Source: Candidatus Vogelbacteria bacterium (GTDB lineage: Bacteria; Patescibacteriota; Minisyncoccia; Phycocordibacterales; UBA12445). From it: a stretch of DNA of 42,487 nt. The translations under genes and the position numbers were made by a program. The notes beneath the pieces are model-generated. The model had not been told where the DNA came from, did not search any database, and was given only the letters and a program-made list of their open reading frames with translations. This document shows, one piece after another, positions 1-42,487 of the stretch (the first letter of the stretch is position 1; each line of letters begins with the position of its first letter). The stretch spans positions 1-42,487 of the forward strand of contig JACQCV010000021.1 of NCBI GenBank assembly GCA_016201465.1, written 5' to 3'.

Positions 1-1
1 C

Positions 2-1462
2 GACTGGGGCGGAGTCGGCTTTTTACTAGAGGGGTATGAACGGTGGAACGACAAACTTCCCAAGTTTGAGGCAAAAAATGATGAACTGTATGCTGTGTAC
101 AAAATTTATAGACGAGGGGAAAAGGTTTCTCAAGACGAGGAAGAGTTTAATCAGCTAACTCCGGCGGCATCTGATGAGCTTGCCGATTACTTTGGTGAAT
201 TCGGTTCGTTTATTGAGTTCAAAGATCGATTTAACGACTTTAAGGACGCTGCTCTGCAAAGATTTCAGAAGTTAGGGGGCGGAGAAGAGATTGAGTTTGA
301 ACTTTGGAGAAAGATGAAGGAGTGGAGTTTAGAGGACTTCAACAAGTTTTACGATCTAATAAATATTCATCACGACTACACTTTAGGCGAAAGCTTTTAT
401 GCCGCGCGTGGCGACATGCTTGTCCAAGATAAATTATCAAGTGGTGAGATTGTGCTTTTTACCGACGAACTGGCCAAGAACGAGCTCAATTTTTTGCAGA
501 CGGAGCTTGAGGCTGGCCGAATTACACAAGAGATTTTTGTTAGATTGCAGGCCGAAATTGAGAATGATGTTGGTGCCTCTGTCGTACTTTTGAAAAATCA
601 TAAACGATTTTTAGTAAAGAAGTCTAATGGTACAACCCTTTATGCAACGCGAGACTTGGCGGGAATTGAACACAAGGTTGAAACATTCCACCCTGCGCGT
701 TTGGTATATGAGGTTGGGGGTGAACAAACAGAATACTTCCGTAATCTTTTTGAGGCTGCTCGAGTTTTGAATTTGGTTGAAAATGAGTCAGTTAATCTCA
801 CTCATGTGGCACACGGTTTGTATGTTGATTCAAAAACGGGGAAGAAGCTTTCGAGCCGTGAAGGTGCCGCAAGCGTTGAAAGGTTGATTAAGGAGTCAAT
901 CAAGTATTTTAGAGCAAAATATGATCAAAGAAGTACCGAAGAATTTCCACTATCTAACGAGGAGAAAGATCGTAACGCTAAACTCCTGGCAGTTGGTTCG
1001 ATAGCTTTTAACGATATTAAACAAGATAAAAAGTTCCCAATTGCCTTTGACCAAGACATAGAGAAGAACATTAAATTGTTTGAAGAATCCGGCGGGGCCT
1101 ATATAATGTATTCGCTTGCAAGGGCGCGAAGCATTATTAGAAAGTCCGATGTTAAGCCCGCCGATTCAATTGTTGTCACTGAGGATTATAAGGACCTATC
1201 TGAGGAGGAGGTGAGTATAACGAAGATGATTGCAGAGTATCCGCGAGTCATTTTGAAGTCCGCGTCGCTTGATGGCCCGTCCATTCTGGCTGGATATCTT
1301 TTAGACCTGGCCAATGCGTATAATAGTTACTATGAGAAGTATAAGGTTCTTGAGAAGGGTAAACTTCTGTATCCGCATAGGCTGCTTGTAACTAATGCCG
1401 TGGCAATCGTTTTAGATAATGGCCTCAAGCTTTGCCATGCCGAGGCACCAGAGATTATTTAA
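2..1462 (+). CDS. argS: Arginyl-tRNA synthetase (5'-truncated by window edge)
   Basis: Frame open from base 2 (DWGG..). Motifs ESFY, KSNGTTLYATRDLA, KMSK-like KKLSSREG, YIMYSLARARSI and a DALR-like C-terminus. Confidence 0.93.
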   Translation, partial: DWGGVGFLLEGYERWNDKLPKFEAKNDELYAVYKIYRRGEKVSQDEEEFNQLTPAASDELADYFGEFGSFIEFKDRFNDFKDAALQRFQKLGGGEEIEFELWRKMKEWSLEDFNKFYDLINIHHDYTLGESFYAARGDMLVQDKLSSGEIVLFTDELAKNELNFLQTELEAGRITQEIFVRLQAEIENDVGASVVLLKNHKRFLVKKSNGTTLYATRDLAGIEHKVETFHPARLVYEVGGEQTEYFRNLFEAARVLNLVENESVNLTHVAHGLYVDSKTGKKLSSREGAASVERLIKESIKYFRAKYDQRSTEEFPLSNEEKDRNAKLLAVGSIAFNDIKQDKKFPIAFDQDIEKNIKLFEESGGAYIMYSLARARSIIRKSDVKPADSIVVTEDYKDLSEEEVSITKMIAEYPRVILKSASLDGPSILAGYLLDLANAYNSYYEKYKVLEKGKLLYPHRLLVTNAVAIVLDNGLKLCHAEAPEII

Positions 1463-1463
1463 A

Positions 1464-2498
1464 ATGTCAGAATTTGTTTTATATCGAAAATACAGACCAA
1501 AAAGCTTCAGCGAGGTGCTGGGTCAGGAACATATCGTTAAGACTCTTTCGGGCGCAATCAAGCACGATAAACTTTCACACGCGTATCTTTTTGCCGGGCC
1601 ACGTGGTACGGGCAAGACGTCAATTGCTAGAATTTTTGCCAGAGAAATCGGCACATCACAAAACGATCTTTACGAACTCGATGCCGCTTCAAACAATGGT
1701 GTTGATGACATTCGAAGTCTTTGTGATGGCGCTCGTACTTTGCCATTCGAATCCAAGAAGAAAGTTTATATTGTCGATGAGGTCCACATGCTCTCGAAGG
1801 GTGCCTTTAACGCACTTTTAAAAACTCTTGAGGAGCCACCTGCACATGTGATTTTTATTCTTGCCACAACTGAACTCAACAAGGTGCCCGATACAATAAT
1901 TTCAAGATGTCAGATATTTAATTTTAAAAAACCATCCCATTCTGTTTTGCGCGAAATGGTTGCAGCCGTCGCCAAGAAGGAGGGCTATACGATCGACGAC
2001 GGCTCGGCGGACTTGGTGGCACTCTTGGGCGACGGATCCTTTCGCGATACACATGGTACACTTCAAAAGATTATTAGCGCGTTAGCAGGCAAAAAAATAA
2101 GTCTTAAGGACGTTGAGGATATCACCGGTGCGCCGAGAGTTGAAGTTTTGCAGGGCGTTGTAAGATCGATTCTTGACAAAAATTTGCCCGAGGCACTCAA
2201 GCTGTTGCGCCAGTCTTCTAAGGATAATATAGATAACAGAGTGTTTATAAAGATGCTTATCCATAGCATTCGTCTTATTCTCCTTTTGAAATTTGCTCCA
2301 GAGATCAAAGATGATATCTTGGGAGAGTTTTCACCAAACGAGGCCAAATTCTTGGCCGAACATGGCAACCACAAAAATGTTGTCGGTCTTCCTGGTGTCC
2401 TCCGCGAGCTTCTCACAGCCTATGAGGAAACTCGCTGGTCATACATTGGCGAGCTACCTCTCGAACTTGCGCTTATTAAAATCTTGGGGCAAAATTAA
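1464..2498 (+). CDS. dnaX: DNA polymerase III gamma/tau subunit (short form)
   Basis: LYRKYRP, Walker A GPRGTGKTS, DEVHML, FNALLKTLEEPP, TIISRCQ. ATG at 1464 follows the argS stop. Confidence 0.96.
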   Translation: MSEFVLYRKYRPKSFSEVLGQEHIVKTLSGAIKHDKLSHAYLFAGPRGTGKTSIARIFAREIGTSQNDLYELDAASNNGVDDIRSLCDGARTLPFESKKKVYIVDEVHMLSKGAFNALLKTLEEPPAHVIFILATTELNKVPDTIISRCQIFNFKKPSHSVLREMVAAVAKKEGYTIDDGSADLVALLGDGSFRDTHGTLQKIISALAGKKISLKDVEDITGAPRVEVLQGVVRSILDKNLPEALKLLRQSSKDNIDNRVFIKMLIHSIRLILLLKFAPEIKDDILGEFSPNEAKFLAEHGNHKNVVGLPGVLRELLTAYEETRWSYIGELPLELALIKILGQN

Positions 2499-2504
2499 AC
2501 TGCT

Positions 2505-3452
2505 ATGTCATCCACAGAAAAATTTATTAGAGAAGGTGAAGAGATAGATGAAAAATATAAGTTTGTACCACCTCTGCTCGAAGAAGAGGGCAAAATTATT
2601 GGCTCACTAAAAACAGTAACGGATATATATTTATCTAGTTGGGGTTCTTTGGAATTGGAGGGGAATGAAGGGATTAAAGAAAAGATCAGGGAGAATATTT
2701 TGAGAGTGGAAAAATATAATAATGATAAGAAATATAAGAATTGGGCTGAGAAGTTTGGTATTTCCGTTCCTGAATTGAAAAAGCAGCTACAAGATAAGGT
2801 TGAGTTTATGGTGGATAAAGCAGACTTTTTTCGGGCAACTAGTATGGCGGTAATATCTGATGTCATGATTAATGATGGTCGCTGGAAGTCACAATTCGAA
2901 ACCGGAACAAGTAATGGAAGCTTAGACCCAGGATATCGTTCTGAAGTAGAAAGTATAATGTTTGGAATTCCCAATGATAAGGTGTGGAATAAAAGAAGTC
3001 GTCCAATCTATGGATATTTCACAGATGGACGAAATGGGGAGATCAGCTACACGGGAGAGATCCCACCTCCGTCTAATCTTTCGAATTATGGGGTGATTAA
3101 TGTCAAAATAAAGAGGGAGGTAGCAATGAAAAGGTCGACTATTACTTTTTCGGATAGTTTGTATAAAAGTGATTATATGACTCCGACGCCTGCATCTAGA
3201 CCTCACTTTACAAGTTTTTACGGTCTTGGAAGTGAACCTCTTAGTGAAGTTAACTCATCCAAAAAAACAAATTGGGGATCGGGCTACACCGAAGTCCAAT
3301 TCCATGGAGGGCTCACTATGGAGGACGTTGAGTCAATCCACATTTCAGAAAACAACGGCATGACACCAGAGGATATGCAGAAAGTTAGAGACCTATTTGA
3401 CAAATACAAAGAGCTTCATCCGGAGTCTCAAATTAAATTAATTGAGTATTAA
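2505..3452 (+). CDS. DUF3626-like protein, possible ADP-ribosyltransferase-fold toxin
   Basis: KSQFETGTSNG, RPIYGY, RSTITFSDS and YTEVQFHGGL-x3-DVESI match my recollection of DUF3626 motifs. The ART fold is inferred. Confidence 0.6.
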   Translation: MSSTEKFIREGEEIDEKYKFVPPLLEEEGKIIGSLKTVTDIYLSSWGSLELEGNEGIKEKIRENILRVEKYNNDKKYKNWAEKFGISVPELKKQLQDKVEFMVDKADFFRATSMAVISDVMINDGRWKSQFETGTSNGSLDPGYRSEVESIMFGIPNDKVWNKRSRPIYGYFTDGRNGEISYTGEIPPPSNLSNYGVINVKIKREVAMKRSTITFSDSLYKSDYMTPTPASRPHFTSFYGLGSEPLSEVNSSKKTNWGSGYTEVQFHGGLTMEDVESIHISENNGMTPEDMQKVRDLFDKYKELHPESQIKLIEY

Positions 3453-3467
3453 TTTTATCTAAAAACT

Positions 3468-3776
3468 ATGAATGACAACATCTATCCGATAGCAAAAATA
3501 GGCCTCTTCGAAGAGATTCTTTGTATTAACAAAAGCGACCTGCCATTCATAGGCAAGGAAAGAGCAATGGAGGTTAAAACAGTAAGATTAGATCTAAGCC
3601 ACAAAACAATAGATGAACCGATAGAACTAGAGATACACCTTAAATTCAACCCGTGGGAAGAGATAACCACAGAAGAAGATAGGACTACGGTGTCGTCCAA
3701 AATTGAGTCTGCGTTTACTAAAGACGAGATCGAGAATAAGGTTGTTGGTGCTTTAACTAACGTGGCAATCAGATAA
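3468..3776 (+). CDS. Small acidic hypothetical protein, candidate immunity/antitoxin partner
   Basis: 102-aa ORF 15 nt downstream of the DUF3626-like gene. Function is inferred from position only. Confidence 0.6.
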   Translation: MNDNIYPIAKIGLFEEILCINKSDLPFIGKERAMEVKTVRLDLSHKTIDEPIELEIHLKFNPWEEITTEEDRTTVSSKIESAFTKDEIENKVVGALTNVAIR

Positions 3777-3785
3777 CTTACCGAA

Positions 3786-4140
3786 ATGTCCAGAGAATCA
3801 TTTCCGCAACCAATTTCTAAGACCCCAGAGATAAAATCTGAATACGCTTCAGAAGTAACGCATAAATATTTTGAAACTGGTTGGGACGATCTAATTTTGG
3901 AAGGAAATGAAGGCATTAAGGAATGGTTCAAAAGGCTAATTTCTTTGTAAATGTAGTTGGAATAACAAAAATTATACAGAGGCGCAATTCCACGGTGGTC
4001 TGACGATGGAGGCCGTTGAGTCAATCCATATTTCAGAAAAGAATGCTATGACCAAGGTAGATATGAAAAAGGTTAGGAATTTATATAAAAGATATAAGAA
4101 GCTACATGCTGAGTCAGAAATTAAATTAGTAGAGTATTGA
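3786..4140 (+). pseudogene. Internally deleted, frameshifted paralogue of 2505..3452
   Basis: 3786-3950 encodes ..VTHKYFETGWDDLILEGNEGIKE.. (cf. VTDIYLSSWGSLELEGNEGIKE). In another frame, 3952-4140 encodes NYTEAQFHGGLTMEAVESIHISEKN..ESEIKLVEY* (cf. GYTEVQFHGGLTMEDVESIHISENN..ESQIKLIEY*). Confidence 0.88.
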
Positions 4141-4184
4141 TCTCGAGCGTTTTTTAAGGCAAAATAGCTAATACAACAATATAT

Positions 4185-4258
4185 TGGGAGATCGTCTAAA
4201 GGTAGGACAGCGGCCTTTGAAGCCGTGAATCTTGGTTCGATTCCAAGTCTCCCAGCCA
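4185..4258 (+). tRNA. tRNA-Gln (anticodon TTG)
   Basis: Acceptor stem TGGGAGA/TCTCCCA, anticodon arm GCGGC-CTTTGAA-GCCGT, T-loop GGTTCGATTCC, encoded 3' CCA. Confidence 0.95.
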
Positions 4259-4328
4259 GCTTGAGATAAGTTTGTAGCCCAAGGAGCCTCTTCGTTACTT
4301 TTTATTTCCAAAATGATAAAATAGCTAG

Positions 4329-4931
4329 ATGAGAAAAATAGTTGTTTTTATGATGGTCAGCATTGATGGGGTTATGCAGGCCCCCGGTGGCCCCGAGGAA
4401 GATAGCTCTGGTGGTTTCAAATATGGAGGGTGGACTGTCCCATATGCGGATGAGTCTTTTGGGAAAATATTAAGTGAAGAATTGAGTGTGCCATTTGACT
4501 TGCTCTTGGGCCGGAAGACGTATGAGATATTTGCCGCATATTGGCCCAAACAAACAGGTGTGGTGGCTGACCCGTTTAATAAAGCCACAAAATACGTAGT
4601 ATCTGATGAAGTCATGGATGTGACATGGAAAGAATCAATTCTTATCCACGATGATGTCCTGGCTAAAATTAAAGCTTTGAAAGAAGGGGATGGTCCAGTG
4701 CTACACGTGTGGGGTAGCAGTGTCCTTTTGCAGACACTCCTCAAAAATGATCTGGTTGATGAACTTCGACTTAGAATCTATCCTATTACACTTGGCGCCG
4801 GAAAGCGTTTGTTTGGAGAGGGAACAATCCCCGCCGTTTTTGAATTAATAAACTCTCAAGCATTACCAAGTGGTGTCATTTTGGCCAACTATAAAAGATC
4901 TGGCGAAGTTAAAACAGGCTCGTTTGTTTGA
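4329..4931 (+). CDS. Dihydrofolate reductase/RibD C-terminal family protein
   Basis: SIDGVMQAPGGPEED, LLGRKTYE, GSSVL, LVDELRL, LGAGKRLF. Confidence 0.9.
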   Translation: MRKIVVFMMVSIDGVMQAPGGPEEDSSGGFKYGGWTVPYADESFGKILSEELSVPFDLLLGRKTYEIFAAYWPKQTGVVADPFNKATKYVVSDEVMDVTWKESILIHDDVLAKIKALKEGDGPVLHVWGSSVLLQTLLKNDLVDELRLRIYPITLGAGKRLFGEGTIPAVFELINSQALPSGVILANYKRSGEVKTGSFV

Positions 4932-5018
4932 GTATAAATGGTCAGTCATTATTAGTATTCTCATTACATATCAACAGCAGCGCTTGCCTGGGCTTTTATT
5001 TTTTGTAGAATATTGAAT

Positions 5019-5744
5019 ATGAAAAACAAAACCATAATTAGTGTTGTGTTAATTCTCGCATTTATTGGGGTGATCTATTTTATACGTTTAGAACGTAAAC
5101 AGAATAGTCCGCAAGATCAGTCTGATAGTAGCGCTAGTACGACTCCCTCAAACACAGACGCAAGTACACAGTCCACGAGCACGAGTCCTGTCCCAACGGT
5201 TGCCGCACCATCCGCTGTTAAAATTCCGGCCAATGATTTAACTCCTAAAAATTTGAGTCACATAGTAACCATAAAAACAAATATGGGAGATATTAGTTTT
5301 GAAACGTTTGATGCTGATGCACCAAACACTGTTAAGAATTTCGTTACTCTTACCAATAAAGGTTTTTATGATGGATTAATTTTTCACAGAGTAATTCCTG
5401 GTTTTATGATTCAGGGAGGCGATCCACTAGGCACAGGGGTGGGAGGGCCTGGATATGCATTTGACGATGAGCTTAACCCAAGTACAGATTCTTACAAGAC
5501 TGGATATCAAAAGGGAGTAGTGGCGATGGCCAACGCCGGTCCTAATACAAACGGGAGTCAGTTCTTTATCATGGTAGATAATTACCCCTTACCATATAAT
5601 TACACCATTTTTGGTAAGGTAGTTGCTGGTCAAGATGTGGCTGATGCCATCTCTAATGTTGCTGCTGATCAAAGCAATAACCGTCCGATTTCAAATGTGA
5701 CAATGCAAAAAGTGACGGTAACAAATAATACCGACGCTAAGTAG
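5019..5744 (+). CDS. Cyclophilin-type peptidyl-prolyl isomerase with N-terminal membrane anchor
   Basis: FHRVIPGFMIQGGDP, AMANAGPNTNGSQFFI, YTIFGKV. Hydrophobic N-terminus followed by a S/T/P-rich linker. Confidence 0.95.
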   Translation: MKNKTIISVVLILAFIGVIYFIRLERKQNSPQDQSDSSASTTPSNTDASTQSTSTSPVPTVAAPSAVKIPANDLTPKNLSHIVTIKTNMGDISFETFDADAPNTVKNFVTLTNKGFYDGLIFHRVIPGFMIQGGDPLGTGVGGPGYAFDDELNPSTDSYKTGYQKGVVAMANAGPNTNGSQFFIMVDNYPLPYNYTIFGKVVAGQDVADAISNVAADQSNNRPISNVTMQKVTVTNNTDAK

Positions 5745-5764
5745 ATTGGCGACGCTTAAACATC

Positions 5765-5796
5765 AAAAATTAAAAACCGGACTCGAGCAAGTCCGG
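5765..5796 (-). terminator. Intrinsic terminator downstream of the 12-codon ORF
   Basis: On the - strand: CCGGACT-tgctcg-AGTCCGG followed by TTTTTAATTTTT. Confidence 0.75.
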
Positions 5797-5808
5797 AGCG
5801 ACTTTCAG

Positions 5809-5847
5809 TTATTGCGCGCCACCGATTCCGTCAACGAAGGTATTCAT
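5809..5847 (-). CDS. Candidate 12-aa peptide MNTFVDGIGGAQ
   Basis: SD AAGGAGGTGA with 8 nt from GGAGG to ATG, TAA stop, and a terminator 12 nt downstream. Confidence 0.55.
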   Translation of the reverse strand: MNTFVDGIGGAQ

Positions 5848-5962
5848 GATTATCACCTCCTTTTTGGTGTTATTTGATTACAAAATGGATGTGCTGTATC
5901 TGTAGAAGAATAGCAGATTTTGTTGACTTTGGATAGTGATCCTTGTTTGTTATAATAGAGGT

Positions 5963-6349
5963 ATGATTGGAATTTTTGATGGGATAAGAGGGGAAAAGAT
6001 TGAGCTTATTATTGCACGATTAGGGCTGGCTTTTCCTTTTATTTATGCCGCTGTCGCAAGTCTAATACGTCCGGAGAATTGGATCAGTTTTTTCCCTCCA
6101 TTTATGGTTAACGCAATGCCAAAAGTTTTAATCCCAGGCTGGGCTCTGCTCCAGATTATTGTTGGTGTCTGGCTCATTATCGGTAAAAAAATTTTGATTC
6201 CGAGTATTATAGCATCAGTCATGCTTGTTGGAATTTTCATATTTAATTTTAGTTTGCTAGATATAATTTTTCGAGACGTATCAATTTTGGCTACCGCGAT
6301 AGTCCTGACTATTTCTTCTTATCGTAATGAAAACAGCCTGAAAATATAG
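5963..6349 (+). CDS. DoxX-like membrane protein
   Basis: Four hydrophobic segments, ARLGLA..FIYA and FRDV. Start ATG 5963 lies 6 nt after TGtTATAAT. Confidence 0.7.
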   Translation: MIGIFDGIRGEKIELIIARLGLAFPFIYAAVASLIRPENWISFFPPFMVNAMPKVLIPGWALLQIIVGVWLIIGKKILIPSIIASVMLVGIFIFNFSLLDIIFRDVSILATAIVLTISSYRNENSLKI

Positions 6350-6350
6350 G

Positions 6351-6481
6351 TAGTCTGGAATATTGAATACGTCGATAATAAGGTGGCCACTGATCGAAGT
6401 CGTGAATCTGAGTGTCTGGCTATAACAGGGCGAACTTTTCAAAAGATCGTCGACAGGCTTGACAATTTAGTATTAAGACTG
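6351..6481 (+). ncRNA. Rod-shaped structured RNA candidate (6S-like architecture)
   Basis: 6351-6375 pairs with 6459-6481 (about 21 bp, including 4 G-U pairs valid only on +). Inner stems GATC/GATC, GAAGTCG/CGAACTTT and CTG/CAG. Confidence 0.45.
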
Positions 6482-6534
6482 GGTTGATGTTATAAAACCT
6501 TGCGTTTTACCATGATTTATGGTATGGTGATTCC

Positions 6535-6768
6535 ATGAGAAGAAACGCACAAGAATTGAACATTAGCCAAGCTTTAATACCTCTTTCGGAGTTTATGGAG
6601 TCCTACAACAAGAACATGCCGGTCGCTTTCCCGCGTGCCACTGCCGCATTATTGAAGAAGTTTAAAGAAGATCACGCTCTACTTTTTAAGCATGGCGATT
6701 TGTGGTCTCTTGATCAACACCGTAAAAAGTTGATGGATTGGTTACCTAGAAATAGTAAATTAGCTTAA
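6535..6768 (+). CDS. Small hypothetical protein
   Basis: 77-aa ORF preceded by TTGCGT-17-TATGGT ending 6 nt before ATG. A hairpin at 6783-6802 follows. Confidence 0.75.
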   Translation: MRRNAQELNISQALIPLSEFMESYNKNMPVAFPRATAALLKKFKEDHALLFKHGDLWSLDQHRKKLMDWLPRNSKLA

Positions 6769-6820
6769 ATCTGCTCAAAAAGAATCCACTGAAAAGTGGA
6801 TTTGTGGTAAAATGCGATTA

Positions 6821-7570
6821 GTGAAAAAATTAATAATTTTTGACCTCGACGGAACTCTAGCCGAGAGTAAGTCTAAGATGGATCCTGAGATGTCTCGACT
6901 TGTGTGTGAACTTTTAATGAAAAAGGACGTGGCCGTTATATCTGGTGGTGCATATAAACAGTTTCAAAATCAATTTCTTGAGAGTTTGAGTTGCCCACAG
7001 GACAAATTGGTTAGACTACATCTATTTCCAACATGCTCGACCACTTATTATAAATTCAGTGAGGGTGCATGGGAATGCGTTTATAAAGAATTTTTGAGCG
7101 AAGGTGAGAGGGCTAAAATTACGAGTGCTCTAAACGTGGCCCTGCCGCTGGGTGGTTATGTCAAGCCGGATAAAATTTTTGGTGATCTAATCGAAGATCG
7201 GGAGACCCAAATTTCTTTTTCAGCACTCGGTCAGCTCGCTCCGGGCGAATTAAAGAAGGTGTGGGATCCGAATCATTCGAAAAGATTAAAAATAAAAAAA
7301 TTCTTGGATTCATTACTTCCAAATTTTGAAATACGTATCGGTGGCGCCACCACCATTGATATAACGAGGAAGGGGATTGATAAGGCCCATGGCATAAGAC
7401 AAATGGAAAAGCTTTTAGGCTTTTCAAAGAACGAAATGCTTTTTATTGGCGACGCCATTTTCCCAGGAGGAAATGATTATCCTGTGAAGGAAATTGGTAT
7501 TGATTGTATTGCTGTGGGTGGCCCACAGCAGACTAAGGTTGAGATTAGAAGGATAATTTCTGAAAAATAA
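6821..7570 (+). CDS. HAD-IIB family hydrolase (eukaryotic phosphomannomutase-like)
   Basis: FDLDGTL, VISGG, EDRETQISFS, GGATTIDI, GDAIFPGGND. Probable start GTG 6821 (ATG 6812 is an alternative). Confidence 0.9.
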   Translation: MKKLIIFDLDGTLAESKSKMDPEMSRLVCELLMKKDVAVISGGAYKQFQNQFLESLSCPQDKLVRLHLFPTCSTTYYKFSEGAWECVYKEFLSEGERAKITSALNVALPLGGYVKPDKIFGDLIEDRETQISFSALGQLAPGELKKVWDPNHSKRLKIKKFLDSLLPNFEIRIGGATTIDITRKGIDKAHGIRQMEKLLGFSKNEMLFIGDAIFPGGNDYPVKEIGIDCIAVGGPQQTKVEIRRIISEK

Positions 7571-7595
7571 AAACCCACCAGAGTGGGTGACTTTA

Positions 7596-8720
7596 TTATA
7601 TTTTGAAACTGTCAATTTTCTGTTGCAGTTTCTTTTTGATGGATTTCTCAAATGGGTCTAAGTAATAGGGCAGATGTTGCATGTTGATCTCTTTGTAAAG
7701 ATAGATTGAGACTCCTCGCAAAATCTTCTCGAGTAAGCCTTTATTAAAGAGCGATGCAATAATCTTTCGTATGCGCCTAAAACCAGCACCAAATTCCATG
7801 AAGTCTGGGAACTGATCAGGGTGTGGCAATTCTATATTTGTGGCGTCGAGTTCAAGGATCATACACTTCGCTCCTCGATATCCAGCCAACTCAAGGTGAG
7901 AGCGGAATGTATCGTGGTGCGAAGCGTCGGTAAAATATTTTTCCATTTCAAGAAAGTGAAAGACGGATGGGGATTTCCTAGAGAGGGTATGCACAAAAGT
8001 TCCAATGATTAAAAGCTTGCTAGGATCAAGACCTTTTTTAATGTGAGAATCAATTACGGACAAAATCGGAATTGATTCCTTTTGGGCGGCGTCGACAAAT
8101 TGTTGTCCGTGAACTGTCTGAAGTGCGAAGATGTGTCTAATGGCACACGAAGCTACGATGGCTTCAGATATTTTTACTTTGGGAGTGGTGTCCTTTGAAA
8201 AAACATAAGTCTGTGAACCATCTATCAGTGTCGCGACGACCTCAAGAGGTGGTGACGTTTTTGCAAAGTCGTTTGTCTTGAGCCCTTGGTCTAAGAGAAG
8301 TTTTATATTTTCGCCACTAATGATTCCTATTCGATGATCAACAAGGTGTTTTAGAATGGTAGATGCAGCCCTAAAGCCCGCAAGGAAGTACGCTCTAAGA
8401 TTTCGAAAATTGTCGAAGAAACTTTTCGTTTCATTATGTTCCGCAAAGAAACCAATATCTTCGACGACATCCTTCAGATGGAGTCCGAGTAATAGTTTAC
8501 GTATTTTATCGCCGCTGACTCCGCTTGCCGCAAGGGCGAGCGGTATGCCTGAACCACTTGCTGTCCTGATGCCGTCAATGTATTCCTTGTAGGGCTCTAG
8601 AAGTTGCCACAATGCAAGAGCAGCCGCAATTGCAGGTATGGCACCAACACTACCGACCACATAAATTGTATAACCCTCTTCTTTTAACTTTTTTAGAAAA
8701 TTGCCCACTGGATCTTTCAT
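7596..8720 (-). CDS. Patatin-like phospholipase with degenerate motifs
   Basis: Patatin motif order retained: GSVGAI (Gly-rich), TASGSG (Ser nucleophile), VVAT, AIVASCAI, FVDAA (DGG position). SD GGAGGT. Confidence 0.72.
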   Translation of the reverse strand: MKDPVGNFLKKLKEEGYTIYVVGSVGAIPAIAAALALWQLLEPYKEYIDGIRTASGSGIPLALAASGVSGDKIRKLLLGLHLKDVVEDIGFFAEHNETKSFFDNFRNLRAYFLAGFRAASTILKHLVDHRIGIISGENIKLLLDQGLKTNDFAKTSPPLEVVATLIDGSQTYVFSKDTTPKVKISEAIVASCAIRHIFALQTVHGQQFVDAAQKESIPILSVIDSHIKKGLDPSKLLIIGTFVHTLSRKSPSVFHFLEMEKYFTDASHHDTFRSHLELAGYRGAKCMILELDATNIELPHPDQFPDFMEFGAGFRRIRKIIASLFNKGLLEKILRGVSIYLYKEINMQHLPYYLDPFEKSIKKKLQQKIDSFKI

Positions 8721-8829
8721 GTATCGACCTCCACTTTTTTCAAGTTACAATCCATCTGATTTAAGTATAACTCAGCTTTGGATATAAAATCTAGGATGGT
8801 ATAATTTGTGTAGGTAATTAAATAAAAAA

Positions 8830-9984
8830 ATGGAATATGATTTCTTAATTATTGGTTCAAGTGGTATGCAGGGGAGGATTGTGGTGCGTGATCTTTTGGA
8901 ATCCGGATTCAAGGTTTATTGCGCAGACCTCTATCGTGATGGTTCAGAAAAGAATTTGGTTGAGCATCCTGGAACACCCTTTGAGTTTATTGATTTGAGG
9001 AAATTTGAAGAACTTAAAAGTTTCATAAAGAAAATCGTCGCCAGAGTGGTTATAAATTGCGCCGAAGGAGATTGGAATCATGACGTTTATCGTGTCTGCC
9101 TAGAGGAAAAACGTCATGTCATCGATTTGGGATCAGACATTCCGGTTACAAAAGCTCAGCTCGCTATGAGTAAAGCATTTAAAGACGCTGACCGTGTAGC
9201 GATAACTGGCTGTGGATCGACTCCGGGTATTAATAACGTAATGATGAAGCACGCTTCCCAATTCTTTAATAAGATCGATACGATTGAAATAGGTTTCGCT
9301 TGGGATTCGAATGTGAAAAAATTTGTCGTTCCGTTTTCGGTGGAGAGTATTATAGAAGAGTTGACAGATTTGGCGCCTGTTTATGAAGCTTCACAGTGGA
9401 TAGATAGGGTGCCGGCTGAGACCGAAGTGACTAGGGAGTTCCGGGAAATTGGTTCACAGAAATGCTATTTGGTGAGACATCCTGAAACATACACTTTCAC
9501 TCAAGATTATAAAGATTTTGAGCCTAAAAATATTAGGTTTTATGCTGGGTTTCCGGATCATTCTTTAGAGGTCTTGAGGAAGATTATTGAACTAGGCTTC
9601 GGAGCCAAGGGGCTATTGAATTTTGAAAAGACGGAAATAAGACCAATTGATGCTGTATCAAGAATCTTAACTAGATTACCAAAACCGGATAATTACACTG
9701 AGAAGGAAAATCTCTGGGTGGAGGTGTCTGGAAAGGGTAAGGATGATGGAATTAAGATTGTTCGCATGGAGTGTATTGTGATGACACTTCCAGGCTGGGG
9801 TGACGCTGGTTGTAATATTGATACTGGTTTGCCCGCTTCGATAATAGCACAAATGATCCTCGATGAGAGGATTTTCGCTCGCGGTAGCTTCGCGCCAGAT
9901 ATGGCTGTTCCGACTGATGAATTTTTTAAGGAATTGAAGAAAAAGGGAATGACTGTTTATCAGGACGGTAACTCAATAAATTAG
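8830..9984 (+). CDS. Saccharopine dehydrogenase family oxidoreductase
   Basis: Rossmann IIGSSGMQG, GCGSTPGINN, FSVESIIEE, HPET, TGLPASI. Confidence 0.88.
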   Translation: MEYDFLIIGSSGMQGRIVVRDLLESGFKVYCADLYRDGSEKNLVEHPGTPFEFIDLRKFEELKSFIKKIVARVVINCAEGDWNHDVYRVCLEEKRHVIDLGSDIPVTKAQLAMSKAFKDADRVAITGCGSTPGINNVMMKHASQFFNKIDTIEIGFAWDSNVKKFVVPFSVESIIEELTDLAPVYEASQWIDRVPAETEVTREFREIGSQKCYLVRHPETYTFTQDYKDFEPKNIRFYAGFPDHSLEVLRKIIELGFGAKGLLNFEKTEIRPIDAVSRILTRLPKPDNYTEKENLWVEVSGKGKDDGIKIVRMECIVMTLPGWGDAGCNIDTGLPASIIAQMILDERIFARGSFAPDMAVPTDEFFKELKKKGMTVYQDGNSIN

Positions 9985-10602
9985 ATGTGTTATTCAGCCG
10001 GGGCAAGCCTAGTGGCTAGTGGGGGATTGGCTACAATAGGTATCGCAACTTATCGCGCAGCGGATAAGAAGCATAAGATGCTTGCTGCAATTCCAATTAT
10101 TTTTGCTGTGCAGCAGGCATTTGAAGGTTTTCAGTGGATTTCTCTGGGTGTCGGTAAACCGAGCATGATCGCGGCTTACAGTTTCCTCTTTTTTGCTTTT
10201 TTATTTTGGCCGGTGTATATGCCCTACACGATTTTCAAACTTGATCCAAAAAGGCGGAAAATATTAAAATGGTTAGTTGGTTTTGGTATAGCTGTCGCGT
10301 TAATTTTTCTTTTGTCACTTTTATATTTACCACTATCTGTGTATCCACGGGGGGGCAGTATTTGTTACGATATTAATGTTCCATTTAGTCAGTTACTCGT
10401 TGCCTTCTACGTCTTTGTAACCTGCGGGGTTCTCTTGTTCTCTAGTAATAAAGTTTTTAATTGGTTTGGGGTTTTACTCCTATTGTCGGCGGTTATTTCA
10501 GAAATTTTCTTTTTTTACACATTCACATCGGTCTGGTGTTTCTTTGCGGCCATGTTGAGTTCTCTCGTATATTTCTATATTAGGCACCTTAAGATGTATT
10601 AA
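9985..10602 (+). CDS. Multi-pass membrane protein (DUF6629-like)
   Basis: MCYSAGAS, FAVQQAFEG, SVWCFFAA; about 7 hydrophobic segments. Confidence 0.7.
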   Translation: MCYSAGASLVASGGLATIGIATYRAADKKHKMLAAIPIIFAVQQAFEGFQWISLGVGKPSMIAAYSFLFFAFLFWPVYMPYTIFKLDPKRRKILKWLVGFGIAVALIFLLSLLYLPLSVYPRGGSICYDINVPFSQLLVAFYVFVTCGVLLFSSNKVFNWFGVLLLLSAVISEIFFFYTFTSVWCFFAAMLSSLVYFYIRHLKMY

Positions 10603-10606
10603 TAGT

Positions 10607-11044
10607 ATGCCCAAACAAAAACTTGTCACAATTGGAAATGAAAACATTTGTCCTGTGGCCGTTATAATTAGGGGCGGCAAGATCCTGTTGGGATTGAGAC
10701 ATTATACTAAAGATAAGTGGAAGCTAATTTCTGTATGGACGACACCGGGTGGAAGATGCAACACAAATGAGTCTCTAGGGTCTGCGCTTCATAGAGAAGT
10801 TAAAGAAGAAATTGGAGTTGATGATCTGGAAATTATAGAATATTTAGGCGAAGTACCTGGGGCGAAATATAGTAACGATCATTCAGATATCGTTCCACTT
10901 TTTTTATGCAAGACCAATCAGGAGCCTAAGCTAATGGAGCCTCAGAAGTTTTCGGAGTGGCGTTGGTTCGCTCCGCTTGATATTCCGGATAATTTTATCA
11001 ATCCCGCGGCGCTTGAAATCATAAAAGAGAAGGTATTTGATTAA
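10607..11044 (+). CDS. NUDIX hydrolase
   Basis: Nudix box GGRCNTNESLGSALHREVKEEIG; EPQKFSEWRWF. Confidence 0.92.
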   Translation: MPKQKLVTIGNENICPVAVIIRGGKILLGLRHYTKDKWKLISVWTTPGGRCNTNESLGSALHREVKEEIGVDDLEIIEYLGEVPGAKYSNDHSDIVPLFLCKTNQEPKLMEPQKFSEWRWFAPLDIPDNFINPAALEIIKEKVFD

Positions 11045-11141
11045 GTTTGAAATCACAGACTTCTTCTTCATGTTAACGGTGAGGGGAAACTCTCTGTGGG
11101 CATTGTTGTTTTTGTGACGAAGTTTTGATATTGTCAAACGA

Positions 11142-12146
11142 ATGGTAAAAGGATTCTGGGAAAAAATACAAAAACCTATTTTTGCTCTTGCGCCAATGGC
11201 AGATGTTACCGACGCGGCTTTTAGGCAGATCATAGCTAAGTATGGCAAGCCAGATGTTATGTGGACTGAGTTTGTGTCATGTGACGGTTTGTGTTCTATG
11301 GGGAAGGATAAACTGTTGAAGGATTTGTGGTATACCGAGGCTGAGCGTCCAATCGTGGCACAATTTTTTGGTTCGAAGCCCGAGAATTTTTATAGATGTG
11401 CAAAATTGGCGATCGAGCTTGGATTTGATGGTATTGATATCAACATGGGTTGTCCAGATCGCTCAATAAATAATCAGATGGCCGGAGCAGATCTGATAAA
11501 TAACCCAGAGCTCGCCAAAATGATTATTCGTGAGACAAAGAGAGGTGCGGGTAACTTACCTGTGTCCATCAAAACTCGCGTTGGGTATAATAAAGAAAAT
11601 CTAGATGAATGGCTTAAGAATTTACTCGAAGAGAAGCCAGCTGCGATAACTATTCATGCGCGAACCAAAAAAGAATTATCTCTTGTGCCCGCCCGCTGGG
11701 AATTAGTTGCTCGTGCAAAAGAAATAGCAAAAGGAACAGGGACTTTGATATTAGGAAACGGAGATGTAAAATATTTACGCGATGCACAAAATAAAATTTC
11801 CCAAACCGGCGCCGACGGAGCAATGCTCGGACGTGCTGTTTTTGGTGATCCATGGCTCTTTAGTGGTTTTAATCGAGAAAAAGCACTTCAAAAGTTTACT
11901 AATAGTGAGACGTCCATTTTTATCGACAAGAAGTCGACACTTACATTAAGTCAAAGGCTAAAGGTTATGCTTGAGCACGCAGAACTATTTGATGAACTCT
12001 TTGCTGGTATCAAGAACTTCGCGTTAATGCGTAAGCATTTCGGATCTTATGTTGGGGGATTTCCCGGAGCTAAAGAGCTTCGAGTCAAATTGATGGAAGC
12101 TGAAAATTCGAAGCAGGTAGGGAAGATTGTGAGACCGTTGTTGTAA
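11142..12146 (+). CDS. dus: tRNA-dihydrouridine synthase
   Basis: LAPMADVTD, IDINMGCP, VSIKTRVG, IHART, GNGDV, MLGRA. Confidence 0.95.
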   Translation: MVKGFWEKIQKPIFALAPMADVTDAAFRQIIAKYGKPDVMWTEFVSCDGLCSMGKDKLLKDLWYTEAERPIVAQFFGSKPENFYRCAKLAIELGFDGIDINMGCPDRSINNQMAGADLINNPELAKMIIRETKRGAGNLPVSIKTRVGYNKENLDEWLKNLLEEKPAAITIHARTKKELSLVPARWELVARAKEIAKGTGTLILGNGDVKYLRDAQNKISQTGADGAMLGRAVFGDPWLFSGFNREKALQKFTNSETSIFIDKKSTLTLSQRLKVMLEHAELFDELFAGIKNFALMRKHFGSYVGGFPGAKELRVKLMEAENSKQVGKIVRPLL

Positions 12147-12174
12147 TATCTTAATTTAGTCTGCGCTGTAACCT

Positions 12175-12202
12175 TTGACATCTGTAAAGATATGTGTATA
12201 AT
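12175..12202 (+). promoter_or_regulatory. Consensus sigma70 promoter
   Basis: TTGACA-16 nt-TATAAT upstream of the 12257 gene. Confidence 0.75.
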
Positions 12203-12256
12203 TTCTTTTGAACTGTACTTTAATTGGTAATGGCCATTGGCCAAGGAGAGTGGTTT

Positions 12257-12862
12257 ATGCCTACGGGATACACTTCGGATATTTGTTACGGGGAAAAGGG
12301 TGTTTCATTTCAGAAGTTTATTTTAACTTGTGCTCGAAATTTTGGAGCCACGATTACAATGCGTGATGAGCCGCTCGATGCTCTAATCCCAGAGGAATTC
12401 AAGCCAGATGATTATAATCACGAGCGGTTGATTCAAGCCAAGGCAAATCTGACTCGTGCTCTTAATATGAGCGATCGTCAAGTTCTTGCGGCCTCGGTCA
12501 AGACTTATAAAGATTCATGTAAGTCTTATTTGGAATCTCTCACCAAGTCGCGAGCGCTTCGTTCTCGCTACGAGACAATGTTGGCTCAGGTGAGAGCTTG
12601 GACTCCGCCATCCACCGACCATTATGGATTGAAGGATTTTATGGTTGAGCAACTGACGATGAGTATTGATCACGACTGCTCGACTTATCCACGACGATGG
12701 CCCAGACAGAAGTCTGTAACTGGCTATCGGAAGCAGATCGTGAAGAGTGCAAAGTGGGATATTGCATATCATTCTAAGGGGTGGGCGGAAGAGATTGATC
12801 GTGCCGAGAAGCGCACAACGTGGATTAAGCAGCTTCGTGAAAGTTTGCGGAATCTAAGTTAG
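12257..12862 (+). CDS. Hypothetical protein, phage-like (MPTGYT.. family)
   Basis: SD AAGGAG before ATG 12257. MPTGYT..F..CARNFGA..MRDEP..W.PPS.DH..LK.FM..QL..SI..DC resembles an uncharacterised family I recall from phage genomes. Confidence 0.65.
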   Translation: MPTGYTSDICYGEKGVSFQKFILTCARNFGATITMRDEPLDALIPEEFKPDDYNHERLIQAKANLTRALNMSDRQVLAASVKTYKDSCKSYLESLTKSRALRSRYETMLAQVRAWTPPSTDHYGLKDFMVEQLTMSIDHDCSTYPRRWPRQKSVTGYRKQIVKSAKWDIAYHSKGWAEEIDRAEKRTTWIKQLRESLRNLS

Positions 12863-12880
12863 AATAGTAGACAGTTTTGT

Positions 12881-12906
12881 GCGTGCTACAAGGTAGCACG
12901 CTTTTT
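12881..12906 (+). terminator. Intrinsic terminator
   Basis: GCGTGCTAC-aag-GTAGCACGC-TTTTT. Confidence 0.85.
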
Positions 12907-12980
12907 ATATTTGATGTTGACTAATTAGACAGATTGATTATTCTGAATGAATAATTTGTTCGTTGAAAAAGGAGGAGAAA

Positions 12981-13499
12981 GTGAAGATTCCTGAGAGCAT
13001 TATTACAAAGTTGGATAATTTGGAGCGAAAGAAAAAGGATAGACGAAACAGAGATAGGCTAGCCAAGGAAGAGGAAAAGACGGCCGTGGATGCGCTTAAG
13101 CGACTCAAGAAAGATCGAGCAATTGAACTTCAATCTGCCGCCAGTTCAGTTGCTGCATGGATTGGTCTATTTTATCAAAATCCCATTGGCAAGAGATTGC
13201 TCAAGGCCGTTGGCTCTTTAAAGATTTTTTGTGCCGCGTACTGGCTTGGAATGCCTGTCCCAGAGGCGTACACTACAACGTTTGCAGTGATTAGTTTAGA
13301 TGCCAAGGGTAATGTCAGTTATGGAGAGAGGTATAAGGGGATGCCGGTGCATGAAACATTTTTGGACATGAATCCGGTTAATCCCGCGGTTCTTGTTGAG
13401 GCCCTACATCCAGACTATTTGGTTGCACTTGCTGACCACCTGGTGTCTGGTGTTGTGTGGGAATATATCGAAAACTTTTTGCCTAAAGAAATTTATTAA
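12981..13499 (+). CDS. Hypothetical protein
   Basis: SD AGGAGG before GTG 12981; promoter TTGACT-16-TATTCT at 12917-12944. Confidence 0.7.
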   Translation: MKIPESIITKLDNLERKKKDRRNRDRLAKEEEKTAVDALKRLKKDRAIELQSAASSVAAWIGLFYQNPIGKRLLKAVGSLKIFCAAYWLGMPVPEAYTTTFAVISLDAKGNVSYGERYKGMPVHETFLDMNPVNPAVLVEALHPDYLVALADHLVSGVVWEYIENFLPKEIY

Positions 13500-13951
13500 T
13501 GGAGGTGAATGAGGTGGTAAATGAGAAGAATCGTTTTGTCTGCACCATGATTGACCCTATGGGTCCAATCAGGTGGCTTGATAATAATAGGATAATAGGA
13601 CGCCAGAATTTTGGTGAAAGAAATAATTTAGTGATCATCGAGTTTGTAAACGGTAGTGAGGTTGGTGTCTGTATCTCTGTCGGATTCAATAGTGCCATCA
13701 ACGAAATTGAAGTTTTTAATAGTGGTGGCTCAGTTAAGGTAACATCGAATTGTGATGAGAAGATTAACATCCTTGATCTCGCCGCTAGAGAGATTGTTAG
13801 TTCTTGTGATTACGGTGAATTTTCAGTACGGAGATTGCTTGGCGGCCTGGCTGTAACTTCTTTGGACGAATCACCAGATGGAAGCAAATTTATCAAGAGA
13901 GTGATGATGGTAAACCCTCTTGAGATGCATCTAGAGATAGTCGAAAAATAA
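13499..13951 (+). CDS. Hypothetical protein
   Basis: TAATG overlap with the previous gene. GGAGGTGA supports an alternative start at GTG 13514. Confidence 0.65.
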   Translation: MEVNEVVNEKNRFVCTMIDPMGPIRWLDNNRIIGRQNFGERNNLVIIEFVNGSEVGVCISVGFNSAINEIEVFNSGGSVKVTSNCDEKINILDLAAREIVSSCDYGEFSVRRLLGGLAVTSLDESPDGSKFIKRVMMVNPLEMHLEIVEK

Positions 13952-13979
13952 GGCGAAATCTAACACATATTGAGATATA

Positions 13980-14012
13980 CTCTCCCGGCTTTGACCAGGG
14001 GAGTTTTTTTTG
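13980..14012 (+). terminator. Intrinsic terminator
   Basis: CTCTCCCGG-ctttga-CCAGGGGAG followed by a long T run. Confidence 0.7.
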
Positions 14013-14027
14013 TAATAATGTGGAGTA

Positions 14028-15368
14028 ATGTTTAATAAATTTAAAAAATATTTCCTACTGATTCTCTTTGTGTTGTTACCGATAATTTCATTTAATTTAG
14101 GAAAAGATATAGGTAGCAAGAGTCGAGAAGACGTAAACGCAGATAAAGTTACATATATAAGTAATAAGGATCCTTTACCTCAAGCGACGGCTGACTTTTC
14201 ATCATTCTGGAAGGTATGGAATATAATTAACGAGAGATTTGTTGATGTTCACGCCACGACCACAGCGTTATCGGCCACAACATCTAAAGATATTTCTGAT
14301 CAAAAAAAGGTGTACGGTGCAATTTCTGGACTGGTTAAATCTCTGGGTGATCCATATACAGTTTTTATGCCCCCAGATGAGGCGGCAGCCTTCCAGGGCG
14401 ATATTGATGGTAGTTTTCAAGGTGTTGGTATGGAAGTTGGTCTTAAGAATGATGTTCTGATAGTAATTTCTCCGCTTGAGGGTACTCCGGCCAAGATTGC
14501 GGGCATAAGGCCAGGCGACAAAATTGTTAAAATTGATAATAAAATTACAAGTGGCATGACCGTGGAAGAGGCTGTAAAATTGATTAGGGGTCCCAAGGGT
14601 ACAAAGGTCAGTTTGGCATTGCTACGTGAGGGGGAGTCAGATCTTCTTGATCTTAAAGTGACAAGGGATGTAATTAACATTCCAGTTCTTGATATTGGTG
14701 ATTCGAAGTCTGTGGACAAGGATGGAGCACTAAAGAATGGTAAGGGTGGAACAGTTAACGATCCAAACAACACCGGGCTTCGTAAGGATGGAGTATTTGT
14801 TATGAGATTATATAATTTTTCTGCTCCGTCACCTGAGTTGTTTAGACAGGCACTTCAAAAATTTGTAGCCACAGGATCAAATAAGCTTCTGTTAGATCTT
14901 AGGGGTAATCCTGGTGGATATTTAGAAGCTGCTGTGGAGATGGCAAGTTGGTTCCTCCCCTCCGGCAGGGTTGTTGTAAGTGAAGCCGTAAGTAAGGATG
15001 GCGAAATGAACAATCACAGAAGTAAGGGTTACAATATTTTTAATAGCAATCTTAAAATGGCTATACTTATAGATGGCGGCAGTGCGTCAGCTTCAGAAAT
15101 TTTGGCCGGCGCTTTGTCTGAGCATGGCATTGCCAAATTAATAGGTGGTCAGTCATTTGGTAAGGGCTCAGTACAAGAGCTGGTTCCTGTTACTTCAGAT
15201 ACTTTTGTCAAGGTAACAATCGCTAGATGGTTCACGCCTAATGGAAATTCTATCTCAGATCATGGACTTACACCGGACATTAAGGTGTCAATTTCAAAAG
15301 AAGATATTAAGGCCGGTAGGGACCCGCAGTTTGATCGTGCGATTAAATATTTATTAGAAGGTAAATAA
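14028..15368 (+). CDS. ctpA: S41A C-terminal processing peptidase (PDZ)
   Basis: LGDPYT, GVG PDZ motif, [25 protein letters not shown]-terminal TM helix. Confidence 0.93.
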
Positions 15369-15373
15369 GCGAT

Positions 15374-15817
15374 ATGAAAGTAGTATTACTTAAGGATGTA
15401 CCAAAGGTTGGAAAGAAGTATGACATAAGAGAAGTTTCGGACGGATATGGGAGAAATTATCTCGTGAAGCTTGGGCTTGCTAAGTTAGCAACTGACAAAG
15501 CTCAGGAAGAAGTTAAAGAGTTTAAACAGAAGAACGTCGCTGTTAAACAGATGGAAGATGCCGAGATAGAAAAAGGTCTAGAAAAACTTTCGACAATAAA
15601 GATTATTATCAAGAGCAAATCCAATGAGGACGGACATCTTTTTGCGGGAATTAAGGCGGATGATCTTTCTTCTGCAATAAGGGATCAAACAAAGTTGATT
15701 GTTATGCCAGAGTTTATCAACCTAGAAAAACCGATCAAAATCATAGGCGAGCATATTATAAATGTTTCGATCGGTGATAAAAAAACGAAATTTAAACTTC
15801 GCGTTGAAAAAGATTAG
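15374..15817 (+). CDS. rplI: 50S ribosomal protein L9
   Basis: [19 protein letters not shown]; GHLFAGI. Confidence 0.95.
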
Positions 15818-16086
15818 ATAATTTTTACGATGGTCTTTTTTGTTGTTACACCATTGAAGCTGGTTTTCCTCGCGGTGCTAAATTTTACAGTACCAGCTTT
15901 CTTTGCGAATAGGGTGTGGTCTCTACCAGCTTTTACATTATTACCAGCCAAGATTACGGTTCCACGTTGTCTAACAATTATTGAACCAGCTTTGGCCTGT
16001 TCTCCATCGTGAAGTTTTGTTCCCAGATATTGTGGTCCAGAATCCTTTAAGTTTTTCGCCGAACCACCTGCTTTTTTGTGTGCCAT
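15814..16086 (-). CDS. rpmA: 50S ribosomal protein L27
   Basis: [32 protein letters not shown]. Confidence 0.97.
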
Positions 16087-16122
16087 GTTAAATTAATTAA
16101 TTATCTGTTATTGTAAGTAACA

Positions 16123-16497
16123 ATGAGTCTAAAATATTTTAAGGAAAAAATCAAGAGCAACCATGCGCATATATTTTTTTGTGCTGCCTTCATAATTGTC
16201 GGCCTTTTGGGCTTTGGACTGGGAAGATTATCTAAGATTGAAGATGGTAGACCACCAGTTATTATAAGGGGGGAGGAGTTGGGTGAAAAAAAGAGCGTTT
16301 CGCAACCTCAAAATATAGATAATTTAAAAATAACAAATCAAAGTCAGTACATTGCCTCGAAGACTGGTAATTCTTACTATTTACCGTGGTGTGTGGGGGC
16401 AGGTAAGATCAAAGATATCAATAAAATATGGTTTAAAACCAAAGAGGAGGCTGAGGGTGCGGGATACAAAAAGGCCTCGAACTGTAGGGGGATATAA
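16123..16497 (+). CDS. Membrane-anchored protein with C-terminal Ada metal-binding-like domain
   Basis: TM helix ending FGLGRLS; ASKTGNSYYLPWC..WF..EEAE..GY..NC. Confidence 0.7.
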   Translation: MSLKYFKEKIKSNHAHIFFCAAFIIVGLLGFGLGRLSKIEDGRPPVIIRGEELGEKKSVSQPQNIDNLKITNQSQYIASKTGNSYYLPWCVGAGKIKDINKIWFKTKEEAEGAGYKKASNCRGI

Positions 16498-16611
16498 ACA
16501 GATACACACAGTTGGGGTTGATTAATTTATGAATAGGAGATATAATAGACGTAGTTTTTGTTAAAGGTCGGTCGATCTTTAATCTTATTAATTTATGTGG
16601 AAGTCCAAAAA

Positions 16612-16794
16612 ATGAGTAATAAAACAGTTTGGGTTGTGATCGTAATTTTGGTGCTTGCCGGTTTGTGGTACTGGTCTCAGCCAGCCGCTGCTCCAGTTGC
16701 ACCAGCTCCTGCTCCTGTAGTAGATACTACATCAGCTCCTGCTGCCCCAGCCGCTCCGGTAGCTCCCGCTGCTCCTGCAGCCCCAGTTAAATAG
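16612..16794 (+). CDS. Small membrane-anchored Ala/Pro-rich protein
   Basis: N-terminal TM helix and PAAPA repeats. Promoter TTGATT-17-TATAAT upstream and terminator at 16818-16845. Confidence 0.75.
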   Translation: MSNKTVWVVIVILVLAGLWYWSQPAAAPVAPAPAPVVDTTSAPAAPAAPVAPAAPAAPVK

Positions 16795-16817
16795 AATTTT
16801 CTATTAAGACTGACAAT

Positions 16818-16845
16818 GCACTCCGAATTAAATCGGGGTGTTTTT
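16818..16845 (+). terminator. Intrinsic terminator
   Basis: GCACTCCGA-attaaa-TCGGGGTGT-TTTT. Confidence 0.75.
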
Positions 16846-16882
16846 GTTGACCAATTTTGGTTAATAATGTTAAATGTAGGAG

Positions 16883-18937
16883 ATGAATAATTCATTTAGT
16901 ATTAAATCTGACTTCATACCAGCAGGCGATCAACCTAATGCGATTTCTGGATTGGTTTTGGGTCTGGGGCGTGGATTAAAGCATCAAACCCTTTTGGGTG
17001 TAACTGGTTCGGGCAAAACATTTACGATAGCAAATGTGGTGGCGGCCTTTCAGAAGCCAACATTGGTTATTGCTCACAACAAAACTCTGGCTGCCCAGCT
17101 TGCACAGGAATATAGAGAATTCTTTCCTAATAGTGCAGTACATTATTTTGTCTCCTACTATGATTACTATCAACCGGAGGCGTATATGCCTATTACGGAT
17201 ACTTATATAGAAAAGGATGCGCAAATAAACGAAGAGATAGATAGATTGCGACATGCCTCGACCCAGGCACTCCTCACACAGCGGGATGTTATAATTGTTG
17301 CATCGGTCTCCTGTATTTATGGTCTAGGAAGCCCTGAAGATTATGAAAATGAAAATTTGAAGATAAAAGTTGGGGATTTAGTTACTCGTCAGGATCTATT
17401 CAAAAAGTTAGTATCTATTCATTTTGAGAGAACAAATTCAGATTTGACACCCGGGAGTTTTAGATCACTCGGGAATAACGTGGAAATAATGCCAACCGGT
17501 GAAAAGGTATTACTCAATATAAGCCTCGAAATATCGGCCGACAATCGAAGTTATGTTTCTAATATTTTAAAGCTGGATCCGATCTCAATGAGCGTGCTCG
17601 ATAAGCCAGATTTCTTTTTTCTATTTCCGGCCAAACATTTTTTAACGAATAGTAGTAAAAAAAGAGCGGCGATTAAATCCATAAGAGCTGAGTTGGCGGC
17701 AAGGCTTCGTGAGTTGAAAAAGAGTGGAAAAATACTTGAGGCCGAAAGATTGAAGAGGCGTACGAGTTATGACTTGGCCATGATTAATGAAGTTGGTTAT
17801 TGCAGCGGCATAGAGAATTACTCGAGACATTTATCTATGCGACCGCAAGGTTCACCTCCAGACACCTTACTTTCTTATTTTCCACATAAGGCGGATGGCA
17901 GTCCAGATTTTTTGACTATTATAGATGAGTCACACGTCACTGTTCCACAGATAGGTGGTATGTACTCTGGTGATCAATCCAGAAAAAAAACTTTAATTGA
18001 GCATGGCTTCAGGTTACTATCAGCCCTTGATAATAGGCCACTTAAATTTGGTGAGTTTTCTGAACGAGTTGGGCAGGTCATTTATACATCTGCAACCCCG
18101 GGAGATTATGAGTTAGGGTTAAGCAAGCCGCCAAAAGGTCAAACTGTCGAGCAGATTATTAGACCGACGGGATTGGTAGATCCGGAAGTTATTATTAAAC
18201 CAATAGTCCCAAAAGACGGATATCAGGGTCAAATCAAAGACTTCATTGATGAGGTAAATAATACGATAAAAAAAGGCTTTCGAGTTATTGCCACAACCTT
18301 AACCAAAAAGATGGCTGAAGAGCTGTCTATTTATTTGAAGGAGAGGGGGGTCAATGCGGAATATTTACATAGTGATATTAAAACGATTGAGAGGATCACT
18401 ATTCTTTCGGATTTTCGAAAAGGTAAATTCGATTGCATTGTTGGTGTTAACCTTTTGCGTGAGGGTCTAGATCTTCCTGAAGTCGCTTTAATTGGAATTT
18501 TAGATGCAGACAAGGAGGGGTTCTTGAGGTCCGAAACAGCCTTGATTCAGACCATAGGTCGTGCCGCTCGAAATATTTATGGGCGTGTCATTTTGTATGC
18601 TGATCATATCACTGGCTCAATGAGGTCGGCGATTGACGAAACCAACAGAAGAAGAAAAATTCAGGCTGATTACAACACTAAACACAATATAACGCCGAAG
18701 ACAATAATTAAATCAATTAAGGATATTACAGAAAATATAGAGTCAAAACACTCAAAGACGGTGAGGGCACTTATTGAAATTGATAAGTTTGTCTACGCCA
18801 AAAACCCCAAGGCGTTAATAAAAGAAAAGGAGCGCCAGATGAATGATGCCGTTAAGGTACTCGATTTTGAAACCGCAGCGATTTTGAGGGACGAAATAAA
18901 AGAATTGACGAAACTAGACAATTCTGGCAGCCTATAG
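16883..18937 (+). CDS. uvrB: Excinuclease ABC subunit B
   Basis: GVTGSGKT, FVSYYDYYQPEAY, DESH, NLLREGLDLPEV, QTIGRAARN, C-terminal UVR domain. Confidence 0.98.
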   Translation: MNNSFSIKSDFIPAGDQPNAISGLVLGLGRGLKHQTLLGVTGSGKTFTIANVVAAFQKPTLVIAHNKTLAAQLAQEYREFFPNSAVHYFVSYYDYYQPEAYMPITDTYIEKDAQINEEIDRLRHASTQALLTQRDVIIVASVSCIYGLGSPEDYENENLKIKVGDLVTRQDLFKKLVSIHFERTNSDLTPGSFRSLGNNVEIMPTGEKVLLNISLEISADNRSYVSNILKLDPISMSVLDKPDFFFLFPAKHFLTNSSKKRAAIKSIRAELAARLRELKKSGKILEAERLKRRTSYDLAMINEVGYCSGIENYSRHLSMRPQGSPPDTLLSYFPHKADGSPDFLTIIDESHVTVPQIGGMYSGDQSRKKTLIEHGFRLLSALDNRPLKFGEFSERVGQVIYTSATPGDYELGLSKPPKGQTVEQIIRPTGLVDPEVIIKPIVPKDGYQGQIKDFIDEVNNTIKKGFRVIATTLTKKMAEELSIYLKERGVNAEYLHSDIKTIERITILSDFRKGKFDCIVGVNLLREGLDLPEVALIGILDADKEGFLRSETALIQTIGRAARNIYGRVILYADHITGSMRSAIDETNRRRKIQADYNTKHNITPKTIIKSIKDITENIESKHSKTVRALIEIDKFVYAKNPKALIKEKERQMNDAVKVLDFETAAILRDEIKELTKLDNSGSL

Positions 18938-18972
18938 AAAGATTAAATTAAGAAAGAAAAAGGAGGTTCTTT

Positions 18973-19497
18973 GTGAAGTATTGTCCATATGACGCGACAC
19001 TGCTGGTTGAGAAAGACTTTGAAGGAAAAAAGCATATGGCTTGTCCCAAGCCTAAGTGTGAGTTCGTTAATTGGAATGGACCACTTCATGTTGTGGCAGT
19101 AATTATCCCGCATCAGGACGGACTTGCGATGGTTAAAAGGGGTGTGAAGCCAATTGGTAAGTGGTGCTTTCCATGTGGTTTCATTGATGAACATGAGTCT
19201 GCCTATAATGCTGCTATTCGAGAAACGTATGAAGAAAGCGGACTGGTAACCGTGCCAAATAAGTTGGTTGGTACGTTTTGCCCAACACCCGCAAAGAATC
19301 AAAACATCAATGTTTATGTTTCTCGAGTTGTTGGGGGTGTAATGGTGGCCGGTAGCGACAGTACTGATGTTGGAGTCTTCAACAAGGAAAGACGTCCAGA
19401 TAGTTTTGCCTTCGAATTTCACGAGAGGCTATACGATGCCTATTTCGATGGTAGAATCAAGCTTGATGATGAGGGCTCTGTTCTAATTTCAATTTAG
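18973..19497 (+). CDS. Zn-ribbon NUDIX hydrolase
   Basis: YCPYD..CPKPKC, Nudix box GFIDEHESAYNAAIRETYEESG, SD AGGAGG. Confidence 0.88.
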   Translation: MKYCPYDATLLVEKDFEGKKHMACPKPKCEFVNWNGPLHVVAVIIPHQDGLAMVKRGVKPIGKWCFPCGFIDEHESAYNAAIRETYEESGLVTVPNKLVGTFCPTPAKNQNINVYVSRVVGGVMVAGSDSTDVGVFNKERRPDSFAFEFHERLYDAYFDGRIKLDDEGSVLISI

Positions 19498-19509
19498 TCG
19501 AATTTAAGT

Positions 19510-19537
19510 AAGGCCGTGGTTGATTCCACGGCTTTTA
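19510..19537 (+). terminator. Intrinsic terminator
   Basis: AAGGCCGTGG-ttgatt-CCACGGCTTTT. Confidence 0.75.
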
Positions 19538-19575
19538 TATTTGCACACAAAAAGAATTTATTGTATAGTCTTTCA

Positions 19576-22206
19576 ATGCATAAGGAGACTAAATACGAGA
19601 AGAGCGGCAAAATAATAGTAAGAGGCGCGAGAACTCACAATTTGAAAAACATTACAGTTGAGATGCCTCGCGATAAGATGGTGGTTTTCACTGGTCTTTC
19701 GGGTTCCGGTAAATCTTCCTTGGCGTTTGATACAATATTTGCCGAAGGACAGAGAAGATACATAGAATCGTTGTCGTCGTACGCCAGACAGTTTCTTCGG
19801 CAGTTCCAAAAGCCTGATGTTGATGAGATAATTGGATTGTCGCCGGCTATATCTATTGATCAAAAATCCCACTCCTCGAATCCAAGATCGACTGTTGCAA
19901 CTATTACTGAAATTTATGACTACATGAGAGTTCTTTTTGCGCGTATTGGCAGGCCCCACTGTTTGATATGTAGCCAAGAGATAAAGAGACTTTCGAATGA
20001 CGAGATTGTAGACTTTATAATGAACAAGCTTAAGAGGCATAATCTCGATGACAAGAGCAAGACCGATCAGGTTAGTAGAGTAATGATATTCGCGCCTGTT
20101 GTTCGTGGAAGAAAGGGTGAGTATTACCAGCTTTTATATGACCTTTTGGGTAAGGGCTATACACAGGTTAAAATAGATGGAACGATCTATAAATTACGAG
20201 AGCAAATAGTATTGGATAAAAACAAAAGACACGATGTTGATGTATTGATCGATGAAATTTCATTGGTTGAGCGAGATGGACTGGCGTCTGCGATTACAAA
20301 TAAAGAAAAAATAATTAGGGATCGCTTAGCAGAAGCGATTGGGATTGCCCTGGCTCAATCTGACGATACTCTTAGAGTAGTCTTCAATATGGATCAGGGG
20401 CGGGTCGTATTATCGGGTTTGGGTCCGAAGTGGGAGGAGATTGGGATGTCGGCAAAATATACCTGTCCTAACGATGGATTTTCGTTTATGGAAGTTGAAC
20501 CGAGGTTGTTCTCATTTAACTCACCATTTGGGGCCTGTGAAGTTTGTCATGGGCTCGGAACCAAAACCCTGTTCGGTGATGAGCCATGTGATGCATGTCA
20601 GGGTAAAAGGTTGAGACCGGAGGCACTGAATGTTTTTATTGCTGCGAAAAACATTGTTGATCTAAGCTCAATGTCGATTAAAGATGCTTTCATTTTTTTT
20701 AAAGAACTAAAACTTACCGAAAGAGAGATTGGAATTTCGTCTGTTGTTACCAAGGAGATTCAAAATAGAATTAAATTCATGCTAGACGTCGGATTGGACT
20801 ACTTATCGCTCGATCGTCGTGCTGGCACGCTCTCTGGTGGAGAGGCACAAAGAATAAGATTGGCATCGCAACTCGGTTCACGCCTGGTAGGGGCCCTTTA
20901 TGTTTTAGATGAGCCAACGATTGGTCTCCATTCTCGTGACAACGACCGCTTGATTAAAACCTTAAAGGATCTACGCGATTTAGGTAACACAATTATCGTT
21001 GTCGAGCATGATGAGGATACTATTTTCGCCTCCGATTATCTTGTCGATATTGGCCCAGGTGCTGGGGTGCATGGTGGTGAAATAGTCGTCTCAGGACCGA
21101 CAGACGAACTAATAACTAACCGAAAGAACAAATCCCTTACGCTTGATTACCTTCGTGGTGATACAAGGATTGAATTGCCCAAAAAGAGACGCGACAAAGA
21201 GATGGGCTCACTTAAGATTATTGGGGGCAACATTTTTAATATTAAGAATTTAAATATCGATGTTCCTTTAGGTAAATTGATATGTTTAACCGGCGTCTCT
21301 GGATCGGGTAAGTCTTCATTGATGGATGAAATTATTTTTAGAAACCTGCATAACCGTTTTGAACGTAGACGGAAGGCTCTGCCGGAAAATTGTACTAACT
21401 TTTTAGGTGCGGAGTATGTTTCACGAATTGTTTCTATTGATCAGTCTCCAATCGGTAGAACCCCTCGTTCAAATCCTGCTACGTATACTGGCGCGTTCAC
21501 ACACATCCGTGATATGTTTGCTGAAACTGTCGACGCCAAGGTTAAAGGTTTCAGATCAAATAGATTCTCGTTCAACGTTAAGGGCGGTAGGTGCGAAACA
21601 TGTGAAGGTAATGGGCAAATTGCGGTTGAGATGCTTTTTCTTCCCACAGTTTATGTGCCTTGTGATGTTTGTAGTGGGAAGAGGTTTAATCGCGAAACAC
21701 TTGATGTTAAATATAAGAAAAAATCTATACACGATGTACTTAAAATGACAGTTGAAGAAGCAGGAAGATTCTTTGCGGAAATTCCCGCGATTTATGACAG
21801 ATTAAAAATATTAAATGAAGTTGGGTTGGGTTACCTGGAATTAGGACAATCTGCAACAACACTCTCCGGTGGAGAATCTCAACGCGTAAAGATTGCTTCG
21901 GAACTCTATCGCCCAGGTCTTCATAAGACAGTCTACTTGCTGGATGAGCCTACCATCGGTCTTCATTACGAAGATGTAAAAAACTTGGTTGAGATTCTGC
22001 AAAGATTGGTTGTACACGGTAATACAGTGATCGTGATTGAGCATAACATGGATGTAATTAAATCTGCTGATTACATAATTGATATGGGGCCAGAGGGTGG
22101 TGTTAATGGTGGTCAGGTTATTGCACATGGTACACCGGAAGCTGTTACAAAAGTTGCGAGATCTTACACAGGTCAATATCTAAAGAAAGTTTTGAAAAGA
22201 AAGTAG
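19576..22206 (+). CDS. uvrA: Excinuclease ABC subunit A
   Basis: Two Walker A motifs ([16 protein letters not shown]), two LSGGE signatures and Zn modules. ATG 19576 follows TTGCAC-17-TATAGT. Confidence 0.98.
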
Positions 22207-22293
22207 AGTAGTTGACGCTACTATATATTTATGTTAGATTTCAATTAACGTTAGATCTTTGACAGTCTGCCTTAGGCAGGGAAGGATAAAAAG

Positions 22294-22878
22294 ATGTTTA
22301 GTCTCAAGAGGGTTTTGCTAATATCTTTTTCGATCGCAGTTTCAATGGTGGCTTTGGGGATTTGGCCGGAACAATTTAGTCGGTCTGCGAATTCACAAGT
22401 CACTGTGTGTTCTGGGCAAATTCTAGAGTTGAACAAGGTGAGTCAGCAGATCAGCTGTACCTCAGGATTCTACAGCCTTCACGACCAAATTCCCATGTCG
22501 TCAGACGGAGACGAGATTTCTGGTGTTGTAGAACTATTTGGAACGGTTAATGTTGGGAGGCATCCCTATTACGATGTTGCTGAACATATAGATCGGGTTG
22601 AGAAAGTAATCAAGCAGATTAAGTTTCTCGCAGACTGGAGTGATGTTTCGAGTCAGAGCGATGATAGGGTAGTGTCAGTGATGGAGCGAATTGCTGTTTT
22701 GAACAATGAACGAGAGTCACTTTACGCTCACCTCGATGATAGTTTGGTGGACGGTAGCATTACATCGACGCAATACGACTTTTACTCTAGTCAGTGGATT
22801 GCACCGACGTGGAAGGGTCTTGCGAGTGCTTCGTCTGGGCTGGACCAGGCTATTAACAATCGGACATTTGCAAAATAA
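22294..22878 (+). CDS. Hypothetical exported protein
   Basis: N-terminal signal-like hydrophobic stretch; promoter TTGACG-17-TAGATT at 22212-22240. Confidence 0.7.
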   Translation: MFSLKRVLLISFSIAVSMVALGIWPEQFSRSANSQVTVCSGQILELNKVSQQISCTSGFYSLHDQIPMSSDGDEISGVVELFGTVNVGRHPYYDVAEHIDRVEKVIKQIKFLADWSDVSSQSDDRVVSVMERIAVLNNERESLYAHLDDSLVDGSITSTQYDFYSSQWIAPTWKGLASASSGLDQAINNRTFAK

Positions 22879-22893
22879 ACAAAGGAGGCTCTA

Positions 22894-23181
22894 ATGAGAT
22901 CGGAGAAGGTTGATCGCACACTTCTTGAGCAGTTTTTGGGTAAGGATCAAGATTTTCGTCTGAGGGTGATTGTGAAAATGATTGGGGAAACCGATTCAGA
23001 CAAGGTTAGAATGCTTCGCGATCTCGGTGCCGACGGTGCAATTGACGAAACCGTTTACATTTCGACGCGGTTGACTAAAGCCGCAGTTGAAACTCTTTCC
23101 GATCAGGATTGGGTCGTTGCAATTGAGGTGCCGGCAGACCCCACCTATAATCCAGGTGATCCGCCTTGGCTAGTTAGGTAA
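22894..23181 (+). CDS. Small protein resembling a subtilisin propeptide (I9-like)
   Basis: SD AAGGAGG; pattern KVD..L..RVIV..L.DLG..V..L...DWV.AIE. Confidence 0.5.
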   Translation: MRSEKVDRTLLEQFLGKDQDFRLRVIVKMIGETDSDKVRMLRDLGADGAIDETVYISTRLTKAAVETLSDQDWVVAIEVPADPTYNPGDPPWLVR

Positions 23182-23191
23182 TTCGTGTTGC

Positions 23192-23222
23192 CCGTTTGTG
23201 ATTAATTTCACAGACGGTTTTT
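23192..23222 (+). terminator. Intrinsic terminator
   Basis: CCGTTTGTGA-ttaatt-TCACAGACGG-TTTTT. Confidence 0.85.
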
Positions 23223-23372
23223 GTTTTATTCAGTCTGTAGTATATAATTTATTTATTACGGAAATTAAAAAGGCATTTATCGAAGAGAGATATGTTGATT
23301 CTACTATGACTCTTTGTAACGTTTGTGGGCGGCTAGCTATTATAAAAAACGTAATAGATTTAAGATTTTAAG

Positions 23373-24341
23373 ATGTTAACAACAAGAGTCGCGGTATTGC
23401 GCGGGGGCCCAAGTTCAGAATACGACGTATCCTTGAATACGGGTGCTAACGTTTTGAAGGCACTTGCCCCCATATATAAAGTAAAAGACGTTCTCGTGAC
23501 AAAGAACAGTGAATGGTATATGGATGGAGTTAAGGTTAACCCCGAGATTGTTTGTAGGGGTGTTGATGTTGTGTTCATTGCAATGCATGGTGAATTTGGC
23601 GAAGATGGGCAGGTTCAAAAGATTTTGGATAGATTCAAGGTTCCTTATACAGGCTCACGATCGTGGCCATCTAAAGTTGCTATGAATAAGGCTCTGACCA
23701 AAGATTACTTTAGAAAGAACGCTATTCGAACTCCGCATGGTTTACTTGTGCATAGTTCTGGTGAGAGCGTGGAAGAATTAACCAGTAAAATATTTAACAA
23801 AGTTTCTCCACCATGGTTTGTGAAGCCAAATATTGGTGGGTCGTCAGTTGGGGCCAGTTTGTGTAAAAATATTCCCGAACTCATCGTCGGCTTGAATCAA
23901 GCATTCAAATATTGTGAATCTGTAATTGTTGAGGAGTGTATTAAGGGCAGAGAGGCAACCTGTGGGATCATTGAAAATTTTCGGGACACCAGACGATATG
24001 CTTTGTTTCCAATTGAGATTATAAAACCGGACAACAGATCGTTCTTTGATTATCAGTGTAAGTATGATGGGACAACAAAGGAGATTTGTCCTGGTAATTT
24101 CTCAAAGGAAGAGAAAGATGAGATGCAGAGGATGGCTGTTAAAATTCATAAAGCTATTGGTTTGCGCCATTACTCCCGTTCCGATTTTATTGTTTCACCT
24201 CGTGGGATCTATGCTCTCGAGGTTAATACACTTCCAGGATTGACATCTGAATCACTATTTCCAAAGGCAATGGCTGCCGTGGGCTGCGGATATGCGAGTT
24301 TTTTGGAACACCTGATCAATCTGGCACTTGCTGACAAATAG
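23373..24341 (+). CDS. ddl: D-alanine--D-alanine ligase
   Basis: GGPSSEYDVSL, HGEFGEDG, VKP..GSSVG, FFDYQCKY, EVNTLPGLT..SLFP. Confidence 0.95.
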   Translation: MLTTRVAVLRGGPSSEYDVSLNTGANVLKALAPIYKVKDVLVTKNSEWYMDGVKVNPEIVCRGVDVVFIAMHGEFGEDGQVQKILDRFKVPYTGSRSWPSKVAMNKALTKDYFRKNAIRTPHGLLVHSSGESVEELTSKIFNKVSPPWFVKPNIGGSSVGASLCKNIPELIVGLNQAFKYCESVIVEECIKGREATCGIIENFRDTRRYALFPIEIIKPDNRSFFDYQCKYDGTTKEICPGNFSKEEKDEMQRMAVKIHKAIGLRHYSRSDFIVSPRGIYALEVNTLPGLTSESLFPKAMAAVGCGYASFLEHLINLALADK

Positions 24342-24364
24342 TTAGACATAATATAGAAAACTAT

Positions 24365-26305
24365 TTAGAGGATATTTTCGGGCTCTACTTTTATAACGAA
24401 TCTTTTTGGCAGTGATTCAAGAATTTCTAAAAGATTTGAATAAGGAGATTCCTCATTGCGTTCGTTTGTTTTTGAGGATTTTGGCGGCCACTGACTTGGT
24501 TCAATCTTGAGGAGTATGTTTATTCTGTCTTTGTTGTTGATTCTTTCAATAAAGGCGTTGAATTTGTTAGGATCATATTTCTTAAGAAATGTTTCAAGTT
24601 GATTCATTTCTTTGTTAACCAAATCCTTTGGGCCTTCAGCGGTTATTTTTATCAGGGTTTTGAATGGAGGAAATTCAAATCGTTTTCTCTCTTTGATTTC
24701 GTTCCTATAAAATTCTAAAAGATCACCTCTCATTACGTGCTCAAAAATCTTTTCGTCCGGCTTGCGTGTTTGAATCAAGAAAGTATTTAATGACAATAAC
24801 TTTAGTCGAGTTAGAAAGCTAAAAATGTTTTCACTGATTCTAAAATCTGGAATAGAGAAAAGCGTGTCTATAGAAATTACGGCAATATTTGGAATTTCAG
24901 AATTTAAATAGTTAAGGATCATCTCTGTGGCTATAAGAATTGAGCCCGGAGTACTTTTAAAGTCGTCTATAATTTTACTTGCTTGTTTGTAACTCTTTGC
25001 TACATTACTATCAAGTCTAAAAACTTTTGCGGCGATAAATATACTTTTTACCTCTTCCTCAATCTTTTCTGTTGCGACACCCAGAGCTTTAAGCTTCCAT
25101 CCGCTGCACTTAGCACACTTTATATCTGTAGATGATTTTGCTCCACATTTATTACAAGCAAAAATATTTTCCTGTTTGGTTCTAAACAAGACCATTGGAA
25201 GTGTGCAATTTGCACATAAAATTATTTCACCACAGTCAGAACAGGTGGTTGTTGTTCCTAAGCCCTTGCGAGTACAAACAAGGAGAATCTGCTCTTTGTT
25301 TTCGAGTGCTTGCTTGACTGCCTGTTTTGTTTTGGGACATAGAATTGCGTTCTCCTCTACCATTTTTCTCATGTCGATTAATTCCTGTCGAACTTCTTTT
25401 GGGAATCGATATTTCAATGGAGCTTCTGGGATAAAAGTGCCGGCCTCCGCCCTAAATATATCTTCGATTCTTGGAATCGAATCGCCAAGGATGAGTTTAG
25501 CATCGAGTTTTTTTGATAGTTTTTCGGCAAAAACTCTTATGTCAATGTATGGTCTGGCCATTGATTTGTAAAACTGTGAATTTTCCTTATCAACAATGAT
25601 CGTTGCCAAGTCATCTCGCGGGAGTGAAATGAAGCTTGGTGTAGTGATTATCAAGACTGGATGTTCTTCTTTAATTGCCGAATTCCACCTTTCGAGTATA
25701 AGTTTCGTCGGTAGTCTGCCATGTAAAATGGTTGTGTACTTCTCGATTCCCTTTTTTAGTAGCTCGCCACAATTTTCTACATCATGAATTGTAGGTAAAA
25801 CAAATAGTGCGGAACGCTTTTTTGCAAACTCTTCTCTAATAAGGCTTCTGTAAAAAGAGTAGCGTTCTTCATCAACCATACCTAGTACGGTGACTTCAAA
25901 TCTTTTGGTCTTTATTGGTGTAATTCTTGCTATGCTGGTTGAATCGACTTCTTGTTTTAGCCAATTATCCAAGATTGACTTTGGAGTAAGATAACGAATT
26001 ATTTGTCCAGGTGAAGTTACGAAGTATTGTGCTGACTCTCTCGCCGCCTCAATAAATGCAGGAGACAAAGCAGAGTTGGAAATTATCCGCTCAATTTTCT
26101 TCAAACCGAAATCTGAACTTTTTAGATCAGATTTTAATTCGTCCGCTTGAGCGATTGATGTAACCACCCCTAGGATGTCGGACTTGCGGAGGGATATGAG
26201 TACCAGGGCACCGATCTCAACTTCTTTTGTGGTGAAGTATGAAAGGTCCTCATTGAAAGGACTTTTTGTTATTGGTGTGACTTTTACAACTTTGAGATTC
26301 TCCAT
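24365..26305 (-). CDS. priA: Primosomal protein N' with degenerate helicase motifs
   Basis: N-terminal 3'-binding-like domain, four CxxC pairs, PDFR, IQT, FPPF. Walker A is absent and DEEH is replaced by DKEN. Confidence 0.88.
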   Translation of the reverse strand: MENLKVVKVTPITKSPFNEDLSYFTTKEVEIGALVLISLRKSDILGVVTSIAQADELKSDLKSSDFGLKKIERIISNSALSPAFIEAARESAQYFVTSPGQIIRYLTPKSILDNWLKQEVDSTSIARITPIKTKRFEVTVLGMVDEERYSFYRSLIREEFAKKRSALFVLPTIHDVENCGELLKKGIEKYTTILHGRLPTKLILERWNSAIKEEHPVLIITTPSFISLPRDDLATIIVDKENSQFYKSMARPYIDIRVFAEKLSKKLDAKLILGDSIPRIEDIFRAEAGTFIPEAPLKYRFPKEVRQELIDMRKMVEENAILCPKTKQAVKQALENKEQILLVCTRKGLGTTTTCSDCGEIILCANCTLPMVLFRTKQENIFACNKCGAKSSTDIKCAKCSGWKLKALGVATEKIEEEVKSIFIAAKVFRLDSNVAKSYKQASKIIDDFKSTPGSILIATEMILNYLNSEIPNIAVISIDTLFSIPDFRISENIFSFLTRLKLLSLNTFLIQTRKPDEKIFEHVMRGDLLEFYRNEIKERKRFEFPPFKTLIKITAEGPKDLVNKEMNQLETFLKKYDPNKFNAFIERINNKDRINILLKIEPSQWPPKSSKTNERNEESPYSNLLEILESLPKRFVIKVEPENIL

Positions 26306-26473
26306 ATTTGTAACTTTATTTTTACAAATAAAGGCGATTTCGTCTATATTACGGAGGTTACAATTATGTGTTATCGCTCTTGACTTTTACTTTATGATAT
26401 GCTACACTCCTAGCTGAAAAAGGTTGAACATTGTTAGGGTCAAATTCAGCATATCGCTGAGAAGGAGAATACT

Positions 26474-27019
26474 ATGGATTCCATCGAGGCAACTGGCCAA
26501 ATCCTCAACAACTGGAGGACTGCAAAGCTCTCTGGGCAGATTCCCGTGGATATGGTTTACCGGCCGGCAATCAGCCGCGTTGGTGGGAAGCTGAGTCTCT
26601 ACTGCAAGGACGCCAACGGGAACAAGTTGGGAGACGTGCTTACGGTTGAGGTGGATCTCTCGGAGAACGAGAAGATTCGCTTACTTCAAGAGAAGAATCT
26701 TGAGCAAGCCCTTCGTGATCAGCTTGTGGACCTGAATCGGCAGTCCACGCAAAACATCAGTTTGTCCGAGCCGATCTTCTGGCTCACCTGGGGTGAGTGC
26801 TTCGACGATCTGGGCCTCATATGCCTTTTCGCCCTCCTCCTTGTGGGCGTGAAGTTGGGTTCACACTTTAACTGGAAGTTGGTTCAGCCGAAGGATTTCC
26901 TGTTCTTCGTGCCTTTCCTGGCTCTGGCTACCTGGATCGGTTGGCCACGCAAGGCCAAGGTCGTCGAGGTGGTGGCTGCCCCTGTTACTGAGGCTCCCGT
27001 TGATCCGGAAAAGAAGTAG
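26474..27019 (+). CDS. Hypothetical membrane protein (two C-terminal TM helices)
   Basis: Promoter TTGACT-17-TACACT (26380-26408), SD AAGGAG, visibly higher GC than flanks. Confidence 0.7.
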   Translation: MDSIEATGQILNNWRTAKLSGQIPVDMVYRPAISRVGGKLSLYCKDANGNKLGDVLTVEVDLSENEKIRLLQEKNLEQALRDQLVDLNRQSTQNISLSEPIFWLTWGECFDDLGLICLFALLLVGVKLGSHFNWKLVQPKDFLFFVPFLALATWIGWPRKAKVVEVVAAPVTEAPVDPEKK

Positions 27020-27047
27020 AAGCAGGAAGGAGTTAAAAGCTCCAAAT

Positions 27048-27081
27048 ACCCCAGTCAGGCTATGCCTGGCTGGGGTTTCTT
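27048..27081 (+). terminator. Intrinsic terminator
   Basis: ACCCCAGTCAGGC-tat-GCCTGGCTGGGGT-TTCTT. Confidence 0.85.
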
Positions 27082-27181
27082 ATTTCCTTGCAAATCGCTT
27101 GACAGAATTTGGCACGTCTGCTAGAGTCTGATTTAGAACAGTAACACTAACAGTGAACCCTGACAATAGAGGAGGAAAGCG

Positions 27182-27895
27182 ATGAAGAATCCTTTCAAGT
27201 TGCTCTGGAGATTTATTTGCGGCACGGCTGATTCGACGGTCACGTATTTTGAAAACAAGCAGGATCCCAAGAAGGTTTTGAAGCAATCTATCGAGGAAAT
27301 GCGTGCCGAGTACACTGAGTATAAGAAGGGTGGGGTTGAAGCTGAGGTGGCCCTTAGGGGATATGAGAAGGAGCTCGAAAAGTATAAGGTCCAGCTTCGG
27401 ATTTTGAATCGAAAGGCCGAACAGGCTGTCGCAGATAAGAATGATGCCCTCGCACGAGCAGTTCTTCACAAGAAAAAGGAAGTTGAGATGCTTGTAACGA
27501 TGTACGAGCAGAACATGAAGGACCAAGTCATGGCTGTTGCACAATTCAGGCAGCAGCTTGAAATAAGGGAGGGCAAGATTGCCTCTGCATGTGGGAAGCA
27601 GAAGGTTCTGGAGACTAGGTCCAAGGTTGCTGAGATGAGTCAGAAGATGGCAGAGTCGAGATCAAGTATTCTGGCACCATCCGGTGAAGGCGGTGCGTTC
27701 GCAGAGTGGGATCGGGCCGAGGCAAAGATCGAAGAGGCCATGACTCGTGCGGAGATCACTACTGAGATTTCGTCTCGGGAGTTCAGTCAGCAGGACGAGA
27801 TCAAGCTGTTGACAAACACCACTAGCGATGTCGATGATGAGCTGGCCGCACTCAAGCAGAAGCTGCAACTTCCGGAGAAAACAGAAAAGAATTAA
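27182..27895 (+). CDS. pspA: PspA/IM30 family protein
   Basis: Amphipathic N-terminus, DPKKVLKQSIEEM, AEQAV...NDALARAVL, AFAEWDRAEAKI, VDDELAALK. Promoter TTGACA-17-TAGAGT and SD GAGGAGG. Confidence 0.88.
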   Translation: MKNPFKLLWRFICGTADSTVTYFENKQDPKKVLKQSIEEMRAEYTEYKKGGVEAEVALRGYEKELEKYKVQLRILNRKAEQAVADKNDALARAVLHKKKEVEMLVTMYEQNMKDQVMAVAQFRQQLEIREGKIASACGKQKVLETRSKVAEMSQKMAESRSSILAPSGEGGAFAEWDRAEAKIEEAMTRAEITTEISSREFSQQDEIKLLTNTTSDVDDELAALKQKLQLPEKTEKN

Positions 27896-27903
27896 GGTGT
27901 GTA

Positions 27904-27938
27904 CCCCACAGTCGAAAGGCTGTGGGGATTTCTATTTT
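27904..27938 (+). terminator. Intrinsic terminator
   Basis: CCCCACAGTC-gaaa-GGCTGTGGGG followed by a T-rich tail. Confidence 0.8.
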
Positions 27939-27954
27939 GTGTTAAAGTAGAGGT

Positions 27955-30099
27955 GTGAAAGAAAAATTAAAGGGTAAAGCAAGAAAGGAGTCCTCTATTA
28001 GATTAGAAGTTCCATCTGTCCATGATTCGCCATTTGTGTTTGATGAATATAGGAAGGAGCCTGAATTTATTTCTCTGCCTAGAGAACAAATCGCGAAAGA
28101 GGCCAAAGAAATTTTGATAGATCTAGAAAGGAAAGATCAAGAAGACAAAATAAAAAGAGAGGAGAGAAAGAAGAGAAGAGAGAGTGATCCGTTATATAAA
28201 GCGGTAGAAGCTTTGGTGAGACAGTCGGAGTTACTTATCGATAAGAGAGATTCTGTAAAATCTGAGATCGGTGCGTTGTCTAAGAAAAAAGACGCAGAGT
28301 CAGAGGAGCGAGTACGTATTGGTAAGGAAAAACTTCACATAATTCGAGAGGAATTAAATAAGGTCTCAAATAAGGCTGAAGATATTTCTGATGAAAAAAC
28401 TAAAAACTTCAGAATAGAAAATGCTGATAAGGTTGTACGCGAAAGAATCGCAGTTTATCTTATTGGTCCGTCAATTGAAAAAATTTTACCGATGGCGGAA
28501 AACAAGACGGAAAGTCTTTTAAGGTTGGCAATCAAAAATAAGTTTAAAGGCAAAGACTTAAGCTCGCTCTCTAAAGCAAATATTGCCTCGCTCAGCGGTT
28601 ATGTATCTACTCTTTTAGCCGACAAACTGAGACCTGATTTGCGAGAGTATATATCGTCGATTGCATACGAGGAGTTTCTTAAAACTGGCGTACTTCTCGC
28701 GGACTTTATTCGTCCAAATGTACTGGAATTTATGACAGAAGCTTACGAAAAGCTGAAGGTTGATTTTTCCGATGCCAGAGCCAAGGAGTTGAGAGAGAAG
28801 AAAAAGGAGATTGAAGAGGCCGCAAGTAGAGAGGGTATGAAGGTCGAAGATTTGTCGAATGAAGAGGTAGAAAAATTGTGGAGTTTAGTGCGGAAAGATA
28901 AACAAGAAGGTCTAATGGCCGAAGCAGAAATGCAGATTAGGGAAGAATTAAAAGAGAATCAAGTTAGTCTTGGTAAGAAGATGGTTTCTACTTTGAAGTC
29001 AACCAAAGATTATATTGTTGGTTTATCAGAGGCTGAAAAAGAGTATCGTGAAATTCGTAAAAATATGGAAATGCAGAAAAAGGGTCTACTCTTATTTTAC
29101 CTGGGCCAAAAAGTTTTCGACAAAGTTCACAAAATTGTTAACGACTCTCTCCCTCATGAACTTCGAAAGATTGGCAAGGCGTTGACTACGGAGTTGACCA
29201 GTGCGGAAGTTATTAATCTGTATTCAAGCATAAATAAAAAGGTACTCTTTAGCCTATATCCAATTAGTTTTGATGCTGATCAAGCAAGTAAGTTAAAAAG
29301 TTTTGAGGACCATGGCCAGTTATTAAACGAGTTGGTAATCGCAGAAACATATAGGTTCTTGGATGAGATTTTATCATCGAATGGAGTGGCCATACCAGCA
29401 TTTGATAAATCTGCTGATCGTTTGAATAAAAATGGAACCGATGTAAGTGACGTCGATGCTGCTATCGCAAGGCAAAACAAAAATGATTTGGCAGAATTAA
29501 CATCGGGAGTATCGAAAATCCCCAGTAAGATAAAAGATGCTTTTATTGAGGCGAACACTGTGCCCATGAAAACAATATGGTCATTTGTAAAAAAAGCCTG
29601 GGATAATATCAGTTACTTTGCTACTGATATTGTCAGCGAAGATAATTCTCTCCTTATTAAATCTTTCGGTAGTTATGAAAAAATGAAAGAGAAAATTGAG
29701 TCATATTTTGACGAGGTTATGGCTGAAGTTAAATTAGGATTTTCTCTAACTAGAGATCAAATAGTGCAGCGGGTGCTCAACAAATTTAATGCCGACTTCA
29801 AGGCTGATTATACAGCCTTGAAAATTGTGCATGAGTCGTTTGGTAAAATAGTTGATAAGTTATTAAAAACTAAGGACTTGATAATATACGAATCGTTGCC
29901 GCCAACGTATGGGTTAAGGCACTCATGGAAGGATTTGGAACTTGCAACAAGGGTGAATATGGCTCAGCAGGCAATGATAGCTGACACATTGGAGAAACAG
30001 TCACAGGGCCTACAAAATCAAGATAAATTAAATGAGTCGCAAAACAAAACTAGGGCTGAGATAGATAATAGGATCAGTAAAATTGCAACGGGACTTTAG
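27955..30099 (+). CDS. Large charged helical/coiled-coil hypothetical protein (paralogue A)
   Basis: 714-aa E/K-rich ORF. The N-terminal ~280 aa align by eye with 30130..31815. Confidence 0.8.
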   Translation: MKEKLKGKARKESSIRLEVPSVHDSPFVFDEYRKEPEFISLPREQIAKEAKEILIDLERKDQEDKIKREERKKRRESDPLYKAVEALVRQSELLIDKRDSVKSEIGALSKKKDAESEERVRIGKEKLHIIREELNKVSNKAEDISDEKTKNFRIENADKVVRERIAVYLIGPSIEKILPMAENKTESLLRLAIKNKFKGKDLSSLSKANIASLSGYVSTLLADKLRPDLREYISSIAYEEFLKTGVLLADFIRPNVLEFMTEAYEKLKVDFSDARAKELREKKKEIEEAASREGMKVEDLSNEEVEKLWSLVRKDKQEGLMAEAEMQIREELKENQVSLGKKMVSTLKSTKDYIVGLSEAEKEYREIRKNMEMQKKGLLLFYLGQKVFDKVHKIVNDSLPHELRKIGKALTTELTSAEVINLYSSINKKVLFSLYPISFDADQASKLKSFEDHGQLLNELVIAETYRFLDEILSSNGVAIPAFDKSADRLNKNGTDVSDVDAAIARQNKNDLAELTSGVSKIPSKIKDAFIEANTVPMKTIWSFVKKAWDNISYFATDIVSEDNSLLIKSFGSYEKMKEKIESYFDEVMAEVKLGFSLTRDQIVQRVLNKFNADFKADYTALKIVHESFGKIVDKLLKTKDLIIYESLPPTYGLRHSWKDLELATRVNMAQQAMIADTLEKQSQGLQNQDKLNESQNKTRAEIDNRISKIATGL

Positions 30100-30129
30100 A
30101 TAAGTTCTAGTTAAAGCTATAATTTACAC

Positions 30130-31815
30130 ATGAAAGAGAAGTTGAGGGCAAGAAAAAAGGAGACTGTCTCGGAATTGCCGAGTGAGTCTATTTTTGACTC
30201 GACACCGGTTTTTGGTGAATATCAAAAGGATGGTGATAAAAAAGCGAAGGCTGCTGAATTAGAAAAGCACGCCAAAGAGATTGCTGAAGAACTTCACATA
30301 AGAGATTTGCTTGGAGATCAGGGGCAGAACACTAGGGATGTTGAAGCAGAAAAACAGGATCAGTCTTCGGACACGAACTTTAAGGGTCAGGAGACAAGGG
30401 GCGGTGTGGATTTAGCCAAGATGCATACTTTGATAGATCAATCACAAGAGCTCATATCTTGGAGAGATCAGACGAAGGAACGAATTAAGTCTTTATTGAA
30501 GAAAAAAGATGATGATTCGAAGGAGATGTTGGATCTGGCAAAGACCGAACTTAGATTGCTGAGGAGAGAACTAAATAAGCACCAGATCCAGATGGAAAAA
30601 GTAATCGACGGCAAAGGGGCGGATCTTGAGATTGGCAATCCAGTTCAAGATGTAAAAACGGCTATGGCAAGGGAGATTGTTTTACCGGAATTAGATTGGA
30701 TTAAATTAAAGATTGAAAGTGGCATTGAAGAAGTTTTGCCATACGTTATTGTGGATCTGGAAGTGTCTAAGCCAATTAGTGAAATGACCCAGAAGGAGAA
30801 AGAAAAGATTGTTGATCGCGCCCTTGAGCCAGTTTTTGAGATGGCAAAGAAGCGTATTTTTGAATCCATGAGTGAGTTTGCTCGATGGGAGTTTAGACAG
30901 ACTGGGACCATGATAGGTCAGCTCATAAACAGGAGGTTGAGGAAGCTCATTCCTGAGATTCTAGAGTTTTCCGCGGAGCGCACAGACAAAAGGGTAAAAA
31001 ATATTATAGAGCAGGAGGAGGTAGAGAAGTTAAAGCGAGCCGAGCATGAAATGGAAATCAAAAAGTCTGCGGCGAGAAAGGAGACGGAAGCCAGAGAGGC
31101 TCAGGATAATGCATGGATGGTAGAGCACGAATTGCGAAAGGGTAAGGCAGAAGGATTGGGAGGTGTGTACCTTGGATCAAGCAATAATTATATTGCGCCC
31201 GCACTCGTTAATCAAGTATTTGGTAATCCTAAGCCGGTTAGTTCAGAGCAGTATGTAGAGGATTATCCGTTGATATACACAACTGTGAATTTTTTGCATG
31301 GCTGGATAGATTGGAAATGGGCAAAAAGAAATGAGAAGCTAAGATTGTTGTTGGACCAAACTCGGGATTTTAATTATGCGAGACGAGATTTTGAAAATTT
31401 TTTTGGCCGAGAAGTCGATAATGGTTTTAGGGAGATGCTTGAAAGACAAACAGTGCTCTTTTATGAAGAATGTTACGGTGAAAATGGCAAAGAGAAGGAT
31501 ATGAAGCCACAAGAATTTATTAGACAGTTGCAGGATCACATGAGAGCCATGATATATGGCAGTGAGAAGAGGTTTTTTGACCAACTTGCAGGAAGGTTTG
31601 ATGAAGCCGTATCTGCCGATATTAAATTAACACATGGATTTGATAAATTATTGAACATGGCCGTCGTTAGATTTTTGCAGCTACTGACGAATCTGGAGAT
31701 TATAGAAGAATATTTCAAAAAGAATGGTTTCATATTTAATTTCGACAAAGATGGGCGGATTGTAGAGGCTGATCCATCTACACAAAGTCCTGAGGTGATT
31801 TGGCCCAAAATTTAA
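30130..31815 (+). CDS. Large charged helical hypothetical protein (paralogue B)
   Basis: 561-aa ORF sharing MKEKL.., DS..VF.EY.K, QS..LI..RD..K..I..L.KKKD..S.E and EF..TG with A. Confidence 0.8.
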   Translation: MKEKLRARKKETVSELPSESIFDSTPVFGEYQKDGDKKAKAAELEKHAKEIAEELHIRDLLGDQGQNTRDVEAEKQDQSSDTNFKGQETRGGVDLAKMHTLIDQSQELISWRDQTKERIKSLLKKKDDDSKEMLDLAKTELRLLRRELNKHQIQMEKVIDGKGADLEIGNPVQDVKTAMAREIVLPELDWIKLKIESGIEEVLPYVIVDLEVSKPISEMTQKEKEKIVDRALEPVFEMAKKRIFESMSEFARWEFRQTGTMIGQLINRRLRKLIPEILEFSAERTDKRVKNIIEQEEVEKLKRAEHEMEIKKSAARKETEAREAQDNAWMVEHELRKGKAEGLGGVYLGSSNNYIAPALVNQVFGNPKPVSSEQYVEDYPLIYTTVNFLHGWIDWKWAKRNEKLRLLLDQTRDFNYARRDFENFFGREVDNGFREMLERQTVLFYEECYGENGKEKDMKPQEFIRQLQDHMRAMIYGSEKRFFDQLAGRFDEAVSADIKLTHGFDKLLNMAVVRFLQLLTNLEIIEEYFKKNGFIFNFDKDGRIVEADPSTQSPEVIWPKI

Positions 31816-31828
31816 GATAGGGGATATT

Positions 31829-32359
31829 GTGGCATTTGGTGCAGATGCTTTAGGTGGAAATTATGACTTTAATCCAGGAAGGGCTGTAGTGAGAACTATA
31901 ACACCAGACTATATTGCCGATCTTTCTGTGGAGATGATAGATGGTTCGGACAAGGGTAAGATATATGCTCTACAGTCAAAGTATACCCATAGAATTAGCC
32001 GGCCGGAGTTTGGATTTAGAAAACTTGATCCCGCTATCATTAGATTTTTTGGAGATAACGAAGAGCAAGCAAAGAAGAATATTATGCTAGAAGTGAACGG
32101 TTCTGTCACAAGGATATTAAGAAAAAAGGAGGCTGAATATAACGTAGCAAGTCCCAATTTTTGGACTCACATGGATAGCACAATTAAAGATAGGCTCTTA
32201 GATGAGCTGCTTGATTTGTATCGTACTGTCGTTACGCCGATTAATTTTCCATCGTTGAGAGATACTTTTACTCAAGCTTTAGATATAATAATCAAAAAAG
32301 AGGTAGATAAATTACAGCCAGAGCAGCCTCACGATCCATACCTGAATGGGCGGATGTAG
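31829..32359 (+). CDS. Hypothetical protein
   Basis: 176-aa ORF filling the gap between B and mnmA. Confidence 0.65.
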   Translation: MAFGADALGGNYDFNPGRAVVRTITPDYIADLSVEMIDGSDKGKIYALQSKYTHRISRPEFGFRKLDPAIIRFFGDNEEQAKKNIMLEVNGSVTRILRKKEAEYNVASPNFWTHMDSTIKDRLLDELLDLYRTVVTPINFPSLRDTFTQALDIIIKKEVDKLQPEQPHDPYLNGRM

Positions 32360-32397
32360 GATTTGACTCACGGAAGATTTTACTGTATTTTTTGGCT

Positions 32398-33618
32398 GTG
32401 GATAAAAAGCGCAAGCGAAAAAATTATTTTCTTAAAAAACAGCGTGTCTTCGTTGGCATGTCTGGCGGCGTGGATAGTTCTGTTTCAGTTGCACTTTTAA
32501 AAGATCGGGGTTTTGACGTAACTGGGGTTTTTATAAAAACTTGGTCACCAGATTGGTTGCCTTGTACTTGGAGAGAGGAGAGGCGGGATGCGATGAGGGT
32601 TACGGCTAAACTTAAAATTCCACTTATCACTTTGGATTTGGAGAAAGAATATAAAGAGAGGGTGGTGGATTACATGATTACAGAATACCGATCCGGACGA
32701 GTTCCAAATCCAGATGTCATGTGTAACAAAGTTATCAAGTTTGGTGGCTTTTTTGACTACGCAATGAATCATGGCGCGGATTTTGTGGCGACAGGACATT
32801 ACGCCAGAGTCGTTAGGGCTTCTCCTCAGACAAACAATAGTTTGCCGTCTCCTGCGGGCGACAACTATCTGCACTCTCGACCTATCGGCCCCTTCGGAGA
32901 CCAAGCCCGAGCGGTCTGCGAGAGTTTGTCTTCAAAGAACCCTAACTCCTCTTGGCTTTGCACATCTGTTGATCGTGAAAAAGATCAGACATACTTTTTG
33001 TGGACTCTTACACAGAGAGAACTTTCAAGAACACTTTTTCCAATCGGCCACTTACAAAAGTCTGACGTCAGAAAGTTGGCGAGGAAATTTGATTTACCGA
33101 ATGCAGAGAAGAAAGATAGTCAGGGGCTCTGTTTTATGGGAAAGATCGATGTTAAGGAATTCTTGAAACATTATATTAAGGAAAAGACGGGGAGAGTTTT
33201 GAATGAGGATGGTGAAGTTATTGGTGTACATGAAGGCGCGGCATTCTACACTTTAGGCGAGAGACATGGTTTTAATATTATAAATAAGAGTACTAATGAC
33301 TTGCCGCATTATGTTATTCATAAAGACATTAAAAAGAATATTTTAGTTGTGTCGCAAAAAAGGGACGAAGGTGAAATCTTAAAGAAAGAAGTTATGGTCA
33401 AGAATGTTAACTGGAATCAAGGGTTAGAACCAAATCTAAAGAAAAAATTTAAGGCCAGAATTCGCTATAGGCAAGAGTTACAGGACTGCATGATCGGGGG
33501 GATTAAGGGTGGTCAATATAAAATAATTTTCGATAAAGGACAGGTGGCGCCGGCGCCTGGCCAATCGGTTGTTATTTATGAAGACGGTGTCTGTTTGGGT
33601 GGTGGGATTATTGTTTAG
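32398..33618 (+). CDS. mnmA: tRNA 2-thiouridylase with ~40-aa in-frame insertion
   Basis: SGGVDS, PNPDVMCN..IKFG, ATGHYA, KDQTYFL, KKDSQGLCF, APGQS. Probable start GTG 32398 after TTGACT-17-TATTTT. Confidence 0.96.
   Translation: MDKKRKRKNYFLKKQRVFVGMSGGVDSSVSVALLKDRGFDVTGVFIKTWSPDWLPCTWREERRDAMRVTAKLKIPLITLDLEKEYKERVVDYMITEYRSGRVPNPDVMCNKVIKFGGFFDYAMNHGADFVATGHYARVVRASPQTNNSLPSPAGDNYLHSRPIGPFGDQARAVCESLSSKNPNSSWLCTSVDREKDQTYFLWTLTQRELSRTLFPIGHLQKSDVRKLARKFDLPNAEKKDSQGLCFMGKIDVKEFLKHYIKEKTGRVLNEDGEVIGVHEGAAFYTLGERHGFNIINKSTNDLPHYVIHKDIKKNILVVSQKRDEGEILKKEVMVKNVNWNQGLEPNLKKKFKARIRYRQELQDCMIGGIKGGQYKIIFDKGQVAPAPGQSVVIYEDGVCLGGGIIV
32803..32956 (-). repeat. Multi-branched palindromic element inserted in-frame in mnmA
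   Basis: Nested inverted repeats GCCA/TGGC, GAG/CTC, GTTAGGG/CCCTAAC, TTCT/AGAA and AGACAAAC/GTTTGTCT enclose two hairpin arms. Confidence 0.75.
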
Positions 33619-33630
33619 GTGTTGACCATC

Positions 33631-33826
33631 TTTAAATCACGAAATACGTTAAATTTCCAAGTCCTCGGGTCGGAAAACAGAGTTGAAGTCTGAGTCTCAC
33701 CTTGCTCAACCCCAGGGAGGTTTTTAGCGTTCGGCATGGAAGCCTCACTAAAACTCCCGTAAAACTCAAGCAGTTGAGTTTTACCTCAACCAGAAATTGA
33801 AAATTTAACGTATTTCGTGATTTAAA
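33631..33826 (-). mobile_element. 196-bp MITE-like or structured RNA element with 26-bp perfect terminal inverted repeats
   Basis: 33631-33656 TTTAAATCACGAAATACGTTAAATTT is the exact reverse complement of 33801-33826. Three internal hairpins; no coding gene recognised. Confidence 0.65.
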
Positions 33827-33896
33827 CCACTTTCAATCTGATGTGAGTATATACAAATTACTTTGGGTTGGAGTACTCATTTGCTATACTAATTTT

Positions 33897-36206
33897 ATGG
33901 AATCACTAAACAGAAGGGCTAGCCGCAAAATTGAACTTGCACCAGATGAAGAGGTTGCTAAACATTCTATTGAACGTCTTGTTGATGAGATAAGCGAGCC
34001 GACTGACATAGCGGATGTGTCTTGTAAAAGAGAAAAGGTGAATCAAGAAGCTTTGGAGAAGGCTGGGGAAATTTTGAAACAGTTGGAGGACGAGGATATT
34101 GACCGCTTGAGTCCGGAGTTGCAGCAAATGCACTTGAAAACGGCCATTGAGGATATGGAACGAGAAATAAAGATCAAATATACTGGTAAGTGGGCGAACC
34201 TAAAGGATTTTTGGTCAGTCGCTTTTCGTAGAGATAAAGAGGAAGCTCTCAGCGATTTGCAGTACGCTAAGGATTCTATTCAAGTTCTGTCTGTCATGAA
34301 CAGGGCGCAAGCAGTATTGCCCGAGGGTGTCGAGGCGCCAGAAGTAACTGCTATTGAAAAGATAAAAAAAGAGGTGGATATTTTAGTAAAGTTGCGAGAG
34401 GAATTGGAGGAAAGAATAGATGGTAAAGTCAAATCGTTCTTTCGCACAAAACGGGAATCCAGTCTCGATTGGTTCTGGAAAAATAGCGCCCACCGTACTC
34501 TTCTCGAGAAGCAGTTACTCGCCACCTCTTCAGATGGAAAAAATTTGTTGAGTATGGAAGACTACTTTGTTTTTTTGGATATTGAACTTGAGGTTGTGCA
34601 GGAGAGAATTGCCACTTTGCATCGCCAGATGGAAGGACACATATCGGGGAAACTCATCGATCAAGACTTTTCCAAAATGTCTCAAGATGAAGTGGCGGGA
34701 ATTATTATAACTGAAAAAGATTTGGATCGAGAAAGAGTTATTGACTATGATTCTAGGGTTACAGGTAAAAATATAGCCTCTATGACCGCGCGGGAGTTAG
34801 AACTTGAAAGAAAATTGTTTGAAGAATCTAAGGAACGATTTTATGAAAAGAAAGTTCTAGAGTTTATAAAAAATAACAAAGAAAGAGTGCTAGAGCTTGC
34901 AGATACGTCGATTTTTTTAGAGGTACAAACACATCTGGCTGAAATCGATGAGAGTGATCCTAAGTTTGAATTTGATAACAAAAGTAGACAAGGTTTAAAC
35001 GAGACGCTGAAGATGCGTGTCATATTTAGCGCCCTTACAAGTTTGGGGGTGCGAAATCCGGTGACAACTCATGTCGGTGATAGTGAAGGCAAAATCATTT
35101 CAGTCCTCGCGGGTGTTCTGGAGTTAAAAATTGACGACGAAAATTTCCAAAATAAAGTTAGCAAAATTACAGAGCGGTGTTTGGGGCCGAAATGGGAGAA
35201 TGGTGAGGTTTTAAAGCTGCGAAATACTCCTGACTCGGACTCCGTTAAGATTTTTTCTGGTGGTGTTATGCAGCGTGTGCAATTTGATATTAACCACAAT
35301 CCTAGGCGATTGCAATATATTATGAATGACGGTATCACCAAAGTAATTGATGGTGTGTTCGATAAAGACTCTTGGTGGCCACATCCGCTGGGAGTTATAA
35401 TTATGGATTCTTACGGAAATTTATTATTGAATGGAAAAGATTTGATTTCTGATAGAGAGTTTTGGAGGAGCAGGATTGACGTGGAGAGTATACCAGCGGG
35501 TATTTTGTGGCATGACTTAAGTGATAATGGAGTTTTTTTGAATGGAAAAAAGGTGGGTGAACTACCAATGAGTGGAAGGGGACAACCACCCCAACATTTT
35601 TCTGGGTTAAGTAAAAATGGCGTAGTGATGCAGCGTCAGCTTGGTGGGGTTGGTGATGAACATAAAAAAGATGCCGGCATATATATTAATGGTGAACAGG
35701 TTTTAAATGATTACGGTTTCGCTTTTAATGTAAAGGCTGTTGTCTCCAAAGACTTTGTTTTTGCATGTTATAAAAAAGTGGACATGCACAGCGACAGTGC
35801 TAAGATATTATTAGATGGTAAATATCCAATTAAGATAATTTCAGATTCGCCAATAGTGGAGTGGTGGGTTCATCCGCGCGGGATCGTAGTGCTCAATAAG
35901 GATAAAGAATTTAGATTTTACAGTTTTGAGAAGGTTGCTCAGGAGGTTAGATTGAAAAATAAGTTTAATGATGTTTTGTCTGAAAAAGGATTCAAGGTGA
36001 TTCCAAATATGGAAGATATTAATGCTAACCGCTATGGAGAGAAGTTGTGCTGGTTTAATGAGAATAATTATGACAAGATTCGCGCTGCGGTGATTAGCGC
36101 AATTTACAATAAGGATGCGGAGGCATTAGATAATTATTTGAGAGAAGAAAAACAAAAGTACATTAGTATTGTTCAAAACGCGTTGGCTGAGTATCATGAT
36201 CATTAA
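33897..36206 (+). CDS. Large hypothetical protein (paralogue C): helical N-half, beta-repeat C-half
   Basis: ATG 33897 lies 6 nt after TGcTATACT. N-half aligns with 36221..37477. Repeats WWPHPLGVII/WWVHPRGIVV and LLLNGK/VFLNGK/IYINGE/ILLDGK. Confidence 0.8.
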   Translation: MESLNRRASRKIELAPDEEVAKHSIERLVDEISEPTDIADVSCKREKVNQEALEKAGEILKQLEDEDIDRLSPELQQMHLKTAIEDMEREIKIKYTGKWANLKDFWSVAFRRDKEEALSDLQYAKDSIQVLSVMNRAQAVLPEGVEAPEVTAIEKIKKEVDILVKLREELEERIDGKVKSFFRTKRESSLDWFWKNSAHRTLLEKQLLATSSDGKNLLSMEDYFVFLDIELEVVQERIATLHRQMEGHISGKLIDQDFSKMSQDEVAGIIITEKDLDRERVIDYDSRVTGKNIASMTARELELERKLFEESKERFYEKKVLEFIKNNKERVLELADTSIFLEVQTHLAEIDESDPKFEFDNKSRQGLNETLKMRVIFSALTSLGVRNPVTTHVGDSEGKIISVLAGVLELKIDDENFQNKVSKITERCLGPKWENGEVLKLRNTPDSDSVKIFSGGVMQRVQFDINHNPRRLQYIMNDGITKVIDGVFDKDSWWPHPLGVIIMDSYGNLLLNGKDLISDREFWRSRIDVESIPAGILWHDLSDNGVFLNGKKVGELPMSGRGQPPQHFSGLSKNGVVMQRQLGGVGDEHKKDAGIYINGEQVLNDYGFAFNVKAVVSKDFVFACYKKVDMHSDSAKILLDGKYPIKIISDSPIVEWWVHPRGIVVLNKDKEFRFYSFEKVAQEVRLKNKFNDVLSEKGFKVIPNMEDINANRYGEKLCWFNENNYDKIRAAVISAIYNKDAEALDNYLREEKQKYISIVQNALAEYHDH

Positions 36207-36220
36207 GTTTAAGGTGGCCA

Positions 36221-37477
36221 ATGAAAAGTGAAAAAATAAGATCACAAAAGAAAGAAGGTCAGGGTCAGGGTAGTATAGAGCAAACTCCGACCACTGCCGC
36301 TATACCAAACATAAATTTGCTGAGCGCTGAAGAGTTAAGTAGATACAAAGTTGAGGATTTAGCTGATGAAACGCGGCAGCTTACTGATTTTTCGCGTGTA
36401 GACGATATGGCGACAAAGGAAGATCTTGTGGCCGAGGCGGCTAAAATTAAAGAAGAGATTGAAAGAATGGATGAGCAGACAATGAGCGTCGACATGCTTC
36501 ACGCGAAACTTCTAGTGACCCTTAAAGACGCTAGAGGAGAGCTCGAGAATCTTCGTGGCCAATCCCGTTTTAAATTTATTTCGAAAACTAAGAAAGATTG
36601 GCGTAAATCAAAAGAAGAAGAGTTGGTTGCTGAGATAGCTGTCAATGAGACCGATCTTAAGGCTCTTGCATTAAAACACAAGCGACCATTACTCGATATT
36701 GAGAACCGTCCGCTTCGGTTTGATATGGAGCTTGAAGAAATTACAACTGAAATTGGTGCTTTAGAGGTGTTGCGAGACGAACTTAAAAAAGACACTAGAC
36801 TTGTGGAGGACGCGCCGAGATTTGTGAAAAAAGGTTTTGAAAAATTCGTGAACTTTTTGAGCAATTTTTTTGGTCAACCTTATGATAAGGTGATGTCACT
36901 TCATCAAATTGAATTGGATCTTATCCGAAAAAGAATAAGAGGGCTTGTTGCAAAACTTAACGCAGGGCACTTGAATAGTGAGGAAAGAACGGATGAGATA
37001 TCGAGTTTGGACGAGGGAGAGATGAGGTATAAAATTCGGGTTTTTGATTCGAATATAAAAAGTTTGCCGAAGCGAGTTGAACAAGAGATTGAAGAGGAGG
37101 CGAAGGATATATATTACAAAGAGCAGTTTGCTGAATTTATCAAAGAGCAAGAGGAAGCGATAAAACATACGGCTGGTAATATTGCCAGATTCATGTATAT
37201 ACCAATTTTTGCAGATCCAACCGATCCTAGTTATAACGACAGGCTTTTCCTCCAAATGGCTACGACTAATATGGAAGGTCTTAAGCATGAAATAAAGTAT
37301 AAAATGAGTGAGTCAATGAGAGGCGCATTTATTTGGAAGAATGAGAATTTTATTGATGAGAGTAACAGACGAGCGTTTAATCGTTTTTTGCGTAGCCAAA
37401 CGGTGATCAATATGGTAAACAGAATTATTGACGAGGTGATACAGAGTAGAGTAATGTATTTGACGAAGGGAAAATAA
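36221..37477 (+). CDS. Charged helical hypothetical protein (paralogue D)
   Basis: 418-aa ORF. VEDLADETRQLTDF, LRDEL, IELDLIRKRI and EEAKDIYY...EFIK align with C. Confidence 0.8.
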   Translation: MKSEKIRSQKKEGQGQGSIEQTPTTAAIPNINLLSAEELSRYKVEDLADETRQLTDFSRVDDMATKEDLVAEAAKIKEEIERMDEQTMSVDMLHAKLLVTLKDARGELENLRGQSRFKFISKTKKDWRKSKEEELVAEIAVNETDLKALALKHKRPLLDIENRPLRFDMELEEITTEIGALEVLRDELKKDTRLVEDAPRFVKKGFEKFVNFLSNFFGQPYDKVMSLHQIELDLIRKRIRGLVAKLNAGHLNSEERTDEISSLDEGEMRYKIRVFDSNIKSLPKRVEQEIEEEAKDIYYKEQFAEFIKEQEEAIKHTAGNIARFMYIPIFADPTDPSYNDRLFLQMATTNMEGLKHEIKYKMSESMRGAFIWKNENFIDESNRRAFNRFLRSQTVINMVNRIIDEVIQSRVMYLTKGK

Positions 37478-37493
37478 AGTTTAATAGGACTAT

Positions 37494-39395
37494 ATGACAT
37501 CAAAAGAGGTTAGGCAAAAATATTTGGAATTTTTTAAGAAGCGGAGACATGCGATTATCCCGTCTTCACCCATAATTCCTGAGAACGACCCGACAACCTT
37601 ATTTACCGGTTCAGGTATGCAGCCCATGATCCCATATTTGCTTGGACAGAAGCATCCATTGGGGACGCGGATTGCTGACTCGCAAAAGTCATTTCGTACC
37701 GTTGATATTGACGAGGTTGGTGACAATCGACATACAACATTTTTTGAAATGCTTGGTAATTGGTCTCTCGGCGATTATTTTAAGAAAGAGCAAATACCCT
37801 GGATATTTGAGTTTTTAACGAAAGAGATTGGAATTGACCCGGAGAAATTATATGTCACCACATTCATTGGTGATGATAAAAATAATATACCCAAAGATAC
37901 TGAGACCGCGGAAATTTGGAAAGGACTTTTTGAAAAAGCCGGGGTGGATGCTAAGGATGTTGAAATTGGTAGCGAAAAGAATGGTTATGAACTTGGCATG
38001 CAGGAGGGAAGGATATTCTATTATGACGTAAGCAAAAATTGGTGGAGTAGGGCGGGAGTTCCTGATAAGATGCCTGTGGGTGAACCTGGCGGTCCTGACA
38101 CAGAAATGTTTTACAGATTTACGGATCTTGCCCACGACACTAAATATGGGAAATACTGTCATCCTAACTGCGATTGCGGACAGTTCATTGAGATTGGTAA
38201 CAATGTGTTCATGGAGTATAAAAAGAACGTAGACGGGACCTTTTCTAAGCTCCCACAAAGGAATGTTGACTTTGGTGGCGGACTGGAGAGAATTATAGCC
38301 GCATCAATCAACACGCCGGATATCTTTCAAATTGATATCTTTAAACAAATTATAAACACACTCGAAAGACTTTCTGGTAGGTCATACCATGATCAAAAAT
38401 ACACAGCGTCATTTAGAGTCATTGCTGATCACGTCCGCGCAGCATCATTTCTCATGGCCGATGGAGTAAATCCTTCTAATACAGATCAGGGCTATTTTAC
38501 TCGAAGGTTGATTAGAAGAGCGGTAAGATTTTGGGACAAGTTAGGGATTCAAAAAGGTGGATTGGCAGAGTTGGTTGGTCCACTTCTTAATTTCTATCAG
38601 GATTCATATCCACTAGTATATGAAAAAAGGGAGCAGATTAAAGACGAGGTCGCATCTGAGGAGGAGAGGTTCCGACAGACGCTTGCTCGCGGTCTAAAAC
38701 ATTTTAATGAATTAACTGGCAATTTAATAACTGGTCAGGATGCATTTATACTTTTTACAACATATGGATTTCCGGTTGAGGTTACTCAAGAACTAGCCAA
38801 AGAGAGGGTAATGAAGGTAGATATGGGGGAGTATGATAAGGCAATGAAGGAACACCAGGCCTTGTCGCGTTCTGGGTCAGAGCAAAAGTTTAAAGGAGGA
38901 TTGGCAGATCACTCTAAGCAAACAGTGCAATATCACACAACCCATCACATTTTACTTAAGGCACTTCAGAGCGTGCTTGGACCGGAAGTTCATCAAAGGG
39001 GATCAAATATAACTGCCGAGCGTTTGCGTATAGATTTTGCTAGTCCCCGTAAGATGACGGACGACGAGAAAAAAAAGGTTGAGGAGATTGTTAACCAAAA
39101 GATTCAGGAGAATCTACCGGTTATCAGGACAGTAATGAAGAAAGAGGATGCTGAAAATTTTGGAGCAGAGCATGAATTCAACGCTAACTATCCTGAAATG
39201 GTAACAATTTATTCTGTTGGACCAAAAGATGCGACCATAGGTGAACCAAAAATTAAAGAGGCGTTTTCAATAGAATTTTGTGGCGGACCACACGTTACAA
39301 ATACAGAGGAAATAGCCCACACTGGTGTATTTAAAATTATAAAGGAGGAGGCAGTCGCAACGGGGATAAGGCGAATTAAGGCAGTTGTGGTATAA
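37494..39395 (+). CDS. alaS: Alanyl-tRNA synthetase (lacks C-Ala domain)
   Basis: DPTTLFTGSGMQP, HTTFFEMLGNWS, DFGGGLER, IADH, HTTHH, EFCGGPHV, GIRRI at the C-terminus. Confidence 0.97.
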   Translation: MTSKEVRQKYLEFFKKRRHAIIPSSPIIPENDPTTLFTGSGMQPMIPYLLGQKHPLGTRIADSQKSFRTVDIDEVGDNRHTTFFEMLGNWSLGDYFKKEQIPWIFEFLTKEIGIDPEKLYVTTFIGDDKNNIPKDTETAEIWKGLFEKAGVDAKDVEIGSEKNGYELGMQEGRIFYYDVSKNWWSRAGVPDKMPVGEPGGPDTEMFYRFTDLAHDTKYGKYCHPNCDCGQFIEIGNNVFMEYKKNVDGTFSKLPQRNVDFGGGLERIIAASINTPDIFQIDIFKQIINTLERLSGRSYHDQKYTASFRVIADHVRAASFLMADGVNPSNTDQGYFTRRLIRRAVRFWDKLGIQKGGLAELVGPLLNFYQDSYPLVYEKREQIKDEVASEEERFRQTLARGLKHFNELTGNLITGQDAFILFTTYGFPVEVTQELAKERVMKVDMGEYDKAMKEHQALSRSGSEQKFKGGLADHSKQTVQYHTTHHILLKALQSVLGPEVHQRGSNITAERLRIDFASPRKMTDDEKKKVEEIVNQKIQENLPVIRTVMKKEDAENFGAEHEFNANYPEMVTIYSVGPKDATIGEPKIKEAFSIEFCGGPHVTNTEEIAHTGVFKIIKEEAVATGIRRIKAVVV

Positions 39396-39402
39396 TTTAG
39401 GC

Positions 39403-40566
39403 ATGTTTGGTTTCTTTGGTAAAGATAAAGGAGATTCTACACTTATTATTGATGTCGGTAGTGGAAGCATAGGAGTCGCCTTGGTAAATTTGGGGGATTC
39501 AGTACCAATTTTAAAATACCAAATAAGGCAAGACCTGGTATTTCAGAAGGATTTAAATTCTAGAAATCTTTTTTCTTCTACGATCAAAACATTGAGTAGG
39601 ATTCTTGAACAGTATCATCGGGCTGGTCAGCCGAATCCAAAACGTATATATTGTTATTTGTCTTCTCATCTTTCTCTGTCGCAAACTCGGATAATCAGAT
39701 CAAAATTTGAAACTCCCTATATTATTAATCGATCTTTTGTAAATAACATAGTCGAAAAGGAGTTAAGTGCTTTTAAAAATGAACACACTGGGAAGTATAA
39801 AAACAGTTCAATTTTAATTGAAAGGAAGCTCATGTCTTTAAAATTAAATGGTTACTCTGTTTCTGAAATTGACAATAAGATGGTGCACGAGATAGAGCTT
39901 TCGGTTTTCTTTACCCTTATGTCCACTGGCGTTGAAAATGAGATCAGGCATATCGTGGCCGATTTCTTTCATCATAAGATTTTGGAGTTTCATTCTTTTT
40001 TATTTGCAAACTTCGCGACTACAAGAGATTTGCTTACAGAAGAGAAAGAATATGTTTTTATAGATATTGGCAGTGAAATATCCGATTTTTCAGTAGTTAG
40101 AGATGGCGTATTAGAAGCGTCTATTTCCTTTCCTTTGGGTAAAAATTCTGTAATTCGAAAATTATTAAAAAATGCTGGTGGCGAAAAAGTGTTATTAGAT
40201 TCACGATTGAACATTTACAATTCAAATCTTTTGAATAGTGATGATGATCGTCGTTTTTTGGATCTACTCCGATCAGCAGGTGATGATTGGATGAGAGCAA
40301 TGGAAAAAGCCGCTTATGGTACGTCGACAAACAAGAGATTGCCACAGAAGTTTATTGTGATTTCTGATCAAGATGTATCAAAAATATTTAAAGAATTTTT
40401 AAGTTCTCTGAACTTAACACATTTGACCTTATTTGATCGTAATCCCGAAATTACTTTTCTTAAAGATTTAGATATCAACAAATTTATTGATAATAGAAGC
40501 GGTATCGTAGGTGATCCATTTTTGACAATAGATGCTTTATTTTTAAAAAAAGATTTTAAGATATAA
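39403..40566 (+). CDS. FtsA/PilM-like actin-fold protein
   Basis: IIDVGSGSI (phosphate 1), FIDIGSEISD (phosphate 2), SFPLG. ATG 39403 lies 6 nt after TGgTATAAT. Confidence 0.6.
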   Translation: MFGFFGKDKGDSTLIIDVGSGSIGVALVNLGDSVPILKYQIRQDLVFQKDLNSRNLFSSTIKTLSRILEQYHRAGQPNPKRIYCYLSSHLSLSQTRIIRSKFETPYIINRSFVNNIVEKELSAFKNEHTGKYKNSSILIERKLMSLKLNGYSVSEIDNKMVHEIELSVFFTLMSTGVENEIRHIVADFFHHKILEFHSFLFANFATTRDLLTEEKEYVFIDIGSEISDFSVVRDGVLEASISFPLGKNSVIRKLLKNAGGEKVLLDSRLNIYNSNLLNSDDDRRFLDLLRSAGDDWMRAMEKAAYGTSTNKRLPQKFIVISDQDVSKIFKEFLSSLNLTHLTLFDRNPEITFLKDLDINKFIDNRSGIVGDPFLTIDALFLKKDFKI

Positions 40567-40574
40567 AATCAAAT

Positions 40575-41831
40575 ATGAGTAAAAAAATATTTCAAGATAT
40601 AATTACTAAAGCGGTTGGGTCAGTGCACGAAGAGGTTTCTGTAGATGGAAATAAAGGCCGTGTTTCTAATCGACCACGACGAGGTGTAGGCAACAAGTTT
40701 CTTGTTTCCGTTAGCCTGATTGTCCTGGGCGCAGTAGTCGTTTTGGCACTATTTTTATTATTTTCATCTTCGTTTTCAAGAGTGTCGCTTAAGGTTACTA
40801 CTAGTCGGAAAGTTTTTGATTTAAATGATAAAATCACTCTTAATAAAAACGGCATGAACGGAGACATTAAGTACGACATTATGAAGCTGGAAGACTTAGA
40901 GTCTACTAAGGTTTCAATTACGGGGTCTAAAAGAGTACAAAGGAATGCGATTGGTGTAGTTACAATTTATAATTACGGTAAAACTGTTCAAAGGTTGGTA
41001 ATTGGTACTAGAGTTGAAACCAACGACGGTAAAATTTATAAGATTCAGAAGGCTATTTTGGTGCCATCAAATAAGTTGGGTACCGGTAGTGTTGATGTGG
41101 CGGTGCGAGCTGAACAAGCAGGTGACAATTATAATATTCCACCATCCGATTTTATACTCCCGGGATTAAAAGGAGGAACTAAATTTGATTTGATTCGAGC
41201 CAAATCTCATAAGAATATCATCGGGGGGTTTGTTGGTGAAATAAAAACTGTATCACCGGCTGATCTACAGAAGGCGAGACAACAACTTAGAGAAGTAATA
41301 ACACAAAAACTTACAAAGAATGCAATTCTCCAGGTTCCAAAGGGTTTTATTCTTTACAGTGACTCCATGTTTCTTTCTTTTACAGACAACGTAATTGATA
41401 ACTCAGCTCTGGTAGATTCGACCGAGGGTCAAGCGTCACTCACAATGAGTGGTGCACTCAGCTCAATTATAATAGATCAGAATGAACTTAGAAACTATTT
41501 AGTCTCAAAAACGATTCCCGATCTTAATAAAAATGTCAAGGTTATTTTGTTGGGTCTTGAAAAGCTCGATTTCCACGTTTTGAATAAGGAAAAGGTCGTC
41601 TTAGGTGGTGATCAATCTATTAAGGCTGATATCTCAGGAAGTATCCGAATTATTTGGGATTTTGACGACATTATGTTAAAGGACAAGCTAGTTGGAATTA
41701 AGAAATCTAACTATCAAGATGTTTTTAGACAATTTTCCTCAATAGAAAAAGCCGAAGCGGTTTTTAGTCCATCGTGGGCGTTATATTTTCCCAATGATCC
41801 CCAAAGAATCACAATAGATAAAGGTTTTTAG
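40575..41831 (+). CDS. Single-pass membrane protein with baseplate J/gp47-like region
   Basis: TM helix at about aa 42-64; G.VTIYN..Q.L..GTR..T.DGK.Y, GSVDVAVRAEQAGDNYNI, IIGG. Confidence 0.55.
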   Translation: MSKKIFQDIITKAVGSVHEEVSVDGNKGRVSNRPRRGVGNKFLVSVSLIVLGAVVVLALFLLFSSSFSRVSLKVTTSRKVFDLNDKITLNKNGMNGDIKYDIMKLEDLESTKVSITGSKRVQRNAIGVVTIYNYGKTVQRLVIGTRVETNDGKIYKIQKAILVPSNKLGTGSVDVAVRAEQAGDNYNIPPSDFILPGLKGGTKFDLIRAKSHKNIIGGFVGEIKTVSPADLQKARQQLREVITQKLTKNAILQVPKGFILYSDSMFLSFTDNVIDNSALVDSTEGQASLTMSGALSSIIIDQNELRNYLVSKTIPDLNKNVKVILLGLEKLDFHVLNKEKVVLGGDQSIKADISGSIRIIWDFDDIMLKDKLVGIKKSNYQDVFRQFSSIEKAEAVFSPSWALYFPNDPQRITIDKGF

Positions 41832-41895
41832 ATTATTTGTATTAAGACTTGACTTAGAATGCACCAATCTGCTATGATGTCCGAGCAATTTGAAT

Positions 41896-42123
41896 ATGGA
41901 AAATAATTCACCAAAAGACCACATAGACCAAGAAATAGATGGATTAGTGGTTGAGGCTCTGCCTAATATGATGTTTCGTGTAGATATCGGAGGGGGCAAG
42001 ATTCTTTTAGCATATCTTGCCGGTAAAATGAGAATGAATAGAATTAAGGTTCTTATAGGAGACCGTGTACGGATCAAACTTGATATATATGGAGAGCGTG
42101 GGAGAATTATTAGAAGATATTAG
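41896..42123 (+). CDS. infA: Translation initiation factor IF-1
   Basis: VEALPN.MFRV, LAGKMR..I.VL.GD.V, GRIIRR. Confidence 0.96.
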   Translation: MENNSPKDHIDQEIDGLVVEALPNMMFRVDIGGGKILLAYLAGKMRMNRIKVLIGDRVRIKLDIYGERGRIIRRY

Positions 42124-42135
42124 ATTTACATTTAA

Positions 42136-42249
42136 ATGAAAGTAAGATCGTCATTAAAGAAATTATGTGCAAAATGTAAAATGGTTAAGCGTAAAGGTTG
42201 CCTTTATGTTGTGTGTGATAAGCCTAAACACAAGCAAAGGCAGGGTTGA
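42136..42249 (+). CDS. rpmJ: 50S ribosomal protein L36
   Basis: [37 protein letters not shown]; not in the supplied ORF track. Confidence 0.97.
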
Positions 42250-42287
42250 GTTTAGTATGTGGGAAAATAGTAAATCATAAAGATAAA

Positions 42288-42487
42288 ATGAGAATTTCAG
42301 GAATCACAGTAGCAGATAATAAAAGACTCGAGACGGCCCTAACTGCCGTCTATGGAATTGGGAGAAAATTATCTCAGAAAATTTTAGACGAACTCTCTAT
42401 TCTACATGGGAAAAAGGCTTCGGAGTTAACACCAGATCAGGAAAACTTTCTTCGTAAACGAGTTGAATCAGAAAAAATAGAAGGAGA
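42288..42487 (+). CDS. rpsM: 30S ribosomal protein S13 (3'-truncated by window edge)
   Basis: MRISGI....KRLETALTAVYGIGR; follows infA-rpmJ. Confidence 0.95.
   Translation, partial: MRISGITVADNKRLETALTAVYGIGRKLSQKILDELSILHGKKASELTPDQENFLRKRVESEKIEG

Follow-up and report, generated by a model that had tools for sequence, protein, structure and literature searches.

Two separate gene pairs inserted among housekeeping genes of a Candidatus Vogelbacteria genome, and a rare N-terminal module carried by one of them

Do four long genes lying close together in an ultra-small bacterium encode one protein family with a common N-terminal part and interchangeable C-terminal parts, and what might such proteins do? 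The window analyzed here is 42,487 nucleotides of contig DNA from Candidatus Vogelbacteria bacterium. An earlier note, made from the letters of this DNA, had grouped the products of four of its genes (proteins A to D) as one expanded family. We find instead that they fall into two distinct pairs, each a duplication, and that both pairs interrupt a run of housekeeping genes. Our leading reading, held tentatively and at a little under even confidence, is that the tandem pair C and D shares a rare N-terminal module predicted to be helical (N-module), that both are likely soluble, probably cytoplasmic stalks with an exchangeable binding head, and that A and B stand apart from them.

The genome under study (G000) is 74% complete, and 715 open reading frames (ORFs) were scanned in it. 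Relatives checked at the locus are called G001 to G005, and relative proteins from outside the window P0003 to P0007, of which P0004 is partial. Labels such as C20 or C42 denote contigs of G000 and are not to be confused with protein C. The z scores of the A/B and C/D pairs were calculated against 200 windowed shuffles.

Two insertions in a housekeeping gene order

The frames that had been called for A to D are all confirmed (Table 1). The order priA-mnmA-alaS runs without interruption in four of the five relatives checked. Insertion 1 is missing from G001, G002, G004 and G005, and G003 has a different, 614-aa gene in its place; insertion 2 is missing from all five. The four genes keep long, unbroken frames and a host-like codon use (GC3 0.36-0.42). 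Mis-assembly was considered and rejected, as groundwater contigs bridge the junctions U-PspA, PspA-A, A-B, E-mnmA, palindrome-C, C-D and D-alaS; these contigs come from two groundwater runs of one study, which may be the source sample itself. A longer frame for protein C is open from 33843, and its Atlas record begins at 33897.

Table 1. Features of the two insertions (positions in the window)
Feature	Position	Strand	Description
insertion 1	26306..32391	.	between priA and mnmA; U, PspA, A, B, E
PspA/IM30 protein (PF04012)	27182..27895	+	neighbor only
protein A	27955..30099	+	714 aa, 35% KRDE, orphan; paralog of B, strongest over residues 1-160
protein B	30130..31815	+	561 aa, charged orphan, paralog of A
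protein E	31829..32359	+	176 aa orphan, final gene in insertion 1
insertion 2	33619..37493	.	between mnmA and alaS; palindrome, C, D
nested REP-like palindrome	33631..33826	.	35-nt arms, 91%; genus-level repeat; heads insertion 2
protein C	33897..36206	+	769 aa: N-module, alpha/beta middle, repeat head, helical tail
C/D N-module in protein C	33897..34931	+	residues 1-345, predicted helical stalk
WxPHP / L.LNG beta-rich repeat head of protein C	35304..36014	+
protein D	36221..37477	+	418 aa: N-module + short helical tail

The suggested leaderless starts fit the presence of -10-like hexamers 5-6 nt before each start, which match TATAAT at six of six positions in B, five in C, four in A and three in D (raw counts, with no background rate). 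A sigma70-like promoter at 30095-30123 ends 6 nt before the ATG of B. Each gene may have arrived as a self-promoted, leaderless unit in a priA-mnmA-alaS hot spot. The absence of transmembrane helices was also borne out: the maximal 19-residue hydropathy of A to D is 0.72-1.45, against 1.98 in the transmembrane neighbor U.

Proteins A to E gave nothing over cut-off in Pfam, NCBIfam or PHROG, and no family match over cut-off pointed to a known secretion signal or system. Weak NCBIfam matches were disregarded, among them WxxxE on protein C at 14 bits against a cut-off of 38. A literature search found no account of these proteins; Paul et al. 2017 with its supplements and the supplements of Roux et al. 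may already cover these targets. Rfam gave no match in positions 26000-38000. The palindrome was compared with the hairpin flanking a RAYT-like gene on contig C11, and is a different hairpin. Protein E has a weak likeness to B residues 271-329 (z 3.2-4.0) that is not significant by BLAST.

Two pairs rather than one family

Within each pair, the likeness survives composition correction. A and B are 28% identical over 386 columns (composition-adjusted E 7e-17, z 16.5), which upholds their proposed alignment over about 280 residues. The complete divergence proposed beyond that point may not hold: the C-halves retain some likeness (z 4.1, BLAST E 0.015), which fades gradually and persists weakly to the C-terminus. 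C and D are more distant (21%, adjusted E 0.004-0.008, z 8.1), and their likeness is made firm through P0003, which aligns with D at 24% over 340 columns (E 1e-11).

Between the pairs, no comparable signal was found. All four cross pairs of A or B with C or D lie at z -0.5 to 1.8, and all 10 comparisons of A and B with five C/D-type modules at z 2.2 or below. The hhalign probability for A/B against the C/D profile is 0.7%, although a very remote link could escape an A/B profile of two sequences. Neither pair's profile finds the other pair among the 715 ORFs. These results speak against a single family of A to D, as well as against its expansion: the genome holds two copies per pair, and BLASTP, phmmer and profile searches found no more paralogs.

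The features once thought to unite the four proteins are also less distinctive than they appeared. The helix A-x-[EK]-I-x-x-x-[LI] does occur in all four, and in 13 of the 715 ORFs. When a C/D-derived profile of this helix near the N-terminus is held in register, A ranks second and B fourth of 713 proteins; in controls, 10 of 24 charged proteins come out first in at least one window, and the statistic for the pair is equaled by 9 of 276 control pairs. The hairpin pattern supposedly common to all, written as L..R[DE]..[KE], matched B alone. The N-termini are indeed basic (net +1 to +3 in the first 25 residues, with C scored from the longer 33843 start), but unremarkably so, the genome median being +1. 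As for the description of all four as helical, the model of D is all-helical, and the C-half of C is a beta-rich repeat.

We therefore treat A and B as orphans that form a pair of their own, possibly nothing more than paralogs over their full length. No relative of protein A was found among 8000 candidates scored from 5.8 billion proteins, its N-half was found in none of 10 other genomes, and B in none of 60. A search of plasmids with A gave no match, and a search of the Atlas with B gave no usable one. Among 400 other genomes of the order, the A/B profile has one weak match (E 6e-5), in a 118-aa frame. Weak matches in G348 and G384 were dropped because they lie in short or stop-broken frames. 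A head of the diversity-generating-retroelement (DGR) type was sought in A and B and is absent. With no relatives of A and B against which to judge it, the proposal of a conserved module with interchangeable cargo is unsupported for that pair; for C/D, relatives from outside the window bear it out.

A rare N-module with different C-terminal heads

The N-module spans about 300-350 aa, is predicted to be all-helical, and is common to C, D, P0003, P0005 and a DGR-type target gene of G005; these five, plus the partial P0004, are the known module-bearing proteins, and their homology holds after composition control. P0003 and P0005 align with C at 42% over 551 columns and 31% over 319, respectively. 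The G005 gene matches module profile A4 with a probability of 95% (E 4e-8) and scores z 8.1 against C and 8.6 against P0005; the match is statistically firm only over residues 2-169, and is extended to about 270 by multiple alignment. Across module and head together, C retains 42-52% identity to its relatives.

The module is rare. It was matched in 2 of 11 genomes of the family and in 1 of 351 of the class, the latter being G000 itself, and D in none of 60 other genomes. Word searches with module profiles returned C, D and P0004 only, and pattern scans across contigs from genomes, metagenomes and viruses came up empty. Protein C has no match in phages, and the N-module none among PDB sequences. 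An AF2 model of D has pLDDT 61 and pTM 0.42, with generic hairpin matches only among PDB representatives and no match to viral structures at E <= 0.001. Single-sequence AF2 of C reached pLDDT 35, too low for the model to be used.

Three kinds of C-terminus follow this module: a beta-rich WxPHP repeat in C and its relatives (P0003), a short helical tail in D, and, in the G005 gene, which lies beside its reverse transcriptase (RT), a domain whose final part is a DGR variable region; P0005 carries a homologous domain. The C-half of C is unlike the other C-termini (z -0.4 to D, 0.9 to the G005 gene and 0.9 to P0005). Its repeat, with four L.[LN]G units and two W.[PV]HP motifs, recurs in P0003, P0004, P0006 and the stand-alone repeat protein P0007. 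The Atlas model (pLDDT 0.47) resembles mostly beta-propellers, below the bar for naming a fold (TM <= 0.52 by target), and from these weak matches we infer that the repeat may be a binding head.

The DGR-type head also occurs on another body. Residues 271-621 of the G005 gene product are 50% identical to residues 634-991 of the G000 gene C42:22325-25324. The preceding 633 residues of that gene product show no relation to the N-module (z -0.3 and 1.3) and contain AAA_5 (E 7e-11). The P0005 head resembles the G005 and C42 heads at z 9.8 and 9.5, and module plus DGR-type head is seen twice. The G005 head has no match in Pfam or among PDB sequences; a C-type lectin fold is a candidate for it.

A DGR template lies at C20:6616-6734, adjoining an RT (RVT_1). 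All 18 mismatches between this template and the end of the C42 gene fall at template adenines, and by this pattern the C42 gene is an intact remote DGR target. The end of the G005 gene differs from the G000 template at 22 of 116 nt, 17 of them at adenines; over the next 136 nt, 5 of 16 mismatches are at adenines. The G005 RT, 91% identical to that of G000, starts 170 nt downstream of the module gene, and no separate template was seen on that contig stretch. Because the G005 variable region runs straight into post-template sequence, the locus may be a decayed element. In G000, at 74% completeness, the C42 gene is the sole match of the C20 template, and A to E have no template-like match; therefore, C and D are not hypermutated and are not themselves DGR targets.

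Possible roles of the proteins

Since relatives carry the predicted helical stalk of the C/D pair together with end domains of other kinds, one of them a hypermutated domain of retroelement type, C and D are likely stalks with exchangeable binding heads. Heads would be exchanged by intragenic recombination near module residues 270-350, and D would be a duplicate whose head was lost or replaced. The head may bind a variable partner (a phage, host or rival protein), while the stalk positions or clusters it. Cytoplasmic action is suggested by the lack of signal or transmembrane segments and by the same head on an ATPase.

This arrangement resembles that of CPR DGR targets. According to Roux et al. 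(10.1101/2020.04.01.020958; see also the review PMC8632793), clade 2 targets consist of an unannotated N-part and a C-terminal variable-region domain, mostly without transmembrane segments or recognizable domains; they are modular, with heads common to unrelated bodies, and intragenic recombination is proposed. Whether they are true non-membrane targets is posed there as a question. In G005, the C/D module forms the N-terminal portion of a target of this kind, and it is here found both on and off a DGR head, whereas C and D have no variable region or template, C bearing the WxPHP repeat and D a helical tail. Putative sensors that DGRs diversify and that are linked with MoxR-like AAA ATPase conflict systems (PMC10907252) are similar in having cytoplasmic-predicted targets with N-terminal extensions of no assigned role and an AAA ATPase tied to the variable head, here fused in the C42 gene; those systems have been described in multicellular bacteria and have vWA, VMAP, peptidase or TIR partners, none of which was found beside C/D.

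Ordinary fast-evolving orphans, produced by two local duplications and having no common role, with swaps reflecting neutral recombination, are a rather unlikely account of the whole locus, and the default one for A/B. The isolation of A, the single weak match of the A/B profile, the gradual fading of the A/B likeness and other tandem paralog arrays in the genome favor it. Against it are the intact, long, host-like frames of all four genes, the identity that C retains to its relatives in both module and head, and the repeated module-plus-DGR-head layout.

It is distinctly unlikely that the module serves to export or target the proteins, with C and D, and perhaps A and B, directed to a host without a signal peptide or displayed on the surface. 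Conserved N-terminal trafficking regions with swapped C-terminal domains are typical of polymorphic toxin and effector systems. Like these, C and D have a conserved N-part, a variable C-part and tandem copies at a variable locus; unlike them, they lack an enzymatic toxin domain and a known secretion signature, and no small immunity gene was found after C or D. The missing signal and transmembrane segments, the variable heads, fast divergence and patchy spread, and the helix near all four N-termini would suit export, as would type IV pilus-type ATPases and a weak TrwB-like protein in G000; T4SS effectors in Saccharibacteria are mentioned as speculation in PMC11665869. However, the helix ranking does not rise above chance, VirB4 (PF03135) was not found in the 74%-complete genome, and the occurrence of this kind of head on an AAA_5 ATPase is no less compatible with a role inside the cell. 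The earlier note's host-directed effectors or filament formers have gained no positive evidence, and the cargo points rather to binding domains of the DGR-target kind.

It is very improbable that A to D are filament or membrane-remodeling partners of the adjacent ESCRT-III-like PspA, which lies 59 nt upstream of A, is over cut-off in only 3 of 301 genomes of the order, and shares with them charged helical hairpins, because A to D have neither sequence likeness to PspA (z <= 0.8) nor a match to PF04012. Residues 88-155 of D align with hairpins of CHMP4B and Snf7 (Z 9.2, rmsd 1.8, 68 residues), but as two among many: in the pLDDT-61 model, the hairpin (residues 85-156) matches 71 unrelated chains at Z >= 8, and helical bundles need about 13. 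PspA and U have foreign GC3 (0.59 and 0.70) and own terminators, PspA also having its own Shine-Dalgarno-like site, and A to D are therefore without a link to it. Two other PspA loci in the order, both on short contigs, have no A-D relatives.

Returning to stalks with exchangeable heads, a stronger form is quite doubtful: that the N-module is a dedicated CPR carrier, taking a fixed repeat or a DGR-hypermutated head and routing signal-peptide-less proteins to their site of action, whether a cytoplasmic complex or a host. A/B could then be a far-diverged second carrier. If correct, this would give a first concrete handle on the role of the unannotated N-parts of CPR DGR targets, with D as the headless control; its reach is limited because the module is rare. 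CPR bacteria have many DGRs, and here the N-terminal part of one target can be traced as a mobile module that also bears a non-DGR repeat head and stands nearly alone in D. Headless, fixed-head and hypervariable-head forms, with the same head on an ATPase, thus provide a natural series for tests of location and partners.

The other unannotated tandem paralog arrays in this genome lie on contigs C41, C12, C9 and C43, and a further pair is on C42.

Modules and heads of C and D

The genes C and D encode proteins with a common predicted helical N-terminal module of ~300-350 residues (21% identity, adjusted E 0.004-0.008, z 8.1, where z is the alignment score relative to shuffled sequences). C, used as the query in an exhaustive search of 1.84 billion representatives, matched six, including itself. 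P0003 (44% identical to C; probably cut short) covers the module and the start of the head, that is, the C-terminal domain behind the module, and links C and D (E 1e-11). P0004 (52%) covers the end of the module and the head, P0005 matches in the module only, and P0006 and P0007 match in the head only. A profile search of 401 genomes of the order added one gene, in the family relative G005 (E 1e-10; hhalign 95%), for whose module the pairwise statistics are limited to residues 2-169. An alignment of the five modules spans 270-390 residues, and 12 of its columns are invariant.

The count of module copies proposed in the earlier note gave a rarity rather than an expansion, with the module in 2 of 11 family genomes and 1 of 351 genomes of the class. 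No family model in Pfam, NCBIfam or PHROG covers it. AF2, given a six-row alignment, models D as entirely helical; the hairpins are predicted with confidence, but the model as a whole scores low (pLDDT 61, pTM 0.42), and its structural matches are generic hairpins only.

In C, the module gives way to an alpha/beta segment, after which come four repeats marked by L.[LN]G and W.[PV]HP motifs. This repeat recurs in the stand-alone repeat protein P0007 and in short proteins from 3 of 200 other genomes of the order; its closest Atlas models are mostly of propeller type, all of them below the bar for naming. D instead ends in ~90 helical residues that are unrelated to the C-half of C (z -0.4). From residue 271, the G005 protein carries a third head, which shares 50% identity with the last 360 residues of an AAA_5 ATPase of the source genome (G000). 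The first 633 residues of that ATPase bear no relation to the module. The C-half of P0005 is homologous to this shared domain (z 9.8 and 9.5). Because heads differ on one module, and because the G005/P0005 head is also found on the ATPase body, the exchange is reciprocal: one module with three heads, and one head on two bodies.

The shared head is a target of a diversity-generating retroelement (DGR). The 3' end of the ATPase gene differs at 18 of 119 positions from a template that adjoins a reverse transcriptase (RT), and all 18 are template adenines. In G005, an RT 170 nt downstream of the target gene is 91% identical to that of the source genome along the 69 residues that were compared. Against the source template, the end of the G005 gene shows 22 differences in 116 positions, 17 at adenines (24 adenines in all), as against 5 of 16 differences in the next 136 nt; the variable region passes straight into post-template sequence, and the RT follows. 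G005, with this fused arrangement, is of another genus than the source genome. Since none of the genes A to E has a template-like match in the source assembly (755,635 bases in 44 contigs, 74% complete; contig C18 is the window), we regard C and D as not being DGR targets.

Modular DGR targets are already a known kind; what is new is a module traceable both with and without a hypervariable head. Nothing on the module was found in the literature searched, a set without the principal study of DGR targets in CPR bacteria (Paul et al. 2017).

Separately, the template locus and the ATPase gene form an intact-looking DGR with its target remote, on another contig. The G005 target is closely preceded by a gene for an IS200-like Y1 transposase. 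On contig C19 of the source genome, a 615-nt ORF and an RT were located, and the first 78 nt of the DGR target gene there are repeated exactly ~21.7 kb away.

Coordinates of the features discussed; unless marked otherwise, contigs (C with a number) belong to the source genome
Feature	Location	Strand	Length
U (membrane protein) and PspA	window 26474-27895		
PspA (PF04012 protein)	window 27182..27895		
A	window 27955..30099	+	714 aa
B	window 30130..31815	+	561 aa
E	window 31829..32359	+	176 aa
Nested palindrome	window 33631-33826		
C	window 33897..36206	+	769 aa
D	window 36221..37477	+	418 aa
Conserved genes 3' of alaS	window 39385-41831		393 and 418 aa
DGR template	C20:6616-6734		
DGR locus with RT (L044)	C20:5286-6734		
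AAA_5 ATPase gene (L043)	C42:22325-25324		
G005 target and RT (G005 C28)	L040:10977-13455		
Exact 78-nt repeats	C19:22292-22369 and C19:43991-44068		
Palindrome outer unit	C27:5487-5606		
Gene in priA-mnmA slot (G003 C2)	L014:7897-9741		614 aa
Paralog family	C41:3-13213 (L058), C12:3-2968, C9:7776-10145, C43:34915-36555		300-1020 aa
Tandem orphan pair	C42:9548-12882		561 and 549 aa

The A/B pair and the question of one family

A and B are 28% identical over 386 columns (adjusted E 7e-17, z 16.5). The earlier note had the two diverge behind a shared N-terminal part. The likeness does fade along the segments, with z of 13.5 (A1-160), 5.8, 3.1 and 4.1 (A361-714; BLAST E 0.015), but it shows no clear break, so that A and B may be full-length paralogs. 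A returned one match, itself, among 8000 scored candidates; its N-half matched in 0 of 10 family genomes; B had relatives in 0 of 60 genomes of relatives; and a single weak short-frame match to the pair appeared among 400 genomes of the order. The proposal of a conserved module with interchangeable cargo is supported for C/D; it gains no support for A/B, for which these searches gave no relative that would show cargo exchange.

Likeness within both pairs stood, but the homology suggested between them did not: all four cross pairs score at chance level, and profile-profile comparison gave a probability of 0.7%, which argues against one family. The short helix motif is indeed in all four proteins, but it also occurs in 13 of 715 ORFs, and a tighter pattern that matched A-D alone was fitted to those four and is therefore circular. 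When windows of the C/D family were scored on 713 other proteins, A ranked second and B fourth, but charged controls did as well: 10 of 24 took first rank in some window, and the A/B pair was equalled by 9 of 276 control pairs. In line with the caveat that the resemblance could be compositional, the high charge of A-D (32-36% KRDE; genome 90th percentile, 31%) explains look-alike helices of this kind.

A larger, unannotated paralog family in the source genome fits the idea of an expanded, lineage-specific family better than A-D do. It has at least 10 members, six of them in tandem on contig C41, with a ~270-aa core at 31-57% identity, and 0 of 5 members scanned had a Pfam match. A further tandem orphan pair is 45% identical along its length.

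Proposed role

The module would form an elongated stalk, and an analogy with DGR variable domains and propellers suggests heads that bind variable partners. Heads may be exchanged through intragenic recombination, a mechanism that Roux et al. (10.1101/2020.04.01.020958) and a review (PMC8632793) propose for DGR targets. The genes are probably leaderless units; -10-like boxes lie 5-6 nt 5' of the starts.

We tentatively favor a recognition role inside the cell, for three reasons: the proteins lack signal and transmembrane segments, the shared head also occurs in fusion with an ATPase, and DGR sensors that act in the cytoplasm and are tied to MoxR-like ATPases have been proposed elsewhere (PMC10907252). 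The AAA_5 ATPase with the shared head resembles that arrangement. That the genes are neutral orphans is rather improbable overall, but it is our default for A/B. Export to a host is somewhat less probable still.

Insertion sites around mnmA

The gene order is priA (reverse strand), U (181 aa, hydrophobic), PspA, A, B, E, mnmA, the palindrome, C, D and alaS. Contigs from two runs of one study span the gene junctions of the region, B-E excepted among the pieces listed. Because priA directly adjoins mnmA in four relatives (G001, G002, G004 and G005), and mnmA and alaS are adjacent in 5 of 5 relatives compared, A/B and C/D are, on this comparison, parts of two distinct insertions at a site that varies. 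In G003, the priA-mnmA gap is filled by an unrelated gene that has no Pfam, NCBIfam or PHROG match over cut-off; its C-terminus presumably resembles the endings of CPR DGR targets.

GC3 of A-D (0.36-0.42) is host-like (housekeeping genes, 0.37-0.41). For U and PspA it is 0.70 and 0.59, each gene has its own terminator at its end, and only 3 of 301 genomes of the order have a PspA match over cut-off. We read these two genes as a recent foreign acquisition. Their GC3 and terminators indicate that PspA most likely came separately from A-D, and a partnership with PspA is very improbable.

The palindrome upstream of C is nested and REP-like (fold z -7.0) and has no Rfam match. Of the 11 family genomes, the 4 that contain it all belong to the genus of the source genome. 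Its outer unit, with the center missing, recurs on another contig of the source genome and in G002 and G004, and the inner unit occurs on its own in G002 (C16) and G003 (C20). A hairpin beside a RAYT-like gene on contig C11 was rejected, as it is not the same element. The two conserved genes 3' of alaS are found at the same position in G002, G003 and G005, and the longer one has a weak Baseplate_J match.

Follow-up and report, generated by a model that had tools for sequence, protein, structure and literature searches.

Insertion sequences of the IS982 family are described as having inverted repeats of 11-32 bp, direct repeats of 2-10 bp and a DDE transposase of the PF13612 type, and, in the portion of the family review that concerns registered members, 57 of 69 begin with AC and five with CC (PMC7335449). 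The word 'MITE' has no occurrence in that review (PMC7335449). MITECca01/02 of Cardinium cOegib are reported, in the relevant part of the genome description, to derive from ISCca4, a member of this family (PMC9769881). Target duplications are described, in the section that treats them, as waning with age (PMC10969869). The present work concerns a locus in a 42,487-nucleotide stretch of DNA from a Candidatus Vogelbacteria bacterium, an ultra-small member of the Patescibacteria (the stretch being the window), which is contig C18 of G000, a 755-kb genome that is 74% complete.

The element behind mnmA and its nested parts

The element starts 12 nt past the stop codon of mnmA, its core lying on the opposite strand to that gene. 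It is intergenic and contains no transposase gene; each of the six frames is interrupted by stops, and neither strand has an open frame. The features of the locus are:

32392..33618, plus strand: mnmA, which contains an in-frame insertion (about 32811-32960) unrelated to the element
33630..33827, minus strand: whole element, 198 bp, a MITE shell of IS982 type in which repeats A and B are nested
33630..33647, plus strand: IS982-like terminal inverted repeat, mnmA side
33631..33656, plus strand: left arm of the perfect 26-bp repeat, made up of the terminal repeat and the AT-rich arm of family A
33661..33678, minus strand: 3' half of the family A core, GTTTTCCGACCCGAGGAC on the minus strand
33678..33714, minus strand: third arm, across the B/A junction; its 5' strand is B, its 3' strand junction bases and A loop
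33693..33787, minus strand: module B, 95 nt, nested in the A loop; 77-79% identical to the stand-alone G002 and G003 copies
33715..33758, minus strand: B hairpin 2, 13+3 pairs
33759..33784, minus strand: B hairpin 1, 11-bp stem with a CTGC tetraloop; three pairs changed on both sides relative to G002 and G003
33784..33794, minus strand: 5' half of the family A core, TCTGGTTGAGG; GAGG is common to the start of B
33801..33826, minus strand: right arm of the perfect 26-bp repeat
33810..33827, minus strand: IS982-like terminal inverted repeat, far side; its outermost base differs from the partner end

A preliminary description of this DNA had noted perfect 26-bp inverted repeats ending in TTTAAA, and these are present, the perfect repeat being exactly 26 bp (33631-33656/33801-33826) with TTTAAA at both ends. 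Among all perfect inverted repeats that a census of G000 found within 600 nt, only a 71-bp fold-back at a contig end (C20) is longer. Homology places the limits of the element at 33630 and 33827, one base beyond the repeat, where the outer pair is mismatched. The minus-strand fold (-85.8 kcal/mol, z -10.2, unmatched by any of 200 shuffles) reproduces the stem of about 38 bp and the three arms that had been drawn for it, the outer stem having 38 pairs and closing all three arms; the plus-strand fold is weaker (-71.1). The element also folds as single-stranded DNA (z -9.4), and its structure is therefore no proof of RNA.

The origin of so regular a palindrome in assembly error or in chance deserves consideration, given the contig-end fold-back elsewhere in the genome and the fact that no single Logan contig spans the whole element plus both flanks. 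G-T pairs, however, break up the arms, many genomes have homologues, and Logan contigs match both junctions: in run X1 two overlapping pieces together cover the element with zero differences, and contigs of run X2 cover it from 33700 onward. The lack of differences argues against an assembly artefact, a possibility that the preliminary description had raised and to which we attach almost no credence, but the two runs belong to one study that is possibly the source sample of the assembly.

Judged by alignment, the element is chimeric and can be taken apart into IS982-like ends, a hairpin repeat (A) and a module (B) in the loop of A. Further copies, which the preliminary description had proposed to seek, are many in other genomes, and BLAST of G000 yielded a second one after trmD (C27:5487-5606), which is 85% identical and B-less, matches both outer thirds of the element and has a short loop. 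Congeners carry short B-less copies and, separately, the middle part alone. The alignment resolves the element into a shell, A, and the 95-nt B in its loop, with GAGG..AACTC common to both at the junction. Arms 1 and 2 of the cloverleaf are module B, the third arm (33678..33714) is present in the window copy only, and the cloverleaf is the sum of nested hairpins. No A+B composite beyond the window copy was found in metagenome_contigs, in Logan contigs or in a B covariance search of 141 genomes.

In five relatives (G001-G005) mnmA is followed directly by alaS, without the element, and the element after mnmA is absent from all 10 family relatives examined. In G000, mnmA and alaS are separated by the element and two orphan ORFs of 787 and 418 aa (33630-37477), neither of which has a Pfam or NCBIfam match. 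The two paralogue pairs said to surround the element are indeed paralogous, if weakly: a 714-aa and a 561-aa ORF share 28% over 289 aa, and the ORF at 33897 and the 418-aa ORF share 21% over 358 aa (E 1e-5). A copy of A between groES and groEL is missing in G000 and present in G002, there with a 7-bp near-duplication, and the trmD-rpoB interval of G001 and G005 is without A. Empty orthologous sites thus exist for the mnmA-alaS, groES-groEL and trmD-rpoB intervals, at genus level and not as base-exact alleles.

The in-frame insertion within mnmA had been considered a possible structural relative of the element. Both fold better on the minus strand (z -3.4 for the insertion), but nothing else is shared; the local alignment score of 14 is equalled or exceeded by 289 of 300 shuffles, which leaves a common family without sequence support. 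The insertion (32811-32960) is single-copy in G000. The same loop of mnmA holds different insertions in G002, G004, G005 and G007, and is therefore a hot spot.

Terminal repeats, target duplications and parent insertion sequences

A search with PF13612 in genomes rich in A revealed a 1002-bp IS982-like element in G787 whose ends are those of the MITE, and with its transposase as a query, 11 of 401 order genomes gave matches. Eight elements (the one in G787 and seven in six other genomes) are 935-1072 bp long and have the GAATTACGAAA-type repeat; exact 6-7-bp duplications flank five of the eight, two lie at contig ends and one is without. More distant transposase matches have other ends. A second PF13612 match in G787 (L367) has no matching ends and was set aside.

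Every transposase scanned matches NF033520 (IS982) better than any other family. That of L377 alone exceeds the IS982 cut-off (182.6 versus 130 bits), whereas of the three that were scanned at full or nearly full length, two do not reach it (86.6 and 103.6 versus 130 bits); L368 is above the cut-off for PF13612. The first bases of this Paceibacteria group are CTTT, CCTT, CCCT, CTGT or GTTT, with ACCC in one of the eight. Among the eight parents, an AC start at both ends is confined to L377, and CC occurs in L373 and at one end of L374. The window copy begins CT/GT and departs from the IS982 consensus start AC (or CC) and from AC(N)6T(N)5TT. Searches of G000 (74% complete), G001, G002, G003, G004 and G005 turned up no IS982 transposase.

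Compared with 16 IS ends, the mnmA-side end of the element (33630..33647) is identical at 10-15 of 18 positions, or 13-15 of 18 against the 14 CTTT-type ends, and the far end (33810..33827) at 10-14 of 18, such that 3-8 of 18 positions differ. When the genome was scored with a matrix built from IS ends alone, 33630 ranked fifth of 1.5 million sites, four other single sites being higher, and 33630-33827 ranked first of 13 opposed pairs (27.3 versus 23.9 bits), a likeness for which the two arms of the element are not independent evidence.

In the high-copy A subfamily the ends lie at a constant distance of 4 nt beyond GAATTAC. Of the 89 elements with IS982-type ends, 52 are flanked by exact direct repeats of 6-8 bp, where shuffling gave a mean of 1.3 and at most 5; this count describes the high-copy subfamily and not the lineage of the window copy, and with at most one mismatch it rises to 68 of 89 (shuffled 7.8). 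These duplications are mostly of 6 and 7 bp and differ in sequence from copy to copy. A test with adaptive boundaries gave 62 of 79 elements, a weaker signal than that with fixed ends. The 2-bp TA duplication of IS630/Tc1 type, familiar from ERIC, RUP and Correia elements, was ruled out (19 two-base matches versus 21 shuffled).

Since the limits 33630-33827 are set by the same register as in the high-copy subfamily, TTTAAA falls inside the terminal repeat, at positions 2-7. Other copies in Logan contigs start exactly at base 33630 with different flanks, and other A copies carry variants of TTTAAA. The real duplications lie outside the motif, and the earlier suggestion that TTTAAA is itself a target duplication is not supported. 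The window copy has no target duplication, its flanks ..TGACCAT and CACTTTC.. not repeating one another; among A copies of the close lineage, one of six (L010) has a plausible duplication outside its ends, of 7 bp with one mismatch. With multiple copies, a patchy presence among congeners, IS982-like ends and 6-8-bp target duplications at relatives, the MITE assignment offered in the preliminary description is supported.

The right flank of the element (33827-33870) holds a terminal-repeat-like CTTTCAATC. This stretch also resembles stretches upstream of C34 ORFs (E 0.005-0.02), a likeness that possibly reflects a shared promoter motif. IS982-type shells surround other cores as well, at L350, L351 and L355 (G371 and G406), one of them with GTCATTCCCG-type hairpins.

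Repeat A and module B at other loci

The core of family A is TCTGGTTGAG ... CRACCCGAGGAC, and the family occurs in records labelled Patescibacteria or Paceibacteria. At least 128 matches to the core are found in genome_contigs; among the 80 matches listed, 61 carry Patescibacteria-type labels, seven are unlabelled and 12 come from other phyla, mostly without flanking stems. Core copies number 23-35 in four of five genomes checked, against 0 for reversed-pattern controls, and 36 in G787; 14 of 53 genomes of one family contain the core. A stricter pattern matches in only six of 401 order genomes, one of them by chance, and the family is therefore patchy. Among the congeners, A-type copies number nine in G002 and one each in G004 and G001, with none in G003 or G005. 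The core pattern was fixed in the search, which means that its invariance is partly built in; the duplex filter was lenient (128 of 134 passed, GC-rich chance matches among them), and later counts leave out a hand-made list of non-Patescibacteria loci.

The end motif of IS982 type is missing from 55 of 117 A copies, and A therefore also spreads or persists without it. Where enough flank was available (83 copies), all 45 with IS982-type ends are intergenic, and the 38 without are split between 19 intergenic and 19 in-frame copies, all 19 of the latter antisense; nine of the 19 have an open frame on the other strand too, and kin are not independent. In-gene copies without IS982 ends include L063, L076, L086, L091, L106, L112-L114, L117 and L126, and the host ORFs, named from their sequence, include polA, ligA, leuS, ileS, pheS/T, uvrD and tgt. 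Read on the core strand, mismatches in the outer stem are more often G-U than A-C (97 versus 59), and the same holds in copies without IS ends (55 versus 25).

These properties are what a repeat of RPE or REP type with its own single-strand route would lead one to expect, the IS982 likeness of the outer arms then being a relic or chance. A core with unrelated arms in nearly half of the copies, in-gene copies that are uniformly antisense and free of IS982-type ends, and the G-U bias of the outer stem speak for such a route, as do the lack of a duplication at the window copy and the presence of two Y1_Tnp genes in the genome. On the other side, the matrix built from IS ends alone selects both ends of the window copy, the Y1_Tnp genes sit between different short hairpins, and arms of intermediate sequence connect the window copy to the subfamily that has duplications: L177 carries such an arm, and L081 the AAATCAC end variant seen in the window copy. 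As an account of the element we consider this route improbable; it may describe an earlier history of A and leave the best explanation, an IS982-type MITE, undisplaced.

The two Y1_Tnp genes of G000 (C11:1532-1804 and C37:40704-40946) each lie between paired short hairpins in a RAYT/REP-like arrangement. Neither locus contains a match to A or B, the flanking hairpins are different ones, and the element does not qualify as a RAYT-associated REP/REPIN. No similarity to either A or B was detected in other long-stem hairpin elements of G000 (C30:13599-13746, C39:845-918, C30:766-832 and one on C33 upstream of prfA). Six nearly identical copies (L383, L386, L387, L390 and L393 in G002, L385 in G001) represent a sister type of A, set apart by its inner hairpin, CTGGCCGAG..ATCCGAGGAC. 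A long-insert search for A in metagenome_contigs gave 14 matches, none with B; three (L306, L309 and L311, all the same sequence) are genuine A elements whose 82-nt core is another one, and the other 11 are chance-like. In viral contigs a loose A pattern gave a weak stem in three of 118 matches, and stricter patterns gave one, one and two matches, all chance-like.

Module B stands alone in two congeners, G002 and G003. Of 27 pairs, 96% are maintained in its three close copies (G000, G002 and G003), and in five both bases have changed, a result equalled in 3 of 500 shuffles and derived from three sequences only. Searches for close copies returned little: by pattern, the window alone plus six chance matches in 351 class genomes; by BLAST of 301 order genomes, G000, G002 and one 25-nt partial match. 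A covariance model run over 141 genomes added six weak matches in four genomes (E 2e-5 to 5e-3). B and its distant relatives consist of a CTGC-tetraloop hairpin and a 3' GAGCRAAGCGARAC module.

Five of the six distant matches, together with the G003 copy, are located at tRNA genes (G003 L015:2489-2744; G122 L404:741-1475 and L408:1440-1706; G131 L405; G125 L406). The tRNA-linked modules mostly follow a duplicated 5' tRNA piece (Ser, Glu, Val or Gln) and precede the intact copy, and in G122 two B-related modules are inserted into degenerate tRNA-Glu copies, in the region of the D-loop. No paper on tRNA-linked modules of this type was found in the open-access listings searched. In G000 a B-like CTGC hairpin lies directly 3' of tRNA-Gln (C23, about 9000-9070), and a tRNA-like gene with an inserted GC-rich palindrome lies inside a 22-bp inverted repeat (C16:2308-2429).

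The inner stem of A covaries, with 109 two-sided changes in 43 diverse copies against 34 in shuffled sets (0 of 500). Together with the two-sided changes in B and the very stable, strand-biased fold, this covariation would suit a functional structured ncRNA transcribed from the minus strand, from TATACT and antisense to mnmA. The composite is, however, single-copy, its locus is empty in every family relative examined, the parts A and B are scattered over unrelated loci, with no fixed orientation relative to genes, and the fold forms in single-stranded DNA too. No Rfam family matches the element, the A copies or the B copies above the gathering score. The TATACT pointed out earlier on the minus strand (33846-33851) is present, but a promoter scan made no call there and gave one other weak site against 1.1 expected. 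The sequencing runs listed for this DNA include none of RNA. A stand-alone ncRNA with its own promoter, also put forward in the preliminary description, is further at odds with the five relatives in which mnmA and alaS adjoin. The element is probably not a dedicated RNA gene, and we judge a functional ncRNA at this locus to be very improbable.

Origin of the locus and comparison with known systems

Beside the observed IS982-like ends, family-level duplications, parent elements, separable A and B and patchy presence among congeners stands an interpretation that we hold with considerable confidence, namely that the element is an ageing, non-autonomous MITE of the IS982 family with A as its interior, into which a tRNA-associated B has recombined. 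An IS982-type DDE transposase would have acted in trans on the terminal repeats to insert the element after mnmA. The IS ends would earlier have captured hairpin repeat A, giving an interior unrelated to the transposase gene, as in a 'type II' MITE, and B would have entered the A loop later, the shared GAGG..AACTC serving as the site of a recombination or template-switching event. The window copy appears to be old and is probably immobile now, in view of its drifted ends, the lack of a duplication and the lack of any transposase found in the assembly. A putative effect on the host, such as terminating or processing RNA that reads through from mnmA, would be incidental.

A more far-reaching picture would be a layered economy of selfish hairpins in Patescibacteria, in which A and B are mobile in their own right and IS982 shells capture, swap and amplify them, putative proteins read A and B as single strands, and the locus is a tRNA-targeting element inside a repeat inside a transposon shell. 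It would accommodate a bulged, strand-biased A, the occurrence of B in broken tRNA-gene duplicates and the dozens of copies per genome; taken as a whole it is speculative, and we doubt it more than we believe it.

For annotation, the value of the analysis is that a striking cloverleaf need not be filed as a new RNA gene. It links a widespread hairpin repeat of Patescibacteria to a named transposase family and to a measured target duplication of 6-7 bp, and mobilisation is therefore directly testable. It also shows that streamlined genomes of 0.4-0.9 Mb can hold dozens of such copies, often at contig ends. The tRNA-linked B modules and the in-gene A copies without IS982 ends are the less ordinary leads. 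No report of MITEs in Patescibacteria was found in the open-access listings searched.

The Paceibacteria IS group agrees with published accounts of the IS982 family in its size of about 1 kb and in its duplications, but mostly not in its AC start. From the published descriptions of comparable repeats, Coxiella QMITE2 resembles the element in being 150-190 bp long with terminal repeats of 23-29 bp and a long stem-loop (PMC5896051, PMC10969869). Its duplications are 7-11 bp, variable and unique to each copy, it lies mostly at the 3' ends of genes, and its internal REP-like hairpin is also found without the ends, like A (PMC5896051, PMC10969869). The likeness is one of descriptions; the passages concerned make no mention of IS982, and the internal REP is a target of IS1111. 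Rickettsia RPE, as far as described there, is inserted in frame in genes (PMC10969869), like the 19 A copies without IS982 ends, which lie in housekeeping genes; the window copy differs in being intergenic with stops in six frames, and this comparison, too, is by description.

The closest counterpart is MITECca01/02, which, in the account given of them, are likewise short and gene-less with IS982-type inverted repeats, at about 240 bp versus 198 bp here (PMC9769881). High copy numbers are possible in both, with 169 there (PMC9769881) and dozens in G407. They belong to a different phylum and their parent IS is intact in the same genome, whereas none was found in G000, and the interior of the present element consists of nested hairpin repeats that also exist alone. 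IS982-derived MITEs are already published from Cardinium (PMC9769881), and the element is likely to be an ordinary kind of selfish DNA.
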